Shown here piece after piece: positions 1-64,000 of a stretch of DNA of 64,000 bases. Position 1 is the stretch's first letter. Every line of letters starts with the position of its first letter. The stretch comes from Candidatus Iainarchaeum sp. Its GTDB lineage: Archaea > Nanobdellota > Nanobdellia > Pacearchaeales > GW2011-AR1. The notes beneath the pieces were generated by a model. That model was not told the origin of the DNA. It searched no databases and saw only the letters and a list, made by a program, of their open reading frames with translations. Made by a program: the position numbers and the translations under genes. The stretch is from contig JBDRJG010000001.1 in the NCBI GenBank assembly GCA_043815085.1, forward strand, positions 1,594 through 65,593. Reading direction: 5' to 3'.

Positions 1-60
1 TGGCTCAAAGCAGGTCCAGGAACCATTGCTCCTCCTTCCACCAAAAGTTTAATCTGCATT
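1..60 (-). CDS. rpl11: ribosomal protein uL11 (L11), N-terminal fragment running off the window edge
   Basis: Reverse strand from ATG at 60 reads MQIKLLVEGGAMVPGPALSQ, which matches the conserved L11 N-terminus (xVLVxGGKAxxGPPLGP). It lies downstream of spt5 as in the archaeal secE-nusG-L11 cluster. Confidence 0.6.
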
Positions 61-109
61 TTAATTTCCTACATTCTTTAATTTAATTTTATATACAATT
101 TCTTTTAAT

Positions 110-580
110 TTATTCATTTTCTTCTTCCTCTTCACGTCTTATGACTTTAACATTATCTATTTTAACTGTGAGTGGTAAAGGAACAACTGCTCCAAATAAA
201 CTCACAACAACTTCTTCTTTTTGTTTGTCTATTCTTAAAACTTTTGCTTTTTCTCCCTTGAGTGTTGAGCCTATCAATTCAACAATGTCTCCTTCTTTAA
301 TTGAAACACTTTCTACTGTTGGCTGAACCATTCCTTTAATTTCTTCATACCCTATTGTCTTTCCTATAATTCCCTTCACATACGGGAGATTAAAAACAGC
401 TTCTTCTGCAGATTCTCTGTCTTCTGCCTCGAGAAAAATATATCCTCTCAATCCATGAGGACGCAAAACAGAATAGACATTAAGATTTTTTTTCTCTGCC
501 CTGTTAGAAATCATATCTACTGCCCTCTCTTCTTTATTTGTCGTCACTTTTATTATAAACATCATTTTATCTTGTTCCAA
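110..580 (-). CDS. spt5: transcription elongation factor Spt5 (NusG family; NGN + KOW domains)
   Basis: 156 aa. It has an NGN-like N-terminus (FIIKVTTNKEERAVDMI) and a C-terminal KOW motif (GDIVELIGSTLKGEKAKVLRIDKQKEEVVVSL). The secE and L11 genes are its neighbours. Confidence 0.8.
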   Translation of the reverse strand: MEQDKMMFIIKVTTNKEERAVDMISNRAEKKNLNVYSVLRPHGLRGYIFLEAEDRESAEEAVFNLPYVKGIIGKTIGYEEIKGMVQPTVESVSIKEGDIVELIGSTLKGEKAKVLRIDKQKEEVVVSLFGAVVPLPLTVKIDNVKVIRREEEEENE

Positions 581-753
581 CTACCTCTTAATATCTAAGA
601 AGTAGATTATAATTTATAAAATTGCGGGTTTATAAATTTATTCTTTTAGTTTTGTTTTCTAAAAGATTTTGGTGAAAAAATTTTGTAATTTTTTCTCCAA
701 AATAGCAACTGCATAAAAGACTAATAAATATTTATGTTCTCTGTTAAATAAAA

Positions 754-921
754 TTATTTTGCAAAAAGTTTCATAATTAATGCAATAATAAAGCCTCCAA
801 GCCCGATTATCCCTATTCCAATTGCAGAAATCTTTGCTGTCTGCTCAAATTCTTTTTTCGTCGGCTTTTTCAAAACCTGCCAGACTCTCTTGCATTTCAA
901 TAAAAATGATTTTATTTCCAT
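754..921 (-). CDS. secE: protein translocase subunit SecE/Sec61-gamma (55 aa, not in the ORF track)
   Basis: Manual translation gives MEIKSFLLKCKRVWQVLKKPTKKEFEQTAKISAIGIGIIGLGGFIIALIMKLFAK. It has the basic N-terminus with the 'KKPTKKE' motif and a single C-terminal TM helix. It sits immediately upstream of spt5, the canonical archaeal position. Confidence 0.65.
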   Translation of the reverse strand: MEIKSFLLKCKRVWQVLKKPTKKEFEQTAKISAIGIGIIGLGGFIIALIMKLFAK

Positions 922-955
922 AATTAAATTAGATAGAAAGGGTTTTTAAAATTAT

Positions 956-1345
956 TTAAAATCTATTTGGATGTTCTTTCTTTAAATCCGAAATAACTTC
1001 CCAAATTATATACTCCTCTTTTAATTGTTCAATTATAGCATGATAATTTTCTGCTCCATCATAAACTTTGTAACCTTCTAATCCATCTTTTAATTTATCT
1101 GGAGCCCAATAAGCTAGATAACTTATAAATGGCCAGGGCTGAACTGAAAATTTTTTTGCTCTTGTTTCTAAATAGCTTATACCAGGAAATGTTGGAATAT
1201 TCTCTCTAAGTTCTGCTTTTCTTCTATCAATTTCTTCATTTGTTAAACCAAGAAATTTCTCAATATCCTTATCTTTTTTAAAGGAAATAGATAATTTTCC
1301 ATCTTTTGTAATGTCTTTTCTTATTTTTGCCATTTCAATTCTCAA
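956..1345 (-). CDS. hypothetical protein (129 aa)
   Basis: Long ORF between secE and ftsZ on the same strand. Its start overlaps the ftsZ stop. No recognisable motif. Confidence 0.4.
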   Translation of the reverse strand: MRIEMAKIRKDITKDGKLSISFKKDKDIEKFLGLTNEEIDRRKAELRENIPTFPGISYLETRAKKFSVQPWPFISYLAYWAPDKLKDGLEGYKVYDGAENYHAIIEQLKEEYIIWEVISDLKKEHPNRF

Positions 1346-2441
1346 AAAACTCTATTCCTAATTCTTCCTCTATTTCCTTGTGCTTCAAAGATTCAAGAGA
1401 TTCACTATGCCCAAAAATCTGCGAAGATTTTACACCTGTTACAATGAGCAAAACTCTTATTGATTTTTCCATGTCCTCTGAAATCTGAGCTCCGCCAATT
1501 AATTTTGCATCAGGACTCAATTTTTCTCCTATTGTTCCTATTATTGTTTTGTATTCTTCAAGACTCATGTTTGGTCCTCCAACAACATTTACCAATGCTC
1601 CTGTTGCATCTGAAATATCTACATCTAAAAGAGGATTATTTATTGCTTTCTCAATTGCTTCCATTGCCCTATTCTGGCTGTTAGACTCTCCCATTCCTAT
1701 TAGTGAAACCCCCCCATTAGACATTACTGTTTTTACATCTGCAAAATCTAAGTTAACTAAACCAGTTGTGGTGACTAATTCTGTTACACCTTTCACTGCA
1801 TTTGTTAAAACCTCATCAGCAATCTTAAATGCTGTGTGCAATGGCAAATCAGGAGCCAATTCCAAAAGTTTGTCATTTGGTATAACAATTAAAGTATCTA
1901 CAACCCCTTCTAATCTTTCTAATCCATCCATTGCATTTTCTATTCTCTTTTTTCCTTCCATTGTGAAGGGCAAAGTTACTATTGCAATTGTCAGAGCCCC
2001 TTGTTTTTTCGCAAGCCCTGCAATGACTGGCGCTGCTCCTGTTCCTGTTCCTCCTCCTAATCCGCAAGTGAGAAAAATCATATCTGAACCCACAATTTTC
2101 TTTTTTATTTCTGATTCAGATTCTTTTGCAGCCTCCTGTCCAACCTGTGGATTGCTTCCTGCACCCAATCCCTGAGTCAACTCCTTTCCAATTAGAACTT
2201 TCTGATCTGCATTGGAATAGAGTAAATCCTGTGCATCAGTATTTACTGCAATTAACTCTCCTCCTCTAATTCCAATTTCTTTCATTCTACTAAGAGAATT
2301 ATTCCCTCCTCCGCCTATTCCTATCACCTTTATTTTTGCTGATTGTTTTTTCAAGAGTTCTTCAAGTTCTATATCTATCTCTCTTAACTCAGCCGATGGA
2401 GAATATTCGAAAGACTCATCATCTCTATTTATATCTGCCAT
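1335..2441 (-). CDS. ftsZ: cell division GTPase FtsZ
   Basis: 368 aa. It has the tubulin/FtsZ signature GGGTGTGAAPVIA, an N-terminal IGIGGGGNN and the T7 loop region. ftsZ is typically adjacent to secE-nusG in archaea. Confidence 0.9.
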   Translation of the reverse strand: MADINRDDESFEYSPSAELREIDIELEELLKKQSAKIKVIGIGGGGNNSLSRMKEIGIRGGELIAVNTDAQDLLYSNADQKVLIGKELTQGLGAGSNPQVGQEAAKESESEIKKKIVGSDMIFLTCGLGGGTGTGAAPVIAGLAKKQGALTIAIVTLPFTMEGKKRIENAMDGLERLEGVVDTLIVIPNDKLLELAPDLPLHTAFKIADEVLTNAVKGVTELVTTTGLVNLDFADVKTVMSNGGVSLIGMGESNSQNRAMEAIEKAINNPLLDVDISDATGALVNVVGGPNMSLEEYKTIIGTIGEKLSPDAKLIGGAQISEDMEKSIRVLLIVTGVKSSQIFGHSESLESLKHKEIEEELGIEFFEN

Positions 2442-2561
2442 ATGTTCTAAAAGAAAAGTTTATTTTTAAGCATTATTGTGATTTTAAATTAGTTATTTGT
2501 TGGTTTTAGGGATTATTATAGTTTTAGTTAGATTTTTAAACAGATAAATGTCTCAAAAGCC

Positions 2562-3104
2562 ATGAGAAATATTGAAGAAAAGATTAAGGGGTCTGTAATC
2601 CCAACTGCAGATGAAATTGAAGATATAGTTAGAGCTAAAAAAGCAATTGAATATAATAAGAAAAATAATTTAAATATCCCTTATATTCTCTCTGGTTTAG
2701 GCCCAGATACAAATAAATTTTTAGAAGGGGATTTTAATGGAGAAATAAACTTCCACAAGGAACTTTATGAATATATGATGAACAACACTAAAGAGATCTT
2801 TGGGGTTGACATCAATGCTCTTGACACTGTTGGGAATATTTTACAAACATTTCCCTCTGAGCAAGAAGGAAAATATTTATTTTTTAGTTATCCTCTTCAT
2901 AATCTCAGAACAAGATTAATTGAAAAAGACCTTAAAAGAGAAAAAGCAATTTCAGAAAACTTAAAAATAATCTATGTAAACACAACAAAAAATTTGTTTA
3001 AAAATCTCTTTTATGAAACTCTTGCATTTACAAAATATTTTTTAATTAAAAGAAATAAATTAAAAAATCTTGCTAAAGGGGCTTCTTCTCTTCAATTTCC
3101 TTAA
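2562..3104 (+). CDS. hypothetical protein (180 aa)
   Basis: ORF with coding-like composition and no recognisable motif. Confidence 0.35.
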   Translation: MRNIEEKIKGSVIPTADEIEDIVRAKKAIEYNKKNNLNIPYILSGLGPDTNKFLEGDFNGEINFHKELYEYMMNNTKEIFGVDINALDTVGNILQTFPSEQEGKYLFFSYPLHNLRTRLIEKDLKREKAISENLKIIYVNTTKNLFKNLFYETLAFTKYFLIKRNKLKNLAKGASSLQFP

Positions 3105-3714
3105 TTTCAAGATTTAATCCCAAAATCTCTTTATATTTCTCTTTAAAAAGTTCTATAAATTTCACCATACTTTTTTCAGCATCTAAAATTAATTTGCCAT
3201 CCTTAATCTCAAATTTAAACTCTCGTCTAAAGAAAAAATCATTCAATGCCTTAATTTTTTCATTTAAATCTTCAATTTTTTTAAGAACTTTTATTTTATA
3301 AATAATCTCTTTTCCTGCCAAGGGATTATTAAAATCCACCATAACTCTTCCCCCTGAAACAGTCAAGACTTTCCCAATCTTATTATCAAAATTAAAGACT
3401 GCTCCTGGAATTGGATTTATCTTGTGCTCTATAAAGACTTTTATTGGCATTCTCTGAATTAAATCTGGATTTCTTCTTCCAAATGCTTTTTCCGGACTTA
3501 ATTCTATCTCATATTCGCCAATCTCCTTTCCAATTAAAAAATTATCAATTTCCTCAAGGAACATCCCATTTCCAAGAGAGAAGACAAATGGTTTTGCTTC
3601 TGCATTAGGATTTAGTTTTTTAATTTCATCTGAAATATTCGAATCAAAAACCTCCCCCTCTTTTATTCTTCCTGTAAATTCGATTTCAATGAAATCATTT
3701 TTCTTAAGGCTCAT
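3073..3714 (-). CDS. FKBP-type peptidyl-prolyl cis-trans isomerase (archaeal long-type, SlyD-like)
   Basis: 213 aa. The N-terminal FKBP domain is visible (DFIEIEFTGRIKEGEVFDSN ... FVFSLGNGMFLEEIDNFLIGKEIGEYEIELSPEKAFG), followed by an insert-in-flap/C-terminal domain. Confidence 0.7.
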   Translation of the reverse strand: MSLKKNDFIEIEFTGRIKEGEVFDSNISDEIKKLNPNAEAKPFVFSLGNGMFLEEIDNFLIGKEIGEYEIELSPEKAFGRRNPDLIQRMPIKVFIEHKINPIPGAVFNFDNKIGKVLTVSGGRVMVDFNNPLAGKEIIYKIKVLKKIEDLNEKIKALNDFFFRREFKFEIKDGKLILDAEKSMVKFIELFKEKYKEILGLNLEIKEIEEKKPL

Positions 3715-3764
3715 TAATTTTCTTAAGTAAAAACGTTTATAAATGTATTTTTTTTGTTTAATTT

Positions 3765-4157
3765 ATGGTTTTAAAAATTATTAATGCAACAGAGGTAAAA
3801 GTGGGGACAAATATTATCGTTGGTGGAACTGTCTGCACTGTAAAAAGCATAGACATTTCAAAGACAGGAAAACACGGACATGCTAAATGTAGAATTGAGG
3901 CAGTTGGAATTATAAATGGAACAAAAAAGGTTTTTGTTGTCCCCGGACATGAAAGATTAGAGGTTCCAAATGTGGATAAAAGAAAAGCACAAATCCTTTC
4001 AAAAGAAGACGGAAAAGCAAGTTTAATGGATTTAGAAAATTTCGAAACAATTGAAGTTCCTTGCCCAGACAAAACTGTATTTGAAGAGCTTGAAGAAGGT
4101 GGTAACTGCGAATATTGGGATATTGAGGGGGATAAAATAATAAAGAGAAGATTATAA
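3765..4157 (+). CDS. eif5a: translation initiation factor 5A (aIF5A)
   Basis: 130 aa. It has the hypusine-site motif SKTGKHGHAKCRIEAVGI and an OB-fold C-terminal half. The ORF on the opposite strand (3758-4180) is antisense noise. Confidence 0.85.
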   Translation: MVLKIINATEVKVGTNIIVGGTVCTVKSIDISKTGKHGHAKCRIEAVGIINGTKKVFVVPGHERLEVPNVDKRKAQILSKEDGKASLMDLENFETIEVPCPDKTVFEELEEGGNCEYWDIEGDKIIKRRL

Positions 4158-4158
4158 A

Positions 4159-4323
4159 ATGGGAAAAATACCAGAAGCACAAAATAGATTATTTAAGAAT
4201 GTTTTTGTCTGTAAGAATTGCAAAGCAAAGATAAAATCAGATATTCAAAAAGTTTTAAAGGGAAAAGTAAGATGCAGAAAATGCGGAAAGAAAGCTTTTC
4301 GCCCAATAAAAAAGAATAAATAA
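4159..4323 (+). CDS. rpl40e: ribosomal protein L40e (54 aa, not in the ORF track)
   Basis: Manual translation gives MGKIPEAQNRLFKNVFVCKNCKAKIKSDIQKVLKGKVRCRKCGKKAFRPIKKNK. It is a small basic protein with a CxxC...CxxC zinc ribbon that resembles archaeal L40e. It starts 1 nt after the eif5a stop. Confidence 0.7.
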   Translation: MGKIPEAQNRLFKNVFVCKNCKAKIKSDIQKVLKGKVRCRKCGKKAFRPIKKNK

Positions 4324-4389
4324 CAAAATTGATAGTCTTACCATTATCCTTTTAAACCTAATTTTACTTAACGTTAAGAGGGAAAAAAT

Positions 4390-5817
4390 ATGAATTTTAT
4401 TGGATATGATATTATATTTTTAGTAGTATTTCTAATTTTTATTTCTGCTTTTCTCTATTTTAATCGAAAAAATCTGAAAAAAGAAGGACTTTTATTTTTG
4501 TATAAAACTACTTGGGGAATGAAGCAGATTGACAAAATTGGAAAAAGATATCAAAAAACCCTCAAATTTCTTAGTTACATCTCAATAACTATGGGATATC
4601 TCCTAATGGTTTCTATGCTTTATTTACTTGGAAAGATAATTTATCTCTATGTTACATATCCTTCTATTGTTCGAGCAATAAAAGTTCCCCCAATCACACC
4701 TCTTATACCTTATCTACCCCAAATGTTCAAACTTGATTTTCTGCCTCCTTTTTATTTTACATACTGGATAATAATTCTCGCTCTAATTGCTATAACTCAT
4801 GAATTTGCGCATGGAATACTTATGAAAAGATATGGAGTAAGAATAAAATCAACTGGTTTTGGTTTTTTTCCTTTCTTTCTTCCAATATTTTTAGCTGCAT
4901 TTGTTGAGCAAGATGAGAAGAGCATGATAAAAAGCAGCAAATTTAATCAGATGGCAATTCTATCTGCAGGGACCTTTGCGAATGTATTAACTGCTATTTT
5001 CTTTTTTGTAATAATGTGGTTATTCTTTACAGTCTCTTTTGTTCCAGCAGGAGCTCAATTTAACACCTATTCATATTCTATTGTTGCTATTTCTGGAATT
5101 AGTTCTATTAACAATATATCTCTTGAAAATGCAACTTATTTGCAATTATTGAATTTTTCTAATGAAGATGGATTAAATAAAATAGAATATCAAGGCAAAA
5201 CTTACCTGATGAACAAGATTGGTTTAGAAGAACAAAAAGGAACCTCTAATCTTTTAATATTATATGAAGACGCTCCAGCCATTAACGCGAATTTGGAAGG
5301 GGCGATAGTATCTGTGAACAATATTAAAATAAACGGTTGGGAAGAGTTTGGAGAACAAATTTCAAACTTCTCTCCTGGAGAGAATATAACAATAAAAACA
5401 ATTATAGATGATGAAGTTAAAAATTATGAGATAACTCTTGGAGAAAGTCCAGATAATCCTGAAGAGCCATATGTGGGGGTTGGATATGCTGAACAAAAGA
5501 GAAGTGGACTGCTCGGAAAAGTAGTTGAAACCCTTTCTTCTTTTAAGAAACAATATATATATTATGAGCCAAAATTTGAAGCAGCAGAATTTCTTTATGA
5601 TTTGCTATGGTGGATTGTTTTAATAAGTATAAGCGTTGCACTTGTAAATATGCTCCCTATGGGGATCTTCGACGGAGGAAGGTTCTTTTACCTAACAATT
5701 CTGGGCCTAACCAAATCAAAGAAAAAAGCAGAAAAATGGTTCAAAATTTCAACTAACTTTTTATTATTCCTATTAATTGTTCTTATGATTTTATGGGCGA
5801 TTAGTTGGATAAAGTAA
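4390..5817 (+). CDS. site-2 protease (M50 family intramembrane metalloprotease) with an internal PDZ-like domain
   Basis: 475 aa polytopic membrane protein. It has the HEFAHG zinc-binding motif in a TM helix and a C-terminal NMLPMGIFDGGR (LDG motif). A soluble insert lies between them. Confidence 0.75.
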   Translation: MNFIGYDIIFLVVFLIFISAFLYFNRKNLKKEGLLFLYKTTWGMKQIDKIGKRYQKTLKFLSYISITMGYLLMVSMLYLLGKIIYLYVTYPSIVRAIKVPPITPLIPYLPQMFKLDFLPPFYFTYWIIILALIAITHEFAHGILMKRYGVRIKSTGFGFFPFFLPIFLAAFVEQDEKSMIKSSKFNQMAILSAGTFANVLTAIFFFVIMWLFFTVSFVPAGAQFNTYSYSIVAISGISSINNISLENATYLQLLNFSNEDGLNKIEYQGKTYLMNKIGLEEQKGTSNLLILYEDAPAINANLEGAIVSVNNIKINGWEEFGEQISNFSPGENITIKTIIDDEVKNYEITLGESPDNPEEPYVGVGYAEQKRSGLLGKVVETLSSFKKQYIYYEPKFEAAEFLYDLLWWIVLISISVALVNMLPMGIFDGGRFFYLTILGLTKSKKKAEKWFKISTNFLLFLLIVLMILWAISWIK

Positions 5818-5848
5818 GTTTTAAAATCTGTTTTTAATTCTAATTCTT

Positions 5849-6862
5849 ATGATTCCAGAGAAAATAAAAAATATTCTTAAAAAGCAACATTACGAATTAG
5901 TCGGAAAACACTCTGCTGTGCAGATTTGCAGATGGACAAAAAAATCTTTGAGAAATGAAGGGGTTTGCTATAAAGAAAAATTTTATGGAATAAAATCACA
6001 TTTATGCTGTCAAATGAGTCCGGCTGTTATGTGGTGTCCAAATAAATGTGTGCATTGTTGGAGAGCAATTGAACTGACCATAGGAGAAAAACTTCCTGAA
6101 AAAGACATTGATTCCCCGTCGGCAATTATAGAAGGATGCATAAAAGCACAAAGAAAACTGCTTAAAGGGTTCAATATAGACAAATATTCAAAAAAGAAAC
6201 AATTAAGCAAAGCAGATATGAAAAAATACCGGGAAGCCCAAGAACCAATGCAATTTGCAATCTCGCTTTCTGGTGAACCAACTGTTTATCCTTGTATTGG
6301 GGGGTTAATTTCAGAGCTTCGTAAAAGAGGAAAAACTTCTTTTTTAGTTACAAATGGTCTATATCCTGAGAAACTTAAGGAATTATTAAAAGAGAATCAA
6401 CTGCCTACTCAATTATACATTTCTATTAACACTCCAAATGAAGAACTTTACAATATATTCCATAGAAGCAAAATTAAAAATGCTTGGGAAAAATTAAATG
6501 AGACTTTGGAACTTCTACTAAAGCTGAAAGGAAAAACTCGAACTATCTTTAGAATGAATCTTGTAAAAAATCTCAACATGTTTCCTGAACAAGCAAAAGA
6601 ATATGCTCAATTAATAAAAAAATCAAACCCCCTATTCGTGGAAATTAAAGGATTTATGAGTGTAGGCTTTGCAAGGGAAAGATTGGGATATGATAGAATG
6701 CCAACTGATAAAGAAATGGAGAATTTTATAGTTGTATTATTAAAAGAACTAAAGAAAATAGGATTGAAAGAGTATAATTTGCTTGATAAGCATGAATATT
6801 CTAGAGCTTATGTTTTGGGAAGAAATAGGAAAGATTTGAAGATAAAAGATAGTGAAATTTAA
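5849..6862 (+). CDS. taw1: tRNA 4-demethylwyosine synthase (radical SAM; TYW1/Taw1)
   Basis: 337 aa. HSAVQICRWTKKSL...CYKEKFYGIKSHLCCQMSPAVMWCPNKCVHCWR matches the Taw1 N-terminal Cys cluster plus the CxxxCxxC radical-SAM motif. Confidence 0.75.
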   Translation: MIPEKIKNILKKQHYELVGKHSAVQICRWTKKSLRNEGVCYKEKFYGIKSHLCCQMSPAVMWCPNKCVHCWRAIELTIGEKLPEKDIDSPSAIIEGCIKAQRKLLKGFNIDKYSKKKQLSKADMKKYREAQEPMQFAISLSGEPTVYPCIGGLISELRKRGKTSFLVTNGLYPEKLKELLKENQLPTQLYISINTPNEELYNIFHRSKIKNAWEKLNETLELLLKLKGKTRTIFRMNLVKNLNMFPEQAKEYAQLIKKSNPLFVEIKGFMSVGFARERLGYDRMPTDKEMENFIVVLLKELKKIGLKEYNLLDKHEYSRAYVLGRNRKDLKIKDSEI

Positions 6863-6901
6863 CAACAAATTTTATAACCCCCTATAAATTCTTGATATTC
6901 T

Positions 6902-8839
6902 ATGATGTGGAATTTATACGAAGATGAAGAGTTTCTTAAACCTCTTAAATTCTCAAATGGGAAAACTCAGGAGGATGTTGTAAGAGAAGTTCTTGAAGCA
7001 ATAAAAGAGGGGCACAAAGTAATTTTTATAAATGGGAAATGTGGGACCGGGAAAAGTGCGATTGCGTTAAACATTGCAAAGAAGATTGGAAAGACATCAA
7101 TAATAGTCCCTGGAAAGAATCTCCAGCAACAGTATAAAAAAGATTATGAGAATAATAAATATCTTCTTAAGAAAGATAACACAAAACTAAAGATAAGTGT
7201 AATAACGGGAAGAAATAACCACAAATGCAAATTTCTTGAGGATGATAAAAATGCAATTCCCGCAATAAAAAAAGAAATTAATTCAAAATTATATGATATT
7301 TTTTCTGGAAAGAGAGAAAAATTGAATAGAATGACTGCGAATGATTTTTCTGCAGACAATTTTAATATTCCCTGCAGAATAGAAATAAAAGAAAAAAATA
7401 TCTCTAAAATAAAAGAATATCTAAAGCAAAACAAAAAAGTGAACATAGCTGACTTTGAGAGATTAAGTGATATAAAGAGAATCCCGATTGCATCTCTCTG
7501 CCCCTATTGGAGTCCTGTTTTCCCTGAAGATTTTGAATCAAAATATCTTGGAAAAGTTGAAAAAAGAAAATATAAAGGATTAAATGGAAAAGAATTTATC
7601 TTTTATCTCAGAAAACCCGGATGTAAATTTTATGAACAATTTAATTCTTACATAGATTCTGATGTTATCGTATTTAATTCATTAAAATATGAATTTGAAT
7701 TTGCAATGAATAGAAAACCTTTTACTGAAGCAGAAATTATAGACGAATGTGATGAATTTCTCGATAGTTTTGCGAATCAAAGAACAATAAATATAGACAG
7801 ATTGCAAAATTCGCTCTCACAAATACCTTCCTCGAATAGAGAAAATTTTCAAAAAATACAAGAGATTATGGAAATTCTCAAGCATCTAAAAACAGACAAG
7901 CAAGTTTTAAAATCATTGGATACAAATGAGATTATCCCTCTTAAAAAAACAGGAATCTATGATTTAATTAATATTTTCCTAAAAGAGCCTGGATTTCTAG
8001 AAGATATTGACGAAGATAGCTATGCCTATGATATTGAAAAAACTGCATTTATATTTGAGCATTTTCTTGACGAGAGTTATGTTATATTTAATAAAAAAGA
8101 GGAAAATCTAATTGCAAATATTGTCACAACAAATCTCTCTAAAAAATTCAAATGGCTAAAAGATAAGAATAAAGTCCTTATTTTAATGTCTGGAACGATT
8201 CATTCAAAAGATGTTTTAAAAGATATCTTCGGAATTGAAGAATTCAAATTAATAGAAGCGGAGACTAAACAGCCCGGAGAAATAAGAATAAGAAGAACAG
8301 GACTAGAGATGGATTGTAAATATTCAAACTTTTCTAATAACAAATTTACACGAAAAGATTATCTTTCTGCATTTGACAGATGCATTGATATTGCTGAAAA
8401 ACCAGTGCTCGTGCATGTGAATGGATTTTCTGACTTAGCAAGTGAGGATGAGATTAAAAAATTTAATCTAAAAAATTTTCCATCTAGAAGGAATTTAATT
8501 GAAAGTCAAAATGAGGACAAGGAAGGATTAATAGTTCAAAATTTTAAAAATAAAAAAACAGACATCTTATTTTCAACAAGAGTGTCTAGAGGAATGGATT
8601 TCCCTGGAGAGCAATGTCGAAGCATAATTTTCACTAAATATCCAAATCCAGACATAAAAAACTCTTTTTGGAGAATTTTAGGAAAAACACGCCCGATGCA
8701 TTATTGGAACTTTTATCGGGACAAAGCGCGTAGAGAATTGCTGCAAAAAGTATACAGGGGAGTAAGACATGAAGGAGATTATGTTTATGTTTTAAGTCCT
8801 GATAAAAGAGTTACTGATTTTTTTGAAAAAACAAATTAA
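6902..8839 (+). CDS. Rad3/XPD-like (DEAD_2 family) helicase, putative
   Basis: 645 aa. It has a Walker A motif INGKCGTGKSAIALNIA. Four Cys residues in the N-terminal half (NHKCKF, IPCRIE, SLCPYW) may ligate an FeS cluster. The C-terminus DILFSTRVSRGMDFPGEQCRSIIFTKYPNP resembles the XPD/DinG helicase C-terminal motif. Confidence 0.55.
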   Translation: MMWNLYEDEEFLKPLKFSNGKTQEDVVREVLEAIKEGHKVIFINGKCGTGKSAIALNIAKKIGKTSIIVPGKNLQQQYKKDYENNKYLLKKDNTKLKISVITGRNNHKCKFLEDDKNAIPAIKKEINSKLYDIFSGKREKLNRMTANDFSADNFNIPCRIEIKEKNISKIKEYLKQNKKVNIADFERLSDIKRIPIASLCPYWSPVFPEDFESKYLGKVEKRKYKGLNGKEFIFYLRKPGCKFYEQFNSYIDSDVIVFNSLKYEFEFAMNRKPFTEAEIIDECDEFLDSFANQRTINIDRLQNSLSQIPSSNRENFQKIQEIMEILKHLKTDKQVLKSLDTNEIIPLKKTGIYDLINIFLKEPGFLEDIDEDSYAYDIEKTAFIFEHFLDESYVIFNKKEENLIANIVTTNLSKKFKWLKDKNKVLILMSGTIHSKDVLKDIFGIEEFKLIEAETKQPGEIRIRRTGLEMDCKYSNFSNNKFTRKDYLSAFDRCIDIAEKPVLVHVNGFSDLASEDEIKKFNLKNFPSRRNLIESQNEDKEGLIVQNFKNKKTDILFSTRVSRGMDFPGEQCRSIIFTKYPNPDIKNSFWRILGKTRPMHYWNFYRDKARRELLQKVYRGVRHEGDYVYVLSPDKRVTDFFEKTN

Positions 8840-8849
8840 GAATTATATT

Positions 8850-9563
8850 TTATTGAGTTTTAACTGATTCTTTCTGTTTTAAGAGCATTTTCCAGATTAA
8901 ATATACTAAAACTATAAGATAAATTATGCTAAGCCAAATAATTACTGCAGATAAAATTGGACTACTTTTTACAAACACCTCCCCAAAGTAAGTTTGAATA
9001 AAAATTAGGGGAATCAATCCAAGTCCAGTTCCCAGCAAAAAATTCCATGTTTTCATCTTACTCAAACCTGCTAAATAACTGAACAAATCAGAAGTTGTAA
9101 GAGGATTTATTCTAAGAATAAAGAGAGAGAAAATTCCGTATTTCTCTGAAAAATTGTCAAACTTTATTCTTAAATTTTTGTTAATTTTTCTTTCGACAAA
9201 ATTTCTTCCATATTTTCTTGCTATTCCAAAAGCTATTAATGCCCCAAGTAAATTCCCTATAAGTGTCAGAATCCCTCCATAAAATGCCCCAAATAAAACT
9301 CCTCCAGCAACATATAAGACAACAGCTGGGATTGGAGCAAGAACACATTCTAATATCACCAAAAGAATAAACATTAATTCTCCGAATATTCCGAAAGAAT
9401 TCACAAAAGATATAATTGAATCTGGATTATTATGTACAAGAGAATATATTACTCCTGAAGAAAAAGAGGAATAGAAAAATATTGTTGAAATTAAAATTAA
9501 GATAAGTATAATTAACCAGTTTTCTTTAAGGAATTTTAAAGATTTCTCTACTCTTTTTCCCAT
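8850..9563 (-). CDS. DedA/TVP38/SNARE-associated family membrane protein (paralog 1)
   Basis: 237 aa multi-TM protein with DedA signature stretches (YVAGGVLFGAFYG; RINPLTTSDLFSYLAGLSKMK). Confidence 0.7.
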   Translation of the reverse strand: MGKRVEKSLKFLKENWLIILILILISTIFFYSSFSSGVIYSLVHNNPDSIISFVNSFGIFGELMFILLVILECVLAPIPAVVLYVAGGVLFGAFYGGILTLIGNLLGALIAFGIARKYGRNFVERKINKNLRIKFDNFSEKYGIFSLFILRINPLTTSDLFSYLAGLSKMKTWNFLLGTGLGLIPLIFIQTYFGEVFVKSSPILSAVIIWLSIIYLIVLVYLIWKMLLKQKESVKTQ

Positions 9564-9605
9564 TAATAAAAGAATATTTTTTATTATATATAAATATACT
9601 GAAAG

Positions 9606-10307
9606 CTAATTGGAAGCGATTTTTTGTCTTTTTTTCGTCTTTTTGAAAAAGAGAAAATACAAAAATCCCAATAAAAGAGCAGTTAAATAAATTATTGCAA
9701 TTCCCAAGAATATTTTAAACAAAAGAGGATTCTTCCCAATTTCTTTTCCAAAGTATGTCTGGATGAAAATTGCAGGAGCCAGTCCTAAAAGTGTCCATAT
9801 TAAGAATTCCCGTAATTTCATCTTTGTTAGGCCGGCAAGATAACTCCAGATATCTGAAGAAGTTAAAGGATTTACTCTAAGAATAAATATTGAAAGTTTT
9901 CCGTATTTGTCAGAAAAAGCATCAAATTTATCAATATGCTTTTTTTCTATTTTTTTCTCCACAAAAGCCCTTCCATATATCCTAGCAATTTTGAATGCAA
10001 TTGAAGAACCGATTGCTACCCCAATCATTATGAGAATCCACGAGACATAAGGCCCAAAAACAATTCCTCCAGCTACGTAAAAGAAAAATGGATGAATCGG
10101 AGCGAGAACAATCCCTGCAATAATCAAGAGAATATAAATTAAAAAAGAAATTCCTTTAAATGAAGAGATAAAAAGAATCATCTCTTCCTGATTAAAATTT
10201 ATTAAAGAATAAAAAAACCCTCTTGTAATATAAGAATATAATAGAAATCCCAAAATAATAAGGAAAATAGCAAAAATTATCCAATCAATTAATCTCTTTT
10301 TACGCAT
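9606..10307 (-). CDS. DedA/TVP38 family membrane protein (paralog 2, tandem duplicate)
   Basis: 233 aa. It is collinear with 8850-9563 (YVAGGIVFGPY; RVNPLTSSDIWSYLAGLTKMK). Confidence 0.7.
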   Translation of the reverse strand: MRKKRLIDWIIFAIFLIILGFLLYSYITRGFFYSLINFNQEEMILFISSFKGISFLIYILLIIAGIVLAPIHPFFFYVAGGIVFGPYVSWILIMIGVAIGSSIAFKIARIYGRAFVEKKIEKKHIDKFDAFSDKYGKLSIFILRVNPLTSSDIWSYLAGLTKMKLREFLIWTLLGLAPAIFIQTYFGKEIGKNPLLFKIFLGIAIIYLTALLLGFLYFLFFKKTKKRQKIASN

Positions 10308-10351
10308 GTTTTAACTAAGTTTATTCTCTTTAAAAGGAATACGCCTCCGGC

Positions 10352-10450
10352 ATAAGTCTCGCTTTTAGAACAACGCCCTCTAATTTTATCTTGAAATATA
10401 TACGTATAATCTCTTTTTAAAAATGAGGCTGCTACTTAGTGGGTGCAGAA
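10352..10450. repeat. roughly 100-nt intergenic direct repeat, copy 1 (the twin is at 11713-11810)
   Basis: The copies are nearly identical. The only internal difference is A5 versus A4. Core sequence: TAAGTCTCGCTTTTAGAACAACGCCCTCTAATTTTATCTTGAAATATATACGTATAATCTCTTTTTAAAA(A)TGAGGCTGCTACTTAGTGGGTGCAGAA. Confidence 0.8.
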
Positions 10451-10465
10451 AAGAAGATTAATGAG

Positions 10466-11635
10466 TTAGAAAACAAGTTCTTTAGGACCTTTTAAATCAT
10501 CTCTAATCTCTGGATTATCCCGAGGATTATAAGCCCCTTCATTTTTAATTCTTATTTGAGAATCTCTTGTAACATATCCTATTTTCTTTGATTTTATGCC
10601 ATATTCTGACGCAATTTTAATAACTCCTTCTGGATCTGGAGTGATAATCACCATCCCTTGACCCATATTCCAGGTTTTATATGCTTCAATATCTGAAACA
10701 TTTCCTAATGCTTGCGTATACTTCATAAACTCGGACGGTTCAAAAGGAGCGTCTATTATTGCTCCTAATTGGGAAGGTTTTAATATCCTCCCAAGTTTTC
10801 CAGGAACTCCTCCGCCAGTTATATGTGCTACTCCATGAACTTTCGTCTTTGGCTCTCCGTTGTATCCTCCAAACATATCAACAACTGCAGCAGTATAAAT
10901 CTTTGAAGGAGTTAATGCTAGATCTGCTAAACTCGTATTTCCTCTTTTCCAAGGGACTTGATGCCAATTGTCACCATGATTATTTTTCATAATTTTTCTA
11001 ACTAAAGATAAACCATTTGACCTGAATCCTTCTTCTCTCAATCCAACTAAATAATCTCCTTCTTTAATTTCTTTTCCAGTAAACAATCTATCTCTATTAG
11101 CAAACCATACAACCGCCGCTCCCCAATTATAATTAAAGGATCCAAATCCTCCAACCCTGTTTCCAAGTTCAGCTACTTCTCCGTTAACAATTGCTACATT
11201 TGCTGCTTTTGCAGCACCAATGTACCCTTCTGCTAATTGTCTTATCTCTTCAATAAATGGTTTTTCAGAAGTTCCAAGTGAATTAACATCAAGAATTGAA
11301 CCAATTAAAACTGGCTCTGCCCCTCTTACAACTGCATCATCTGTAACCATTGCAAATAAGTCATAAGCGATTGTTCTATGATTCTTGACTCTTTCAGCCA
11401 ATTCCATTTTTGTTCCGACACCATCAAATCCAATATTCATTAAAGTTCCAGTAGGCAAATGAGAAACATCAATTGCTCTAACTCCTGTAAAATCATCAAA
11501 AGGAACAATTACTTCTCCCAATTTTCCTTTTCTATTATCCCAAGTTCGTTTTGCAGCATTATATAAAATTTTAGAAACATCATCGCCCAAATCAATATTC
11601 ACTCCTGAATCTGCATAGGTTGATTTTTGTGCCAT
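10466..11635 (-). CDS. PurM-like protein (AIR synthase-related; phosphoribosylformylglycinamidine cyclo-ligase family)
   Basis: 389 aa. The N-terminus MAQKSTYADSGVNIDLGDD resembles the PurM N-terminus (YKDAGVDIDAG). PurM N- and C-domain architecture is present. Confidence 0.55.
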   Translation of the reverse strand: MAQKSTYADSGVNIDLGDDVSKILYNAAKRTWDNRKGKLGEVIVPFDDFTGVRAIDVSHLPTGTLMNIGFDGVGTKMELAERVKNHRTIAYDLFAMVTDDAVVRGAEPVLIGSILDVNSLGTSEKPFIEEIRQLAEGYIGAAKAANVAIVNGEVAELGNRVGGFGSFNYNWGAAVVWFANRDRLFTGKEIKEGDYLVGLREEGFRSNGLSLVRKIMKNNHGDNWHQVPWKRGNTSLADLALTPSKIYTAAVVDMFGGYNGEPKTKVHGVAHITGGGVPGKLGRILKPSQLGAIIDAPFEPSEFMKYTQALGNVSDIEAYKTWNMGQGMVIITPDPEGVIKIASEYGIKSKKIGYVTRDSQIRIKNEGAYNPRDNPEIRDDLKGPKELVF

Positions 11636-11712
11636 TATTTAATATGTTTAATTTTATTTTTAAAGATTATTGTGATTTTTTTCTAAAATTCTTTTATATA
11701 TTAAATCCCGCC

Positions 11713-11810
11713 GTAAGTCTCGCTTTTAGAACAACGCCCTCTAATTTTATCTTGAAATATATACGTATAATCTCTTTTTAAAATGAGGCTGCTACTTAGT
11801 GGGTGCAGAA
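11713..11810. repeat. roughly 100-nt intergenic direct repeat, copy 2 (the twin is at 10352-10450)
   Basis: See copy 1. The two copies bracket the purM-like gene. Each lies in the spacer between consecutive minus-strand genes. Confidence 0.8.
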
Positions 11811-11834
11811 TAACACAGATAAGAATCCAAGTCC

Positions 11835-12818
11835 TTACAACTCTTCCCAAGAAACCACTTTATCAGAAGTTTTTCCTCTTAGTTCATTGAGTGTTAGTTT
11901 TTTCTCTAAAAGATAGCGTTCTAGTGTTTCCTTTAGACCATCTATAATCCCATCTCCCTTTAACATTACTTCTGTGCAATATTGTAGATTATTGGCTCCG
12001 TATGCTAAAAAAGATACTATTGTTTCTAAATCAGTACTTGTTCCCCCAGAAGCAGAAACAGGGATTCCTGTTTTTGCCAAATTATTTACAATAAGGAAAG
12101 CGAAAGGTTTTATTGTGTGGTAAGAAATCCCTCCTGGAGTTGTTCTGCCCTTGGTATTTAATCTTGGAGAAAGATTTGCTGGATTAATTGAAGTTAAACC
12201 TGCTATTGTGTTAATTGCCGCAATCGCATTAGCCCCATTCGTATGGCAAACTTCGGCAACTAATCTTTCATTTGGGTAAACCACATAAGGTAATTTTGGC
12301 ATTATTATTCCTTCCTTTCTAAAGTTATCTGCCACGGTTCTTGTAATTCTTCCACATAAATCATGGTTCTGACCTATCAAATAACCTCTCCCATGAGCAT
12401 CACTATGTGGGCAAGAGAAATTTAATTCAAACCCATCTATGAGGGTCTTAGAAAAGGCCTGAGCAAGAGTTTTCCATTCTTCTAAGTTATCCGAAGCGAA
12501 GAGACTTACAAGCAAAAGATTATTTGGAAATTCTCTTTTTAATTTCTTAGTTTGTTCTACCCAATAGTCGATAGATAACTCTGAACCCATTTCATAATTT
12601 TGTAATGCAGTTTTCTCACCCCCATAACTCAAATATCTCATATGCGGAGATTTATCTTTTAAGGGATTAAGAACCACACTTTTGGTTATTGCCCCAGCCC
12701 ATCCTTTAGAAAATGCTTGTGAGATTGCACAATAATCTCTGGTGGGGGGTCCAGAAGCTAGAATAAAAGGACTATCTAATCTCTTTCCACAAAAATCTAC
12801 GGATAAATTAGCGTCCAT
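11835..12818 (-). CDS. dihydroorotate dehydrogenase-family TIM-barrel flavoprotein (PyrD-like)
   Basis: 327 aa. It starts with FCGKRLDSPFILASGPP. Mid-protein NFSCPHS and a C-terminal VSASGGTSTDLETIVSFLAYGANNLQYCT resemble DHOD/DHPD family motifs. Confidence 0.55.
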   Translation of the reverse strand: MDANLSVDFCGKRLDSPFILASGPPTRDYCAISQAFSKGWAGAITKSVVLNPLKDKSPHMRYLSYGGEKTALQNYEMGSELSIDYWVEQTKKLKREFPNNLLLVSLFASDNLEEWKTLAQAFSKTLIDGFELNFSCPHSDAHGRGYLIGQNHDLCGRITRTVADNFRKEGIIMPKLPYVVYPNERLVAEVCHTNGANAIAAINTIAGLTSINPANLSPRLNTKGRTTPGGISYHTIKPFAFLIVNNLAKTGIPVSASGGTSTDLETIVSFLAYGANNLQYCTEVMLKGDGIIDGLKETLERYLLEKKLTLNELRGKTSDKVVSWEEL

Positions 12819-12906
12819 AAAAACCCAAAAGGAAAATACTTTAAAAGAATATATTTCTTTAATCGCTATAATAACACTCTGTTTGGGCGTTGAATAGAAT
12901 GAGATA

Positions 12907-12986
12907 CGCCCCCAGCAGGAATCGAACCTGCGAGCCCAAAGGGCCTGGTTCTCAAGACCAGTGCAATACCACTATGCGATGGAGGC
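12907..12986 (-). tRNA. tRNA-Ser (anticodon UGA), class II with a long variable arm
   Basis: Hand-folded cloverleaf. The acceptor stem is GCCUCCA/UGGGGGC. The D-loop is AGUGGUA. The anticodon stem CUGGU/ACCAG closes loop CUUGAGA, giving anticodon UGA. The variable arm is 13 nt (GCCCUUUGGGCUC). The T-arm is GCAGG-UUCGAUU-CCUGC. The discriminator is G. No CCA is encoded. Confidence 0.7.
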
Positions 12987-13063
12987 CCCCATAAACTTAC
13001 TTCATTCACTAAATTATTAATGACTAAAATAGAATCAAAGTTTAGATTAAAAATCTTACTGTC

Positions 13064-13450
13064 TCACAATTTTTTTCTTAAAAAGAACAAATAATAAACC
13101 AAAGGCAAAATTCCCGGTAAAATAAGACAGCCAATCACCATTGCAATTGCATTTGCAACATTTTTCTCTTTTATTGCGACTAATACAATTAAAGAAATTG
13201 CATATAATCCAGAGTATGCATAAAATATAATTAACCATCTCATAGAAGACAACATTGAAAATATCATTTGATTAACAGCTTCTTCTGTTGAAGCTTTTGT
13301 AGGACCAGAAAAAACACTAACTAATACAATTACAGCTAAAATCACTAAAATTAAAGTGGCTATATCATAAAATACTCTTGTTTTACTCATTAGATTAATT
13401 AATAAAATATAATTCTTAAATTTTACTATAATCCAAAAATTCTTCTCCAC
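13064..13450 (-). CDS. hypothetical small membrane protein (128 aa)
   Basis: Four predicted hydrophobic helices. No motif. Confidence 0.4.
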   Translation of the reverse strand: MEKNFWIIVKFKNYILLINLMSKTRVFYDIATLILVILAVIVLVSVFSGPTKASTEEAVNQMIFSMLSSMRWLIIFYAYSGLYAISLIVLVAIKEKNVANAIAMVIGCLILPGILPLVYYLFFLRKKL

Positions 13451-13698
13451 CAGGGTTTTTTTATTGGAATTGGTCTATCATTTTCATCAAGAATCTCATA
13501 TTTTATAGTTGGTTTCTCTCTAAGAATTGGTGCCTCTTCTGCAAGCTCTTTTTGGGTCCTTTCAAGAGCAGAATCTATCATTGTCCTTGAATAACCTTGA
13601 TTAATTAGCGCCCATTTAAGAGATTCTCCAGTATATCCTTTTTTTAAATTTTTCTTAAAATAATCCACAAGTCTGCTTTTATATTCCTCGCTTCTCAT
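13426..13698 (-). CDS. hypothetical protein (90 aa)
   Basis: ORF overlapping the downstream gene by 25 nt. No motif. Confidence 0.35.
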   Translation of the reverse strand: MRSEEYKSRLVDYFKKNLKKGYTGESLKWALINQGYSRTMIDSALERTQKELAEEAPILREKPTIKYEILDENDRPIPIKKPWWRRIFGL

Positions 13699-13735
13699 AA
13701 TAAAAACAAGAAGGTTGAAGTTTAAAAGATTTTGT

Positions 13736-15220
13736 TTATTTAAAAATTATTGGCTTTTCTCTCTTATAATAATCAATTGCTTCTTGCAAACGAGGCCTTG
13801 ATTCTGCATAAATTGTCAGAATATTGCTTCCCTTTTTTAATTTATTTCCAACATGCGCAGAAAGATATAATCCTGAAGATTTATCAACTGGGCATCCTGC
13901 AATTCTTGCAAGCAAGTTAATCTTTATATTATCAATAGATTCTACTCTCAAAGAAGAACTTGCAAGAATATCTTTTTTGAATTTTCCTAATTCAAGATGT
14001 TTTATACTTCCATTCTGGGCTTTAATTATCTCTACAAATTTTTTAAATGCTTTTCCAGAATCCAAAATTTCTTCTGCTCTTGCAAAACCTTTTCCTTTCT
14101 TTGTCTTTCCTGTCATTTCTAGGAGTTGCCCAGCTAAAAACAGGGATTTTTCTCTCAAATCTTTCGGCCCCCCAGTTTCAAAAGGGTTCAAAACTTTAAT
14201 CACATCCATAAGTTCAAGTATTGGCCCAATTCCATTTCCAATTGGTTGATCTCCTTTGGTTAAAACAACTTTTAATTTAATTTTAAAATGCTTTCCTAAC
14301 CTTTCAAAACTCTTCTTTAGTTTAAGTGCTGATTTTTTGTTTACCTTCGCTGTCTTTCCATAAGGAATATCTATAATAAGATATTTACTTCCAACTGCAA
14401 TTTTTTTAGCCATTATAGAGGCTAAAAGTTGTGCATAGGGGTCAATTTTAAGTATTCTCTCTACTCGAATTATTTTTGAATCTGCTGGAACTAATTCCAG
14501 TGAGCCGCCCCAAACAAGAAATGCTCCTGTTTTTCTGATTATTTTTTTTAATTCTTTAATTGAAAATTCTACCTGGGCAATTGATTCTATCACATCTGCT
14601 GTCCCAGTAGCACTAGTTATTGCTTTCGAAGAAGTTTTTGGAACAGTTAGTCCTGCAGCAGCACAGATAGACACAACAATAGGGGTTGTTCTATTCCCTG
14701 GAATTCCTCCTATACAATGTTTATCCACTATAAACTTTCCAGGCAGAGAAAGAACATCCCCTGATTCAATAAATGCCTCAATCAGACTAATCGTTTCTTT
14801 GAGATTCATCTTATTTTCATACATTCCTGAGACAAAGAGCGCAATCTCTGGATCAGAAAGAGAATTATTTACTATATCTTTTATTATCTCTTTAATTTCT
14901 TCTTTAGAAAGTTTCTTTTTATCCACTTTTTTTCTTATATAAGAAAGGCTAACAGGGGATTTTGCAATATTTACATCTACTCTCTGCCCTTCTCGCAAGC
15001 TAAATAATTCTTTTATTTCAGAAGAGATTCCAATTTCATCTTCCTTAATAATTTTCTCAACAATATCTACAATAGAAGAAAATTCGCCATCCTTCCTTGA
15101 GAGTTTCTCAATAGATATTCTATCATTCTTATGAATCCCCATCTTTTCTGCAGTCTTTAGATTAAGCATAACTACCGGAATTCCTGCAGACCATTTTAAC
15201 AAACGAACTTTTAGCTCCAT
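13736..15220 (-). CDS. deoA: AMP phosphorylase / thymidine phosphorylase family protein (archaeal DeoA-like)
   Basis: 494 aa. The pyrimidine-nucleoside phosphorylase core is present (DKHCIGGIPGNRTTPIVVSICAAAGLTVPKTSSKAITSATGTADVIE). An extra N-terminal roughly 80-aa domain is typical of archaeal AMP phosphorylases of about 500 aa. Confidence 0.7.
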   Translation of the reverse strand: MELKVRLLKWSAGIPVVMLNLKTAEKMGIHKNDRISIEKLSRKDGEFSSIVDIVEKIIKEDEIGISSEIKELFSLREGQRVDVNIAKSPVSLSYIRKKVDKKKLSKEEIKEIIKDIVNNSLSDPEIALFVSGMYENKMNLKETISLIEAFIESGDVLSLPGKFIVDKHCIGGIPGNRTTPIVVSICAAAGLTVPKTSSKAITSATGTADVIESIAQVEFSIKELKKIIRKTGAFLVWGGSLELVPADSKIIRVERILKIDPYAQLLASIMAKKIAVGSKYLIIDIPYGKTAKVNKKSALKLKKSFERLGKHFKIKLKVVLTKGDQPIGNGIGPILELMDVIKVLNPFETGGPKDLREKSLFLAGQLLEMTGKTKKGKGFARAEEILDSGKAFKKFVEIIKAQNGSIKHLELGKFKKDILASSSLRVESIDNIKINLLARIAGCPVDKSSGLYLSAHVGNKLKKGSNILTIYAESRPRLQEAIDYYKREKPIIFK

Positions 15221-15254
15221 CTTTTTTAATAATTAGAAAAATTGATTTTTATAT

Positions 15255-16295
15255 TTATTCTTTTTCTGGTTTCTGAATAAAAACTTCAGGCGTCTTTTTA
15301 TCTCTATAAATTTCTAAAATTATAAGAAGATAAGCAAGAATCAAAGGCCCAAGTATAACTCCGAATATTCCGAATACAAAAAGTCCTCCTATTATTCCTA
15401 TTAGAATTATTGAAGAATTGAGCTTAGTGAATTTTGAAACAAAGATCGGTTTGAGGAGAGTTTCAATTAGAATAGAGATTAATCCGAAGGCAGTTACACC
15501 TAATGCAGCGAGGGTATTTCCTGCAATAAGGAAATAAACTGCAACAGGAAGCCAAACAATAACATTCCCAAAGACAGGAATTATTCCTGCAAATGCTGCA
15601 AGAACTGCTAGCAATACTGCATTAGGGGCTTTAAATACAAAAAAACCTATTGCAGCTATCAACCCCTGAATTATTCCGACTATTACCTGCCCATATAAAA
15701 CAGAGAGTGTTATTTCTTTAGTTGATTTAATTAATTTTTCATCCACGTCTCTTGAAAAAGGAAGCAGACTTTTAACATACAAAACTAATTTATCTCCATC
15801 TCTCAAAACAAAAAAGAAGGTGAAAAAGACCACAATTAATTGCAGAATAATCTTTGGAATATTTAAAAGAATGCTCGAGAAAGAATTCATAAGAGAATTT
15901 GTTGCTTTTGTTATAAATGTTCTTAGAGCATTAGCCACTTCATTTGAAAATGTGTCTGACTGGAAAAAATTAGGGAAAAATTTTGTGAGGGTAGTCACGA
16001 AATCCATTTGCTGAGAAGCAATGTAAAATTTTATTGATTGATTTATTACCGCTGGTGCCAAATACCAAAGAGGAACAATAATCAAAACAATTAAAAGCAG
16101 ACAGATTAAAGATGCTGTTAAATTTTTCCTTTTCAGAAATTTAATCGCGAACTTATAAATTGGGCTGAATATAAATGCTAACAAAATCCCGAGAATTATA
16201 GCCATTAGAATTGGTTTTATTATTAGAAAAGCAAGGAATATCAAGGCGATTGCTGAAATTAACGGGACAGCCTTTTTGAAAAAATCGTCTGACAT
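15255..16295 (-). CDS. AI-2E family transporter (PerM/YdiK-like, UPF0118)
   Basis: 346 aa with roughly 8 TM helices. The topology and a conserved C-terminal segment are consistent with AI-2E family. Confidence 0.55.
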   Translation of the reverse strand: MSDDFFKKAVPLISAIALIFLAFLIIKPILMAIILGILLAFIFSPIYKFAIKFLKRKNLTASLICLLLIVLIIVPLWYLAPAVINQSIKFYIASQQMDFVTTLTKFFPNFFQSDTFSNEVANALRTFITKATNSLMNSFSSILLNIPKIILQLIVVFFTFFFVLRDGDKLVLYVKSLLPFSRDVDEKLIKSTKEITLSVLYGQVIVGIIQGLIAAIGFFVFKAPNAVLLAVLAAFAGIIPVFGNVIVWLPVAVYFLIAGNTLAALGVTAFGLISILIETLLKPIFVSKFTKLNSSIILIGIIGGLFVFGIFGVILGPLILAYLLIILEIYRDKKTPEVFIQKPEKE

Positions 16296-16393
16296 ATTTT
16301 ATTCTCTCGGGTTTTTCTCCATATAAAATAACCCGTAAGAATTTATAAAGGTTTGTCAAAAAAGTTTATAAAGTTGCTAGATGAAAAAGAATT

Positions 16394-17104
16394 ATGAACT
16401 TTATAAAAAAAGTGCATGACAGGAAGTTTGATGAAGAAGTCCATCTGCAGTTCCAGAGATTCTCAAAAGGAGAATTCAAAAATAGGGCTATACTAAACGC
16501 AAAATTCTCTGGAGGAAGATATACAATAAATACTAGCGCAGAGTTTGCAAATGAACTTGTGAAAGAAGTTGCAGAAAAATTGGGTTCAAAAAAGACAAAA
16601 GTGAGTGGTGCGATAATCTCCACTTTAGATTTGAAAAAAGATTTGGAATTTAAAGAGATTAAACAATTTCAGGGAGTTAAAAAATATATTCTTGAAAACG
16701 AGATGTCTGGCTCCGAGATTGTTAATTTAATCAATAAATTTCCAAAAGCATTTTTTGCATTAAGTTTTGATGCTGGAGATGAAACCATTCTTAAAACTAA
16801 AGTGAAATCTCCAAAATCTGGAAAGCCAGGAACAAAGGGGGAAGAAGCACCAAAGCCAGATTTCTGCAAATTAGTAACCAAAGACAAAAAAATTGCAGAA
16901 AATTTCATTTTTGAGAAGCCTGAATTTAAGAATGCAAAGGTTGTTCATGATTTTATTATTGAAAATATTAAGATTCCAGATGAACTGAAAGATTCAGAGG
17001 ATTTTGCACTTGTGAGAGAAAAAGCATTGCGCATTGGAAAGATTCTTAGAAAGGCGGAAATCGACGGAGAAAAACTTGTGAGAGAGTTGGATTTTAGTGC
17101 TTGA
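16394..17104 (+). CDS. hypothetical protein (236 aa) immediately upstream of the r-protein operon
   Basis: Long ORF with coding-like composition. No motif recognised. Confidence 0.45.
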   Translation: MNFIKKVHDRKFDEEVHLQFQRFSKGEFKNRAILNAKFSGGRYTINTSAEFANELVKEVAEKLGSKKTKVSGAIISTLDLKKDLEFKEIKQFQGVKKYILENEMSGSEIVNLINKFPKAFFALSFDAGDETILKTKVKSPKSGKPGTKGEEAPKPDFCKLVTKDKKIAENFIFEKPEFKNAKVVHDFIIENIKIPDELKDSEDFALVREKALRIGKILRKAEIDGEKLVRELDFSA

Positions 17105-17202
17105 GCGAAGCCTTTTTAAATCCCCTTTTTCTTGATAATTTATCCAGGGTAGAAATAAAATGATAATTTCCGCATTATTACCAAACATAAACAATATAGA
17201 AA

Positions 17203-18156
17203 ATGCCTTCAACAAAATCTCCAAGAAAAGGAAGTTTGCAGTTCTGGCCTCGAAAGAGAGTCAACAGATTTTTACCTAGTGTAAACTGGAAAGCTATTAA
17301 TTCTGGAAAGAGTCTAAAGGGGTTTATTGGATACAAGGCAGGGATGGTATCTGTTGAAATTAAGGATTTAACCCCCAATTCTATGACAAAAGATAAAAGA
17401 ATAATTATTCCAGGCACAATAATAGAATGCCCCTCTATGAAAATATTTTCTGTGAGATTCTATAAAAATGGCAGAGTTGCAAAAGAAATTCTTGCTGAAA
17501 ACCCAGATAAAGAACTTAAAAGAAGAGTCAAGCTTCCAAAAGAACATAAATTTAAATTAGATTCTGTAAAAAGTGAAGAATACGACAATGTTTCTATAAT
17601 TGCTTATTCTCAAGTGAAAAAAACAGAGATAAAGAAAAAACCAGATATGACAGAAATTGGATTGAATGGAAGTTTAGATGAAAAAATGAACTTCATTAAA
17701 ACGCATTTAAATAAAGAAATCTCTTTAGCTGAAATTTTCTCTTCAGGAGAACTTGTTGACTTAAGGGGCTTAACAAAAGGAAAAGGTTTTCAGGGCCCAA
17801 TAAAGAGATTTGGGGCCCACTTAAGATTCCACAAATCTGAAAAAGGAGTGAGAAAAATAGGGAGCATTGGACCTTGGCATCCTGCTCGTGTAACTTTCAG
17901 AGTTCCAATGGCCGGGCAGATGGGGATGTTCACACGAGTGCATTATAATCAAAAAATAATTTCCCTAGGCAAAGCACAAGATTCCCAAGATAAACTTAAA
18001 AATCTAAAAAATTATGGAAACCTTAATACAGATTATCTAATTGTTACGGGCTCTGTTCAGGGAGTTCCAAAAAGACCGTTATTAATTACAGCTACTCTTA
18101 GAACGAGCAAAATGCAGAAAAAGAAAAATTATGAATTTTTGGAGATTAAAAGATGA
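17203..18156 (+). CDS. rpl3: ribosomal protein uL3
   Basis: 317 aa. PRKGSLQFWPRKRV is the hallmark L3 N-terminus, and FQGPIKRFG...GSIGPWHP is in the conserved core. Confidence 0.9.
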   Translation: MPSTKSPRKGSLQFWPRKRVNRFLPSVNWKAINSGKSLKGFIGYKAGMVSVEIKDLTPNSMTKDKRIIIPGTIIECPSMKIFSVRFYKNGRVAKEILAENPDKELKRRVKLPKEHKFKLDSVKSEEYDNVSIIAYSQVKKTEIKKKPDMTEIGLNGSLDEKMNFIKTHLNKEISLAEIFSSGELVDLRGLTKGKGFQGPIKRFGAHLRFHKSEKGVRKIGSIGPWHPARVTFRVPMAGQMGMFTRVHYNQKIISLGKAQDSQDKLKNLKNYGNLNTDYLIVTGSVQGVPKRPLLITATLRTSKMQKKKNYEFLEIKR

Positions 18157-18455
18157 GACACAATGTTAACGAAAAAGTTTTGAAGAAAGGAATTGAAGAA
18201 ATTTTCAAAAAGAACATAAATAATGCAGAAAAAGAATTAGCCACACGATTAGAAGAGAGTAAAAATGAAACAGATAAAAAGGTGTTTGATTATTCTTTTA
18301 AAAATTTATATGATGTCAAAGAAAGATATCTTTCTTTGGTAAGTGCTGTCTCACATTATTTAGATAAAAATAAAATAAAAAAATATGAAGCTGAAATAGA
18401 TAATATGATAGATGAAAAAATTAGGGAATTAAAAAATTATATGGATAGTAAATAA
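18153..18455 (+). CDS. hypothetical K/E-rich protein (100 aa) inserted between rpl3 and rpl4
   Basis: Its ATG overlaps the L3 stop (ATGA). Predicted helical, charged protein. Not a known r-protein family. Confidence 0.5.
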   Translation: MRHNVNEKVLKKGIEEIFKKNINNAEKELATRLEESKNETDKKVFDYSFKNLYDVKERYLSLVSAVSHYLDKNKIKKYEAEIDNMIDEKIRELKNYMDSK

Positions 18456-18469
18456 AAGGGAATACAAAA

Positions 18470-19264
18470 ATGAAAGCAAAAGTATATGATACAAATGGAA
18501 AAGAAAAATCTCAGGTAGAACTTCCTAAAGAATTTTCTGCTGTTATTCGAGAAGATGTTGTTGCAAAGGTTCTTGAAACAAAGAAAAAACAGCAACCTTA
18601 CTCTCCATCTCCTGTTGCTGGAAAACAGCATTCTGCAAAAGGAAAAGTTAGACATAAAAGACACGTCTGGAGAAGCGGTTATGGAAGAGGTCAATCAAGA
18701 GTTCCAAGAAAAATATTTTCAAGAAAAGGTTCTCAATTCATTTGGCAAGGAGCTGAAGTCCCCCAAGCAAGAGGGGGTATGAGAGCGCATCCTCCAAAGG
18801 TTGTACAATTCTTAAGAGATTTAAAAATAAACAAAAAAGAACTGAGAATTGCTTTTGAATCTGCATTGAGTTCAACTGCAAATGAAAAATATGTTCTAAA
18901 AAAATATTCTAATCTTGAAAAAATTGATAAAAAAGTCCCATTAGTTCTTGTCTCAAACATTACAGAATTGAAAATAAAAGAACTGCTTAATGCATTAAAG
19001 AATATTCTTGGAAAAGAATTATTTGGGATAGCAATAAGAAAGAAATCTGTTCGAGCAGGAAAAGGAAAACTTCGAGGAAGAAAATATAAATCTAGTGCTG
19101 GAATGCTTTTTGTTTTAGGAAATAATGAAAAATTAAAAACAAATGCATTTGAAGTAAAAAGAGTCAAAGAACTAAATGTATTTGATTTAGCTAAAGGTGG
19201 TCTAGGAAGATTAACAATTTACACTGAAAAAGCAATTAGAGATTTAGGAGAAAAAAGAAAATGA
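18470..19264 (+). CDS. rpl4: ribosomal protein uL4
   Basis: 264 aa. Archaeal L4 signature (SWGTGRAVARIPRV-like region: HSAKGKVRHKRHVWRSGYGRGQSRVPRK). Confidence 0.9.
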   Translation: MKAKVYDTNGKEKSQVELPKEFSAVIREDVVAKVLETKKKQQPYSPSPVAGKQHSAKGKVRHKRHVWRSGYGRGQSRVPRKIFSRKGSQFIWQGAEVPQARGGMRAHPPKVVQFLRDLKINKKELRIAFESALSSTANEKYVLKKYSNLEKIDKKVPLVLVSNITELKIKELLNALKNILGKELFGIAIRKKSVRAGKGKLRGRKYKSSAGMLFVLGNNEKLKTNAFEVKRVKELNVFDLAKGGLGRLTIYTEKAIRDLGEKRK

Positions 19265-19503
19265 ACCTAAAACCATTAGCAACTGAAAAAGCAATAATGA
19301 AAATAGAAGCTGAAAATATTTTAACATTCGTAACTGAATTAAAAGCGACAAAATCTGAAATAAAAAAGGATATTGAAGAATTATTCAGGGTCAAGATTGA
19401 TAAAATATCCACTCAAATAAGAAACAATCAAAAGATTGCTTATGTTAAATTAAACAAAAAAGATCTTGCAATTGATGTTGCAACTAAATTGGGATTGATG
19501 TAA
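19261..19503 (+). CDS. rpl23: ribosomal protein uL23
   Basis: 80 aa. Conserved L23 fold signature. Operon position between L4 and L2. Confidence 0.85.
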   Translation: MNLKPLATEKAIMKIEAENILTFVTELKATKSEIKKDIEELFRVKIDKISTQIRNNQKIAYVKLNKKDLAIDVATKLGLM

Positions 19504-19504
19504 A

Positions 19505-20200
19505 ATGGGAAAAAGAATAATTCAACAAGCGCGCGGGCACGGAAGTATGACTTATCAGGCAAAGAAAAAATCTTTTGTCTATAAAATTCAATATCCAAGG
19601 AAACTCCAAGGAGAAGGAACAGTTATAAAGTTGATAAATTCTTCTGCACATAGTGCGCCACTGGCTAAAGTCTTGTACAATGAAGGAAGTTTCTACATTC
19701 CTGCCTTTAAAGAAATGGTTGAAGGCCAAAAAATTTCTTTTGAAGGGGAATTGAAAAATGGGAGCATTCTTCCTCTGGAAAAGATACCAATTAAAACATT
19801 TATATACTGCATTGAATCTCGCCCGGGAGATGGGGGAAAATTTATTAAAACAGCTGGAAGCAATGCGATTGTAACAAGAGTTGTTGGAAATCAGATTTTA
19901 GTTTTAATGCCTTCAAAAAAGGAAAAAAAATTTAATCCAAAATGCAGAGCAATAATAGGGCAGATTGCAGGACATGGAAGATTAGATAAGCCAATTATAA
20001 AGGCCGGAAAAATGCATTATATTAAAAAATCAAAAAATAAATTATGGCCTAGAACAAGCGCAGTTAAAATGAATGCAATAGATCATCCTTTTGGTTCGGG
20101 TAGAGGAAAGAATATTAAGAGCAAAATTGCAAAGCGAAATGCACCTGCTGGAAGAAAAGTTGGCTTAATTAGACCAAAAAGAACAGGTAAAAAGAAATAA
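19505..20200 (+). CDS. rpl2: ribosomal protein uL2
   Basis: 231 aa. MGKRIIQQARGHGS at the N-terminus and the conserved AIDHPFGSGRGKN motif. Confidence 0.9.
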   Translation: MGKRIIQQARGHGSMTYQAKKKSFVYKIQYPRKLQGEGTVIKLINSSAHSAPLAKVLYNEGSFYIPAFKEMVEGQKISFEGELKNGSILPLEKIPIKTFIYCIESRPGDGGKFIKTAGSNAIVTRVVGNQILVLMPSKKEKKFNPKCRAIIGQIAGHGRLDKPIIKAGKMHYIKKSKNKLWPRTSAVKMNAIDHPFGSGRGKNIKSKIAKRNAPAGRKVGLIRPKRTGKKK

Positions 20201-20201
20201 A

Positions 20202-20507
20202 ATGGAAATAACAAATATGTATAATACTTTGAACGGAAATGAATGTCAAAAACATTTAGAAAAGTTAATTAAAAATGAAGCAGAAGGGAGAATAGTAATT
20301 TGGGGGCACAAACATAAAATTGATGTTGAGGATAGCAACACTTTTCATAACATAGCTCAAGAAATGAAGGTCAAAAATATTAACAATTTTTGTGGAGGGT
20401 TACATTATATTGGAGAGGTTGAAAAAGAACTTTGGACAATTTGCCTAGATGATGAATTAAATCAAGCTTTTTTAGACAAATATGGGGAGGAATATCAAAT
20501 TAATTAA
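20202..20507 (+). CDS. hypothetical protein (101 aa) inserted between rpl2 and rps19
   Basis: It starts 2 nt after the L2 stop. The first codons MEIT and 18 nt around the start are identical to the start of rps19 (direct repeat 20199-20216 / 20505-20522). Cys/His-containing. No known family. Confidence 0.5.
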   Translation: MEITNMYNTLNGNECQKHLEKLIKNEAEGRIVIWGHKHKIDVEDSNTFHNIAQEMKVKNINNFCGGLHYIGEVEKELWTICLDDELNQAFLDKYGEEYQIN

Positions 20508-20508
20508 A

Positions 20509-20904
20509 ATGGAAATAACAAAAAAACAAATTACATATAAGGGAAAGACTATTGAAGAGCTGAAAGCCTTGGATGTTCGTGAATTTGCCAAATATCTTCC
20601 GTCAAGAGGAAGGAGAAGTGTTCTCAGAAATTTCCAGAAAATTGAATATTTTACTAAGAGAGCAAAAGAGAAAATTGAAAGAGGAAAAAAGATAAAAACT
20701 CATAATCGAGGATTGGTTATTGTGCCCCAGCTAATCGGAATGAATATTCAAGTTCATAATGGAAGAGCTTTTTTACCTGTTCAAATTGAGCCAGAAATGC
20801 TTGGACACAGATTAGGAGAGATGGCTCTTACAAGATCAAAAGTAACACACAGTAAAGCAGGTGTTGGAGCAACAAAAGGAAGTAAACATAAGGCTAAAAA
20901 ATAA
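20509..20904 (+). CDS. rps19: ribosomal protein uS19
   Basis: MEITKKQITYKGKTIEELKAL...GLVIVPQLIGMNIQVHNGRAFLPVQIEPEMLGHRLGEMALTR matches S19. The ORF-track start at 20482 is an upstream in-frame extension. Confidence 0.85.
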   Translation: MEITKKQITYKGKTIEELKALDVREFAKYLPSRGRRSVLRNFQKIEYFTKRAKEKIERGKKIKTHNRGLVIVPQLIGMNIQVHNGRAFLPVQIEPEMLGHRLGEMALTRSKVTHSKAGVGATKGSKHKAKK

Positions 20905-20906
20905 AA

Positions 20907-21548
20907 ATGACTGAAAAAAGTTACAACCCAAATCAAAAGGAAAAAAAGGCAATGAAAAAACAGCCGAAGCAGATAGAAGCTAAACCAAAACAGCCAGAAA
21001 AAATTGAAACTCCGATAGCTGAAGCTAAACCAAAACAGGAAGAAACTGGTTCAGAAAAAACAGAAGAAAAAAAAATAGATGAAACTTCAAAAACTGAAAA
21101 ACCAGAAGAAAAAAAATCTGAATCAAAAAAACCTGCTAAAAAGATTAAAAAAGAAATTGTGATGGTGAATGCAAAAAGTGTCCCTATTTCTACAAAATAT
21201 GCAATTTATATCTGTAAATTTGTCAAAGGAAAAAGAATAGAAGATGCTATAAGAGATTTAGAGCAGGTTATACTATTAAAAAAAGTTGTTCCAATGAAAG
21301 GAGAATATGCACATCAAAAAGGAAAAGGAATAAGTGGAGGAAAATTCCCTCAAAGAGCTGCAAAATCTTTCATAGTCTTGCTTAAAAGTCTTGCAGGAAA
21401 TGCAAACAATCATGAAATCAACGAACCAATAATAACTGAAGCAATTGCGAACCAAGCTGCAATGCCCTTCGGAAGATTTGGAAGAGTGAGAAGAAAGAGA
21501 ACACACATTACAATTAAAGCAAGAGAAGCAAAGGAGAAGAAAAAATGA
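20907..21548 (+). CDS. rpl22: ribosomal protein uL22 with a roughly 85-aa K/E/P-rich N-terminal extension
   Basis: 213 aa. The C-terminal 130 aa match L22 (AKSVPISTKYAIYICKFVKGKRIEDAIRDLEQV...). The N-terminus is low-complexity (KPKQ/EEKK repeats). Confidence 0.85.
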   Translation: MTEKSYNPNQKEKKAMKKQPKQIEAKPKQPEKIETPIAEAKPKQEETGSEKTEEKKIDETSKTEKPEEKKSESKKPAKKIKKEIVMVNAKSVPISTKYAIYICKFVKGKRIEDAIRDLEQVILLKKVVPMKGEYAHQKGKGISGGKFPQRAAKSFIVLLKSLAGNANNHEINEPIITEAIANQAAMPFGRFGRVRRKRTHITIKAREAKEKKK

Positions 21549-21805
21549 ATAACATAGTAAAATACACCGCCATACAAAAAATGTTTGAATCTTCAAAAGA
21601 GTTAATTGAACAGTTAAAGAGCCCCGAGGTATTGATAAGGACTTTGAAAAAATATGTTAATGAAGGATTAGAAGCATATAAAGAAAAAAATACAGATTCG
21701 TTTCAATTTAATAATCGTTTATATCAAGTTACTTTTGACAGAGCGAAAAAAGTAGGGGTGAATATTTCGGAATATCCAATAATATTGGAGGCACTAATGA
21801 ATTAA
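21545..21805 (+). CDS. hypothetical protein (86 aa) inserted between rpl22 and rps3
   Basis: Its ATG overlaps the L22 stop (ATGA). It ends 1 nt before the S3 start. No known family. Confidence 0.5.
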   Translation: MNNIVKYTAIQKMFESSKELIEQLKSPEVLIRTLKKYVNEGLEAYKEKNTDSFQFNNRLYQVTFDRAKKVGVNISEYPIILEALMN

Positions 21806-21806
21806 A

Positions 21807-22499
21807 ATGGAAGAAAAACAAATTGTAAAATTCAAAAAAGATGAATTTGCCATTCGCGAGTCAATTAAAAAAATGCTTGGCAAAGGAAAAGTTAGCAAGA
21901 TTAGAATCGAATACACTCCAGTTGGAGAAAAAGTAATAATCTCAACAAGCAAGCCTGGCTTAATTATCGGAAGAGGAGGGGAAAAATTAAATGAGATTAC
22001 AGAGCATCTAAAGAAAAATTTCAAATTTGAAAATCTGCATATTGAAATTGAAGAAATAACCTCTCCTGAATTTGATGCGCAGATAATTGCAGATGATATT
22101 GCATTAGGATTGGAGAGATTTGGTCCATTAAAATTTAAGGTAATTGTATATCGAACACTCGAAAGAATAATGAGAGCTGGAGCACTTGGATGCGAGATAA
22201 GATTGGGGGGAAAACTTCCAGGTTCAAGAGCAAAATCATGGAGATTCGCCCAAGGATATTTAATAAAAACAGGAGATGGTGCAAAAGTTGTGGACAGAGC
22301 CCAGTCACGAGCAGAAACAAAACCTGGAACTGTTGGAATAAAAGTAAGTATACTTTCTCCGCATGCAATATTAAAAGATAAAATAGACATTAATGAAGAA
22401 TTAATAAAACAATTAAAGACAAATTCAAAAGAATTAGAGGAAAAATCAATCAAGAAAATAAAAAAATCCCGCAAAAAAATGGGAAGTAAAAAGAAATGA
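21807..22499 (+). CDS. rps3: ribosomal protein uS3 (KH domain) with a K-rich C-terminal tail
   Basis: 230 aa. KH-domain region GLIIGRGGEKLNEITEHLKKNF. Conserved SWRFAQGYLIKTGDGAKV. Confidence 0.9.
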   Translation: MEEKQIVKFKKDEFAIRESIKKMLGKGKVSKIRIEYTPVGEKVIISTSKPGLIIGRGGEKLNEITEHLKKNFKFENLHIEIEEITSPEFDAQIIADDIALGLERFGPLKFKVIVYRTLERIMRAGALGCEIRLGGKLPGSRAKSWRFAQGYLIKTGDGAKVVDRAQSRAETKPGTVGIKVSILSPHAILKDKIDINEELIKQLKTNSKELEEKSIKKIKKSRKKMGSKKK

Positions 22500-22684
22500 A
22501 ATACAAAGAAATATCAAAAATGACTCAGGAAGAAAGAGACAAAAAGATAAGAGAATTAAAAATGGAACTGATTAAATCTAAGACAAAAACTTCAAAAACA
22601 GGGAATCCTAAACAAATTAAAAAAATAATTGCAAGAATACTAACGTTCAATACCTCTAAATTGGGAGTATTGAAGAACAAATAA
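22496..22684 (+). CDS. rpl29: ribosomal protein uL29
   Basis: 62 aa helical protein. MTQEERDKKIRELKMELIKSK is the typical L29 motif. Overlaps the S3 stop. Confidence 0.8.
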   Translation: MKYKEISKMTQEERDKKIRELKMELIKSKTKTSKTGNPKQIKKIIARILTFNTSKLGVLKNK

Positions 22685-22688
22685 AAAC

Positions 22689-22988
22689 ATGGAAATAGAT
22701 CCAACAACAGGATTGCCTTTAGAGGCAATAGAATGGGAAAACCTCACAAGGGGTTCGCAAAGGATAACCGTGAAAACAGACAAAAAACGATATGGAAAAC
22801 TCGTGACTGTTATAAGTGGATTTGACAAGGGAGTCGATGTGAAGAAAATCGCAAAAAGTCTGAAAAATGAACTGGCTTGCGGTGGAACTTACAAAGACGA
22901 TAAAATAGAACTCCAAGGAGACCACATGAGAAAAATAAAACCAATTTTGGTAAGACTTGGTTTTGACAACAACTCAGTAGAGGAATAA
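22689..22988 (+). CDS. sui1: translation initiation factor SUI1 (aIF1)
   Basis: 99 aa. GKLVTVISGFDKGVDVKKIAKSLKNELACGGTYKDDKIELQGDHMRKIKPILVRLGF matches the SUI1 core. Confidence 0.85.
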   Translation: MEIDPTTGLPLEAIEWENLTRGSQRITVKTDKKRYGKLVTVISGFDKGVDVKKIAKSLKNELACGGTYKDDKIELQGDHMRKIKPILVRLGFDNNSVEE

Positions 22989-23004
22989 ACATTCAAAAAA
23001 CAAA

Positions 23005-23340
23005 ATGGCAAAAAAAGAAAAAACAAAAGTAGAAGCAAGAGAAATAGTTGAAGCTAAAATTGACAGGAGAGTGGGAACCAGGGGGAAAATATTTGAAGGT
23101 ATTGTAACTAAAAAATTTCCTAAAAGAGTTGTTATTGAATTTGAGAGAATGATTTATGTAAAAAAATATGAGAGATACGCTAAATTAAAAACAAAAATAC
23201 ACGCAAGATTGCCTAAAATTCTTGAAAAAGAAATTAATTTAGGTGATTTAATAAGAGTTCATGAATGCAGACCATTGAGCAAAATTATACATTTTGTTAT
23301 TATTTCAAAAGTTAAAGATGCCAAGGAGGTTGGAAAATGA
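23005..23340 (+). CDS. rps17: ribosomal protein uS17
   Basis: 111 aa. GIVTKKFPKRVVIEFERMIYVKKYERYAKLKTKIHAR is the S17 OB-fold signature. Confidence 0.85.
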   Translation: MAKKEKTKVEAREIVEAKIDRRVGTRGKIFEGIVTKKFPKRVVIEFERMIYVKKYERYAKLKTKIHARLPKILEKEINLGDLIRVHECRPLSKIIHFVIISKVKDAKEVGK

Positions 23341-23738
23341 AAGCTATAAGTGCACGGGGAACAGAAGCATTAAATCTTGGGGCAAATCTAATTGCAGCAG
23401 ACAATAGCGGAGCTAAGATTGTTCGACTAGTTTCAGTAAAAAAAGCAAAGGCAAAAAAAGCTAAGCAGGTTGCTGCAAAAATTGCTGACTGGGTAAAAGT
23501 TTCAGTAAGAAAAGGTGTTCCAGACATGAAAGGAAAAGTTTTCGACGCTGTTATAATAAGGCAAAAAAAACCATATAGAAGATTGAATGGGGAAAGGGTT
23601 GGATTTGAAGACAATGCAGTTGCAATATTAAAGGACGATAAAGGAAATCCAAAAGGAACTCGAATTAAAGGGCCAATTGCAAGGGAGGTTCAGGAGAGAT
23701 GGGTGCAAGTTGCCAAAATCGCTTCAATAGTATATTAA
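23337..23738 (+). CDS. rpl14: ribosomal protein uL14
   Basis: 133 aa. ADNSGAKIVRLVSV and the C-terminal GPIAREV motifs. Confidence 0.9.
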   Translation: MKAISARGTEALNLGANLIAADNSGAKIVRLVSVKKAKAKKAKQVAAKIADWVKVSVRKGVPDMKGKVFDAVIIRQKKPYRRLNGERVGFEDNAVAILKDDKGNPKGTRIKGPIAREVQERWVQVAKIASIVY

Positions 23739-23739
23739 A

Positions 23740-24177
23740 ATGAAAAAGAAATTTTCAAAACACTGGAAAGCAAGTTCTCAGCCGAGAAAACAAAGAAAGT
23801 ACAGAGCGAATGCCCCAATCCATCTCAGAAAAAAGTTTGTGAGTATAAATTTGTCAAAAGAACTTAGAAAAAAAGAAGGAAAAAGAAATCTTCCAGTTAT
23901 AAAAAATGATAAAGTAAAAATATGTAGAGGAAAATTTAAAGGGAAGGAAGGAAAGGTTCTTGAAGTTAATTTAAAAAGAGCAAAAATTATTGTTGAAGGA
24001 ATTCAGGTTAAAAAGATGGACGGCTCAAAAGCGAATGTAAAAATGCAACCTTCAAATTTGCAAATTATTGAACTTGTTGAAAGAAAAAAGAAGCAAATTA
24101 AAGAAAATAAAAAAAGTGAGAAAAAAACTATTAAAAAGGAAACAAAAGATAAAACTAAACTGGAGGAGAAAAAATGA
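23740..24177 (+). CDS. rpl24: ribosomal protein uL24 (KOW) with a K-rich C-terminal extension
   Basis: 145 aa. KNDKVKICRGKFKGKEGKVLEVN is the KOW motif. Confidence 0.85.
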   Translation: MKKKFSKHWKASSQPRKQRKYRANAPIHLRKKFVSINLSKELRKKEGKRNLPVIKNDKVKICRGKFKGKEGKVLEVNLKRAKIIVEGIQVKKMDGSKANVKMQPSNLQIIELVERKKKQIKENKKSEKKTIKKETKDKTKLEEKK

Positions 24178-24824
24178 GTCATCTAAAAAGACAATCAGTA
24201 CCAAAAAGCTGGCCTATACCAAGAAAAGGGACTACTTTTGTGGTTAAACCAAATTTTGGATTTTCAAAAGGAATGCCCCTATTGATTATTCTAAGAGACA
24301 TGCTAAAAATAGCCAAAGACAGAAAAGAAGTGAAAAAAGCTATTCATTTTAAGAGCATATTGGTAAATGGAAGAGAAGCGAGAGACGAAAGAGAAGGCAT
24401 ATTGTTATTTGATGTCATAACAATTGTTCCATCTAAAAAAAATTATAGACTTACTCTCTCTACAAAAGGAAAATTTGAATTGAAAGAAATAAAAGAAAAT
24501 GAAGCAAGTTCTAAAATAGCAAAAATTATAGGAAAAAAGATTCTAAAAGGAAAGAAAGTTCAATTAAATTTAAGTGATGGGAGAAATTTCCTTTCAGATG
24601 CAAAGTGTAGAACAAATGATTCGGTTCTTATTAATTTTAAAAAGAAAAAAATTGAAAAATGTCTTTTTCTAAGGGAAAACTCAAATGTATTTGTTTTTGC
24701 TGGAAAACATTCAGGAACAGCCGGTAAAATTGAGAAAATCAATGAAGAAAAGAAAATGGCAAGTATAGAAAAGGGTAATGAAAAAATTAATGTTTTAATT
24801 AAACAGTTTATGGTAATTGAATAA
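24174..24824 (+). CDS. rps4e: ribosomal protein S4e
   Basis: 216 aa. MSHLKRQSVPKSWPIPRKGTTFVVKP is the S4e N-terminus. Confidence 0.85.
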   Translation: MSHLKRQSVPKSWPIPRKGTTFVVKPNFGFSKGMPLLIILRDMLKIAKDRKEVKKAIHFKSILVNGREARDEREGILLFDVITIVPSKKNYRLTLSTKGKFELKEIKENEASSKIAKIIGKKILKGKKVQLNLSDGRNFLSDAKCRTNDSVLINFKKKKIEKCLFLRENSNVFVFAGKHSGTAGKIEKINEEKKMASIEKGNEKINVLIKQFMVIE

Positions 24825-25365
24825 AATGAAAGAAAAATCAAAATTAATTAAAGAGAGAGAAAACGAAAAGGAAAACCCAATGAGAAAAATAAAAATTGAA
24901 AAAATAACTCTAAGTGTAGGCGGAACCGGAGAAACCCTTGAAAAAGGCTTCAAACTTTTGAAGTTCCTGACAGGAAGAACCCCTGCAAAAATGAAATCTA
25001 GAAAAAGAATTCCAACTCTTGGAGTTAGGCCCGGACTTGAAATTGGGGCAGTTGTTACAATTAGGAAAAATGCAGGAGAATTTTTGAAGAGACTATTAAA
25101 TACATTCGATAATGTTTTAAGAAAAAAACAAATAAGTGAAAATAATTTTTCATTTGGAATAAAAGAGTATATAGAAATACCGGGAACTGAATATCAAAGA
25201 GAGATTGGAATTATGGGGTTGGATGTAAGTGTGATATTTAAAAGAACAGGAAGAAGAGTGAGATTGAAAAAAATAAAGGGGGGGAAAGTTCCTAAAAAAC
25301 AAATGATTTCAAAAGAAGAAATAATTAAATTTATGGAAGAGACTTTCTCTACGGGGTTTATATAA
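24817..25365 (+). CDS. rpl5: ribosomal protein uL5
   Basis: 182 aa. NPMRKIKIEKITLSVGG matches the archaeal L5 N-terminus. Also GLDVSVIFKR. A short extra N-terminal extension is possible; the alternative start is M22. Confidence 0.85.
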   Translation: MNKMKEKSKLIKERENEKENPMRKIKIEKITLSVGGTGETLEKGFKLLKFLTGRTPAKMKSRKRIPTLGVRPGLEIGAVVTIRKNAGEFLKRLLNTFDNVLRKKQISENNFSFGIKEYIEIPGTEYQREIGIMGLDVSVIFKRTGRRVRLKKIKGGKVPKKQMISKEEIIKFMEETFSTGFI

Positions 25366-25595
25366 TGACCGCGAGTGATTGGAAAAAAATATTGAAACAG
25401 CTCGATGCTAAACCAGTTATAAAACAGAAATATATAAAACATAATAAACCGAGAGAAAGAAAGACAGGAATTGCTGCCAAAAAATGCGAGAGATGCGGAA
25501 GATTTGGAGCACATATAAAATCATACGGATTAAATTTATGTCGACACTGCGTTAGAGGAATAGCAGTTGAAATCGGCTTTCAAAAATACAGTTAA
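25365..25595 (+). CDS. rps14: ribosomal protein uS14 (Zn-binding type Z)
   Basis: CERCGRFGAHIKSYGLNLCRHCVRGIAVEIGFQKYS is the C4 zinc-ribbon S14 signature. 76 aa including an N-terminal extension. Confidence 0.8.
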   Translation: MTASDWKKILKQLDAKPVIKQKYIKHNKPRERKTGIAAKKCERCGRFGAHIKSYGLNLCRHCVRGIAVEIGFQKYS

Positions 25596-25596
25596 A

Positions 25597-25986
25597 ATGG
25601 AAACAACAACAGAAATAAAAAATAATGAAAAAGAATATATGAAAGAAATAGATTTCCTTGGGGTGTTACAATTTCAATATTGGATAAATAAAAAATTATG
25701 TAGAGATAATCCAAATAAAGATTATGTCTTCTTAGATGAAGGACTGGGTAAAGGAGAATTTGTTAAATTGATTAAAGAAGGAGAAAAAATTATGGTAAAA
25801 ACTTTTGATATTAAGGGTTATGGTGATTTAGAAGGAAATCTAATTGAGGTTAAAACAGTAAAACAAGGGTACCCCTTAAGTGTATCTGTTTATAGAAATT
25901 TTGATAAAACAAAAGATTCTAAGAAACAACAAATTTATTATGATGCTCTTAAGAAATCTAAATTTTATAATGGAGTTAAAAACTAA
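25597..25986 (+). CDS. hypothetical protein (about 129 aa from METTTEIKNN) inserted between rps14 and rps8
   Basis: It starts 2 nt after the S14 stop and ends 2 nt before the S8 ATG. No known family. The ORF track's upstream start at 25567 overlaps S14. Confidence 0.5.
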   Translation: METTTEIKNNEKEYMKEIDFLGVLQFQYWINKKLCRDNPNKDYVFLDEGLGKGEFVKLIKEGEKIMVKTFDIKGYGDLEGNLIEVKTVKQGYPLSVSVYRNFDKTKDSKKQQIYYDALKKSKFYNGVKN

Positions 25987-25987
25987 A

Positions 25988-26368
25988 ATGTCACACGATG
26001 TAGTTGCAGACGCACTAAACATGATAAAGAATGCTCAAAAAGCTAGAAATGATACTGTTAGAATAGATAGAATCTCAAATCTACTTATAGAAATTCTTAA
26101 AATTATGAAACAGGAAAAAGCAATCAAGAAGTATAAGATTGATGCTAAGGAAAAATCAATAATGCTCACAATTGGAGAACTTGCTGAATGCAAGGCAATA
26201 AAGCCAAGATTCAGTTGCGATAAAAATCAAATAGAAAAATACAGAAGAAGATATCTGCCATCGAGAAATCTGGGAACTTTAATAATCTCCACAAACAAAG
26301 GATTAATGACCCATAAAGAAGCTCAAACTGAAAATGCGGGGGGTTGCTTAATTGCATATTTTTATTAA
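25988..26368 (+). CDS. rps8: ribosomal protein uS8
   Basis: MSHDVVADALNMIKNAQKARNDTV is the S8 N-terminus. The C-terminus is GGCLIAYFY. The ORF-track start at 25880 is a spurious upstream extension. Confidence 0.85.
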   Translation: MSHDVVADALNMIKNAQKARNDTVRIDRISNLLIEILKIMKQEKAIKKYKIDAKEKSIMLTIGELAECKAIKPRFSCDKNQIEKYRRRYLPSRNLGTLIISTNKGLMTHKEAQTENAGGCLIAYFY

Positions 26369-26369
26369 A

Positions 26370-26915
26370 ATGGTCAGAAAAAATTTACTGCAAGAAATTG
26401 AAATTCCAGAAAATGTTGAGATTGGGATAAATGGAAAAGAAATCTCGGTTAAAGGACCTGAAGGAGAAAATATAAGGAAATTTGATATTGAAAAAATTAA
26501 AATTGAGAAAAAAGATGGAAAAATAATAATTGAACATCCTTCAGCTACAAAAAAGGAAAAAAGGAAAATTAATACGATAATTGCACATCTAAAAAACATG
26601 ATTCGGGGAGTTCAGAAAAAATTTGAATATAAGCTGAAAATATGCGCGGTTCATTTTCCAATAACAATTGAGATTAAAGGGAATAAAGTATTAATTAAAA
26701 ATTTTCTCGGAGAAAAAACACCAAGAAAATGTTCTATCCCGGAAGGGGCGGAGATAGAAATTAATAAAGATATTATAACCACAAAATCAGTGAACAGAGA
26801 AATTGCAGGACAGGCTGCTGCTAATTTCGAGGCTGCAACAAGAGTAAGAAACAGAGATAGGAGAGTTTTCCAGGATGGAATTTTCATAATCAATAAAATA
26901 GGAAAAGAGATATAA
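26370..26915 (+). CDS. rpl6: ribosomal protein uL6
   Basis: MVRKNLLQEIEIPENVEIGINGKEISVKGPEGE is the tandem L6 alpha/beta domain signature. Confidence 0.85.
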   Translation: MVRKNLLQEIEIPENVEIGINGKEISVKGPEGENIRKFDIEKIKIEKKDGKIIIEHPSATKKEKRKINTIIAHLKNMIRGVQKKFEYKLKICAVHFPITIEIKGNKVLIKNFLGEKTPRKCSIPEGAEIEINKDIITTKSVNREIAGQAAANFEAATRVRNRDRRVFQDGIFIINKIGKEI

Positions 26916-26916
26916 A

Positions 26917-27327
26917 ATGGCAGAGAGAAAAAGACCCAAATTTTTAAGAAGGACTTCAGTAAGATTGTCTAAATTAGGGAAAAAAAGAAAGAAAAAACAA
27001 ATCTGGAGAAGACCCACTGGCAGAGATAATAAAATGAGAGAAAAAAGAAGAGGAAAGCCCGCTACTGTGAGCACGGGATATTCTACAGAAAAGAGTATTA
27101 AAGGAAAAATAAATGGAAAAACTCCTGTATTTGTAAAAAATATTGAAGAACTTAAAAATATAGGGAAAAATCAGATAGTAACTCTTGGAAAAATAGGAAA
27201 AAAGAAAAAAATTGAAATTGCAAAAAAGGCAAGAGAATTGAAAATTGAAATTGCAAATTTAAATATTAAAAAGTTCCTTAGGAAAAACGACAAGAAGACA
27301 GAAAATAAACAGGAGAATAAAAAATGA
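26917..27327 (+). CDS. rpl32e: ribosomal protein L32e
   Basis: 136 aa. PKFLRRTSVRLSKLGKKRKKKQIWRRPTGRDNKMR matches L32e. K-rich C-terminal tail. Confidence 0.85.
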   Translation: MAERKRPKFLRRTSVRLSKLGKKRKKKQIWRRPTGRDNKMREKRRGKPATVSTGYSTEKSIKGKINGKTPVFVKNIEELKNIGKNQIVTLGKIGKKKKIEIAKKARELKIEIANLNIKKFLRKNDKKTENKQENKK

Positions 27328-27761
27328 ACCTGAGAGCTAAAAAACAACTTGCTGCAAAGACTTTCGGAATTGGAAAAGAAAGGGTTCTTTTCATAGAAGA
27401 AAGATTAGATGAAATTAAAGAAGCAATAACAAAGCAGGATATGAGGGATTTATACAGGGATGGAGCAATAAAAATCAAAGAAATTAAAGGAAGAAAAAAG
27501 ATAAAAACAAAGAAAAGAAAGAGAAGTGCTGGAAATATTAGAAAAAATGTGAATGTAAGAAAAAGGAATTATGTCATACTTACTAGAAAACTAAGAAAAT
27601 ATGCTAAAGATTTGAAGAATAGAGGAGAATTAGACAAGAATAAAATAAAAGAAATAAGGAAAAAAATAAGAAACAAAACATTTAGAAGTAAGGCTCATAT
27701 GAAAGAGCAAATAGGAGAAAACAAACATGAAAGTCCAAAAACGAAGAAGAAGAGAAAATAA
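27324..27761 (+). CDS. rpl19e: ribosomal protein L19e
   Basis: 145 aa. MNLRAKKQLAAKTFGIGKERVLF is the L19e N-terminus. Confidence 0.85.
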   Translation: MNLRAKKQLAAKTFGIGKERVLFIEERLDEIKEAITKQDMRDLYRDGAIKIKEIKGRKKIKTKKRKRSAGNIRKNVNVRKRNYVILTRKLRKYAKDLKNRGELDKNKIKEIRKKIRNKTFRSKAHMKEQIGENKHESPKTKKKRK

Positions 27762-28215
27762 GACAGATTATCTAAAAAGATTGAAACTGCTCAAAGGAGA
27801 AAAACCCAGAATAGTATTTAGAAAAACAAATAGATATATTCTCGCCCAATATATTATTAGTAAAGAAGCTCAGGATAAGGTGTTGGTTGGAATGAATTCT
27901 AAAGAATTGAACAATTATGGCTGGCCAAAGAATGCACAAGGAAGTTTGAAATCTATTACAGCTTCATATTTAATTGGATATCTAATAGGCAAAAAAATTT
28001 CTGCAAAAAAATTAGAGAATCCTATTTTAGATAGTGGAATGAATAGGGTCTTGCACAAAAATAAAATTTATGCTTTCCTCAAGGGATTGATTGATTCTGA
28101 AGTTAAAATTAGCTGTAAAAAGGAATTATTTCCAGAAGAATCTAGAATAAAAGGAGAACATCTAAAATCTAAAATCCCTTTTCAAGAAATTAAATCAAAG
28201 ATGGAAAAATTGTAG
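27727..28215 (+). CDS. rpl18: ribosomal protein uL18
   Basis: 162 aa. KRRRRENKTDYLKRLKLLKGEKPRIVFRKTNRYILAQYI matches archaeal L18. Confidence 0.85.
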   Translation: MKVQKRRRRENKTDYLKRLKLLKGEKPRIVFRKTNRYILAQYIISKEAQDKVLVGMNSKELNNYGWPKNAQGSLKSITASYLIGYLIGKKISAKKLENPILDSGMNRVLHKNKIYAFLKGLIDSEVKISCKKELFPEESRIKGEHLKSKIPFQEIKSKMEKL

Positions 28216-28315
28216 AAATGAAAATAAGAAATTTTCTAAGTCCTCATAAATTCTGGATACAAAATCAAGAAAAAAATTTGCATTTAGAAATAAATGCTCA
28301 AGGAGATTTTGCATA

Positions 28316-29104
28316 ATGGAAAAAGAATTAGAAAAAAAAGGAATTGAAAAAGAAGAAGACGAGTACGCTGAAATTCCTGAAAAAGTCCTTGATGTTAAAG
28401 ATTTAAAAGAACTCGAACTTATGAATAAAAACAAAGCACCAGAGGAAAAGAAAGAAGGAGCAAGCGGATCCTGGATTCCTAAAACCCGTCTAGGAATTGA
28501 GGTTAAATCCGGAAAAATAAAAAATATTGATGAAATTCTAAAATTAAATAGAAAAATCCTTGAAGTTGAAATTGTGGATTATCTTCTAAACACTAAAACA
28601 GATTTACTTTCAATTGGACAATCAAAAGGAAAATTCGGAGGAGGGAAAAGAAGAGCGTGGAGACAAACTCAAAGAAAAAAGAAAGAGGGAAATGTTCCAA
28701 CATTTTCTGCAATGGCTGTTGCAGGCGATGAAAACGGACACATTGGAATAGGTTATGGAAAATCGATGGAGACTCTTCCTGCTCGAGATAAAGCGACACG
28801 AAAAGCAAAATTAAATATAATAAAAATAAAGAGAGCGTGTTCAGGATTTGACTGTGACTGCCAAGAATTACACACTGTTCCATTTAAGGTAACTGGAAAA
28901 GCCGGAAGTGTGAGAGTAACCCTCATACCTGCCTCTCAAGGAACAGGACTAGTTGTTGCAAATGAACTAAAAAAGATATTAAAACTTGCAGGAATTAAAG
29001 ATGTTTACAGTAAAACATCTGGAAAAGTGAGAACAACATTTAATTTAGCCAAGGCCTGCATGGGTGCTTTGGAGAAGACAACCTCAATGGAGAATAGAGA
29101 ATGA
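28316..29104 (+). CDS. rps5: ribosomal protein uS5 with an acidic roughly 50-aa N-terminal extension
   Basis: 262 aa. WIPKTRLGIEVKSGKI. The S5 dsRBD-like and C-terminal domains are conserved. Confidence 0.85.
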   Translation: MEKELEKKGIEKEEDEYAEIPEKVLDVKDLKELELMNKNKAPEEKKEGASGSWIPKTRLGIEVKSGKIKNIDEILKLNRKILEVEIVDYLLNTKTDLLSIGQSKGKFGGGKRRAWRQTQRKKKEGNVPTFSAMAVAGDENGHIGIGYGKSMETLPARDKATRKAKLNIIKIKRACSGFDCDCQELHTVPFKVTGKAGSVRVTLIPASQGTGLVVANELKKILKLAGIKDVYSKTSGKVRTTFNLAKACMGALEKTTSMENRE

Positions 29105-29463
29105 TATGCATAATTAGAATAAAAGGGCAAGTTGGATTAAGAAGAGATATAGTTGAAACATTGAATCGACTTAGATTGAGAAGAAAATATTCTTGTATTG
29201 TTTTGGAAAAGCCAAATGAAATTCAATTGGGAATGATAAAAAAATTGAGAGATTTTATTGCTTATGGAGAAATTAGCAAAGATACATATAAAGAACTAAT
29301 AAAGAAAAGAGGGATTAAGGATAAAAATGGAAATCTAAAACCTTTTTTTAGACTACACCCCCCTAGAAAAGGAATTGAATCTAAAAAGCATTTCGGAGTT
29401 GGAAAAGGTGTTTTAGGAAATAATGGTGAAAAAATAAATGATTTAGTATTAAGGATGTTGTAA
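29101..29463 (+). CDS. rpl30: ribosomal protein uL30
   Basis: 120 aa. ICIIRIKGQVGLRRDIVETLNRLRLRRKYSCIVL is the L30 ferredoxin-like signature. Confidence 0.85.
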   Translation: MICIIRIKGQVGLRRDIVETLNRLRLRRKYSCIVLEKPNEIQLGMIKKLRDFIAYGEISKDTYKELIKKRGIKDKNGNLKPFFRLHPPRKGIESKKHFGVGKGVLGNNGEKINDLVLRML

Positions 29464-29464
29464 A

Positions 29465-29947
29465 ATGTCATTCAAAAAAACACATAAACGAAAAAAAGTA
29501 TCAAGAATGCATGGAAAGAGTATGGGAACCCATGGATGGGGGGCGAGAAAGAAACATAAAAAATCAGGACATAGAGGAGGGACCGGGATGGCTGGTTCTG
29601 GAAAAAGAGGAGATCAAAAAACCACACTTATTACAAAATTATATGGAAACACGTACTTTGGAAAACAAGGAATTACTTCCAGAAAAACTAAAAGAGATAC
29701 TCGACAGAGAATTAATCTTGAACAAATTGATAAAAACCTTGAAAAGTATGGAAAGAAAACTGCAAAAGGATGGGAAATCAATCTTGAAAAATATAAAATA
29801 TTAGGAAAAGGGGAAATAAAAAATAAATTATTCATAAAATCTTCAGATGCCTCCAAGTCTGCATTAAAGAAAGTGAAGAAGGCTGGAGGAGAAATCATTC
29901 TTCCCAATAAAAAACAGAAAAAAGAAGAAAATTCTGAAGAGAAATAA
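29465..29947 (+). CDS. rpl15: ribosomal protein uL15
   Basis: 160 aa. GWGARKKHKKSGHRGGTGMAGSGKRG is the L15 Gly-rich N-terminus. Confidence 0.85.
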   Translation: MSFKKTHKRKKVSRMHGKSMGTHGWGARKKHKKSGHRGGTGMAGSGKRGDQKTTLITKLYGNTYFGKQGITSRKTKRDTRQRINLEQIDKNLEKYGKKTAKGWEINLEKYKILGKGEIKNKLFIKSSDASKSALKKVKKAGGEIILPNKKQKKEENSEEK

Positions 29948-30002
29948 ATCTGGATTATTGAAAAATCCCAATCTTTAAAAACTGATTTTTATTTAATAAA
30001 AA

Positions 30003-31394
30003 ATGGATTTAAGAAAGATTTTTAACTATATTCCAGAAGTTAAAAAGCCAGAGGAAAAAAAACTTGCATTTAATGTAAAACTCAAATGGACATTAATAGT
30101 TCTTGTCGCTTTTTTCATTCTTGCAAATATTTCTTTGTTCGGAATGTCAAATAATGCCCTTGAAAGATTCAAATATTTGGCAATTATACTTGGAACAGAT
30201 TTTGGTTCGATAATTTCATTGGGTATTGGCCCAATTGTTATGGCTTCTATTATCCTACAATTATTAACTGGTGCAGGAATATTAAATATAGACATCACAA
30301 CTACAGAAGGTAAAAAATTCTTTCAGGGAGTCCAAAAACTTCTTGTCTTCTTTTTCATAATATTTGAATCATGCGTTTATGTATTAATGAAAGGGCTCGA
30401 AGCAATGCCGGGATTTACAGGAATAGTTATCTTTCAACTGATGCTCGGTGGACTTGCAATATTTTACATGAATGAACTTTGTGAAAAATGGGGCTTTGGC
30501 TCTGGTGTTAGTTTGTTTATCGCGGCTGGAGTTTCATGGCATTTATTCTCTGGAGCATTTCAATTTGTAAATCAGCAAGGAGGAAATTGTTTGCTTGATT
30601 TCAAAGGAACTCCTTGTTCAGGAAGGGTTTTAGTTCTGATACAATCTCTGATAAACAAATATCCAGTAGAATTCACGTCTGCTCTTGCAGCCATAATTGC
30701 CACAGTTATAATTTTCCTAATTGTTGTTTGGGCTCAATCATTAAAAGTTGAAATTCCATTATCATTCGGGAGAATAAGAGGGTATGCTATAAAATGGCCT
30801 TTGGCATTTTTCTATGCTTCTGTTATTCCAGTAATTTTAACAGCTGCTTTGGTTGCAAACATACAATTATTTGGGGGATTGCTTGAAAACTGGGCAGGAC
30901 ATCCAACTTTCTTAGGACACTTTGTAAACGGACGCGCAGCCTCTGGTTTTGCTTTCTGGCTAGGAGATACAAATCTTCTTGAGTTAATTATAAGGGGAGG
31001 ATTTTTGCCAAGATTCTTATTACAAGGATTAACGCACATCCTTTTCTATATTGGACTTTGTACAATGTTCTCTGTATTCTGGGTTAAGACTTCTGGGATG
31101 GATTCAAAAGCACAAGCTCAAAAGATTGCTTCTTCAGGATTGCAAGTTTCTGGATTCAGACAAGACATAAGAATTTTAGAGAGCATTTTAGACAGATACA
31201 TCATGCCTCTTACAGTTATGGGGGGTGCTGCAATTGGACTTCTCGCTGCAACAACAGACCTGCTCGGTGCATTAGCATCTGGAACTGCAATACTTCTAGT
31301 TATTATGATTATGTTCCAATTTTACCAGAACATTGCACAGCAACACATGACAGACATGAATCCTACTATGCGTAAATTCATGGGCACGGGATAA
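30003..31394 (+). CDS. secY: preprotein translocase subunit SecY
   Basis: 463 aa, 10 TM. Follows rpl15 as in all archaea. Conserved plug and TM2/TM7 regions. Confidence 0.9.
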   Translation: MDLRKIFNYIPEVKKPEEKKLAFNVKLKWTLIVLVAFFILANISLFGMSNNALERFKYLAIILGTDFGSIISLGIGPIVMASIILQLLTGAGILNIDITTTEGKKFFQGVQKLLVFFFIIFESCVYVLMKGLEAMPGFTGIVIFQLMLGGLAIFYMNELCEKWGFGSGVSLFIAAGVSWHLFSGAFQFVNQQGGNCLLDFKGTPCSGRVLVLIQSLINKYPVEFTSALAAIIATVIIFLIVVWAQSLKVEIPLSFGRIRGYAIKWPLAFFYASVIPVILTAALVANIQLFGGLLENWAGHPTFLGHFVNGRAASGFAFWLGDTNLLELIIRGGFLPRFLLQGLTHILFYIGLCTMFSVFWVKTSGMDSKAQAQKIASSGLQVSGFRQDIRILESILDRYIMPLTVMGGAAIGLLAATTDLLGALASGTAILLVIMIMFQFYQNIAQQHMTDMNPTMRKFMGTG

Positions 31395-31423
31395 GTAAGT
31401 TTAAAAGAGACTTTTGATATTTA

Positions 31424-32041
31424 ATGAATATGACAGAAGAAAACATTTTACCTGAAAATAAAGAGGGGGGATCTTCAGTTCCTCTTGTGGCTCAAAACAA
31501 CAAATCTGCAAAGGAAGGAAGTTTTATGCCTTTAATTCTTATAATGATTGCATCCATGCTAATTGCTTTCTATTGGGATAAACTTCCCTGGATTAGCAAC
31601 TCCATTCACACTATATTTGACCCAAGCGCAGGTGCATTAATAGATTGGAACCTAAATTTAGGAATGATTCTCATTGTATTTGTAATAACACTTCTTACTA
31701 CATTAGTTCAGAAATATGCAACAGATCAAAAGACACTAAAGGAATTAAAAACAGAACAGAAGGAAATCCAAAAACAAATGAAGGAATTTAAAAATCATCC
31801 TGAAAAGGTAATGGAATTGCAAAAAAAACAATTTGCAATGATGCCAAAACAAATGAAGTTAAGCATGAGGGCTATAGCTTATACTGGGATTCCATTTATT
31901 TTGTTCTTTAGATGGTTTAATGATTATTTTATTGCTGCAGGAAATCCAAAATTCTTTGGTTTTCTTGGTTGGTTTTGGTTTTACTTTCTTTTTGCCATAA
32001 TTTTTGGTTCTATTCTTAGAAAGTATTTAGATGTTGTTTAG
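31424..32041 (+). CDS. DUF106 family membrane protein (archaeal YidC/Oxa1/EMC3-like insertase homolog), putative
   Basis: 205 aa. A TM helix is followed by a coiled-coil cytosolic segment (KTLKELKTEQKEIQKQMKEF...ELQKKQFAMMPKQMKL) and two more TM helices. This architecture and its position downstream of secY are typical of DUF106/Ylp1. Confidence 0.5.
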   Translation: MNMTEENILPENKEGGSSVPLVAQNNKSAKEGSFMPLILIMIASMLIAFYWDKLPWISNSIHTIFDPSAGALIDWNLNLGMILIVFVITLLTTLVQKYATDQKTLKELKTEQKEIQKQMKEFKNHPEKVMELQKKQFAMMPKQMKLSMRAIAYTGIPFILFFRWFNDYFIAAGNPKFFGFLGWFWFYFLFAIIFGSILRKYLDVV

Positions 32042-32075
32042 GAAGATTTAAAAGTAATTTATTTTTGTTTTTAGA

Positions 32076-32546
32076 ATGGAAATCAACGAACAAGAATTAA
32101 TGCTTAAATTTCAAATGTTTGAGCAGCAAATTCGTGCAATTCAACAGCAACTACAGGCAGTTGAAGAAGCAATTTTAGATGTAAGCAATCTTAATTTAGG
32201 ACTTGATGATTTAGTTGGAAAAAGAGATTCTGAGATTTTTGCACCAATTGGAAGAGGAATCTATGCTAAAGCTAAACTTCTTTCTGAAGAGCTATTAGTG
32301 GATATTGGGAACAAAAATTTTGTTAAAAAATCAATTCCCGAGACAAAAGAGATTATACAAAATCAAATCAAAAAATTAGAAAAATTAAAAGAGGAATTAA
32401 ACTGCGGTTTAGAGAATATTAATGAAGAATTAACAAGAACTTTTGAAGAAAGTCAAAAAAAGCATAGTTCTTCTGAATGTGATTGTGGAGAAAACTGCGA
32501 ATGCTCTGAACAGGATGAGAATTGTGAATGTAAAAAGGAAAATTAA
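32076..32546 (+). CDS. prefoldin alpha-like coiled-coil protein with a Cys-rich C-terminal tail
   Basis: 156 aa. An N-terminal coiled coil, then a central beta-hairpin region (IFAPIGRGIYAKAKLLSEELLVDIGNKNFVKKSIPE), then a C-terminal coiled coil. The tail is HSSSECDCGENCECSEQDENCECKKEN. Confidence 0.5.
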   Translation: MEINEQELMLKFQMFEQQIRAIQQQLQAVEEAILDVSNLNLGLDDLVGKRDSEIFAPIGRGIYAKAKLLSEELLVDIGNKNFVKKSIPETKEIIQNQIKKLEKLKEELNCGLENINEELTRTFEESQKKHSSSECDCGENCECSEQDENCECKKEN

Positions 32547-32548
32547 CA

Positions 32549-33355
32549 TTAAATCATTCTTCTAACAAACTTGTCATATTTCATCAAACCAAACTCAGTT
32601 ATTATTCCAGAAATATATTTTTTATTCACAAATTCAAATGCAGGATTTTTTAATTTGACATTTTTAGGTGCTTTATCCCAAACTTCATTCAAATTCCTTT
32701 GCTCAAGAGGAATTTTATTCTTTGAAAACTTCCAGGAATCAGCAACTATATAAACCGGAATTTTATTCTCCCTAGCTATTTTTGCAATTAACTCACTTCC
32801 AATTTTATTTATTGCTCCATTTTTTAGTAATGCATCTGCTCCAAGAAAGACCTTATTTACTTTTTTCATTCCTTGTTTTTTTGAAAGAGCATCATCAAGG
32901 GCAGAATCAACAAACATTGTTACTTTTATTTTTGATTTTGCCAATTCTTTTGCTGTTTTTCTTCCTTGAAATAATGGGCGGGTTTCTGTATTATAAACTT
33001 CAAATTTCTTTCCTTTTTTCTTCGCATAAATCAGAGCATTAACAACATTTGTTGAATGGCAATGTGTAAATATTATATCCTTTTTTTTAATTAATTTATA
33101 AACAGCTTCGTTAATTTTACCCTGGGTGGAATTAAAATGATTTAAAATTTCATTATATTTCTTTTTTTCAGCTAAATTCAAAACATAAATCATCATCGGT
33201 TCTGTGGGTCTTGAATGCAAAATTCTATTCTTTGAAAATTTTGTTGGAAAAAGAGCATAGGCTTTTAGTGCTGCTCTGGCGATATTTACAGCTCCTTGAA
33301 TTCTAACAGATTTTATATCTCTCAAAATTTTTTCAAATTCTTTTTTCTTGTTCAT
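32549..33355 (-). CDS. eIF-2B alpha/beta/delta-family protein; candidate ribose-1,5-bisphosphate isomerase or aIF2B-like
   Basis: 268 aa. Family motifs: IFTHCHSTNVVNALIYAKKKGKKFEVYNTETRPLFQGRKTAKELA ... VFLGADALLKNGAINKIGSELIAKIARENKIPVYIVADSWKF. Confidence 0.6.
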   Translation of the reverse strand: MNKKKEFEKILRDIKSVRIQGAVNIARAALKAYALFPTKFSKNRILHSRPTEPMMIYVLNLAEKKKYNEILNHFNSTQGKINEAVYKLIKKKDIIFTHCHSTNVVNALIYAKKKGKKFEVYNTETRPLFQGRKTAKELAKSKIKVTMFVDSALDDALSKKQGMKKVNKVFLGADALLKNGAINKIGSELIAKIARENKIPVYIVADSWKFSKNKIPLEQRNLNEVWDKAPKNVKLKNPAFEFVNKKYISGIITEFGLMKYDKFVRRMI

Positions 33356-33405
33356 ATATTAAATAATTCCCTAACATTTAAAAATTCTCTTTTTTTAAGT
33401 AAAGA

Positions 33406-34257
33406 ATGCTAGAATCCCTTATTGATCCAAGAAAGAGTGAAAAAGGCCCATGGAAAATGTTCTTCGTCGGGCTCATTTATGCTTCACTTTCCCTTTTACT
33501 TGTTCACTGGTTTTTTAAAAATGATCCGGCATTATCAAAAGCTTCTGGAATAATGGTTGTTCTTTTCTGCATTATGTTCAGTTTGCCTTTCATGTATTTT
33601 ATAATTAAAAGAGAAGAGCAAGAAGATGAAGAAATAGAAGGTGCTTTTAGTGTTTGGAAGGCCCATAAAGATGCGATATTTGCTCTTATGTGGTTATTCT
33701 TTGGGTTTATAGTTGCTTTTTCTTTTTGGCACATTGTTCTTCAAGATGCCAATTTACTGAATTTTCAGATTCAAAGTTATTGCCAAATAAATAGCCCCGG
33801 AAATGTAGAAAATTGCGTTTTAGAATACTCTTCTGGAAATCCAACCGGAGCTATGACAAAAGAAATGAGACTCCTATCAATAATAGAAAATAATGCCTAT
33901 GTGATGATTTTTACTTTAATCTTTTCATTAATCTTTGGGGCAGGAGCAATTTTCATATTAGTATGGAATGCAAGCGTTATATCTGCTGCGATAGGAATCT
34001 TCACGAGGTATAATATAAGTGAAATTCCTTTGGGAATTGCGAGATACATGATACATGGATTTCCAGAGATTGCAGCCTATTTTATAACTGCTCTTGCTGG
34101 AGGAATTTTTGGGGTAGGGGCAATAAGACACGGTTTCAAAGACAGAAGGTTCTTGAGAGTTATTGAAAACACCGTAATATTACTCTTTATTGCACTGATT
34201 ATTTTAATCTTTGCTGCACTGATTGAAGTCTATTTTACCCCCTTGCTATTTAAATAA
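33406..34257 (+). CDS. SpoIIM/DUF95-like integral membrane protein, putative
   Basis: 283 aa, roughly 6 TM. HGFPEIAAYFITALAGGIFG resembles the DUF95 conserved HGxxEIPA segment. Confidence 0.4.
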   Translation: MLESLIDPRKSEKGPWKMFFVGLIYASLSLLLVHWFFKNDPALSKASGIMVVLFCIMFSLPFMYFIIKREEQEDEEIEGAFSVWKAHKDAIFALMWLFFGFIVAFSFWHIVLQDANLLNFQIQSYCQINSPGNVENCVLEYSSGNPTGAMTKEMRLLSIIENNAYVMIFTLIFSLIFGAGAIFILVWNASVISAAIGIFTRYNISEIPLGIARYMIHGFPEIAAYFITALAGGIFGVGAIRHGFKDRRFLRVIENTVILLFIALIILIFAALIEVYFTPLLFK

Positions 34258-34292
34258 TTAAATTTAAAACCTTTAATATTCATTAAGATAGA

Positions 34293-35285
34293 ATGGAACC
34301 GCTGTTAATACTCACAATATTTGTTAGTTTTTTCTGTTGTTTTCTTCTAATGCCCTTTTGGATAAGAAAAGCGAAACAAATAGGGCTGGTTTGGGAAGAC
34401 ATGAACAAATTAAATCCTAAAAAGAATGTCGCCGGTTCTGGAGGAATAATTGTTGTATTGAGTACAATGATTGGAATTTTCTTGTACATTGCAATACAAA
34501 CATTTTATTTTAAATCTTCAGATGGAATCTCTATAAGTATTTTTGCTATTCTCAGTTCTATGTTCCTTATAACCGGGGTGGGTTTAATGGACGATTTATT
34601 TGGTTGGAAAAAAGGCGGACTTTCAAAGCGTTCAAGAATTATTCTAATATTGTTATCTGCTGTCCCTTTAATGGTAATTAACGCGGGAGAATCAACAATG
34701 GCTGGAATAAATTTTGGTATACTTTACCCCTTGCTTATTATTCCATTTGGAGTTTTAGGTGCAACAACAACATTTAACTTTTTGGCAGGTTTTAATGGAC
34801 TTGAAGCAAGTCAAGGAATAATTCTATTATCAGCTATGGCAATTCTAACTTCTTTAACAGGGAATCCCTGGCTGAGTGTCGTTGCTTTGTGCATGGTTGC
34901 CTCTCTTATTGCATTTTATATATTCAATAAAAATCCTGCAAAAGTTTTTCCAGGAGATGTCTTAACATATTCTGTAGGAATGATGATTGCAGCCCTTGCA
35001 ATTGTTGGAAATGTGGAGAAAATAGCAGTATTTTTCTTTTTCCCCTATTTGCTTGAGATAATTCTGAAACTTAGGGGAAATCTAAAAAAACAAAGTTTTG
35101 GAAAACCAAACAAAGAGGGGAGCCTTGACATGCCCTATGAGAAGATTTATGGATTGGAACATTTAGCAATATACATTTTAAAGAAAATAAAGCCTAGCAA
35201 AAAAGCCTATGAAAATGAAGTAGTTTTACTAATAAATGGATTTCAAGTTTTGATAATAATCTTAGGATTTTTGTTGTTTCTCTAA
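34293..35285 (+). CDS. aglH: UDP-GlcNAc:dolichyl-phosphate GlcNAc-1-phosphate transferase (MraY/WecA/GPT family; AglH-like)
   Basis: 330 aa polytopic. MDDLFGWKKGG (DDxxD-like), NFLAGFNGLEASQG and VFPGDVLTYSVGMM are MraY/WecA family motifs. Confidence 0.75.
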   Translation: MEPLLILTIFVSFFCCFLLMPFWIRKAKQIGLVWEDMNKLNPKKNVAGSGGIIVVLSTMIGIFLYIAIQTFYFKSSDGISISIFAILSSMFLITGVGLMDDLFGWKKGGLSKRSRIILILLSAVPLMVINAGESTMAGINFGILYPLLIIPFGVLGATTTFNFLAGFNGLEASQGIILLSAMAILTSLTGNPWLSVVALCMVASLIAFYIFNKNPAKVFPGDVLTYSVGMMIAALAIVGNVEKIAVFFFFPYLLEIILKLRGNLKKQSFGKPNKEGSLDMPYEKIYGLEHLAIYILKKIKPSKKAYENEVVLLINGFQVLIIILGFLLFL

Positions 35286-35326
35286 AAATTAAAAAGGTTT
35301 TAAAATGAAGATTTCATATAGTTTTT

Positions 35327-38173
35327 ATGGAAAAGGATGAAGGAATAAAAAAATATTTTTTAAAAAATAATTATAATCTTGTTTTTTCAATTTTGGCTTT
35401 TATTGCTATGTTGTTTTTTATAGCCAGTGTTTCAAAAATAGATCTTAAAATTGGAATATTAACCCAAACAGTTGGATTATTTTCTTCAAGTATGTGGTTT
35501 TTACTTTTATTATCTTTAGTAATTTCTTCTGCTCTTTCTTATTTTGAAAAATACAAATGGATAGCTCTTCCTGTTTTTATCTGGCTCTTAATCTTCACGG
35601 CCCAGTTTAGGACTGCTAATATCTCTCAATTAATTGATATTACAACAGGAAATTATACTCTTGGCCCAGATTTGGATCCTTTCCTGTATCTAAGACTTGC
35701 TGAAGACATAAATCAGGGGATTGTTCCAAGTGTAGATTGCATGAGATATGCTCCAATCTGCTCAAATAATTATGCAAAACAAAGTTTAATGCCTTGGGTA
35801 ATTGTTGGATTTTATAAAATAATATCTCTTTTTAAAGAAGCAACTCTTACATATGCTGCGATTATAACTCCAGTAATCTTATTTCTAATTTCCCTCATAG
35901 GATTTTTCCTCTTTGTGAAAACAATTTTCTCTTTCAAAACAGACAAAATAAAATCCTCTGTAATTGCGTTGATTGCAAGCTTTTTCTATGCGGTCTCTCC
36001 TGCAATGCTGCATAGAACAACAGGGGGAATTCCAGAAATAGAAAGTTTGGGCATGGCTTTCTTTTGGTTTGCAATGTTGTTCTTCAGTTTAGCTTGGAAA
36101 AGTGAAAAAAAGAATAAATGGATAATCTTTGGAATAATTGCAGCATTATTCACAGAATTAATGTCTTTTTCCTGGGGGGGATATAGGTACCTCTATCTGA
36201 TATTCTCTCTGACGGCCTTTGTAATATTTTTCTTAGAAAAAGATATTAAAAAAAATATTATCATATTTTCTTCGTGGTTTATACCTGCAGTAATAATTGA
36301 AATTATAAAATCCAAGGGCATCCAAGGAGTAATAATGAGTATTTCTGGTACAGGAGCTGCTGTAATAATCTTCTTATTATTATTCTTACAAGCTATATTT
36401 ATAAAATTCAAATTAGGAAATAGGTTTAAAAAAATAAATATTCCAAACAACTTAAAAATATTGATTTTAGCAATTATCCTTGGAATAGTGGGTTTATTGG
36501 TTATAAATCCCAAATTACTAATAGATCTCCCTTCCACAATAATTAGGGGACTTTTATCTCCTTTTGGAAGTGCAAGAGTAAGTTTAACTGTTGCTGAGAA
36601 TAGTTCTCCCTATTTTCCTGCAGTAATCTCTCAATTTGGATATATTCTCTGGGCATTTTTAATTTCAACTGTTATTCTATTCTACGAATCAGTAAAACAC
36701 TTTGAGAAAAAAGATAAAGTAAAATTAATTTCATCTTTCATTATTTTTATTTCCTGTATTTCTTTTACAAGAATCTCTTCAACTAGCATGTTAAATGGTG
36801 AAAATGCAATTTCCAAATTTATATTTTTTGCAGGATTTATAATCTTTGCATTAACTATTCTAAATGTGTATGTAAAATCTTATAAAAAGGGGGAAGATTT
36901 AGAAGTATTCAAGAAAATAGATTTTTCTTACATTTTACTCTTAACATTTTCTTTTTGGGCAATAATCTCAATGAGGGGGGCTGTAAGATTATTCTTTATA
37001 GTTTCTCCAATGATAATTCTTGTGGCTTCTGTGCTTCCAGTAAGGTTATACGAAATAAGAAAAAGGTCAAGAGATGATTTACTTAAACTAATTATAATTA
37101 TATTATTAGTTATAGTGACTTTAATCTTCCTCTACACTTTTATTCAATATACTTCTTCTGTGGTATATGAAGCAAAATCAACTGTTCCTGGCATCTACGA
37201 ACAGCAATGGCAAAATGCAATGTCTTGGGTAAGAGAAAATACTGCAATTGGTTCTATTTTTGTTCATTGGTGGGATTATGGATATTGGGTTCAAACAATC
37301 GGAGAAAGACCAACTGTAACAGACGGGGGGCATTTCACTGCTTATTGGGACCACCTAATAGGAAGGTACTTGCTGACAACTCCTTCTCCTGAAACAGCAT
37401 TGAGTTTTATGAAAGCTCACAATGTTTCATATTTGCTTATTGATTCTACAGATTTAGGAAAGTATACTGCATATAGCAGCATAGGAAATGATGAATCAGG
37501 AGGGGATAGATATTCTTGGCTGCCTATAATGCAATCAAGCCCTTCACAAATACAAGAAACACAAAATGGAACAATAAAAATATATTCTGGAGGATTTGGA
37601 CTTGATGAAGATATTATATATGAAAAAGATGGAAAAGAAAATTTATTGTCAAAATCAAAAACAGGTTTGGGGGGGGTAGTTCTAGAATATGTGGGCAATT
37701 CAATAAACCAACCAGAAGGAGTTTTTATACAAAATGGAAATCAAATAAGACTTCCATTAAGATATGCCTATTATAATAAAAATCTTTATGATTTTAAAGA
37801 AGGAATTGAAGCAACAGTAATGATACTTCCTTCCATGACAAATGATGCAACTTCAGGAGTAAAGATTGATTATACAGGAGCAATGATTTATTTATCTAAT
37901 AAAACTAGAAACGGTTTATTTGCACAACTATATCTTATGGATGATTCTCTAAAACAATATCCAACTGTAAAAATTTCACATGTTGAACAGGATGTTATAA
38001 TCGATTATCTTAATGCTCAAGGAGCAAATCTAGAGTTTGTATATTACGGGGGATTTAGAGGGCCTATTAAAATATGGGAAGTGAATTATCCTGAGAACAT
38101 AATTGCAAAAGAGGAATTTCTAAGAATGTCTGGAAAATACGCTGAATTTGATAACCTCACTTTTGTAAAATGA
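35327..38173 (+). CDS. aglB: archaeal oligosaccharyltransferase AglB (STT3 family)
   Basis: 948 aa. Roughly 13 N-terminal TM helices plus a C-terminal soluble domain. The diagnostic WWDYGYW motif is present (VHWWDYGYWVQTIG). Confidence 0.85.
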   Translation: MEKDEGIKKYFLKNNYNLVFSILAFIAMLFFIASVSKIDLKIGILTQTVGLFSSSMWFLLLLSLVISSALSYFEKYKWIALPVFIWLLIFTAQFRTANISQLIDITTGNYTLGPDLDPFLYLRLAEDINQGIVPSVDCMRYAPICSNNYAKQSLMPWVIVGFYKIISLFKEATLTYAAIITPVILFLISLIGFFLFVKTIFSFKTDKIKSSVIALIASFFYAVSPAMLHRTTGGIPEIESLGMAFFWFAMLFFSLAWKSEKKNKWIIFGIIAALFTELMSFSWGGYRYLYLIFSLTAFVIFFLEKDIKKNIIIFSSWFIPAVIIEIIKSKGIQGVIMSISGTGAAVIIFLLLFLQAIFIKFKLGNRFKKINIPNNLKILILAIILGIVGLLVINPKLLIDLPSTIIRGLLSPFGSARVSLTVAENSSPYFPAVISQFGYILWAFLISTVILFYESVKHFEKKDKVKLISSFIIFISCISFTRISSTSMLNGENAISKFIFFAGFIIFALTILNVYVKSYKKGEDLEVFKKIDFSYILLLTFSFWAIISMRGAVRLFFIVSPMIILVASVLPVRLYEIRKRSRDDLLKLIIIILLVIVTLIFLYTFIQYTSSVVYEAKSTVPGIYEQQWQNAMSWVRENTAIGSIFVHWWDYGYWVQTIGERPTVTDGGHFTAYWDHLIGRYLLTTPSPETALSFMKAHNVSYLLIDSTDLGKYTAYSSIGNDESGGDRYSWLPIMQSSPSQIQETQNGTIKIYSGGFGLDEDIIYEKDGKENLLSKSKTGLGGVVLEYVGNSINQPEGVFIQNGNQIRLPLRYAYYNKNLYDFKEGIEATVMILPSMTNDATSGVKIDYTGAMIYLSNKTRNGLFAQLYLMDDSLKQYPTVKISHVEQDVIIDYLNAQGANLEFVYYGGFRGPIKIWEVNYPENIIAKEEFLRMSGKYAEFDNLTFVK

Positions 38174-38964
38174 ACAAATTTATTGAATCATTAAAATATG
38201 TAACCCTCTTATTCCAAATAAATGGAAATAGAATTAAATATATAAAATCAGTTATTGCATATAAATTAACAAAACACCCAAAGGCAATAACATTTCCAGA
38301 AATGGTGATTAGATTATATAATGTTAAGCTAATTGCTCGGAAAAATACACAAGATTCAGCTATTTTATCTACTCTTTATGAAAGAGGACTAACAAAGTAT
38401 TTATTAAATAAAAAGCCAAGTTTTTTTGTTGATGTTGGGTCACATATAGGAAGATTCTCAATTTTATTAGCTAAAAATGGTTCAAATGTGCTTGCTATTG
38501 AACCAAGTTCAAGCAACTATAAACAATTATATAAAAATATCCTATTCAATAATTTAAACAATATAGAAATATTAAATATGGGATGTTCGAATAGAGAAGG
38601 AATAGGAAAATTAGCAATGACAAAAGGATATACAGGAAATAATACTTTTTTGGAAAGAAAGGGCAAGAATATAGAGAAAGTAAAATTAAGAAAGTTGGAT
38701 AATCTTATAAATAAAAAGATGGACAATAAAGACATAATAAAAATAGATGTAGAGGGCTTTGAAATAAGGGTGTTAAAAGGTATGGAAAAGATATTGAAAA
38801 CACAGAGCCCAATAATTATAACTGAAATTCTTTGTGATAAAGATAAAAAAGAAATTAATGATTTTCTAAATAAGTTTAATTATTATAACACTAAAATTTT
38901 AGATGAAAGGAATTTTGTTTTTGAGAAAGTAATGGAAAAAACAATATTTCTTAAATTAAAATAA
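38170..38964 (+). CDS. FkbM-family SAM-dependent methyltransferase
   Basis: 264 aa. FVDVGSHIGRFSILLAKNGSNVLAIEPSSSNYKQL is the FkbM family motif. Confidence 0.7.
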   Translation: MNKFIESLKYVTLLFQINGNRIKYIKSVIAYKLTKHPKAITFPEMVIRLYNVKLIARKNTQDSAILSTLYERGLTKYLLNKKPSFFVDVGSHIGRFSILLAKNGSNVLAIEPSSSNYKQLYKNILFNNLNNIEILNMGCSNREGIGKLAMTKGYTGNNTFLERKGKNIEKVKLRKLDNLINKKMDNKDIIKIDVEGFEIRVLKGMEKILKTQSPIIITEILCDKDKKEINDFLNKFNYYNTKILDERNFVFEKVMEKTIFLKLK

Positions 38965-38977
38965 TTAAAGGAAAAAA

Positions 38978-40141
38978 ATGAAACTAAAAGAAAGAAAGCT
39001 CAAGATAGCATTATTTTATCCTTGGATAAAGAGCAGGGGGGGGGCGGAAAAAGTATTACTTGAAATTATGAAAATTAAAGATTTTAATTTTGATTTATAT
39101 ACTTGGGTTTATGATGAAAAAGATTCTTTCAAGGAATTTAAAAACTTGAAAATTAATGTAATCGGTTCAAATATTTTAAGAAAACTTTCCAAAATGAAAC
39201 TTTTGAGAGGATTATTCCTTCCATTTAGTTTATTTTCAAAAATCCCTCTTGAAAAATATGATTATTTTTTGATTTATACTTCTGGCACAGGAGAGTTTAT
39301 TACTTTTAGAAATTACAAGAAAGGAAAAACAATAGGATATGTGAATACAATTCTTAGAGATGCCTACCCTGAAATTGTAAAATGGAATATGAAAAATATA
39401 TATAAAAATGTATTTTCAAGGATTATTTACCTTGCATCTGTTAAAATCTACAGATTTTTTGAAAAAATAGCCTGGAAGAGGATTGACTTTCCAATATTTA
39501 TATCGGAAGAGGGTTTTAAAAGAGCTGAAAAACAAGGGCTTTTAAAAAATAAAAAAGCAAAAGTTATTTATGTTCCCGTTGATACATCTAACTTTCTTAA
39601 ACTTCCTTCAAACAAGGGAAGTTTTTTTCTTTATGTATCTCGATTCAATCCTCCAAAAAGGCAGGATTTATTAATAAAAGCCTGGATAAAGTTTTCTAAA
39701 AAATACCCTAATGAAAAATTAATTCTTTCAGGAGGCTTGGAAAATAAAAAATATTTTGAATATATAAAAAAGCTTTCAGAAAGTGCAAAAAATATTGATA
39801 TAAAAGAAGGATTGGACAACGAGAAAATTTTAAAATTATATGGAAAATCTAAGGCAGTAATATTTGTTCCCTTCTTGGAAGATTTTGGAATTGTTCCCTT
39901 TGAAGCATTGGCAACTGGAAAGCCAATTATTGCAGTTGACAAGGGGGGATATGTTGATTTAATAAAAGGCATACCCCAATATTATCCTATTAAAGAAGCG
40001 GAAAATGAAGATTTATTTGTTGAAAATATAGCAAACTCCTTAAAGAAATTTATGAAGTCAAATATAAAACCAAAAAAAATAAATATAAAAAATATAAGCC
40101 CGCAAAATTTTAAAAAGGATATTATGAAAGTATTTAGATGA
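38978..40141 (+). CDS. glycosyltransferase family 1 (GT4-like, GT-B fold)
   Basis: 387 aa. The C-terminal EX7E-type region is FGIVPFEALATGKPIIAVDKGG. Confidence 0.7.
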   Translation: MKLKERKLKIALFYPWIKSRGGAEKVLLEIMKIKDFNFDLYTWVYDEKDSFKEFKNLKINVIGSNILRKLSKMKLLRGLFLPFSLFSKIPLEKYDYFLIYTSGTGEFITFRNYKKGKTIGYVNTILRDAYPEIVKWNMKNIYKNVFSRIIYLASVKIYRFFEKIAWKRIDFPIFISEEGFKRAEKQGLLKNKKAKVIYVPVDTSNFLKLPSNKGSFFLYVSRFNPPKRQDLLIKAWIKFSKKYPNEKLILSGGLENKKYFEYIKKLSESAKNIDIKEGLDNEKILKLYGKSKAVIFVPFLEDFGIVPFEALATGKPIIAVDKGGYVDLIKGIPQYYPIKEAENEDLFVENIANSLKKFMKSNIKPKKINIKNISPQNFKKDIMKVFR

Positions 40142-40764
40142 AAAAAATAGATTATACTGCTTTTTTGAAGTGGGAAAATAAATTAAAGAAGAAAGATGTT
40201 CTTTTGGATATTGGCTGCTGGACAGGGATTAACACTGCAAGATTTAATAAAAAATGTGATGCTTGGGGCATGGACATAGACCGAGATAAATTAAACTCTG
40301 CCAATCCAAATATAAAAAACAATCTTAAATACGGAGATGTTACTCAGAAAATACCCTTTACGCAAAAATTTGACTATTGCATTCTGTCGGAGGTTTTAGA
40401 GCATCTAGATAATGATCAGCAGGCATTGGATAACATAAATCAGTGTCTAAAATATAAAGGAAAACTTATCTTGACAACTCCTCGCCAAATCAATTATTTA
40501 GAATTTTGGGATCCGGCATGGATTCGATGGAAACTTGGAATAGGCGGAAAACATAGGCATTATTCAATAGAAGATTTGAATAGACTTCTTTCTCAAAACG
40601 GATTTAAAATAGAAACTTATGCTATTGGATTCGGGTTGGATTTTATATTGACAAGATGGGCAAATATATTTCTTAAACATATTCTACAATCTAAAAAAAT
40701 CATTAAAGGAAAAGTTAAAAATGGTTATTTTGATTTATGTATTATTGCCAAAAAGATAAAATGA
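40138..40764 (+). CDS. class I SAM-dependent methyltransferase
   Basis: 208 aa. VLLDIGCWTGINTARF is motif I. LSEVLEHLDND is the post-II motif. Confidence 0.65.
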   Translation: MKKIDYTAFLKWENKLKKKDVLLDIGCWTGINTARFNKKCDAWGMDIDRDKLNSANPNIKNNLKYGDVTQKIPFTQKFDYCILSEVLEHLDNDQQALDNINQCLKYKGKLILTTPRQINYLEFWDPAWIRWKLGIGGKHRHYSIEDLNRLLSQNGFKIETYAIGFGLDFILTRWANIFLKHILQSKKIIKGKVKNGYFDLCIIAKKIK

Positions 40765-41873
40765 AAAAGATAAAAGTTTATTTACAATATCCCTGGAAAT
40801 TTCCAGATAGCCCCTATTACAAGTACTTAATTGATAATCCCCCAAATAATATAGAATTTTTAAATGTGGAAAATCAGAAAGGGGCAATGACTTCTCTTAA
40901 AAAATTTTTTCTTTCTAATTTTTTAAAAAGAAATATAAGAAAATATTTAACAAAATTTCGTATGGCTGTATTAAATGCCCATTTAACTAAAACCAATAAA
41001 AAGTATGATTTAATCCAGTGTGCACATTGTTTGAGTCTGAATAAATCTCCTTGGATTGCTGATATTGAATGTGGATGGCAATTTTTTGTTGGAAAAGAAA
41101 ATAAAAGAGTTAAAAAAAAGGCAAAAAAAATAATTTTGGCAAATAATTGTAAGAAACTATTGGCTTGGACTGAAGAAACCAAAAGAGAAATGATTAATAT
41201 ACTTCCAGAAATAAGAGACAAAATTGAGATAGTTTATCCCACTGTTCCTTCACAAGATATTAAAAAGAAAAGACATGAGGGAATAAATCTTGTCTTTGTT
41301 GCTAGATATTTTGATCAGAAAGGAGGATATCATGCATTAGAAGTTATGAAAAGATTAACAAACAAATATAATAATGTGAATGGCATAATTGTTTCAACAG
41401 TTCCAGAGGAAATTATAAAAGAGAATAGTAAGAATAAAAAATTAAGATTTTATCCCTTGATGCCCCAAAAAGAAGTATTTGAAAGGGTTTATTCGATTGC
41501 CGATATTTTAATTTATCCGGGTTATGCTGATTCTTTTGGGTTCGGAATGCTTGAATCAATGTCTTTTGGAATTCCAATTATAACTGTAAATGGTTATTCG
41601 AGAAAAGAATTAATAACTGGGGGGAAAACAGGTTTTGTAATTGATTTCCCACAAGGAGCTAAAAATTCATATAGCTTTGATTGGAAAAAAATAGATAACC
41701 TGGGGGAACAAATTATTGCTGAGATGGTTAAAAAAGCATCATTTTTAATTGAAAATAAAAAACTCAGAGAAAAAATGTCTAAAAACTGTCTCAAGGAAAT
41801 TGAGTCTGGAAGATTCTCTATAAAAGAGAGAGATAAAAAATTAAAAAGAATTTATGGGGAAGCGTTAAATTAA
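40737..41873 (+). CDS. glycosyltransferase family 1 (GT-B)
   Basis: 378 aa. FGFGMLESMSFGIPIITVNGYSRKELITGGKTGFVID. Confidence 0.7.
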   Translation: MYYCQKDKMKKIKVYLQYPWKFPDSPYYKYLIDNPPNNIEFLNVENQKGAMTSLKKFFLSNFLKRNIRKYLTKFRMAVLNAHLTKTNKKYDLIQCAHCLSLNKSPWIADIECGWQFFVGKENKRVKKKAKKIILANNCKKLLAWTEETKREMINILPEIRDKIEIVYPTVPSQDIKKKRHEGINLVFVARYFDQKGGYHALEVMKRLTNKYNNVNGIIVSTVPEEIIKENSKNKKLRFYPLMPQKEVFERVYSIADILIYPGYADSFGFGMLESMSFGIPIITVNGYSRKELITGGKTGFVIDFPQGAKNSYSFDWKKIDNLGEQIIAEMVKKASFLIENKKLREKMSKNCLKEIESGRFSIKERDKKLKRIYGEALN

Positions 41874-41876
41874 ACG

Positions 41877-42461
41877 ATGATAAGAATACTAAAGGAATTT
41901 AATAACTATCTACAAAAAAATTATAAATTCGGTTTTGTAAACCATTATCCATTTAGAACTTCAATCTATATAGCCAAAGAACATTTTAAGAGAGAACAGA
42001 TAATCGCTGTGGAGATAGGTACGTTTAAGGGACAAAATGCACTTAATATATTACAACAATTAAATATAAAGAGGATATACTTAATTGACCCTTATTCTAA
42101 ATATGAAGCTTATAAAAAAGATCCTTCTGGAAAGAATGTTGATAAAAACAGAGAGATTGCGAAGAAAAGATTAAAGAAATACGCAAATAAGATTGTGTGG
42201 GTTAGAAAATTTTCAGAGCAAGCAGTTAAAGACATAAAAGAAAAAATTGACTTTATTTATATAGATGGTAATCATGATTATGAGTATGTTAAAGGCGATA
42301 TGGAGAATTATTGGAAAATCTTAAAAGAAGGGGGAATAATGGCTGGACACGATGTTCCCACTGATTCTGTTTTAAAGGCATTTTGTGAATTTATTAATAA
42401 ACATAAACTTGAACCGCATATATGGAACATGGATTGGTGGATATTCAAACATAAAATATGA
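41877..42461 (+). CDS. class I SAM-dependent methyltransferase (Methyltransf_24-like)
   Basis: 194 aa. IAVEIGTFKGQNALNI...IYIDGNHDYEYVKGDMENYWKILKEGGIMAGHDV. Confidence 0.6.
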   Translation: MIRILKEFNNYLQKNYKFGFVNHYPFRTSIYIAKEHFKREQIIAVEIGTFKGQNALNILQQLNIKRIYLIDPYSKYEAYKKDPSGKNVDKNREIAKKRLKKYANKIVWVRKFSEQAVKDIKEKIDFIYIDGNHDYEYVKGDMENYWKILKEGGIMAGHDVPTDSVLKAFCEFINKHKLEPHIWNMDWWIFKHKI

Positions 42462-42479
42462 ATTTGGGAATATTCAAAT

Positions 42480-43430
42480 TTAAATTAAAAAGAATCTGAA
42501 TTTTATTGCACCTCTCCAAATAGCAATTCTTTTAACAAACATTGTTAAGGGCAACAGTATTAAAACCAAAATTGTATCTTTTATTTTAAAAGTCCTTCCT
42601 TCAATCAAATATTTTTTTAAGCAGTAAACTGTTCCTGGAAAAAGATAAATCCAAATTAAAATCGAGGGTTTTATAAAAATGCATACAAAAAATAAAATAA
42701 TTGTTAATAACTCCATTGGGAAAGCGATTCTCATAAAAGTGGGTATCTGCTCTTTTATCAGTGGATTATTTTTGTGCTTTTTAAAACACAACGCGTCTCC
42801 AACATATCTTTTTCTTTCAAAAACAAATCTTTTAATTGTAAATCTTGAAGATTTATGAAAGGCTTCTGCTTTTTCATTAAAAGAATGTTTAAAACCTTTT
42901 TCTAAAGCTGTCAAACCAAAATCAGTATCTTCTCTAAAAACAATTATTTTTTCTTCAAATTTACAAACTTTCCCAACTTCTTTCCTAATTCCAAAATTTG
43001 CGGTTAAGAATTTAAGAGAATTAGATGTATTTTCTATTACCCTATCAAATAAGGGCCTATCTTTTGACTCATAAGAAAGTTTCCCTTCAACCATATCTGA
43101 ATTAACTAGTGATTTTTCCATTTCATTTATCCAATTCTCACCAGGATAACAATCTGAATCCATAAAAAGGATATTTTTTCCTTTAGATAACTTCATTCCA
43201 AGATTTCTATTTGCAGGGGCCCCCGGAACTTTTGACCTAAAATATTTTATTCCTTTACTTTTGCAAAATTCTTTTAATTCTAAAGAAAATTCATCTGAAG
43301 ATTTAACATCATTAACCACTAAAATCTCCCTCTCTTTTTTAATTTTATTTCCTAAATAAATTAACAATTTGTCTAAACATCGATATATAGACCTATCATT
43401 CATAACAGGGATAACAATGCTTGTTTTCAT
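42480..43430 (-). CDS. glycosyltransferase family 2 (GT-A) with C-terminal TM segments
   Basis: 316 aa. SIVIPVMNDRS...LFMDSDCYPGENW is the DxD region. Confidence 0.7.
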   Translation of the reverse strand: MKTSIVIPVMNDRSIYRCLDKLLIYLGNKIKKEREILVVNDVKSSDEFSLELKEFCKSKGIKYFRSKVPGAPANRNLGMKLSKGKNILFMDSDCYPGENWINEMEKSLVNSDMVEGKLSYESKDRPLFDRVIENTSNSLKFLTANFGIRKEVGKVCKFEEKIIVFREDTDFGLTALEKGFKHSFNEKAEAFHKSSRFTIKRFVFERKRYVGDALCFKKHKNNPLIKEQIPTFMRIAFPMELLTIILFFVCIFIKPSILIWIYLFPGTVYCLKKYLIEGRTFKIKDTILVLILLPLTMFVKRIAIWRGAIKFRFFLI

Positions 43431-43590
43431 ATTTTATTTAATTAATAATCCTTTTTAAATATAAGGTGTTTTATATTAAAACAATTAAAAAAAATAAATT
43501 TTGTATAATTCTTGATTTTCACCAGGATTTCTTGGAGGAATCAGCCTATATCAAAGAAATTTAATTGAATATTTGAAATGCTTCAAAAAG
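43431..43590 (+). pseudogene. decayed duplicate of the promoter plus first roughly 30 codons of the GT1 gene at 45026
   Basis: 43431-43498 is almost identical to 44971-45025 (TTTATTTAATTAATAA.CTTTTTAAATATAAGGT.TTTTAT(A)TTAAAACAATTAAA). 43519-43590 matches 45052-45120 (ACCAG.ATTTCTTGGAGGAAT.AGCCTATATCAAAGAAATTTAATTGAATATT). The ATG is mutated to AAA and an in-frame stop follows. Confidence 0.6.
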
Positions 43591-43667
43591 AGAAAGGAAA
43601 AATAGTTGAAAAATAGATATTTCTTAACACACAAATTTATTTAAATCTATTTTTAAAAAGAGATAGT

Positions 43668-44939
43668 ATGGAAAAAGAAGGTGGTCTGAAAAAATATTTA
43701 ATTAATCCCCCATCTCCATTTTTAATTGATGAAAAGGTGTTTCCAAATCTAGGTTTGATAAGTTTAGCCACTTCACAAGACTTGGATATTATTGATTTTT
43801 CTGGAGATAAAAATTTTGAAGAAACGGCAAAGAAAATTAATGGTGATTGGTTTGGTTTTTATTCAACAACCCCCCAATTCCCCACGACTTACAAAATTTT
43901 CAAAGAAATTAAAAAGAATAACCCCCATGCAAAATTTGTAATTGGCGGGCCTCATGCTTCTGCGGTTTATAATTTAGATAAAGAAGATATAAACAAAAAA
44001 AGAATAGAAGAGTTTGACTTTATTTTTGTAGGAGAAGCTGAAAAGGAAATTGAATTAAAAAACAAATACAATTTTTCCAAGCTTATTAAAAATATTGATG
44101 AAATAAAGATTCCAAATAGAAATAAAGTAAAAATAGAGGAATACCATTATAATATACTTGGTAAAAAGACCACAACAATTATGACTCAAAGAGGTTGCCC
44201 ATTCCAATGTGTTTTCTGTTCAGGTAGAGAAGTTGAGATGTATAACAAAGTAAGACAACATTCTGCAAATAGAATCCTCGAGGAAATGGATTATTTAAAT
44301 TCTGAATTTGGATATGAAGCTTTTATGTGGTATGACGATGAAATAAATACAAACCCCGGAAGATTGGAAGAGATAGCATATTTACTTAAAAAAAGAAATT
44401 ATATCCATAGAGGATTTGTAAAGAGCGATTTAATTGTAAAAAATCCAAAGAGCCTTGATTATCTAGCAGATATGGGTTTTGTTGAATTGTGTTTTGGGTG
44501 TGAAAGTGGAAGTAACAGAATACTCGAAGCAGTCGGCAAAGGAACAAATTATGATATAAATCTAAAAGCAACTAAATTAATAAAAGAAAGAGGAATGAAA
44601 ACAAAGGTTTTCATGATGGTTGGATTGCCTGATGAAAATTATGAAGACGTTATGCTAACTAAAAAGTGGTTAGAAGAAGCTAAACCCGATGATTTTGATA
44701 TTACCATCCTTAATCCTTATCCTGGCTCAAAAATATATAATCTTGCAAAGCCTACAAAAGAATTAAATGGATATAATTTTGAGTATAATGGTTTGTTCTT
44801 TAATAAGATAGATTTCGCAAAGGATGATTCTTTTTATAAAGGAAAGATTGGAGAGTATCCTTGTTCTGTGAGGACAAAAAGTTTGACATCAGAAGAGATA
44901 GTTAATCTAAGAGAAAATATTGAAAAAGATTTAAAATGA
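43668..44939 (+). CDS. B12-binding domain radical SAM protein (class B)
   Basis: 423 aa. N-terminal cobalamin-binding Rossmann-like domain. CxxxCxxC (MTQRGCPFQCVFCSG). Confidence 0.75.
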   Translation: MEKEGGLKKYLINPPSPFLIDEKVFPNLGLISLATSQDLDIIDFSGDKNFEETAKKINGDWFGFYSTTPQFPTTYKIFKEIKKNNPHAKFVIGGPHASAVYNLDKEDINKKRIEEFDFIFVGEAEKEIELKNKYNFSKLIKNIDEIKIPNRNKVKIEEYHYNILGKKTTTIMTQRGCPFQCVFCSGREVEMYNKVRQHSANRILEEMDYLNSEFGYEAFMWYDDEINTNPGRLEEIAYLLKKRNYIHRGFVKSDLIVKNPKSLDYLADMGFVELCFGCESGSNRILEAVGKGTNYDINLKATKLIKERGMKTKVFMMVGLPDENYEDVMLTKKWLEEAKPDDFDITILNPYPGSKIYNLAKPTKELNGYNFEYNGLFFNKIDFAKDDSFYKGKIGEYPCSVRTKSLTSEEIVNLRENIEKDLK

Positions 44940-45025
44940 TTAATTTGTGGAGACAATGTATTTTTTATATTTTATTTAATTAATAAATCTTTTTAAATAT
45001 AAGGTATTTTATTAAAACAATTAAA

Positions 45026-46162
45026 ATGAAATCAATTTGCCTAGTCTCTGGTTCTTCACCAGAATTTCTTGGAGGAATTAGCCTATATCAAAGAAATTTA
45101 ATTGAATATTCAAAAAAGAATAATTTAGACTTTCGCTTCACGTGGATTTATCCTGGAAAAGAAAATAAAGAGTTTATTTTGAATGAAATAAGATGTATAG
45201 AATTAAAATCAATTAAATATCCTTTTTTAGAAGAATTTGATTTTGCAAGAAAAGTGAGAAAAATAATATCAAAAAAAAACTTTGATATAATAAATACTCA
45301 TGCAAATTGGGGTTATTTTTTAAAAAATTATAATAAAAGAGAAAACCAAAAAATAATTCATACCTGCCATGGTGTAAGTTACCAATACTTTAAAGTTCAA
45401 TTTTCTCGTTTTGGATTTTTTAGATATTTATTATACACCCTTTTGCCTCTTATCTATTTATTAGAGAAACCTCCAATGAAGAAAGCAGATAAAATTATTT
45501 GTGTCGCAGAAAAAGTTAAAGAAGATTTAGAAAAAATTTACTGGAAAAGAAAAAATCTAAAAGTTATTAGAACCGGAGTTGACATCAAAAATTTTAAAAG
45601 TATTTCTAAAGGAAAATCAAGAAAAGAATTAAATCTTGATAAAAATAAAATTTATGGGCTTTATTCAGGAAGAGGGGGATATTTCAACAAGGGGCTTGAT
45701 CGTGCAGTTAATTTAGGAAAAGAATTATATATATTAAATAAAAATTTTAGATTAATCGTAATCGGCTCAGATAAAATTAAATGTAAAGAATATTTAGATG
45801 AACCTTTCATAATTTATAGGGGAATTATTGATAGAAATATCCTAAATAAATACTATTCTGCAAGTGATTTCTTTTTTTCTTTATCAAGATATGAAGGGGG
45901 GGCACCAACTCTTGCTGTTGGCGAAGCAATGGCTTCGGAATGTCTTGTTGTTTGCTCTAAGGATTCTAAACCAGAAATAATTGAAAATGATGCAAATGGC
46001 TTAATAATTGAAAATTTTGATAAAAATGATGCGAACAAGATTATAAGAGTCTTAAATGATAAAAAAAATAAAAGTGAAATAATAAAAAATTCAATTAAAA
46101 CAATTAAAGAACTTTCCCTTGAAAAATGGGGGGAGAAATATTTTGAGATATTAATGGATTAG
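45026..46162 (+). CDS. glycosyltransferase family 1 (GT-B)
   Basis: 378 aa. SRYEGGAPTLAVGEAMASECLVVCSKDSKPEIIENDANGLII. Confidence 0.7.
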   Translation: MKSICLVSGSSPEFLGGISLYQRNLIEYSKKNNLDFRFTWIYPGKENKEFILNEIRCIELKSIKYPFLEEFDFARKVRKIISKKNFDIINTHANWGYFLKNYNKRENQKIIHTCHGVSYQYFKVQFSRFGFFRYLLYTLLPLIYLLEKPPMKKADKIICVAEKVKEDLEKIYWKRKNLKVIRTGVDIKNFKSISKGKSRKELNLDKNKIYGLYSGRGGYFNKGLDRAVNLGKELYILNKNFRLIVIGSDKIKCKEYLDEPFIIYRGIIDRNILNKYYSASDFFFSLSRYEGGAPTLAVGEAMASECLVVCSKDSKPEIIENDANGLIIENFDKNDANKIIRVLNDKKNKSEIIKNSIKTIKELSLEKWGEKYFEILMD

Positions 46163-46193
46163 ATTGTGTAAATTATCCAAGAATATAAAATAT

Positions 46194-46877
46194 TTATCTT
46201 AATCCGAGAGAGAAACCTTCTTTGTTCTGATTAAATTGTTTCTCTCTATATTCGGCATTATCCTCTCCTCTTTGATTGAGAGGACATTCAGAAGCAGAAT
46301 ATATATTTTCTATGGATAGTCCCATTTTGTGGGCCCTTCCAACGAGAAACATTAAAGTTGCCCAACCCTTATCTCCCTCAATCTCTTTTACTTGATTGCC
46401 TAAAGAACTTGAAAAAAGCTTTGGTCCATAAATAAAATCCCCTTTAATTCTTGTTTCATCTTCAATTATTTGGTTCATTTTTCCCTCCCATTCTCGCTGA
46501 TGAACTGGAAAAGTCTTCATTTGCTCAGAAGTTCTGCTAATAGCAGCAAAAACACCCTTTCCTGCAAAATATTGATTAAGTGATTTCTCTAAACCATTTA
46601 CAAACCAATCATATTTATCAGGTTCTGTATATAAAACAAAATATGCATTTTGCGATGCCCTCAATATAGAATTTTTGTGCTGATATGTCAATCCTCCTTG
46701 AACAGTTTCAACATTGTGCCCCATTAATTTCAAAGAATTGATAAATCTCTCAGAACTTCCCCCATCTGCAATATAGACAGGATAGTTAGTCTTAGATAAA
46801 ACCTCAAGTGCAGATTCCATCAATTCTGCATTCCCTTTTTTATCAAAAGTCATTGTTGCAATTGCTAATTTTTCCAT
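46194..46877 (-). CDS. hypothetical protein (227 aa)
   Basis: ORF in the glycan island. No motif recognised. Confidence 0.4.
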   Translation of the reverse strand: MEKLAIATMTFDKKGNAELMESALEVLSKTNYPVYIADGGSSERFINSLKLMGHNVETVQGGLTYQHKNSILRASQNAYFVLYTEPDKYDWFVNGLEKSLNQYFAGKGVFAAISRTSEQMKTFPVHQREWEGKMNQIIEDETRIKGDFIYGPKLFSSSLGNQVKEIEGDKGWATLMFLVGRAHKMGLSIENIYSASECPLNQRGEDNAEYREKQFNQNKEGFSLGLR

Positions 46878-47014
46878 AAAACATTCAAGAGGCCCCCTTT
46901 TTAAATACTTATATTATGCAAAATATTGATTAAAAATTTTTAATAGAAAAAGAATACAAAAAAACCTCATCCAATCACAACAATCTTTTAAAAAGATAAG
47001 ATAATCCCTAAAAA

Positions 47015-48112
47015 ATGGAAAAGAGATATGATTATCTTGTTGTTGGATGTGGTTTTTCAGGGATTGTTCTTGCTGAAAGACTGTCTTCTATAGGCAAAAA
47101 AGTCCTAATTATTGATAAAAGAAATCATATTGGAGGAAATTGTTATGATTATAAATCTGGAAATATTTTGGTGCAAAAATATGGACCGCATATATTTCAT
47201 ACAAAGAATAAAGATGTTTTTGAATATCTAAATAAGTTCACAAAATTTAATAACTATCAGCATAAAGTTTTAGCATATTATGATAAAAGATATTTTCCAA
47301 TTCCAATAAATCTAAATACTGTAAATAAATTCTTTAATATAAATTTAAAAGATGAAAAAGAACTAAAAATCTTCCTTAAAGATAAAGTCAAAGTAGTCAA
47401 AAAAATAAAAAATTCTGAAGATGTTGTGGTATCTAAATTTGGAGAAAAATTATATGAAGCATTTGTAAAAATTTATACAAAGAAACAATGGGACAAATAT
47501 CCTCACGAACTTGATAAATCTGTTTTAGAACGTCTCCCTATAAGATATAATAAAAATGATTTTTATTATGATGATCTCTTTCAGGGGATGCCAGAAAAAG
47601 GGTTTAAAAGAATGTTCGAGAAAATGCTTTCAAATAAAAATATATCCATAAAATTAGATACCCCATATACAGAAAATTTAAAAAATATTGCTAAGGAGAT
47701 TATATGGACAGGGAAAATTGATGAATATTTTAATTACAAATTTGAAAAATTAGAATATAGAAGCGTGGATTTTATTTTTGAAAAATTCAGATTAAAAAAT
47801 TTCCTTCCTAATTCAGTAGTTAATTTCACTGAGGAAAGATTTAAGTTTTTAAGGATAACTGAGTTTAAAAAGTTCTATGGAATAAAATCAAAAAAAACAA
47901 TAATTTGTAGAGAATTTTACTTTGGGGAGGGGGAACCAGCTTATCCTGTTTATAATAAAAAGAATCTTAAACTTTTAAAAAAATACTTAAATGAATCAGA
48001 AAAAGAAAAAAACATTTATTTTCTTGGACGATTAGGGAGATATAAATACATAAATATGGATCAGTGTGTGGAAGAAGCATTAGAATTGTTTGAAAAGATA
48101 AAAAACAGATAG
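47015..48112 (+). CDS. glf: UDP-galactopyranose mutase
   Basis: 365 aa. YDYLVVGCGFSGIVLAERL is the FAD dinucleotide motif. IGGNCYDY...GPHIFHT is the UGM signature. Confidence 0.8.
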   Translation: MEKRYDYLVVGCGFSGIVLAERLSSIGKKVLIIDKRNHIGGNCYDYKSGNILVQKYGPHIFHTKNKDVFEYLNKFTKFNNYQHKVLAYYDKRYFPIPINLNTVNKFFNINLKDEKELKIFLKDKVKVVKKIKNSEDVVVSKFGEKLYEAFVKIYTKKQWDKYPHELDKSVLERLPIRYNKNDFYYDDLFQGMPEKGFKRMFEKMLSNKNISIKLDTPYTENLKNIAKEIIWTGKIDEYFNYKFEKLEYRSVDFIFEKFRLKNFLPNSVVNFTEERFKFLRITEFKKFYGIKSKKTIICREFYFGEGEPAYPVYNKKNLKLLKKYLNESEKEKNIYFLGRLGRYKYINMDQCVEEALELFEKIKNR

Positions 48113-48123
48113 GTAATTTAAAA

Positions 48124-49065
48124 TTATATCTTTTTCCTTAAAAAGTTCATAATTCTTATTGGAAAAAGACTTAATAAATAATAGATTACAAGTTGCTTAT
48201 CAAAACCGTAATTTCTAAAATAACTTTTTATATTTTTTCTTAATTTTTTCCCCTGGTTATCTTGAAATTCTGCAATAATGTTTATTTTCAAATTAGATTT
48301 GTTAGAATCTACTGAAATTTTTACTTCTGGGGGCTCTAAATTTTCATAATCATCTTTTCCTGTTTTTATTCGCTGTTGATAAAATTCTTTTGCTTTTTGA
48401 AAAAAATAATCTGGATTTTTCTTAATAAAAGTGGCAGAGTTTTGATTAACTCTATATTTAATAAGGAATTCAGGAAGATTTGTGATTTTTTTTCTTGCAG
48501 ACAAAACATTTAAAATAAAATCATAATCATCAGAAATTGAAAATTTTTCTCTGTAAAAAAATTCTTTTGTGTTTCTATACATTACAGAGGGATGAAGTAT
48601 GCAATTTGTTTTTTCTAATTTCCTTACAGTTTTTGAAGGATTGTCATATTTTAAAAAAACCCCTAATCTATTTCCTTCTTCATCTATTATAATTGCAGAA
48701 CCCCCAATTAAGAATATTTCAGGGTGTTTATCCAAATAATCTGCCTGAATTTTAAACCTGTCTCTAAGCGAGACATCATCTGAATCCATTACTGCTATGT
48801 ATTCTCCCCTAGCCATTTTTAATCCTCTATTTCTTGTATTCACGCACCCCAAATTTTTTTTATTATTTAACAAAATTATTCTTTTATCTTTTTTCGAATA
48901 TTTTTTTATTATCTCTAATGATTTATCTTTTGACTCATCATTGATTATAATAAATTCAAAATCCTCAAAACTTTGATTTAAAATAGAAGTTATGGTTTCC
49001 TCTAAGAATTTCTTTGCATTATAAACGGGTAATATTACAGATATTTTAGGATTTTTTCTTTTCAT
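48124..49065 (-). CDS. glycosyltransferase family 2
   Basis: 313 aa. ISVILPVYNAKKFLEETITSILNQSFEDFEFIIINDESKDKS...YIAVMDSDD. Confidence 0.75.
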   Translation of the reverse strand: MKRKNPKISVILPVYNAKKFLEETITSILNQSFEDFEFIIINDESKDKSLEIIKKYSKKDKRIILLNNKKNLGCVNTRNRGLKMARGEYIAVMDSDDVSLRDRFKIQADYLDKHPEIFLIGGSAIIIDEEGNRLGVFLKYDNPSKTVRKLEKTNCILHPSVMYRNTKEFFYREKFSISDDYDFILNVLSARKKITNLPEFLIKYRVNQNSATFIKKNPDYFFQKAKEFYQQRIKTGKDDYENLEPPEVKISVDSNKSNLKINIIAEFQDNQGKKLRKNIKSYFRNYGFDKQLVIYYLLSLFPIRIMNFLRKKI

Positions 49066-50078
49066 TTTTTAGATTCGATTATCTCTTTAAATCTCTTTTG
49101 AATCCTCCTTATATCTAAATCTCTTGGGGGCTTATTATCATTATACCAAGGCTCTCTAAGAATCTTTTCATATAATTTATCATCATTATCGACTTTTATT
49201 ATATATTTTATAAATTCCTTCATATTTTTAAAATCATTATAGTTTATGAAACTTTTTGTGTTGAACTCTTTATTTACATCTTTATGTCCAAAATAAATTG
49301 GTATACTGTTTACTAACATGGGATGAGTTAGTTTCTCTGATATATACCCTGACCTTGAAGAATTTTCAAATGCAGTCGTAAATTTATATTTTTTTATGAA
49401 ATTTAATTTATCTATTACACAACTTGCAGAAATCCTTGATTCTTTTGGACTATTGTATCTTATTGGGGGCATATTGTTCATGCATCTTCCAGGAGCATCA
49501 ATTTTCTTGTATTTACTTAATTCTTTAAAAAAATCGTTTCTTTTGGCAATATCACGAGCATAAATAAAATTACAGAATTCAGTTTTTTCTTTTTTTATTT
49601 TATTAAAATTAATTTTCTTTTTTATCGTGGGAATTCCAAAGTTTTTTAACTGATAATCATTAACTATAATTATGAGTTTCATATGTCTTGGATTATTTAT
49701 TTCTTCTTCAGGATATTCTGAGAAAGCCCAACCACATTTATTCATATTTGGTTTTATAAGTTCTGAACCAAAGAAAATTTTTACAAAATTTCCCTCGGGC
49801 AGGGGAAATTTGTCTTTTATAGAAAAATTGGAAATCTTTGAATAAATTTCCCTTAATAAAATATATAATTTAGGGGATATTCTCCTTATAAAATCTCCTT
49901 TTTTTGATAAATCTCCGGAAGTCTTTATTTCTTGATAAACAGAATAAAAAAGATAATCTGGATTTTCGCTTATTTTAACATCATATAAGTTTCTAAGGGT
50001 ATTAGTAAGAAAGTTATTTTCTGGGTTAAATCCCTCCCAAAAATACTTGAAGTTTATTTTTATTGTTTTCTTTTTCAT
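49062..50078 (-). CDS. GT10-like alpha-1,3-fucosyltransferase, putative
   Basis: 338 aa. KYKFTTAFENSSRSGYISEKL matches the alpha-1,3-FucT motif (YKFxxAFENSxxxxYxTEK). Confidence 0.6.
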   Translation of the reverse strand: MKKKTIKINFKYFWEGFNPENNFLTNTLRNLYDVKISENPDYLFYSVYQEIKTSGDLSKKGDFIRRISPKLYILLREIYSKISNFSIKDKFPLPEGNFVKIFFGSELIKPNMNKCGWAFSEYPEEEINNPRHMKLIIIVNDYQLKNFGIPTIKKKINFNKIKKEKTEFCNFIYARDIAKRNDFFKELSKYKKIDAPGRCMNNMPPIRYNSPKESRISASCVIDKLNFIKKYKFTTAFENSSRSGYISEKLTHPMLVNSIPIYFGHKDVNKEFNTKSFINYNDFKNMKEFIKYIIKVDNDDKLYEKILREPWYNDNKPPRDLDIRRIQKRFKEIIESKK

Positions 50079-50121
50079 CTTTTTAAGAAAAATCTCAAAT
50101 ATATAAATCTACTTTCCATAA

Positions 50122-51633
50122 TTATTTTCTCTTAAATATGCCCTTAATTAATCCAAAATCTTCTCTATTTATCCCTTTTGTTAATATTAAAACTCCAAAA
50201 TAAACTCCTGCCCCCAGGATTATTTCCAATACCCCGAAGAATAGATTCATATTAATAAAATGGCTAAAAGCTAATAAAAAAATAGACATTATTGCTGTTG
50301 CAAATATTGGGCTCCTTAAGCCAATCCCCTTAACTTTAAAATTAAATTCTTTTTTTGCATAAAAGACAAGTAAACCTAACAAAAGTATTCTACTAAGAGA
50401 GGTTGCTAATCCAACCCCCGCCATCATAAATAAAGGATTATTTTTAAATAAAAAGATTACTAAAACATTTAACAAAATGTTTATAAATAAAGAGAAAAGA
50501 ACTGATTTGCTTACTATTTGTGGTTTTTCTTTTGATTGGAAGATTATTGAATATAATCCAATTAGAGGAGTTGTAACTATCAAAAGAGCTAAAAAATAAA
50601 GGGGGATTGTTCCAAGAATATATTCATTTCCATAAATTGCCTTAATTAAATATTTAGCTATAAAAATCATCCCTGCAGTTGCGGGTATTGAAATAATTAA
50701 TATGTACCTCAAAGTCTTGTGAAATCCTCTGCTAAATCTTTTTCCATTTATCTGGGTAAAAATTGGAAGAAATATACCCGACAAAGAAAATAAAGCGGCA
50801 ATTGTAAGAACTAAACTCAGTGCTACCCTATAATATCCTAAATATTCAAATGCAACAAATTTACCCAACATTAATGTATCCACAGAACCAAAAAATACAA
50901 GAGAAAGGCTAGCAACCCCCATAAACTCTAAAAATTTCAAAACCTTTTTTTTGTTTATGTATACTTTTGGACCAAAAAATAAATTTCTATCTCTTTTAAA
51001 TAATATTAAGATTGTTATAAACAAAACAATCGCTCCTGAAACGAAAAATGCTATAAATAAACCCGAAACCTTAAAAGCATCTGAAAGAATCATGAGTGCT
51101 AACAAAGAAAATGAAATCTTAAAAATTTGATAAAAAACACCTAATATTGTTGGAATCCTTAGTTCTTTTAGTGCAAGAAAAAAAGTGGAAAAGAAATTCC
51201 AAAAAGACTCCATAATTAAAAAGAGGCAAGAAAAGATTAAGGGGTAAAATAATAAAGGATTTTGATATAATTTATAAGAGATTAGCTTTGACAAAATAAT
51301 TACCATAACAACGACTATAAAAACTGCCAAAACTTTTATCCTTAATAAAAATCTGAAATAAGAGCGTGCCTGAGATATCTTTCTCCTGCCGATGGAAATT
51401 GATAAATATCTTAACAGAGTATCATCTAATCCAAAATTTGTAAAGACCATAAATATTGCTATTATTGACAAAACTAAAGAATAAACACCAAATAATTCTG
51501 GTAAAAGCATTCTTGCAATAATTATAGTAAAAATTAATCCTCCAATTTTTAGGATTATGCTAGAAAATAAATTGTAACCTGTATTTTTCACAGATACTTT
51601 TGACAGATTTTGATTATTTATGCCTACTTCCAT
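50122..51633 (-). CDS. oligosaccharide flippase (MOP/Wzx-like polysaccharide biosynthesis protein)
   Basis: 503 aa, about 14 TM helices. Typical Wzx/MATE-like topology in a glycan cluster. Confidence 0.65.
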   Translation of the reverse strand: MEVGINNQNLSKVSVKNTGYNLFSSIILKIGGLIFTIIIARMLLPELFGVYSLVLSIIAIFMVFTNFGLDDTLLRYLSISIGRRKISQARSYFRFLLRIKVLAVFIVVVMVIILSKLISYKLYQNPLLFYPLIFSCLFLIMESFWNFFSTFFLALKELRIPTILGVFYQIFKISFSLLALMILSDAFKVSGLFIAFFVSGAIVLFITILILFKRDRNLFFGPKVYINKKKVLKFLEFMGVASLSLVFFGSVDTLMLGKFVAFEYLGYYRVALSLVLTIAALFSLSGIFLPIFTQINGKRFSRGFHKTLRYILIISIPATAGMIFIAKYLIKAIYGNEYILGTIPLYFLALLIVTTPLIGLYSIIFQSKEKPQIVSKSVLFSLFINILLNVLVIFLFKNNPLFMMAGVGLATSLSRILLLGLLVFYAKKEFNFKVKGIGLRSPIFATAIMSIFLLAFSHFINMNLFFGVLEIILGAGVYFGVLILTKGINREDFGLIKGIFKRK

Positions 51634-51736
51634 CTTTTTATAAGAAAACCTTTATTTTTAAAGATAAGTAAGTAGGATATAAAACTATAAGATAACCTCA
51701 ATAAAGATTAAAAAGGGTAAAGTATCTTAAAAATAT

Positions 51737-51880
51737 ATGGCAGATATTTTATGTACAATCATGGGTGTTATGGATATAATTGCCGGAATATTAATTATTC
51801 TTAATTTTGGAAACAATATTCTCGGAATTATTTTTGGCATTGCGATGATTGGAAAAGGGGGATTTAGTTTGATAGGATGA
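51737..51880 (+). CDS. small hydrophobic peptide (47 aa) translationally coupled to the downstream radical SAM gene
   Basis: Manual translation gives MADILCTIMGVMDIIAGILIILNFGNNILGIIFGIAMIGKGGFSLIG. It is Gly/Ile-rich with a C-terminal GKGG. Its TGA stop overlaps the ATG of the 51877 gene (ATGA). It is absent from the ORF track because it is under 60 aa. Confidence 0.5.
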   Translation: MADILCTIMGVMDIIAGILIILNFGNNILGIIFGIAMIGKGGFSLIG

Positions 51881-53301
51881 AAAATTCTAAAGATAAAGTT
51901 TTGCTGGTGACTAGTAGTTGTGAGGATACCCCTTTTGTTCCTGAAGGTAGATTTAATGAACTATCCCATTATCCTATTGGTTTAGCATATTTATATTCTT
52001 ATATTGAATCAAAGGGATTTGATGTTAAAATGCTCTCCCATAATCATAAATCAGATAAAGATTGTTTTAAAGAAGTTATAGAAGAAATAGAAAATTTTTC
52101 TCCAGACATTGTTGGTTTTCAAATATTAACTTCAAACAGAGTTAGTAGCTATCATTTAATTGAATATATACATCAAAATTATCCAAAAATTAAAATAATA
52201 GTCGGGGGGATTCATGTTACAATAATGTATAAACAATTAATTGAAAAATATCCTTTTTTAATAGCAGTTCTGGGTGAGGGTGAAATAACTTTGTTTGAAT
52301 TGATTAAGGAATTAGATAAAAAAAGCCCCAATCTTAAGAAAATTGATGGACTTGGATTTTATAAAAACAATAGCGTAATGAGAACAAAACCAAGAAAATT
52401 AATAGAAAATTTAGATACTCTGCCTTTTCCAAAGCATGAACTATTTTTTAAAAATCCTAAAAGAGATTCTGGATGTCTCTTAACTTCAAGGGGGTGTTAT
52501 TTCTCATGTAGTTTTTGTTGTTTAAATCCAGAAGCAAAAAGAATTGTAAGATTTAGGTCTCCAAAAAACGTTGTTGATGAAATAGAATATATGGTTAAAA
52601 GTTTTCCACAAATGACAGAAATATTCATACATGATGATTCTTTTTTTAGCAACAATGAAAGAGTTATAAAAATTTGTGATGAAATAATTAAGCGAAAAAT
52701 AAAAATGAATTTTGTGTGTGAAGGTAGAATTAAGCCTATAAGCAGCGAAATGATTAAAAAACTGGAACAAGCTAATTTTAAAAGAGTTCTATTGGGTATA
52801 GAAAGTGGAGACAATGGAATTTTAAAGGCTTGCCATAAGGGAATAAATCAAGAAGATATATTGCATGCCTTCAAATTATTTTCAAAATCTTCTATAAATC
52901 TTAAAACACTTTTGATTATTGGTCTGCCCGGAGAAAATATAGGAACAATAAAAGAAACTGTCAGATTTATAAAAAAATGCCAAAAAATAAAATATGTTTC
53001 TTATGGTAATATCAAACCCCTACTAATGGTTTTTCCTGGAACAGAAGTTTATGAAATTGCAAAGTCAAAGGGAATGATTAATGATAATTATTGGCTCTCT
53101 GAAAAAGTAATTCCTCTATATACTATAGAAAACAGTTATGAAAGACTGAAAGAACTTGGGAATATCCTCTTAGATAATATTGCTTTTAGCAGAATAATCA
53201 CTCCAAAAGGATTTAGAGCTCAATTTGATATGATTCCTTATTTAACAAAATATTTACTAATTAAAGTGATGGAAAAAATAAAAAAAGATATTAAAGATTA
53301 A
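51877..53301 (+). CDS. B12-binding domain radical SAM protein (class B), paralog A
   Basis: 474 aa. DIVGFQILTSNRVSSYHLIEYIHQNYPKIKIIVGGIHVT is the B12-binding domain. CxxxCxxC is SRGCYFSCSFCC. Confidence 0.75.
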   Translation: MKNSKDKVLLVTSSCEDTPFVPEGRFNELSHYPIGLAYLYSYIESKGFDVKMLSHNHKSDKDCFKEVIEEIENFSPDIVGFQILTSNRVSSYHLIEYIHQNYPKIKIIVGGIHVTIMYKQLIEKYPFLIAVLGEGEITLFELIKELDKKSPNLKKIDGLGFYKNNSVMRTKPRKLIENLDTLPFPKHELFFKNPKRDSGCLLTSRGCYFSCSFCCLNPEAKRIVRFRSPKNVVDEIEYMVKSFPQMTEIFIHDDSFFSNNERVIKICDEIIKRKIKMNFVCEGRIKPISSEMIKKLEQANFKRVLLGIESGDNGILKACHKGINQEDILHAFKLFSKSSINLKTLLIIGLPGENIGTIKETVRFIKKCQKIKYVSYGNIKPLLMVFPGTEVYEIAKSKGMINDNYWLSEKVIPLYTIENSYERLKELGNILLDNIAFSRIITPKGFRAQFDMIPYLTKYLLIKVMEKIKKDIKD

Positions 53302-53326
53302 AAAGGATAAATTATCTTAAAAATAT

Positions 53327-53347
53327 ATGGCAGATGGGAGGATTTAG
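53327..53347 (+). pseudogene. internally deleted remnant of the 47-aa peptide gene (MADGRI*)
   Basis: ATGGCAGAT + GGGAGGATTTAGTTT retains the first 9 nt and the last roughly 15 nt of the 51737-51880 ORF. It has the same upstream motif ATCTTAAAAATATATGGCAGAT. Confidence 0.45.
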
Positions 53348-53356
53348 TTTTATATA

Positions 53357-54790
53357 ATGAAAAATTTTAAAAATAAAGTTTTGCTGATAACAAGCAGTTT
53401 TGAAGACCTTTTGACAGATGAAGGAAAGATGACTGAGGAATGGGGTGAAGAAACATATTACCCCTTGGGGTTGGCTTATATACATTCTTATCTTGAATCT
53501 AAAGGTATGGAGGTAGAGACCCTCTGGCTTAATCACAAACCATATGAGAATTGCTTTAAAGAAGTAATTGATAAGGTAAAATATTTTGCTCCTGATGTTG
53601 TGGGTTTTCAAATGCTAACTTGTAATAGGGTGAGTAGTTATTATCTGATTGAATGGATACATAAAAATTATCCTAAAATTAAAATAGTCCTTGGAGGAAT
53701 TCATTCTACGATAATGTATAAACAATTAATTGAAAAATATCCTTTCTCAATAACAGTGCTTGGTGACGGTGAAATAACTCTCTTTAAACTTATAAAAGAA
53801 TTGAACAAAAAAAGCCCCAATCTTAAAAAGATTGATGGAATTGCATTCTATAAAAATAATAGTGTAATAAGAACAAAGGCAAGAAAATTAATAGAAGATT
53901 TGGACAGTCTACCTTTCCCCAAGCATGAAGTATTTTTTAATTATAGTAAAAGATGGACTGGTAGTTTGTTAAGTACAAGGGGATGTCCTAATGCATGTAG
54001 TTTTTGTTGCCTAAATCCTGAGTCTAAGAGGATTGTAAGATTCAGAGATCCTAAAAAAGTTGTGGATGAAATAGAATATATGATAAATAAATTCCCCCAG
54101 ATGAAAGAACTTTCCATAAACGACGATTCTTTTTTTGTTAATAATCAAAAAGTAATAGATATTTGCAATGAGATAATAAAGAGAAAGATAAAAATGGATT
54201 TTGTGTGTAGTGGGAGAATTAAACCAATAAGTAAAGAAGTTGTTGAAAAACTTGAAGAAGCCAATTTTATAAGGGTTACACTTGGTATAGAAAGTGGAGA
54301 TGATGGGATATTAAAATCCTGCCATAAAGGAATAAACCAAGAAGATATTCTAAAGGCATTTAAATTATTTTCTAAATCAAATATACATCTTAAAACCTAT
54401 TTAATCATCGGTTTACCTGGAGAAAGTATAGAAACAATAAAAGAAACTGCCAGATTTATAAGAAAATTACAAAAAATAAAATATGTATCCTATCCTACCT
54501 GTTTCAATATTCTTTTTGTTTATCCCGGAACAGAAGTTTATGAGATTGCTAAATCAAAAGGATTTATTGATGATGAGTTTTGGCTTGCTGACAAGCAGAT
54601 TCCATTATATACTGCAGAAAACAGTTATGAAAAGCTGAAAGAATTTGAAAAAATCCTCGCGGATAATCTATCTTTTTATAGGATAATGACTCCGAAAGGG
54701 TTTAAGGCCCAATTTGAAACTATCCCTTACTTATTAAAATATGGTTTTCAAAGAATAGCGACGCTGTTAAAAAAAGGAAGATTGCTCTAA
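53357..54790 (+). CDS. B12-binding domain radical SAM protein (class B), paralog B (tandem duplicate of 51877-53301)
   Basis: 477 aa. It is collinear with paralog A along the whole length, by eye roughly 70% identical. CxxxCxxC is TRGCPNACSFCC. Confidence 0.75.
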   Translation: MKNFKNKVLLITSSFEDLLTDEGKMTEEWGEETYYPLGLAYIHSYLESKGMEVETLWLNHKPYENCFKEVIDKVKYFAPDVVGFQMLTCNRVSSYYLIEWIHKNYPKIKIVLGGIHSTIMYKQLIEKYPFSITVLGDGEITLFKLIKELNKKSPNLKKIDGIAFYKNNSVIRTKARKLIEDLDSLPFPKHEVFFNYSKRWTGSLLSTRGCPNACSFCCLNPESKRIVRFRDPKKVVDEIEYMINKFPQMKELSINDDSFFVNNQKVIDICNEIIKRKIKMDFVCSGRIKPISKEVVEKLEEANFIRVTLGIESGDDGILKSCHKGINQEDILKAFKLFSKSNIHLKTYLIIGLPGESIETIKETARFIRKLQKIKYVSYPTCFNILFVYPGTEVYEIAKSKGFIDDEFWLADKQIPLYTAENSYEKLKEFEKILADNLSFYRIMTPKGFKAQFETIPYLLKYGFQRIATLLKKGRLL

Positions 54791-54833
54791 ATAACATAGT
54801 AATCTTTTTAAATCCCTAAATTTACCTACTGAT

Positions 54834-55547
54834 ATGAAATCTCTAGCAAGATATTTTTATAAAATAAGAAGTTTTCTACCAAATATTAAGCGAAATAAAC
54901 TTTATAATTTTATAAAGAGTTTATTAGTGTATGATGAAAATGAAAAGAATATTTTAAGAGCTTTAGAGTTTGTGAAGCTGAATGATTTAGAAGGAGATTA
55001 TGCAGAATTTGGGGTTTATAATGGAGAGAGTTTTATTATTGCATGTTATTTCTCCAAGTTTTTTAAATTAAAAAACATGAAATTTTATGCATTCGATAGT
55101 TTTGAAGGATTACCTAGTCCAGAAAAAGAAGATTTGGGATTTTATTGGAAAGAGGGAGATTGTAATTGTTCTCTTGAGAAATTTAAAAGTAATCTTAAAA
55201 AAGCAAAAGTTGATTTAAATGGAGTAGTAAGTATAAAAGGGTGGTATAATGAAACTTTAAAAAAGGGTAAGAAATATGGAATCAAAAAGCTTGCTTTTAT
55301 CCATGTTGATTGTGATTATTACTCTTCTACAAAACTAGTGTTTGAATATATAAAACCCTTTTTACAAGAAGGAACTGTTATTCTATTTGATGATTGGTAT
55401 TGCTATAATGCAAGCGCTGAGGAAGGAGAACAGAAGGCATTTGGAGAGTTCTTAAAGAAAAACAAACATATTTCGTTTATAGATTTTCCAGCAGAGGGTC
55501 TGAAAAAAATGTTTATATGTCAAAAAATAGGCAAGAAATATGCATGA
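54834..55547 (+). CDS. TylF/MycF-family (macrocin O-methyltransferase-like) SAM-dependent O-methyltransferase
   Basis: 237 aa. FIHVDCDYYSSTKLVFEYIKPFLQEGTVILFDDW is the TylF family signature. Confidence 0.65.
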   Translation: MKSLARYFYKIRSFLPNIKRNKLYNFIKSLLVYDENEKNILRALEFVKLNDLEGDYAEFGVYNGESFIIACYFSKFFKLKNMKFYAFDSFEGLPSPEKEDLGFYWKEGDCNCSLEKFKSNLKKAKVDLNGVVSIKGWYNETLKKGKKYGIKKLAFIHVDCDYYSSTKLVFEYIKPFLQEGTVILFDDWYCYNASAEEGEQKAFGEFLKKNKHISFIDFPAEGLKKMFICQKIGKKYA

Positions 55548-55709
55548 TGAGAAAAAACTTATTTAAATAGGGAGATTAAAGAAATACACACTCAACATCA
55601 TTATTTATATTTTTTAATTGTTCAAAAACTTCTTGATTATATTGCCCCAAATTTAAAAATATTCTCAAATTATCTTTTCCGGATACAACCTCTTCTGGCT
55701 TCCTGCAAA

Positions 55710-56420
55710 TTAAATTTGTCCCATATATCCTTCTCCGTGAGGATAATTTTCTAAAGCATGTTTATAAGAAATAGGGACCCCCGTATCAAACCAAGTAAAT
55801 ACTTTCCCAGACATTCTTTTATCTATCAAGGCTTTGAATCCATTAGAAACTTGTATTTCCCCAAAAATTAAATTTTTATTTGATTCAAGTTGTTCCCAAA
55901 AATAATCATAATCTTTTATTCCAGATAATCCAATGAATGCATATTCGTTATCTGTTTTTACTTTATCATCAATCCTTACTACTATTTTTTCATCATTCAT
56001 TTTTGCTGAACAAAATCTACTTGTATCATTAACTTTTGCTAATCCAAACCAGTTTTCATCTGGAGGGGGAACTTCTTCTCTAACTAAGGTATCTGCGGCA
56101 AAAAAGATAAATGGGCATTGAAGGTCTTCTTTACACTTCAATAATGAGTAACCGGGGCCTGTCCCTGGACCAATATATTTATCAACTTCTACATGAACCA
56201 ACTTTCTTTTTGGATATGCATGATTAAGGTAAGAAATTAATTGGTCTTTTTTATATCCTACAGCTATTACAATTTCCACGTCTTCTGGAAATTTTTCTAT
56301 TATATGACAAATAGATGGCTTTCCATGAACTGGAATAAGGGCTTTATTAAAAATATTAGAAAACTCTCCAATACGGCTTCCAATTCCTGCAGCAAGGATA
56401 CAAACTTTGTAGTTTCCCAT
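55710..56420 (-). CDS. sugar-phosphate/phospho-base nucleotidyltransferase (stand-alone paralog of the N-terminal domain of 59569-61167)
   Basis: 236 aa. KVCILAAGIGSRIGEFSNIFNKALIPVHGKP is the NTP-transferase G-rich loop. It is highly similar to the first roughly 230 aa of the 532-aa fusion protein. Confidence 0.65.
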   Translation of the reverse strand: MGNYKVCILAAGIGSRIGEFSNIFNKALIPVHGKPSICHIIEKFPEDVEIVIAVGYKKDQLISYLNHAYPKRKLVHVEVDKYIGPGTGPGYSLLKCKEDLQCPFIFFAADTLVREEVPPPDENWFGLAKVNDTSRFCSAKMNDEKIVVRIDDKVKTDNEYAFIGLSGIKDYDYFWEQLESNKNLIFGEIQVSNGFKALIDKRMSGKVFTWFDTGVPISYKHALENYPHGEGYMGQI

Positions 56421-56456
56421 ATTAATATTAAATGAAATTATTTATAAACTTATTTC

Positions 56457-57389
56457 TTAACTCTTTCCAATAGCTCTTCCATAAGCATTTTCAAGAACTA
56501 ATAAATTTTCTAAATTATTGGCCGCAATAACTGCATCAGCATTTTCAATATCGTATCCTTCTGTTTGAATTAATTCTCTAGAGGGGGAAAGATAATAACA
56601 TCTAGATTCTCCTCCTGCTTCATTAACATGTAAAAGTCCAACAACATCGAATGGACCTCCAATTGCAGTTGTTATATTTCCAACAAGCAAGGGTCTTCCT
56701 TGGGCTGTAAGTGCATAATGGCTTCCATTACTCTGGGAAGAGCTTTCTTTAGCTCCTGCATTTTCAAGTTCATTTGATAAGGTTCTTCTTCCTTCTTGTG
56801 TTAACATTTCTTTTAATCCATTTTTTGTTTTTCTCTTAAATGGAAAGGGTATATCCACTAAAACTATTGAATCGTCCTTTATTTTATGATTATTTACTTT
56901 AATAGGCACCCCATTTTCATATACCCATTTTTGAGAGGGATAATCAAAAATATTCTTCCAAGCTCCTTCTCCTTTAGCTGAAAACCATGCTCTCCCTGTA
57001 GAAGGTTCCATTGTTCCGCAAGCTAAAACCTCTTTATTCTTAGAATCATAAGCACCCAAAATAACTGTTGGGGTTGGGACCCCCACTAAAAATCCTCCTG
57101 TTCCATCTAAAGGGTCATGATAAATAACAATATTAGATTCCAAATTTCCAATCTCTTCATCTGATTCTTCTTGATTTAACCTATATTGTCCTAAATCTCT
57201 TTGAATTATTGGAAGTGCTAAAGCTTGGCTTGTTGTATCTACAATAGTTACTGCTGATTTATCTCCTTTTATAATATATTCAGACAGATCAACTTCTCCA
57301 AGAATTGCTTTCCTAATATAATTAGAGGAAACTGCTAATGCTTCTTTAGAACATTCAATGAATTTTCTTGCGTCAAAGTATTCTTCCAT
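56457..57389 (-). CDS. inositol monophosphatase/FBPase family phosphatase
   Basis: 310 aa. IVIYHDPLDGTGGF contains the IMPase DPxDGT motif. Confidence 0.65.
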   Translation of the reverse strand: MEEYFDARKFIECSKEALAVSSNYIRKAILGEVDLSEYIIKGDKSAVTIVDTTSQALALPIIQRDLGQYRLNQEESDEEIGNLESNIVIYHDPLDGTGGFLVGVPTPTVILGAYDSKNKEVLACGTMEPSTGRAWFSAKGEGAWKNIFDYPSQKWVYENGVPIKVNNHKIKDDSIVLVDIPFPFKRKTKNGLKEMLTQEGRRTLSNELENAGAKESSSQSNGSHYALTAQGRPLLVGNITTAIGGPFDVVGLLHVNEAGGESRCYYLSPSRELIQTEGYDIENADAVIAANNLENLLVLENAYGRAIGKS

Positions 57390-57455
57390 ATTTTCCCAAC
57401 AATTGCTTGGTTTTTAAATTTTATTGTTGTAAAAACATATTTATTTTATTTTAAA
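57387..57455 (-). promoter_or_regulatory. duplicated promoter/5' leader element, copy 1 (the twin is at 58095-58150)
   Basis: Roughly 60 nt near-identical sequence (AAATAAAATAAATATGTTTTTACAACAATAAAATTTAAAAACCAAGCAATTGTTGG(G)AAAATATGGAA) running into the start codon of the IMPase-family gene. Confidence 0.6.
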
Positions 57456-58109
57456 TTGTTCATAACTGTAATAATCAAATCCTTTAGGAGTGAAAATAAA
57501 ATGCCCCACATCAACTATAAATGGTTTGCTTTCACCCAACGCAGGCATTTCATTTATTACTTTTATTATATCTGATATATTATTAGGATTTCTTTCCTCT
57601 GTGAACCTATTTACTGTCATGTGGGCTCCCCAAGCTAAAGTAGTTTCTAATCCTCTTTGTTTAGAATTTTTACCAATTTCTTGCATTGTATTAAAGAAGT
57701 TTTCATCTGGATTTCCTTTTGCGATTAAACTATTTTTATTATACAACCAAGAATCATAATTTATTGTTGGTCTTCTTAACCCCTTAACTGAGGAATCAAC
57801 ACTTTTTGATAATTCTTCTAAAACTCCTTTATCTAATGAAAAATCATCGCTTGTGCCTTCAACAAGAATTGTTGTATGTAAATTAGATTTATCATAAATA
57901 ATTGAGGGAATTATTTCTGAAACTTTATAAGAGACATTTGTAGCAGACTCTACAATCTTATCTGGATGTCTAAATACAATTAAGTATGAGCCTTGATATT
58001 TTGGAATATTTGGAACAACCCCTGTTTCTTCTAATGAAGAAGATTCCATTCTGCTATAAATTGAATTTTGCTTTTCTAAAAAATCTTTGAATTCCATATT
58101 TTCCAACAA
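57441..58109 (-). CDS. 2H phosphoesterase superfamily protein (LigT-like), putative
   Basis: Two H-x-T-x motifs (NLHTTILVEG; GAHMTVNRF) about 85 aa apart. The duplicated 5' leader shared with the downstream gene points to a start at the internal ATG at 58097 (MEFKDF...). Confidence 0.5.
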   Translation of the reverse strand: MLENMEFKDFLEKQNSIYSRMESSSLEETGVVPNIPKYQGSYLIVFRHPDKIVESATNVSYKVSEIIPSIIYDKSNLHTTILVEGTSDDFSLDKGVLEELSKSVDSSVKGLRRPTINYDSWLYNKNSLIAKGNPDENFFNTMQEIGKNSKQRGLETTLAWGAHMTVNRFTEERNPNNISDIIKVINEMPALGESKPFIVDVGHFIFTPKGFDYYSYEQFKIK

Positions 58110-58150
58110 TTGCTTGGTTTTTAAATTTTATTGTTGTAAAAACATATTTA
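58095..58150 (-). promoter_or_regulatory. duplicated promoter/5' leader element, copy 2
   Basis: Same element immediately upstream of, and including, the ATG of the 2H-phosphoesterase gene. Confidence 0.6.
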
Positions 58151-58152
58151 TT

Positions 58153-58587
58153 TTATTTGTGTTCTGAATCTATTCTCCCTGAAGGTCTTTCTCCATCATC
58201 CAAAACTCTTATAACATCGTCAACGTGGGGAGTTGATACTTCTTGTAAAATAATATCTGTAAGGGCAATAACTCTATGCTTTCTAGGAGGAACAACTGTG
58301 AAAGAATCGTCTGCTTTCATTAATCTTTTTTCTATTTTTCCTTTTTCATTTTCCAACCAAACTTCTGCCTTACCTTCAATAATATAATTTGTTTCTATCT
58401 TTCTTTCATGGTATTGGAAACTGGTCTTTTCCCCCTTATTGATGTAAATTCTTTTATAACAATAACCCCTTCCGTTAGAATCTTCCCAGAGCTCTAACCA
58501 AACTTCTTTTCCCCAAGGCTTTTTTACTGTGCATGGAAAAGTATAATTTTCATATCCCCTTGGCCTATGTAGTTTTGGTCTATCCAT
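58153..58587 (-). CDS. cupin-domain protein (mannose-6-phosphate isomerase type II-like cupin)
   Basis: 144 aa. KPWGKEVWLE...YCYKRIYINKGEKTSFQYHERKIETNYIIEGKAEVWLEN matches the PMI-type cupin motif. Confidence 0.55.
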   Translation of the reverse strand: MDRPKLHRPRGYENYTFPCTVKKPWGKEVWLELWEDSNGRGYCYKRIYINKGEKTSFQYHERKIETNYIIEGKAEVWLENEKGKIEKRLMKADDSFTVVPPRKHRVIALTDIILQEVSTPHVDDVIRVLDDGERPSGRIDSEHK

Positions 58588-59572
58588 AATGATTAATCGC
58601 CTCCATTATTTCTTTAATTATATTCTCTTTTATATCTTCTCTTTTTTCTAGTTCATTAATTATTCTTTTATAACTTTCTGAAGAAAAATGATAATGTCCG
58701 GCAATCGTACAACATAAAAACTTATTTTCAGGCTTATTTTTATGCATCCATTTTCCCCATTTCTTTTCATTATAAACTTCTTCTAAAAAATCTTCAAAAT
58801 TAATGCCATACATTAAACATTTACTTAAGACAATGCTTGTTTGGATAACTCCTAATTGGGGGGCAATATTCATTGCGTCAACAATCCCTTTTCTAGACTC
58901 AATTTCTTCTTTAGATAGATAATCTGCATTATGTTCTTTTAATTTTATTCCTTTTTCTTTCATAATTTTGGATACTCTTTCTACAAATTGCTTATTAAAA
59001 TTTCCAATCTGGTTGATTTCTTTAATAAGGCTCCCAGTTTGAATAACATAGAATTCTGGTTTACAAAATTGCAGGAAAAAATCTATTTCTTTCTCTATCT
59101 CTTCTAAATTAATTATCCCAAAATTGGTTCCAATATTTTCGTCAGTTCCCATTTCAAGTGAGATTGAGTGATTCAACCTTAAACAATATTCTACTGCTTT
59201 TTTAGATTCTTGCAACATTTCGTCGTTATTTCCCTTAAAATGACAGAAATCTATATGAATTAAATCAAAACCTAACTCTATATCTGATTTTATGGTTTTA
59301 TAGGTATCTTCTAAATCATAATTTCCATTAAATCCTGGTCCACAGTGATCACGACATATTCTTACATTGCTATTTGGATATTTTTGCCTCATAACCTTTA
59401 TAAAATTCATAAATTCTTTAGTCGTCCAATTGTTCACATATCCGCCAGAGTAATCTATTTGATTTTTAGACGCTATAATCATTAATTCTTTTCTATGATA
59501 ATTAGATACTCTAAAAATTGCTTCGATTATTTCTGTACTCATTGGACCTATCCCTAAATTAGAATTAATCAT
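58580..59572 (-). CDS. GatZ/KbaZ-like protein (tagatose-bisphosphate aldolase non-catalytic subunit / tagatose-6-P kinase family), putative
   Basis: 330 aa. GIGPMSTEIIEAIFRVSNYHRKELMIIASKNQIDYSGGYV...RICRDHCGPGF parallels the GatZ N-terminus (GIxSVCSAHPxVIEAAL...IEATSNQVNQFGGYTG...GGDHLGPN). Confidence 0.45.
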   Translation of the reverse strand: MINSNLGIGPMSTEIIEAIFRVSNYHRKELMIIASKNQIDYSGGYVNNWTTKEFMNFIKVMRQKYPNSNVRICRDHCGPGFNGNYDLEDTYKTIKSDIELGFDLIHIDFCHFKGNNDEMLQESKKAVEYCLRLNHSISLEMGTDENIGTNFGIINLEEIEKEIDFFLQFCKPEFYVIQTGSLIKEINQIGNFNKQFVERVSKIMKEKGIKLKEHNADYLSKEEIESRKGIVDAMNIAPQLGVIQTSIVLSKCLMYGINFEDFLEEVYNEKKWGKWMHKNKPENKFLCCTIAGHYHFSSESYKRIINELEKREDIKENIIKEIMEAINHYG

Positions 59573-61167
59573 GTTATTGTTCCAATTTCTTTTAATGCAT
59601 AATAAAGTTTGCTCTTTCCCAAAAAATATAGCATTAAATCAAAAGGATCATTGTGCAAAGGGGACATATTTAAAAAAATTAATGCCATTAATAATTTTAT
59701 TTTTTTAAAATCATATCCATTCTTTGTTATAAAAGATTCAAATTCTTCTTTTGCCTCTAAGAGATTGTTTTTTATAGAAAAGTCATAATAAACACTGGAA
59801 CCGCTAATATCAAAAGAGAAGTCTCCTTTTTTTATTAACTGATAAGAAAGATTTATTCCCCCATATAGTTTTGCCAAATCATAATATACATCCCCATATT
59901 TAGTTAAACCGCCAAAATCTTGTCTCCAATCCAAAAGAACAAATTTTTGCAAATTACTTTTTAAGTCTACTGTTACAAGAACATTATCAAATTGTAAATC
60001 CCCGTGAAAATTACTTGGTGTTCCTTCAATTAGATATTTCCAATCAATTTTTTCTAAAAGATCTTTTAAAGGAGGAATTTGAACCCCATTAATATTATTC
60101 CATCCGTCTTCTATCCCTGTTTTTTTATAAAATTGGTCTAATCTTTCAATAGTCTTATCATAATAGAATCTTTTGCATGCTTCTTGAAATTGCTTTTTGT
60201 TTTCTTCATCAAGATCCTGAATTTTCCAAAGATAACTCTTGGTCCAATGAAGAAAATCTTTGACTAATTGTCTATTTATTACATCATACAAAACTTGCCC
60301 ATCTATTTTTTTATAACAATAAAAATTTTCACTCTGTGATTCTATTTCTGGACATAGAGTAGAAAGATATCTTGCTCTCTCAATTCTTTTTTTTACTATA
60401 TTGGAGTCTCCAAAAAACTTGATAACCCTCCCATTTACAAAATAAATAAATTCATTTCCCTTACTAAAATCAAAATTACTTGTTGCGCCAGAAAAACTTT
60501 CATTGGTTTCTTTATAATTTTTAAAATTTCCAGTATCAAACCAAGTTACACCTATAGGAACAAGCTTCTTTTCAATTAATCTACTAAATCCATTAGAAAC
60601 TTGAACTTCCCCACTCTTTAATTCCTTGTTTTTTTCAAGACCATCAAAATATTCATTATAATCTTTAATCCCTGCAACTCCTATAAAAGCAAATTTATTA
60701 TCACATTTTATTTTATCATCCAATTGATATACTAAATTATTTTTTATTTTGACAGTGCAATATGGCTCAGTTTCCTTTACTGGAGCAATTCCAAACCAAT
60801 TTTCAGTTGGTTCTGGAATTTTTTCTAAAATAATTGTGTCTGCTACAAAAAATATAAATGGGCATTGTAATTGATCTTTACATTTTAATATAGAATGCCC
60901 TGGACCGGTTCCAGGCCCCATATACTTATCTACTTCAACATAAGTTATTTTTCTTTCAGGGTGGGCTAAACTAAGATAACCAATTATTGTTTCTTTCTTG
61001 TGTCCAACAGCAACAACTATCTCCACTTCCTCTGGAAATTTTTCTATTATGTAGGAAATCACTGCCTTATTATTTATGGGCAAGACTGCTTTGTTCACGT
61101 TTTCTGTTAGTGCTCCCATCCTATTTCCCACACCCGCAGCAAGAATGCAAACTTTGTAATTATTCAT
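59569..61167 (-). CDS. bifunctional nucleotidyltransferase / kinase (APH/choline-kinase-like fold) fusion protein
   Basis: 532 aa. The N-terminal roughly 230 aa NTP-transferase domain (KVCILAAGVGNRMGALTENVNKAVLPINNK) is paralogous to 55710-56420. The C-terminal domain has a Brenner-type HGDLQFDNVLV catalytic loop and FVLLDWRQDFGG. Confidence 0.65.
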   Translation of the reverse strand: MNNYKVCILAAGVGNRMGALTENVNKAVLPINNKAVISYIIEKFPEEVEIVVAVGHKKETIIGYLSLAHPERKITYVEVDKYMGPGTGPGHSILKCKDQLQCPFIFFVADTIILEKIPEPTENWFGIAPVKETEPYCTVKIKNNLVYQLDDKIKCDNKFAFIGVAGIKDYNEYFDGLEKNKELKSGEVQVSNGFSRLIEKKLVPIGVTWFDTGNFKNYKETNESFSGATSNFDFSKGNEFIYFVNGRVIKFFGDSNIVKKRIERARYLSTLCPEIESQSENFYCYKKIDGQVLYDVINRQLVKDFLHWTKSYLWKIQDLDEENKKQFQEACKRFYYDKTIERLDQFYKKTGIEDGWNNINGVQIPPLKDLLEKIDWKYLIEGTPSNFHGDLQFDNVLVTVDLKSNLQKFVLLDWRQDFGGLTKYGDVYYDLAKLYGGINLSYQLIKKGDFSFDISGSSVYYDFSIKNNLLEAKEEFESFITKNGYDFKKIKLLMALIFLNMSPLHNDPFDLMLYFLGKSKLYYALKEIGTIT

Positions 61168-61411
61168 TTTGTTCAGAAAAAAATTTAATATTAAATAAGG
61201 GATGCATAATTATAACCAATATATTCTCTCTTCCTGTTCTTCTCATTTTTACTCGATTATCCTGTGAGCGACCTTAACTTATTTTTATATGTTCTTGTCC
61301 GCTTTTTAATAATCACTGATAGATAAATTAAGTTATTTATAAAGTTTGTGGAATATTTTTATATAAATTCTTTATACAAAAATTCTTAAAGACTGATTTT
61401 TAATAATAGAT

Positions 61412-62833
61412 ATGAAAGTATTGTTTGTTTATCATAATAGGGTAGAAGATGGTTATATGCCCCAAGTAATCGCCATTTTAGGAGGAGCACTCAAACAAGA
61501 AGGAATAGAAACTAAATTCTTTGATACAACTTTTTACAGAGATAAAAACGATATTTTTATAAATAACGATAGAAAAGTTAGAGAATCTCAAAAAAAAGGA
61601 GGGTACCAACCTGTCCAAGGATTCGGCTTTGAAAGAGAGGTAGTCGACCTCAAAGAAAAATTTTTAGAAGTAGTAGAAGAATACAAACCAGATTTAATTG
61701 CTGCAACTTCTACATCTTTTGAGTTTAATTCTCTTTTGGATTTTATCCTTCCGGCTAAAAAGAAATTTAATGTTCCTGTTATTGTGGGGGGATCACATGC
61801 CACAGTGGTTCCTGAAAAAGCAATCCAGAAAGAGGGGGTTGATTTTATATGTGTCGGACAAGGAGAGAAACCCTTACTTGAACTTGTCCGAAGAATGGAA
61901 AATAGAGGAGATATCACAACTATCCCTAGTCTGTGGATTAAATCTCCTAACGGAGAAATAATAAGAAATAAAATTGGGCTGCAAATTGAAAATATGGATG
62001 ATACTCCCGAAGCAGATTGGGATTTAATAGATGAAAGACACAGGATACGGCCATTTGAGGGTGAAGTAAAAAGATATGGTTGGTTTGAGATAAGCAGAGG
62101 ATGCCCTTATAGCTGTAGTTATTGTATTAATTCAAAATTGCACAAAATAGAGCTAGAGGGGGGAGTAAAACCTGGAGCTTATAGATTTTTTTCCCCAAAA
62201 GAGATAATAAGAAGAATGAAAAAATATAAAGAAAAATATGGTTTTAATCATGTGCAGTGTATAGATGAAAATATGGCTGCAATGCCTTTAGAGAAATTAA
62301 AGGAACTTGCTAAACTATACAAAGAAAATATAGGGTGTAGTTTTTTCACACAAAGCAGACCCGAATGTTTTGTTACGAGTCCCGAAAAAGCAAAAATAAT
62401 GGCTGAAATGGGTTGTAAGATGGTTGGTCTTGGTGTTGAAAGTGGAAATGAGGAATTGCGTAGGACCATACTAAATAGGCCAATGAAAGATGGAATTGTT
62501 GAGGAGGCTGTAAGAATATTAAAAAACTCTGGAATTATGGTTGCGACATATTATATTATAGGATTTCCAACTGAAACAGAAGAGATGATTAAACAGACTA
62601 TTGATTTACATAGAAGAATACAACCAGATAGATTTTCTGTTAGATTTTTACATCCTTTCCCAGGAACATCTATAAGAAATATTTGTGTTAAAGAAGGATA
62701 TATTTCAGATAATTATGAGGATATTAATTCGGATGCTTCTTTTTTCAGAGACCCAGTTTTAAATCTTCCTTCTCCTCCACACCCTACAAAAGAAAGACTA
62801 AAAGAGCTGAGAGAAGAATTTGAGAGATATTAA
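61412..62833 (+). CDS. B12-binding domain radical SAM protein (class B)
   Basis: 473 aa. N-terminal B12-binding domain (PDLIAATSTSFEFNSLLDFI...VIVGGSHAT). CxxxCxxC is ISRGCPYSCSYC. Confidence 0.75.
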   Translation: MKVLFVYHNRVEDGYMPQVIAILGGALKQEGIETKFFDTTFYRDKNDIFINNDRKVRESQKKGGYQPVQGFGFEREVVDLKEKFLEVVEEYKPDLIAATSTSFEFNSLLDFILPAKKKFNVPVIVGGSHATVVPEKAIQKEGVDFICVGQGEKPLLELVRRMENRGDITTIPSLWIKSPNGEIIRNKIGLQIENMDDTPEADWDLIDERHRIRPFEGEVKRYGWFEISRGCPYSCSYCINSKLHKIELEGGVKPGAYRFFSPKEIIRRMKKYKEKYGFNHVQCIDENMAAMPLEKLKELAKLYKENIGCSFFTQSRPECFVTSPEKAKIMAEMGCKMVGLGVESGNEELRRTILNRPMKDGIVEEAVRILKNSGIMVATYYIIGFPTETEEMIKQTIDLHRRIQPDRFSVRFLHPFPGTSIRNICVKEGYISDNYEDINSDASFFRDPVLNLPSPPHPTKERLKELREEFERY

Positions 62834-63315
62834 TTATTAATCTCTTTCTTTCCTCCAAAAAAAATCTTGTTAATTTTTATACAAGCATCACAAACAGCCC
62901 CCTCCCCAGAATTGGAAGGAGTTATATATTTGGCCCAATTTTTTGCTTCAATTCTTGCATTGGCTGGAGCAATACCAAATAAGCAATCTCTAATTATTAG
63001 GGCATCAAATATGCCATCACCAATAAAAATAGTATTTTTAAACCCAAACCTCTCTTTTATCCACATAAACCTATCTCCTTCTGGCACAAGCTCTATTTTA
63101 TAACCCATTTCTTCAATCCTTTTCTTAGAAATTGCAAAGCCCCTCTTATCTGCACTAATAAAAAAGATATTTAATTTATCTCTAATCAATTTAAGACCAT
63201 CAGAATCATGGGGTCCAAAAATCTTGTATGCCTTTCCTTTTTCAGAATATAAAAATTGTCCTGTGGTCATTACTCCATCTACATCTAAAACAAAATTCAA
63301 TTTCTTATTTTCCAT
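62830..63315 (-). CDS. KdsC-like HAD-superfamily sugar-phosphate phosphatase (subfamily IIIA)
   Basis: 161 aa. FVLDVDGVMTTGQFLYSEKGKAYKIFGPHDSDGLKLIR...FIGDGIFDA are the KdsC/NeuNAc-9-P phosphatase-type motifs. Confidence 0.65.
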   Translation of the reverse strand: MENKKLNFVLDVDGVMTTGQFLYSEKGKAYKIFGPHDSDGLKLIRDKLNIFFISADKRGFAISKKRIEEMGYKIELVPEGDRFMWIKERFGFKNTIFIGDGIFDALIIRDCLFGIAPANARIEAKNWAKYITPSNSGEGAVCDACIKINKIFFGGKKEINN

Positions 63316-64000
63316 TTTCCCTTAAAAAATCTTCCAATAGAGAATTTGGAATTTCTTTGCTGGTGTATATTTCAAATTGTTTTGCTGCTTGGTGAGTTGT
63401 CATAAAAAACCCCGGAATAACGGTTTTACTTAGTTTCTTGGCAGTTTTTATTAAATTTGTATCTCCAATAACCACATCCATAACAACTTCATAGTTAGAA
63501 ATAGATTCTTTTTCTATGGGGGTATCTTCCTTATTACAAAAACCTATACTTGTGGCATTAATTAGAAGAAATTTATTTGGGGATTTATTTCGCTCATCCC
63601 AATTTAAAACATTTGCATTTAGTCTCTTTGCTAAATCTCTTGCTTTTTCAAAATTCCTGTTCGCGATTGTTAATTTCCCACCTAAATCTCTTATAGCGTA
63701 TCCAATTGCTGTAGCAACACTTCCTGCACCCATCATTAAAACCTCTTTATTATTAATATCTGTTTTCTCCTGAATCGCCTTTTTTGCTCCGTAATAGTCT
63801 GTATTGTACCCCACTAATAATCCATCCTTATTCAGTATGGTATTTACTACCCCTATTTCGCGAGCAGAATCGTCAAGCTCATCCAAAAAATTTATAACTT
63901 CTTTTTTATGGGGCATTGAAACACTGCATCCATGAAAATTCTCCTTTAATAGAGAGGTCATAGATTTTAATTGTGAAGAATCAACTTTTAATGGAAAATA
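63305..64000 (-). CDS. shikimate dehydrogenase-like (AroE family) oxidoreductase, 5'-partial; the ORF remains open to the window edge
   Basis: GCSVSMPHKKEVINFLDELDDSAREIGVVNTILNKDGLLVGYNTDYYG matches the AroE substrate domain (NVTxPxK...GAVNT...GyNTDgxG). LMMGAGSVATAIGYAIRDLGG is the NAD(P) Rossmann motif. No stop is seen upstream in frame before position 64000. Confidence 0.6.
   Translation of the reverse strand, partial: YFPLKVDSSQLKSMTSLLKENFHGCSVSMPHKKEVINFLDELDDSAREIGVVNTILNKDGLLVGYNTDYYGAKKAIQEKTDINNKEVLMMGAGSVATAIGYAIRDLGGKLTIANRNFEKARDLAKRLNANVLNWDERNKSPNKFLLINATSIGFCNKEDTPIEKESISNYEVVMDVVIGDTNLIKTAKKLSKTVIPGFFMTTHQAAKQFEIYTSKEIPNSLLEDFLRENGK

Follow-up and report, generated by a model that had tools for sequence, protein, structure and literature searches.

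Characterised class-B (B12-binding) radical SAM enzymes, among them OxsB, CysS, TsrM, TokK, and MgmA, and the related AprD4 share an N-terminal B12-binding Rossmann domain that is followed by a radical SAM barrel with a CxxxCxxC motif. AprD4 has this fold but is not known to use cobalamin, and no solved class-B example is known to have been described with a dedicated small membrane subunit. GenK and GenD1 are precedents for class-B enzymes acting on sugars, and GenK C-methylates a sugar in gentamicin biosynthesis (PMC4039129, PMC5819394). In RiPP precursor/maturase pairs, such as PoyA/PoyBC, PqqA/PqqE, and that of the TsrM pathway, a short ORF adjoins and is coupled to a radical SAM gene, and PMC4632189 presents the pairing of a small peptide with a B12-radical SAM enzyme as a classic RiPP signature.

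A layout of this kind is found in a 64,000-nucleotide stretch of Candidatus Iainarchaeum sp. (contig JBDRJG010000001.1), referred to here as the window. The locus forms part of an N-glycan island with a flippase, and the gene content, namely, an AglH-type transferase, STT3/AglB, the Wzx-type flippase, GT2, GT10, GT1, GLF, and methyltransferases, agrees with what an earlier reading made from the letters alone (the sequence-only reading) had proposed. The Wzx/MurJ-type polysaccharide flippase gene (50122-51633, minus strand; Pfam Polysacc_synt, Polysacc_synt_3, and MurJ) is divergent from an operon on the plus strand. The first cistron of this operon encodes a 47-aa peptide (51737-51880) and is followed by the genes of the radical SAM proteins rSAM1 (51877-53301; 474 aa) and rSAM2 (53357-54790), which are paralogs with 69.6% protein identity. 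A TylF/Methyltransf_24-type SAM methyltransferase gene (54834-55547; Pfam TylF and Methyltransf_24) closes the same-strand run.

The radical SAM enzymes

Both enzymes matched the Pfam models Radical_SAM (77.5 and 87.3 bits; cut-off 29.5) and B12-binding (78.9 and 62.9 bits; cut-off 32.1), and the cysteines of the CxxxCxxC motif, C207, C211, and C214, were invariant in 62 homologs. By these criteria rSAM1 and rSAM2 are assigned to the class-B radical SAM superfamily, with predicted cobalamin binding. The AF2 model of rSAM1 (pLDDT 93.9) had OxsB, CysS, TsrM, TokK, and AprD4 as its closest folds, AprD4 being among the sugar-acting matches; Foldseek E values ranged from 1e-18 to 3e-23 and query-normalised TM-scores from 0.57 to 0.70, at a sequence identity of only 17-22%.

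Class-B subfamilies were tested by NCBIfam equivalog cut-off (HpnJ, BchE, PhpK, ladderane-lipid radical SAM, BzaD, HpnR, and MCR Gln methylase), and neither enzyme reached any of the curated values: scores were 149-155 of 577.6 bits for HpnJ, 141-160 of 481.35 for BchE, and 133-136 of 600 for PhpK. The HMM comparison called for by the sequence-only reading upheld class-B membership, and all scores against the curated subfamily and RiPP models fell below cut-off. We regard rSAM1 and rSAM2 as belonging to an uncharacterised class-B subfamily that is found in glycan clusters. Members with 50-58% identity occur in bacterial glycan clusters without the peptide, amid GT2, GT10, and GT11 genes, where they adjoin fucosyltransferases. 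Most characterised class-B members are longer than the window's enzymes of ~475 aa, and the solved examples belong to antibiotic or cofactor pathways, whereas in DPANN archaea and CPR bacteria the present subfamily occurs in gene clusters for cell-surface glycans. In a limited literature search, none of the characterised class-B radical SAM enzymes proved to be assigned to surface-glycan clusters of this kind.

The mini-protein gene

The product of the frame at 51737-51880 (+) is MADILCTIMGVMDIIAGILIILNFGNNILGIIFGIAMIGKGGFSLIG, and its TGA falls within the ATG of rSAM1 to form an ATGA overlap; coordinates and overlap are both as originally described. From base composition, the chance of an open frame of 47 codons at 30% GC was calculated to be ~2%. 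The view that this frame is a fortuitous one in a duplicated promoter region draws on the abundance of short ORFs in AT-rich genomes (8.5 kb contain 45 ORFs with a length of 30 aa or more) and on the antisense frame, which is likewise open in all six orthologs. However, homologs of the peptide are plentiful. At least 10 further lineages carry the frame in an intact, conserved form. Seven close homologs have 64-98% identity, 29 clusters were obtained at 50% identity, and the family comprises ~70 members, nearly all of 42-63 aa and several of them in unrelated contexts. Its hosts are DPANN archaea, to which it is largely confined. A family member is also present on a putative viral contig.

Among six nucleotide-divergent loci, in all of which the frame is intact, pairwise dN/dS was 0.06-0.40, and the differences were distributed over the three codon positions as 193/108/341, so that third-position changes prevail. 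Frame, amino acid sequence, and ATGA junction are kept down to 56% nucleotide identity, M9, D13, K40, and G41 are invariant in the family alignment, and the AF2 model of the peptide is confident. Neither a lack of conservation nor a dN/dS close to 1, the two outcomes that were to speak against a gene, was found. The intact frames, the dN/dS values, the profile homologs, and the ~70-member family refute a fortuitous origin, for which we retain only a vanishingly small probability, and the 47-codon ORF is judged to be a real gene evolving under purifying selection. Its "unannotated" status agrees with what was found: rSAM1 is present in the database at 100% identity, from the NCBI MAG, but a protein identical to the window's peptide is not. 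Annotation left the peptide gene uncalled at locus L013, and for P0036 and P0038 the radical SAM gene was mis-extended by ~40 codons over the peptide gene in another frame.

The model of the peptide (AlphaFold/AF2, pLDDT 88.8; GRAVY 1.68) is a hairpin of two hydrophobic helices (H4-24/H28-46), with an invariant Asp in helix 1 and an invariant Lys-Gly in helix 2. Conservation is even over the whole length, with invariant residues in both predicted helices, and tandem relatives of ~90 aa with two hairpins exist. The product is predicted to be a two-helix membrane mini-protein. Such a hairpin, with a similar motif (…G.l.IiaGil.l… / …l.fG..li.kG..s…), is also typical of DUF308/HdeD (Pfam PF03729, "short repeat of unknown function"). 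In an exhaustive hmmsearch the family profile matched P0152, a protein with three DUF308 repeats (110.9 bits), at E=1.7e-4; hhalign gave E=8.9e-5 but a probability of only 59.6%, and short hydrophobic hairpins may converge. Three family members carry the JGI label "HdeD (DUF308 family)". Three of the eight closest homologs matched Pfam DUF308, at E values of at least 0.033, and no family member reached its cut-off of 25 bits, the best scores being 16.2 bits for P0195 and 14.4 bits for P0170. DUF308 proteins have at least three repeats, whereas a single free-standing repeat of 46-47 aa is present here, and the radical SAM linkage seen for the mini-protein is not known for HdeD. The mini-protein may be said to resemble remotely one DUF308/HdeD repeat, a resemblance that gives no mechanism.

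The peptide gene is preceded by a BRE/TATA-like sequence, AAAGATTAAAAAGG, at 51703-51716, within a conserved block (51700-51745, plus strand) that extends 9 nt into the peptide ORF. The same sequence is found at -34 to -21 from the peptide ATG in L001 and L013, and near variants exist in L007, L019, and L016. Its TTAAAA begins at -29, and genome-wide TATA-like hexamers start at -29, -28, and -27 in 7, 14, and 17 of 45 promoter-proximal genes, so that the peptide's TATA box matches the register used throughout the genome (~26-29 nt upstream of the start). The peptide gene therefore probably opens a leaderless mRNA, an architecture in which internal genes require coupling. The proposed translational-coupling layout is borne out by a stop/start overlap that is conserved across orthologs, and reinitiation itself would be the predicted consequence. 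On its own the ATGA overlap carries little information because such overlaps are common in this compact genome, six further same-strand gene pairs having an overlap of exactly 4 nt; the informative point is that the adjacency of peptide and radical SAM genes withstands rearrangement.

Duplication, deletion, and linkage in relatives

The second copy of the promoter block (53290-53335, plus strand) covers the final codons of rSAM1 together with its stop codon and is identical to the first at 43 of 46 positions, which confirms the upstream motif reported for both copies and makes it longer than was stated. Copy 2 lacks 110 nt equivalent to 51746-51855; past this gap, 51856-51900 and 53336-53380 are identical at 38 of 45 positions. 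What remains of the second peptide gene (53327-53356, plus strand) consists of the start codon and first three codons joined to the last ~21 nt. Read directly, 53327-53347 is ATG GCA GAT GGG AGG ATT TAG, encoding MADGRI and a stop 9 nt before the rSAM2 ATG, and GGGAGGA is retained 15 nt ahead of this ATG. The coding DNA of rSAM1 and rSAM2 shows 74.7% identity, and a value of 93% is attained in just 0.7% of 45-nt coding windows, so that the identity of the 46-nt block is exceptional against the coding background.

rSAM1 and rSAM2 each belong to an orthologous clade of their own (r1 and r2, respectively) that is shared with the relatives, and rSAM2 groups with the r2 orthologs of L007, L013, L014, L016, and L017; the duplication is therefore ancient and not a recent local event. 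The spacer of L014 seems to retain the same GGCAGAT|G junction. At L016, an independent in-frame deletion of 25 codons upstream of r1 has left a peptide of 21 aa, with the ATGA still there and both radical SAM genes intact. Of the duplication-and-loss history put forward in the sequence-only reading, the duplicated module, the MADGRI remnant, and the presence of both ends of the peptide gene hold, but the deletion measures 110 nt, a length not divisible by three, and the duplication is placed far back and not in the recent past.

Peptide ORFs do recur beside radical SAM genes: they adjoin one in 9 of 11 distinct contexts, in four arrangements. The ATGA overlap lies 5' of r1 in the window, L001, L013, L014, L019, and, as a remnant, L016, and 5' of r2 in L007. 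The r2 gene has been lost in L001 and the r1 gene in L007, and in both the peptide is retained beside the surviving radical SAM gene. At L028 the order is reversed with the ATGA overlap kept, a Methyltransf_24 gene follows the radical SAM and peptide genes (53% and 43% identity, respectively), and no flippase was found within 4 kb. The peptide gene is convergent with a radical SAM gene at L004 and lies 8 nt downstream of another radical SAM gene at L020. The two remaining contexts have no radical SAM gene nearby: P0143 (L021) immediately precedes a flippase gene and has no radical SAM gene within 4 kb, and P0189 (L025) has neither gene in its vicinity. Conversely, the radical SAM family occurs without the peptide at L008, L011, L017, and L033-36. 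The junction between flippase and peptide genes is syntenic in L001, L013, L014, L016, L019, and L007, and L001 has the same TylF/Methyltransf_24-type methyltransferase gene 3' of its radical SAM gene. Most r1-clade loci are syntenic and so count as one evolutionary observation, which reduces the independent peptide-context arrangements to only ~6, four of which have an adjacent radical SAM gene. To judge from these genomic contexts, the partnership of peptide and radical SAM is not obligatory.

Candidate function and comparison with known systems

Of the two functions that the sequence-only reading had offered, a small membrane partner subunit is favoured over RiPP maturation: the mini-protein is most likely a membrane partner of the radical SAM enzymes rather than a peptide modified by them. 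As a substrate, the peptide would be C-methylated by both enzymes in a polytheonamide-like manner into a membrane-active molecule. Its pairing with B12-radical SAM proteins, its richness in Gly, Ile, and Val, the existence of two radical SAM paralogs, and the partial similarity of the enzymes to the RiPP methylase models ApyD and rSAM_ocin_1 are compatible with this. However, these similarities amount to 123.5-136.7 of 750 bits for ApyD and 101.7-108.3 of 281.85 bits for rSAM_ocin_1, and the enzymes score no lower on HpnJ and BchE, which are lipid and porphyrin models. Pfam detected only B12-binding and Radical_SAM in the enzymes and no RRE or SPASM domain, and no protease or ABC exporter was present among the island genes scanned. 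The peptide has no leader/core split, being conserved over its whole length with D13 and K40 inside the predicted helices. With the radical SAM family peptide-free in bacterial glycan clusters and at L017, the peptide without a radical SAM gene at L021 and L025, the enzymes intact beside the truncated peptide of L016, and the tandem-duplicated hairpin relatives resembling structural membrane proteins, a RiPP-type substrate is considered very improbable. The same low probability is assigned to its specific product, a leaderless polytheonamide-like peptide that would be inserted into the membrane, possibly after further methylation by the TylF-like enzyme.

A role largely independent of the radical SAM enzymes deserves more weight, although we consider it doubtful. 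The mini-protein would then be a small membrane component of glycan assembly or export, for example as a co-worker of the Wzx-type flippase, or else a membrane protein of a general kind, and its adjacency to radical SAM genes would reflect only operon compaction in a tiny genome. The flippase gene neighbours it in the window as well as in every syntenic relative, the contexts of L021 and L025 and the frequency of ATGA overlaps in the genome fit such a role, and the remote DUF308/HdeD relatives are membrane proteins that stand alone and for which no enzyme partner is known. Against this, the adjacency to radical SAM genes has outlasted four different rearrangements, including the flippase-less, reversed L028, and the peptide stays attached to the surviving enzyme after paralog loss. 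The ORF might also act mainly in cis, as a uORF of the leaderless mRNA that feeds ribosomes to the radical SAM start or takes the mRNA to the membrane. Two independent deletions, in the window's copy 2 and in L016, have spared promoter and ATG as well as the final ~21 nt, ending at or near the radical SAM start, and the leaderless architecture leaves internal genes dependent on coupling. Since purifying selection at the amino acid level is strong, with invariant residues, and some family members lie 3' of a radical SAM gene, converge with one, or are far from any, a mainly cis-acting function is unlikely; as a trans-acting protein may also couple translation, it complements the membrane partner more than it competes with it.

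Taken as a whole, the explanation of the mini-protein as a membrane partner of glycan-modifying class-B radical SAM enzymes is given about an even chance. The mini-protein, rSAM1, rSAM2, and the TylF-like methyltransferase would be encoded by a leaderless operon of this member of the Diapherotrites, transcribed from the TATA box that precedes the mini-protein ATG by 29 nt and divergently from the glycan flippase, with rSAM1 translated by termination-reinitiation at the ATGA overlap. We infer that the mini-protein may bind the otherwise soluble enzymes and retain them on the cytoplasmic side of the membrane. Their substrate there would be a sugar in the lipid-linked N-glycan precursor, altered before the action of flippase and AglB, with C-methylation or some other radical reaction as the most likely chemistry; interaction, tethering, substrate, and chemistry are all part of this proposal. 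The whole module would have duplicated long ago and the second mini-protein copy would have been deleted later, the promoter, start codon, and last ~21 nt of copy 2 being retained probably because they now serve rSAM2 expression.

The mini-protein family adds to DPANN archaea, whose small genomes are rich in uncharacterised genes, a conserved and mostly unannotated group of proteins that gene callers overlook or mis-call, and which is genetically tied to a radical SAM subfamily widespread in DPANN/CPR glycan clusters, typically beside fucosyltransferases. If the partner model is true, a dedicated micro-subunit recruits a radical SAM enzyme to the membrane for work on a lipid-linked glycan, and ultra-small symbionts invest scavenged cobalamin in surface decoration. 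If the RiPP reading were true instead, a DPANN archaeon would encode, within an N-glycan island, a peptide that is modified and inserted into the membrane. Furthermore, the intact, deleted, paralog-lost, and reversed-order loci constitute a natural experiment on downstream translation in leaderless operons.

The working analogy for the mini-protein is provided by small membrane partners of glycosylation enzymes, namely, Dpm2/Dpm3 with Dpm1, Alg14 with Alg13, and Ost4 in OST, in which a tiny transmembrane protein accompanies a catalytic subunit acting on dolichol-linked intermediates. [quoted passage not shown] The mini-protein has no sequence relationship to Dpm2/Dpm3, Alg14, or Ost4, and its hypothetical partner is a radical SAM enzyme and not a glycosyltransferase.

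Mini-protein gene ahead of the radical SAM pair

The 47-codon ORF at 51737-51880 (+ strand) encodes MADILCTIMGVMDIIAGILIILNFGNNILGIIFGIAMIGKGGFSLIG, and its TGA lies inside the ATG of rSAM1, a gene of 474 aa (51877-53301, + strand) that is followed by rSAM2 (53357-54790, + strand; 477 aa). Both products contain the Pfam B12-binding and Radical_SAM domains and share 69.6% protein and 74.7% nucleotide identity. The regions upstream of the two genes, referred to as copy 1 (intact peptide gene, before rSAM1) and copy 2 (before rSAM2), were compared by gapped global alignment. Positions 51700-51745 and 53290-53335 agree at 43 of 46 sites, copy 2 then lacks the equivalent of 51746-51855 with a shift of frame, and beyond this gap 38 of 45 positions are the same (51856-51900 against 53336-53380). 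The remnant in copy 2 (53327-53347) reads ATG GCA GAT GGG AGG ATT TAG, or MADGRI*, and ends 9 nt 5' of the rSAM2 start codon. The layout proposed in the sequence-only reading, namely, the ORF, the ATGA overlap, the second radical SAM gene, the shared motif, and MADGRI*, was thus correct in coordinates and alignment, but the shared block is longer than was given there and the deletion, put at roughly 100 nt, measures 110 nt and is frame-shifting. A tblastn search with the peptide found no second copy in the window, no peptide-like or other conserved small ORF precedes the two distant rSAM paralogs (43668 and 61412), and an Rfam scan near the locus gave a tRNA as its sole match, with no riboswitch or other RNA. 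Both rSAM1 and rSAM2 are NCBI protein-database entries of the source organism, a Candidatus Diapherotrites MAG (DPANN archaea), rSAM1 at 100% identity; since no database protein is identical to the window peptide, the peptide gene was probably never annotated in the source assembly.

A word-indexed search of 5.8 billion proteins retrieved 7 homologs of the peptide (64-98% identity, all of 46-54 aa), and an exhaustive profile search of 1.84 billion cluster representatives retrieved 29 clusters at E<=1e-3, nearly all of 42-63 aa. A profile search with the broadened peptide alignment listed 70 members, and those named among them belong to Pacearchaeota, Nanoarchaeia, Aenigmatarchaeota, and unclassified 'archaeon' MAGs. 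Six orthologs with 56-85% nucleotide identity were compared at the DNA level. All six have the frame open, the differences at codon positions 1/2/3 amount to 193/108/341, and the pairwise dN/dS values are 0.06-0.40, synonymous sites being close to saturated. Residues M9, D13, K40, and G41 are invariant among 31 diverse members, and G10, A16, G17, M37, and S44 are nearly so. The ORF is almost certainly a real, conserved gene for a membrane mini-protein. A fortuitous ORF, for which missing conservation or a dN/dS close to 1 had been named in advance as the sign, is rejected on the open frame in all six orthologs, the dN/dS values, and the invariant residues, and the likelihood that the frame is open by chance is negligible.

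The antisense frame (window 51727-51840, - strand) is also stop-free in 6/6 orthologs and forms a 37-aa ORF in the window, probably as a side effect of the many codons for hydrophobic residues on the sense strand. Two database rSAM proteins, P0036 (L007:1272-2831) and P0038, have 517-519 aa and a Cys/Trp/Asn-rich N-terminal extension of ~40 aa. That of P0036 is an annotation artefact, in that gene calling carried the rSAM ORF through the upstream peptide gene in a frame other than the peptide's own; in this locus, L007, the real peptide ORF is 1258-1398 and overlaps the rSAM start. Going by its protein sequence only, P0038 would carry the same artefact.

Two hydrophobic stretches make up much of the peptide's profile (GRAVY, 1.68), and AlphaFold2, using a 31-sequence alignment, predicted a helix-turn-helix hairpin (H4-24 / H28-46) with a mean pLDDT of 88.8. 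Pfam and NCBIfam returned no significant family for it, and the sub-threshold matches are to the generic TM-hairpin families DoxX, DUF417, and DUF308. As to DUF308, the peptide-family profile finds the true three-repeat protein P0152 (110.9 bits to PF03729) at E=1.7e-4, and hhalign of the peptide family gives 59.6% probability (E=8.9e-5); relatives of ~90 aa with two tandem hairpins also exist. The peptide may best be described as a free-standing single hairpin resembling one DUF308/HdeD repeat, formal membership not being established. Neither Pfam nor NCBIfam has a model for the mini-protein family, whose existing labels are only 'hypothetical' or, loosely, 'HdeD', and the literature found on HdeD concerns acid resistance only.

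Linkage, promoters, and two deletions

Six-frame translations of all related loci fetched from other genomes, metagenomes, and viral contigs (labelled L) were scanned with a peptide HMM built from 8 peptides. An intact peptide ORF ending in ATGA at the rSAM start was found in L001-3, L013, L014, L015, L019, and L007, and in L013 no gene had been called there. The expectation that such ORFs recur upstream of rSAM homologs held for these loci and failed for the bacterial L008 and L011 and for L017/18, which together with four viral-labelled contigs (42% identity) carry rSAM homologs without a peptide. In other arrangements, the peptide gene converges on a family rSAM, their stop codons 7 nt apart (L004-6), begins 8 nt past a different radical SAM gene (L020), or follows an rSAM 53% identical to rSAM1, overlapping its stop by ATGA, and is itself followed by Methyltransf_24 (L028-32; peptide identity, 43%). 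In L021-24 it lies directly upstream of a Wzx-type flippase gene, without an rSAM within 4 kb, and its neighbourhood in L025-27 contains neither of these two genes. A genome and metagenome locus search with rSAM1 alone gave 3 metagenome and 2 genome loci, all distant and all peptide-less, and a viral-contig scan with the rSAM alignment gave one viral-labelled locus carrying the peptide; tblastn of the viral contigs with the peptide alignment, whose sequences are too short for the filter, gave no match. An adjacent rSAM is present in 9 of 11 distinct peptide contexts, or ~4 of 6 when independent arrangements are counted; the association is strong but facultative. Six other exact 4-nt gene overlaps occur in this genome, and with ATGA overlaps so common the informative signal is the persisting adjacency, not the overlap itself. 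For an rSAM C-terminal extension standing in for the peptide no clean complementary pattern was seen, L028 having both a 506-aa rSAM and the peptide.

The reversed-order rSAM-peptide-Methyltransf_24 trio of L028-L031/L032 (IMGVR_UViG_3300031673_000011, 86,566 bp) is on a contig classed as viral by IMG/VR. Many small ORFs without a Pfam match surround the L028 trio, and PHROGs gave only an equivocal viral signal for its neighbours, among which a LemA-like protein matches a 'virion structural protein' family. The contig could come from a DPANN virus with glycan-modifying genes or be a misclassified DPANN contig.

A neighbour-joining tree separates two orthologous rSAM clades, r1 and r2. In L013, L014, and L016 the first rSAM belongs to r1 and the second to r2; r1 further includes window rSAM1 and L001, and r2 includes window rSAM2, L007, and the first rSAM of L017. 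The duplication is accordingly older than these lineages; the earlier proposal of a duplicated peptide-rSAM unit that lost one peptide is supported by the remnant, with the duplication dated by the two clades. L001 has r1 only and L007 r2 only, and both have kept the peptide with its ATGA overlap. As the gene upstream of the L007 peptide is the orthologous flippase (57% identity), L007 is best read as a case of r1 loss.

Throughout the window, most promoter-proximal genes have a (C)TTTAAAAA-like box that begins 27-29 nt 5' of their ATG, as seen ahead of 1335-2441, 10466-11635, 30003, 47015, and 50122-51633, and there is little SD signal. Among the 45 window genes with an upstream spacer of at least 40 nt, a TATA-like hexamer starts at -29/-28/-27 from the ATG in 7/14/17 cases. 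Archaeal TATA boxes lie ~26-27 nt upstream of the transcription start, and the register of the hexamers thus implies that mRNAs in this genome would be predominantly leaderless. At the peptide ATG, TTAAAA stands at -29 inside AAAGATTAAAAAGG (51703-51716), a stretch that L001 and L013 share unchanged at this distance and of which L007, L019, and L016 have slightly altered versions, so that the peptide gene most likely stands first, at the 5' end, in a leaderless operon divergent from the flippase gene (50122-51633, - strand). The rSAM2 ATG has no TATA box in the -29 to -27 register, and the remnant ATG at 53327 has one at the register of this genome. Within 51728-51763 of the window, a second TATA-like element, CTTAAAAATAT, is found directly 5' of the peptide ATG, ~32 nt upstream of the invariant Met9 codon, and the family members P0142 and P0147 start at the Met9 position; a shorter, 39-aa isoform from this internal start is conceivable.

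Only 0.7% of the 45-nt coding windows of rSAM1/rSAM2 reach 93% identity, and the 43/46 identity of the non-coding block against 74.7% in coding DNA indicates either a functional promoter under selection or gene conversion. Between r1 and r2, L013, L014, and L016 have short spacers (36-70 nt) that have diverged far more than the 93%-identical block pair of the window; this pair may reflect a recent gene conversion in the window's lineage or a stronger selective constraint on the block. In L016, copy 1 has lost 75 nt (25 codons) in frame, and the remnant upstream of r1 (L016:4939-5004) is a 21-aa ORF, MINSPYTLMGIADIIV-RISLI*, that still ends in ATGA. This deletion and that of window copy 2 are independent. 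Each left in place the promoter, the start codon, and the final ~21 nt, in which a GGAGG or GAGG element and the ATAT(G)A junction are found. In L014, the spacer between r1 and r2 has retained the block in diverged form together with the 'GGCAGAT|G' junction seen in the window, which suggests that the copy-2 deletion is old.

Radical SAM enzymes and the glycan island

The CxxxCxxC cysteines of rSAM1 and rSAM2 (C207, C211, and C214) are invariant in 62 homologs. OxsB, CysS, TsrM, TokK, and MgmA are among the solved folds closest to the AF2 model (pLDDT 93.9, pTM 0.91), and the sugar-acting AprD4 has the best mutual TM-score (0.70/0.73), all at 17-22% identity. Both proteins score far under every curated NCBIfam cut-off, as for HpnJ (149-155 bits vs 577.6) and BchE (141-160 vs 481.35), and the same applies to the RiPP models ApyD and rSAM_ocin_1 (101.7-136.7 bits vs cut-offs of 281.85-750). 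Their earlier assignment to class B stands, and no named subfamily, RiPP models included, accommodates them; as judged from sequence, they belong to an uncharacterised subfamily within class B.

The surrounding N-glycan island comprises an AglH/WecA-type transferase (34293-35285), STT3/AglB (35327-38173), GT1, GT2, and GT10 glycosyltransferases, a UDP-galactopyranose mutase, nucleotidyltransferases, and the Wzx-type flippase. It also holds four B12-rSAMs within ~19 kb, the two further ones (43668-44939 and 61412-62833) being ~25% identical to rSAM1, and four SAM methyltransferases (38170, 40138, 41877, and 54834), a set that suggests a heavily methylated glycan and a notable cobalamin demand in a reduced genome. 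Bacterial rSAM homologs of 50-52% identity occur in comparable clusters, with the gene orders GT2, GT10, rSAM, GT11, GT11, GT2 in L008 and epimerase, GNAT, GT, rSAM, carbamoyltransferase, GT11 in L011. Because the family is tied to glycan clusters in archaea and bacteria, its substrate would be a sugar or a lipid-linked glycan and not a peptide. Class-B enzymes that C-methylate sugars are known, for example GenK and GenD1 in gentamicin biosynthesis (PMC4039129, PMC5819394). A limited literature search returned no work devoted to DPANN cobalamin rSAMs or to polysaccharide clusters with an rSAM.

Several fusions were noted in related sequences. P0115 (751 aa) is a homolog of the rSAM1/rSAM2 family fused to an FkbM-type methyltransferase domain (PF05050) and, like the TylF/Methyltransf_24 neighbours, hints at an rSAM and an O- or other methyltransferase acting on the same substrate. 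A GT10 fucosyltransferase-GT2 fusion of 655 aa (L014:1280-3247) and an epimerase/dehydratase-DegT aminotransferase fusion of 764-784 aa (L014:9050-11344, L016:9012-11366) are absent from the window.

Role of the mini-protein

The sequence-only reading had offered RiPP maturation or a small membrane partner, and of these the partner is the best supported; the odds that the mini-protein works as a partner of the rSAMs are about even in our estimate. It would serve as membrane partner or tether for otherwise soluble rSAMs, which would thereby act at the membrane face of dolichol-linked N-glycan assembly, before flipping and AglB transfer; this specific tethering mechanism is less certain than the partner role. 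An obligatory role for the peptide is weakened by L016, where both rSAMs persist without an intact local peptide gene. A lesser but appreciable probability falls to the mini-protein belonging to the flippase or export machinery in its own right, or being a general membrane protein, a reading supported by L021, with a flippase and no rSAM, and by L025, with neither.

The pieces retained by both deletions may serve expression of the downstream rSAM through leaderless initiation, a short ORF, and reinitiation. That the ORF is mainly such a cis-acting coupling ORF is unlikely, and this would complement the partner model more than replace it. A RiPP substrate is more doubtful still, and very improbable: the peptide has no leader/core split and is conserved evenly along its helices, no RRE or SPASM domain, protease, or exporter was found, peptide and enzyme each occur without the other, the rSAM family is tied to glycan clusters, and both rSAMs are intact in L016, where the peptide is shortened.

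The pair of mini-protein and enzyme, whose function we infer, is a solid and testable discovery in poorly understood organisms, and a limited literature search found no description of a mini-protein linked to this glycan-cluster class-B rSAM subfamily. The components are of known kinds, small membrane accessory subunits and class-B radical SAM enzymes, and do not make up a categorically new system; the working analogy for the mini-protein and its rSAM is that of Dpm2/Dpm3 with Dpm1 (PMC7728079).

Follow-up and report, generated by a model that had tools for sequence, protein, structure and literature searches.

A syntenic gene cassette of small archaea, bacteria and marine phages that probably produces a nucleotide-activated rare sugar

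The pathways leading to GDP- and ADP-heptose involve GmhA, HddA or HldE, GmhB and HddC, HldE being a fusion of a kinase and a nucleotidyltransferase (NTase). The closest characterised system to the cassette described here is the UDP-arabinose route of certain phages. In phage HY126, AfhE is bifunctional, combining a MurU/LicC-like N-terminal domain (UDP-arabinose pyrophosphorylase) with an APH-like C-terminal domain (D-arabinose-5-P kinase), AfhF is a HAD phosphatase acting on the 1,5-bisphosphate, and both stand downstream of a sugar-phosphate isomerase (PMC13326640). The equivalents of the arabinose-5-P isomerase, AfhE and AfhF are gp55, gp53:52 and gp51 in RB69 and gp83, gp82 and gp81 in DLP3 (PMC13326640). 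GatZ and KbaZ, which are also relevant here, are F6P/T6P 4-epimerases for which the conditions used in an earlier study revealed no aldolase activity, and E. coli yields free tagatose from F6P by means of GatZ and a phosphatase (PMC11907403).

The window, that is, the whole stretch of 64,000 nucleotides analysed, carries an archaeal island of glycan genes, among them AglB/STT3, one transferase of the GT4 family and others of GT1, GT2 and GT10, Wzx and Glf. The original prediction placed seven adjacent minus-strand genes at 55710–63315. All seven ORFs are real, but they are not all adjacent, since a plus-strand gene for a B12 radical-SAM enzyme (61412–62833) parts the KdsC-like gene from the other six, which form a tight operon with overlaps of 4 and 8 nt and gaps of 36–51 nt. 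Apart from the 222-aa ORF, each of the seven has an exact entry in a public protein collection, where the source is a Candidatus Diapherotrites MAG. Of the seven domain calls six stand, the “2H phosphoesterase” assigned to the 222-aa protein being the one that does not, and a core member lying outside this interval, an SdhL-type dehydrogenase gene running from 63305 to beyond 64000, had been omitted.

Conservation was assessed on 160 related loci, 80 cellular and 80 viral (IMG/VR). The core of the module is the NTase-kinase fusion, a short GatZ-like protein, a PMI-type cupin, a HAD phosphatase and a dehydrogenase which is either of the SdhL type or a FabG-like SDR. The first four had been correctly named as members, whereas three further genes that had been counted in, for the IMPase-like protein, a second NTase and the 222-aa protein, are accessory and restricted to a few lineages. 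Fusion, GatZ-like, cupin and HAD genes are contiguous and co-oriented in 66–72 of the 80 cellular loci, which span DPANN, CPR, Omnitrophota, Planctomycetota and Verrucomicrobiota as well as Elusimicrobia, Bdellovibrionota, a Legionella MAG and Thaumarchaeota; cupin, fusion, SdhL-like and GatZ-like genes occur together in 71–75 of the 80 IMG/VR loci. The cupin was counted in 72 cellular and 75 viral loci. Far from being scattered in related genomes, the genes are syntenic in most loci of both sets, and their clustering is far beyond chance.

The cupin is fused N-terminally to the NTase-kinase in 79 of the 80 viral loci and in locus L072, and L041 and L044 possess an NTase-kinase-GatZ-like fusion. 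The GatZ-like gene is absent from L029, L108, L153 and L164, where an RPE-like epimerase and a SIS isomerase occur; L029 and L164 carry both SIS isomerase and cupin, and no cupin homolog was detected beside the fusion in L108 and L153. These multi-domain fusions, together with the exchange of GatZ-like protein and cupin for RPE-like epimerase and SIS isomerase, indicate that the parts belong together. Non-orthologous displacement, which affects the dehydrogenase, the HAD and the GatZ-like/cupin pair, indicates in addition that the replaced activities are required. The cassette is widespread and horizontally mobile, occurring in tiny archaea and tiny bacteria as well as in other bacteria and in marine phages.

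From the families to which the domains belong, the conservation of their catalytic residues and the synteny, fusions and displacements observed, we infer the substrates, step order, sugar identity and nucleotide of a pathway by which the cassette probably makes a nucleotide-activated rare sugar from a common sugar phosphate, to be used in surface glycans by the neighbouring glycosyltransferases and the N-glycosylation island. A central ketose phosphate, fructose-6-P being the simplest candidate, would first be epimerised by the GatZ-like metalloenzyme and the resulting ketose phosphate converted to an aldose phosphate by the PMI-type cupin. The C-terminal kinase of the fusion would then phosphorylate C1 to give a sugar 1,omega-bisphosphate, the HAD phosphatase (KdsC-like in the window) would take off the terminal phosphate, and the N-terminal NTase domain would form an NDP-sugar from the sugar-1-P and an NTP. 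A ketoreductase step, presumably catalysed by the SdhL-type enzyme in the window and by the FabG-like SDR elsewhere, would also lie within the pathway, with no place assigned among these steps. Local add-ons, perhaps constituting a second branch or introducing a methylation, would be the IMPase-like phosphatase, the second NTase and the B12 radical-SAM enzyme. This retains the central idea of the original prediction, a self-contained conversion of a ketose or higher sugar phosphate into a nucleotide-activated donor by heptose-1-P-like logic, but revises its gene set and sets aside its CDP-choline option.

The NTase-kinase fusion (59569–61167, minus strand; 532 aa) was correctly called, and its kinase is APH-like. 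Pfam and NCBIfam identify residues ~1–225 as a RmlA/GalU/MurU/LicC-like sugar-phosphate nucleotidyltransferase and residues ~236–532 as a small-molecule kinase of the APH/choline-kinase fold, with the HxDxxxxN and DW motifs intact and the conserved kinase motifs HGDLQFDN and LLDWRQDF. AF2 models reached a pLDDT of 84.6 for the full length and 91.4 for the kinase domain. At E<=1e-30 the family comprises 819 clusters (50% identity) in a representative library; kinase and NTase are fused throughout it, the best 150 of the 819 clusters all aligning full length, which speaks against an antibiotic phosphotransferase unrelated to the NTase. Hhalign relates the fusion to RB69 gp52 and gp53 (E 5.5e-5 and 7.9e-5, the alignment covering the catalytic motifs); its probability against AfhE-type proteins, taken as single sequences, was 61–66%, which amounts to weak homology.

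By sequence, the NTase domain has its best PDB match in LicC (1jyk, E 1.3e-6), and its Foldseek matches are NTases. Those of the kinase domain include ethanolamine/choline kinases, APH(2''), a putative fructosamine-3-kinase and macrolide phosphotransferases (TM 0.4–0.53); they are distant (9–16% identity), the best being ethanolamine and choline kinases and not known anomeric sugar kinases. Such matches would suit a phospho-alcohol donor of the LicA/LicC or CDP-alditol kind, where an alditol or other alcohol made by the reductase is released by the phosphatase and re-phosphorylated by the kinase, after which the NTase produces a CDP-linked donor to be transferred as a phosphodiester decoration; the conserved reductase would likewise be suited to alditol formation. 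We consider this improbable. For the kinase domain the generic APH model is the only match, Choline_kinase appearing at E 0.04–0.24 in just two of six diverse members, and the NTase domain aligns full length, sugar-binding half included, with sugar-1-P enzymes of the RmlA, GalU and ST0452 types. Neither the glycan island of the window nor the recurrent neighbours contain LicD, TagF or another phosphotransferase family, and a PMI-type isomerase would be superfluous. LicA and LicC (choline kinase and CTP:phosphocholine cytidylyltransferase) do pair a kinase with an NTase, both folds being those of the fusion, but the cassette has no Choline_kinase signature, LicB or LicD, and its partner genes specify sugar-phosphate enzymes, all of which argues against the CDP-choline alternative first proposed.

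The GatZ/KbaZ-like class II aldolase-fold protein (58580–59572, minus strand; 330 aa) matches PF08013 with 33.4 bits, the cut-off being 26.7, and its closest structures are GatZ 2fiq (E 2.6e-9) and 3txv. Residues D75, H76, E140 and H214 are invariant in 20 diverse homologs and are the equivalents of GatZ catalytic Asp87-His88, Glu171 and His257 (roles taken from PMC11907403), such that the Asp-His/Glu/His metal site is conserved. It differs from GatZ and KbaZ in length (these have about 420 residues), in the replacement of GatZ Glu44 and Cys20 by Ile33 and Met11, and in its setting, an anabolic nucleotide-sugar cassette instead of a galactitol or GalNAc catabolic operon. Neither the Pfam-scanned genes at 32.5–64 kb of the window nor the families that recur as neighbours include a GatY/KbaY partner. 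Because of the two replacements its substrate may differ from F6P/T6P. We propose that it is a metal-dependent ketose-phosphate epimerase employing a retro-aldol/aldol mechanism; alternatively, it could form a C–C bond and give a higher sugar.

In the latter event it would be a metal-dependent aldolase or transaldolase building a C7 or C8 ketose phosphate, which would then be isomerised, 1-phosphorylated, terminally dephosphorylated and nucleotidylated, a sub-case of the preferred pathway that differs in its first step alone. GDP-heptose synthesis and the lincosamide octose pathway (LmbR/N/P/K/O) are models for such a route. In its favour, the heptose pathways combine kinase, phosphatase and NTase in the same way, the HAD is of the KdsC type and C8 and C9 sugar phosphates are substrates of that family, the profile matches of the NTase domain include HddC-type NTases (5xhw; NF049965), and a Gmd/DmhA-like 4,6-dehydratase adjoins the cassette in 36 of the 160 loci, the window organism included. 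We nevertheless judge the odds to be low, as the characterised PF08013 members GatZ and KbaZ are the 4-epimerases mentioned above, without aldolase activity in the earlier study (PMC11907403), and in four loci it is an RPE-like epimerase, not an aldolase, that stands in for the GatZ-like protein.

For the second step of the preferred, epimerase-initiated pathway we propose the type II PMI-like cupin (58153–58587, minus strand; 144 aa) as the aldose-ketose isomerase of a sugar phosphate. Its original assignment is borne out by PF07883 and PF01050, both exceeding the Pfam cut-offs; it matches the C-terminal region of GMP_PMI, and the PMI-type motifs are intact.

The KdsC-type HAD phosphatase (62830–63315, minus strand; 161 aa) was likewise rightly named, matching TIGR01670 with 51.5 bits, under the cut-off of 107 for that model, as well as a KDN-9-P phosphatase model (E 9.5e-10) and PF08282. 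It is syntenic in 66 of the 80 cellular loci. Viral loci have in its place a 120-aa DxDGT HAD matching PNK-phosphatase-type PHROGs, one of them phrog_1238, which is labelled “phosphoheptose isomerase,” as RB69 gp51 is in RefSeq, and a direct BLASTP comparison of this small HAD with gp51 gave no alignment. Neither type lies within the fetched flanks of about 22 of the 80 viral loci.

We propose that the KdsC-type enzyme takes the terminal phosphate off a sugar bisphosphate. The same genes might operate in another, salvage-like order without a bisphosphate intermediate, in which epimerase, isomerase and reductase act on the sugar phosphate, the HAD frees the rare sugar, and an anomeric kinase and then the NTase follow, in the manner of AmgK-MurU or of FKP, the fucokinase/GDP-fucose pyrophosphorylase. 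Gene content is identical for the two orders, and kinases of unphosphorylated small molecules are among the Foldseek matches. HADs of the KdsC and GmhB/PNK types, the types found here, are typical for removal of the terminal phosphate from phosphosugars, which speaks against it. The annotation table of PMC13326640 does list, for RB69 and DLP3, dephosphorylation of Araf5P to Ara and phosphorylation of Ara to Araf1P, and GatZ plus a phosphatase does release free tagatose from F6P (PMC11907403). The AfhE that was tested, however, acts on the 5-phosphate, giving the 1,5-bisphosphate that AfhF dephosphorylates (PMC13326640), and we regard the salvage-like order as rather unlikely. The kinase, phosphatase and NTase logic of the bisphosphate route thus has a precedent in a protein of the same NTase-kinase architecture working with a HAD phosphatase.

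The SdhL-type (shikimate-dehydrogenase-fold) NAD(P) oxidoreductase is encoded on the minus strand from 63305 to past 64000, its C-terminal ~232 codons lying in the window and the frame being open to the window end; a Logan contig from this organism (L081) contains the complete gene, of 268 aa, which there overlaps the KdsC-like gene. Its best PDB relative is 1npy, Haemophilus influenzae HI0607 SdhL (E 1.8e-84, full length), with which it shares the N-terminal motif S..RPSNFG..HN; SMPxK and NTD are invariant and the Lys/Asp dyad is intact. The gene occurs in 50 of 80 cellular and 75 of 80 viral loci. In cellular loci it and the FabG-like SDR (19 loci) are mutually exclusive, no locus having both, and the 11 of 80 with neither dehydrogenase are mostly short contigs. 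Unlike HI0607, the protein is thus part of a sugar-activation cassette and interchangeable with a FabG-like SDR, which argues for a keto-sugar or sugar-phosphate substrate and not shikimate. A solved SDH-fold enzyme that reduces a keto-sugar is 5-ketofructose reductase (7cok).

Of the accessory genes, that for the stand-alone NTase (55710–56420, minus strand; 236 aa) had been properly recognised (PF12804, 37 bits), and its product is a paralog of the N-terminal domain of the fusion (56% identity over 226 residues, against fusion residues 1–225). A separate NTase of this kind is present in about 12 of 80 cellular loci, from DPANN archaea and some CPR bacteria. The adjacent IMPase/FBPase-family phosphatase (56457–57389, minus strand; 310 aa), also correctly assigned (PF00459, 47.5 bits; DPLDGT motif present), occurs in 7–8 of 80 cellular loci, mostly adjoining a stand-alone NTase, and is possibly a second bisphosphate phosphatase paired with it. 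The orphan protein of 222 aa (218 aa according to NCBI; 57441–58109, minus strand) has no Pfam or NCBIfam match and no PDB relative, and hhalign against a genuine 2H-like neighbour from a related contig gave a probability of 0.3%. Four homologs in all were found among 5.8 billion clusters, none carrying a Pfam domain; in L164 one again lies between a stand-alone NTase paralog and the fusion gene, and a search of the 160 loci for a homolog of the ORF scored none. The B12-binding radical-SAM enzyme (61412–62833, plus strand; 473 aa; PF04055 and PF02310) has as its best NCBIfam matches B12-rSAM methyltransferase families, all under the cut-off, and is probably an accessory methylase of the sugar or glycan. 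By tblastn such genes are near the cassette in 14–17 of 80 cellular loci, and in L016 a 69%-identical copy stands directly after the cupin.

The GDP- and ADP-heptose pathways follow the same logic of ketose-phosphate isomerase, C1 kinase, HAD phosphatase for the terminal phosphate and NTase as is proposed for the cassette, which, like them, is often adjoined by a Gmd/DmhA-like dehydratase. HldE, too, joins kinase and NTase, in reversed domain order. The parts, however, are all non-homologous or related at the superfamily level only, with a cupin for a SIS isomerase, an APH fold for a GHMP kinase or ribokinase and a KdsC-type for a GmhB-type HAD, and the cassette has extra epimerase and reductase steps.

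The phage UDP-D-arabinose pathway comes closest, sharing an N-terminal MurU/LicC/RmlA-like NTase joined to a C-terminal APH-fold kinase with the same kinase motifs, a dedicated HAD phosphatase and sugar-phosphate isomerase alongside, and the proposed sequence of isomerase, 1-kinase, bisphosphate phosphatase and pyrophosphorylase. Sequence kinship is remote (hhalign E about 5e-5), the phage isomerase is of the SIS type instead of a cupin, and the HAD of the cellular cassettes is of the KdsC type, unlike that of the phages. The cassette has a GatZ-like protein and an SdhL/SDR dehydrogenase as two additional core enzymes, and lies in a glycan or N-glycosylation island as opposed to a DNA-hypermodification block; its sugar is probably one other than arabinose.

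All seven ORFs on which the original prediction of an activated-sugar module rested are present on the minus strand in the positions predicted. They specify a stand-alone nucleotidyltransferase (NTase; 55710-56420), an IMPase-family protein (56457-57389), an orphan protein of 222 aa (57441-58109), a cupin with a type II PMI C-terminal signature (58153-58587), a GatZ/KbaZ-like protein of the class II aldolase fold (58580-59572), a 532-aa fusion of an NTase with an APH-like kinase (59569-61167), and a KdsC-like HAD phosphatase (62830-63315). The seven are not adjacent, as had been proposed: six form a tight operon, which is separated from the KdsC-like gene by a plus-strand gene for a B12-binding radical-SAM protein (61412-62833). 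The predicted set also ended one gene early. A minus-strand gene for a protein with the shikimate-dehydrogenase (SDH) fold extends from position 63305 to beyond the end of the window; in L081, a Logan contig from the same organism, it is complete, specifies 268 aa, and overlaps the KdsC-like gene. HMM scans upheld the assignments of the NTase, IMPase, cupin, GatZ-like protein, fusion and KdsC-like HAD, that of a 2H phosphoesterase alone being lost. All of these domain matches are weak and most lie under the curated equivalog cut-offs; the proteins are therefore divergent members of their families. The interpretation placed upon the genes, that they convert a sugar phosphate into a nucleotide-activated donor or a phospho-base donor such as CDP-choline, is partly supported overall.

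The supposed 2H phosphoesterase, the 222-aa ORF, has no match in Pfam, NCBIfam or the PDB. Two HxT-like tetrapeptides (LHTT and AHMT) can be discerned by eye only, and hhalign gave a probability of 0.3% for its relationship to a genuine 2H-like protein which adjoins its homolog in a related contig, leaving the assignment unsupported. Only four homologs, none with a Pfam domain, were found in 5.8 billion protein clusters, and none in the 80 cellular loci compared here. Despite this near-orphan status the homologs are 57-70% identical, and in one further locus (L164) the gene again lies between a paralog of the stand-alone NTase and the fusion gene.

The N-terminal domain of the fusion matches PF12804 and PF00483 and, among proteins of known structure, LicC (1jyk), GalU and RmlA at the sequence level; LicC is the best of these, over the N-terminal 70-105 residues only. 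Foldseek comparison of a full-length model (pLDDT 84.6) recovered GalU, ST0452, RmlA, MurU and HddC. The equivalog model for HddC-type NTases (NF049965) gave 27.6-29.8 bits, far from its curated cut-off of 300. PDB sequence searches with the fusion, as a single sequence or as a profile, matched the NTase half alone and returned no relative of the kinase domain, and NTases likewise dominated the fold matches to the full-length model, for which reason a separate model of the kinase was built. The latter (pLDDT 91.4) resembles ethanolamine and choline kinases, APH(2''), a putative fructosamine-3-kinase and macrolide phosphotransferases, all at a distance (TM 0.4-0.53, 9-16% identity). This C-terminal APH/choline-kinase-fold domain possesses the HxDxxxxN catalytic motif and the Mg-binding Asp; across 26 sequences its motifs HGDLQFDN and LLDWRQDF show little or no variation.

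Two other readings of this kinase have to be weighed. A choline-activating system of the LicA-LicC type might have been expected from the LicC match and from the choline kinases among the structural neighbors. The kinase domains of six diverse members, however, all fit the generic APH model (PF01636) and not Choline_kinase (PF01633), which appeared in just two of the six, with E values of 0.04 and 0.24, and was not listed for the window's protein; moreover no LicD-type transferase or LicB transporter is found among the Pfam assignments for the 32.5-64 kb portion of the window. The CDP-choline reading is accordingly rejected. Nor is the kinase an antibiotic phosphotransferase without any tie to the NTase, since the fusion is kept throughout the family and is syntenic with enzymes of sugar phosphate metabolism.

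The GatZ-like protein scores 33.4 bits against PF08013 (gathering score 26.7), over residues 14-122 only; in profile searches its nearest structural relatives were GatZ itself (2fiq, E 2.6e-9 over 209 positions) and 3txv (E 7.6e-9). GatZ and KbaZ are 4-epimerases of fructose-6-phosphate and tagatose-6-phosphate, with Asp87 and a zinc site composed of His88, Glu171 and His257 (PMC11907403). In 20 diverse cassette proteins D75, H76, E140 and H214 are invariant. The first two align with GatZ D87 and H88, and the KEHNaDY sequence aligns with the AHSTDY motif of GatZ; the equivalence of E140 to Glu171 and of H214 to His257 was set by motif correspondence. At the positions of GatZ Glu44 and Cys20 the cassette protein has Ile33 and Met11, respectively.

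The SDH-fold protein is of the SdhL class, its match to HI0607 (1npy) extending over the full length [1.8e-84]. Residues S12, P17, G21, N26, K69 and D105 are invariant, the N-terminal motif and Lys/Asp dyad of HI0607 being retained. The tyrosine which contacts the shikimate carboxylate in AroE structures is not conserved. Against the NF009202 equivalog the window's protein scores 193 bits and the others 220-261, which do not reach the cut-off of 306. To our knowledge the physiological substrate of SdhL (HI0607) is still unknown. One solved member of the SDH family, 7cok, is a 5-ketofructose reductase, and so provides, by analogy, a precedent for the reduction of keto-sugars by this fold. In E. 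coli ST648 sdhL lies directly upstream of an L-sorbose PTS operon, expression being reported only in that strain (PMC12817954); this is another hint that SdhL-class substrates may be ketohexoses rather than shikimate. The phosphatase, which scored 51.5 against a cut-off of 107 for TIGR01670 and 37.1 against 208 for NF007019, belongs to the same HAD subfamily as KdsC, without being its equivalog.

A word-indexed search recovered about 2000 relatives of the fusion at E<=1e-5, with identities of 62-81% across DPANN archaea and CPR bacteria. An exhaustive profile search at E<=1e-30 yielded 819 clusters (50% identity), and the best 150 of the 819 all match the fusion over its full length. From genome contigs nothing was obtained with a single-protein query, loci being recovered with an alignment-based one; the plasmid collection contained no homolog. 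The window's proteins were then mapped onto 80 cellular loci from species-representative genomes. The cupin (72/80), GatZ-like protein (71/80), KdsC-like HAD (66/80) and SDH-fold protein (50/80) are common, and these four genes flank the fusion nearly always on the same strand. The IMPase-like gene is present in seven loci and a separate stand-alone NTase in about 12. Carriers include Woesearchaeota, Nanoarchaeota, Pacearchaeota and many Patescibacteria, and more remotely (37-45% identity) Omnitrophota, Planctomycetota, Verrucomicrobiota, Elusimicrobia, Bdellovibrionota and SAR86, together with a Legionella MAG and a Thaumarchaeota MAG. The fusion, GatZ-like protein and cupin of this DPANN archaeon share 60-73% identity with their counterparts in several CPR bacteria, among them Falkowbacteria and Buchananbacteria (L007, L011, L020 and others). 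Such values are unusually high between domains of life and imply that the cassette passed recently between archaea and bacteria.

Unbiased clustering of the neighboring ORFs revealed a FabG-like classical SDR in or beside the cassette at 19 loci, most often with the GatZ-like gene on one side and the cupin on the other. It never accompanies the SDH-fold protein: no locus has both, and the 11 with neither are mostly short contigs. From this mutual exclusion it follows that the dehydrogenase step belongs to the core. At four loci the GatZ-like gene is absent and a protein of the ribulose-phosphate-3-epimerase (RPE) family and a SIS isomerase adjoin the fusion (L164, 8980-11440; L029, 3-1018; L108, 9583-10774; L153, 11200-12391), the cupin homolog likewise being undetected in L108 and L153. 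In L164 the RPE-like epimerase is fused to a C-methyltransferase-like domain, which is otherwise the product of a separate gene of 380-430 aa at about 18 loci. NTase-kinase-GatZ-like fusions occur in L041 and L044, and among the cellular loci one cupin-NTase-kinase fusion was found (L072). Taken together, these displacements and fusions indicate that six activities, those of an epimerase, isomerase, dehydrogenase, kinase, phosphatase and NTase, are maintained whichever protein family supplies each.

The cassette is frequent among viruses: in IMG/VR a relative was confirmed on 162 contigs. The 80 loci fetched from these have the cupin in 75 cases, and 71-75 of them display the order cupin, fusion, SDH-like, GatZ-like; in 79 the cupin, NTase and kinase constitute a single ORF of about 635 aa. 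At the two loci inspected (L109 and L116) a 120-aa HAD with a DxDGT motif lies 3' of the GatZ-like gene. Two small-HAD families are represented at 38 and 20 viral loci (up to 58/80), and the KdsC-like HAD, whose place the 120-aa HAD takes, at only nine. Matches of the small HAD in PHROGs are to families of the polynucleotide-kinase-phosphatase type, among them phrog_1238, labelled "phosphoheptose isomerase"; neither the GatZ-like nor the SdhL-like protein is represented there by a family. Marine virus AG-345-E15 (GenBank MH319741; L083, L166) carries cupin-fusion-GatZ-like together with genes for a T4-type DNA polymerase, a DnaB-like helicase and a ribonucleotide reductase and a CobS-like gene. 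Judged by this gene content, some at least of the viral carriers are real phages. A DPANN archaeon and CPR bacteria share 57-75% identity, and phages carry the cassette too; both facts point to surface-glycan chemistry having passed recently between the domains, among ultra-small symbionts and their viruses.

In the window the cassette follows an archaeal N-glycosylation/polysaccharide island (33406-55547), which specifies a GT4 family transferase (34293-35285), an STT3/AglB of 948 aa (35327-38173), UDP-galactopyranose mutase (Glf; 47015-48112), a fucosyltransferase-like GT10 (49062-50078), a Wzx flippase (50122-51633), FkbM-, TylF- and other methyltransferases, GT1 and GT2. The stretch before the island contains a gene named SecY by NCBI (30003-31394, plus strand), preceded by small co-oriented plus-strand ORFs at about 20-30 kb, and the sole RNA gene detected in the window, a tRNA-Ser(TGA) (12907-12986, minus strand). 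Four plus-strand genes for B12-binding radical-SAM proteins, two of them tandem paralogs, are distributed through this region (43668-44939, 51877-53301, 53357-54790 and the 61412-62833 gene within the cassette). Homologs also occur by the cassette in other genomes: a copy 69% identical directly follows the cupin in the cellular locus L016, for example, and the viral locus L137 has three in succession; these enzymes may C-methylate the sugar or the glycan. Just past window position 64000 are found a 409-aa protein without Pfam domain (L081, 1046-2275) and, two genes from the SdhL-like gene, a GDP-mannose 4,6-dehydratase-like (Gmd-like) gene (L081, 1-819). The 409-aa family adjoins the cassette in 24 of the 160 cellular and viral loci, from archaea, bacteria and viruses (L001, L002, L006, L014, L030, L066 and about 15 viral loci), and is a candidate for a transferase dedicated to the cassette product. 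In 36 of the 160 a related extended SDR is encoded no more than 6-8 kb from the cassette, a hint that a 6-deoxy sugar is made downstream, from the product itself or from a parallel pool of GDP-mannose. The Gmd-like, C-methyltransferase-like, Glf and 409-aa neighbors collectively suggest that the product is tailored further and has a dedicated transferase.

From the families to which the proteins belong, their intact catalytic residues, the synteny, and the fusions and displacements observed here we infer the substrates, order of steps, sugar and nucleotide as follows. In the scheme with the best support a ketose phosphate would be epimerised by the GatZ-like enzyme and the resulting sugar phosphate isomerised by the PMI-like cupin; the kinase domain of the fusion would then phosphorylate C1, the HAD phosphatase would dephosphorylate the bisphosphate, and the NTase domain would form the NDP-sugar. 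A ketoreductase step would come in at some point of this route. Candidate products include an NDP-talose or an NDP-galactose-type hexose derived from tagatose-6-phosphate or, should the GatZ-like protein form C-C bonds, a higher sugar. The window's stand-alone NTase is 56% identical to the N-terminal domain of the fusion, and one might speculate that this paralog and the IMPase-like phosphatase constitute a second branch.

The PMI-type cupin, the neighboring Gmd-like gene and GT10 had prompted another reading, plain GDP-mannose synthesis with a bypass of phosphomannomutase; as the whole story this is not favored, since it leaves the universally conserved GatZ-like and dehydrogenase genes unexplained. 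A 6-deoxyhexose route from trioses, in which an aldolase would act on DHAP and methylglyoxal or lactaldehyde, was set aside for two reasons: the characterised members of PF08013 epimerise ketose-6-phosphates unphosphorylated at C1 (PMC11907403), and in the variant loci it is an RPE-like epimerase that replaces the GatZ-like protein. We tentatively propose, with rather low confidence, that the cassette specifies an undescribed de novo route to a rare nucleotide-sugar (for example an NDP-D-talose-, tagatose-, or galactose-derived or higher sugar), in which sugar phosphates are processed by a short enzyme of the GatZ type and a ketoreductase of the SdhL type ahead of a kinase/pyrophosphorylase resembling AfhE of phage HY126. 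Were this true, SdhL and the short GatZ-like clade would acquire their first physiological roles, and CPR bacteria, DPANN archaea, T4-like marine phages and other bacteria would be exchanging the cassette as a mobile module that diversifies glycans. If the scheme set out above is right, it constitutes a new and very widespread way to an activated sugar, found in two domains of life and in viruses, and would supply testable functions for two classes of protein without an evident physiological role, SdhL (HI0607) and the short GatZ-like clade. All five core proteins are of small size, and in vitro reconstitution straight from the sequences is feasible.

The full-text literature search returned nothing relevant to the cassette, the link to AfhE coming from a broader search. 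In the phage UDP-arabinose route for DNA arabinosylation, as summarised in 2026, an arabinose-5-phosphate isomerase acts first; the C-terminal APH-like domain of the bifunctional AfhE then converts Araf-5-P to the 1,5-bisphosphate, the Mg-dependent HAD phosphatase AfhF removes the 5-phosphate, and the N-terminal MurU/LicC-like domain of AfhE is the UDP-arabinose pyrophosphorylase, the equivalents in phage RB69 being gp55, gp53:52 and gp51 (PMC13326640). The fusion has the same domain order and structural neighbors as AfhE. With hhalign its kinase aligned with RB69 gp52 [5.5e-5, probability 66%] over 236 columns through HxDxxxxN, D..R and YD.AK, and its NTase with gp53 [7.9e-5, probability 61%]; tblastn at 1e-10 did not recover RB69, and BLASTP of the viral small HAD against gp51 produced no alignment. 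The two hhalign results are coherent, if weak, evidence for a possible remote homology. An intermediate NTase-kinase relative, 24% identical over 95% of the length, is found in 9183-type Enterococcus phages. In phage 9183 this distant protein, gp047 (L082, NC_055907, 29756-31731), adjoins a small gene annotated 'phosphoheptose isomerase' within a nucleotide metabolism block (dTMP kinase, ThyA, dUTPase, RNase H, TK and DNA polymerase), which looks, from its gene content, like an AfhE-like DNA-glycosylation module.

As in the AfhE/AfhF system a dedicated HAD phosphatase and a sugar-phosphate isomerase are encoded alongside the fusion, but their folds are unlike those of AfhF and the SIS isomerase. 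Unlike the arabinose system, the window's cassette is not surrounded by a DNA-hypermodification block (5hodCMP synthase, arabinosyltransferases, nucleotide kinases); its neighbors in the window are glycosyltransferases, AglB, Wzx, methyltransferases and radical-SAM proteins, and glycan genes recur beside it elsewhere. It also differs from the heptose pathways. No SIS-fold isomerase like GmhA (sedoheptulose-7-P isomerase) was found in the region, where the cupin is the isomerase candidate, a SIS protein appearing only at the four RPE variant loci, and the kinase is of the APH/ChoK fold and not GHMP (HddA) or ribokinase-like (HldE). Nucleotide-sugar cassettes with a kinase-pyrophosphorylase fusion were known already. 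What is new is that a GatZ-like enzyme and an SdhL-type dehydrogenase are combined with one, and also the breadth of the cassette and its sharing among DPANN, CPR, other bacteria and phages. The logic is common to the AfhE/AfhF and heptose pathways, here built partly from other folds and with two enzymes added.
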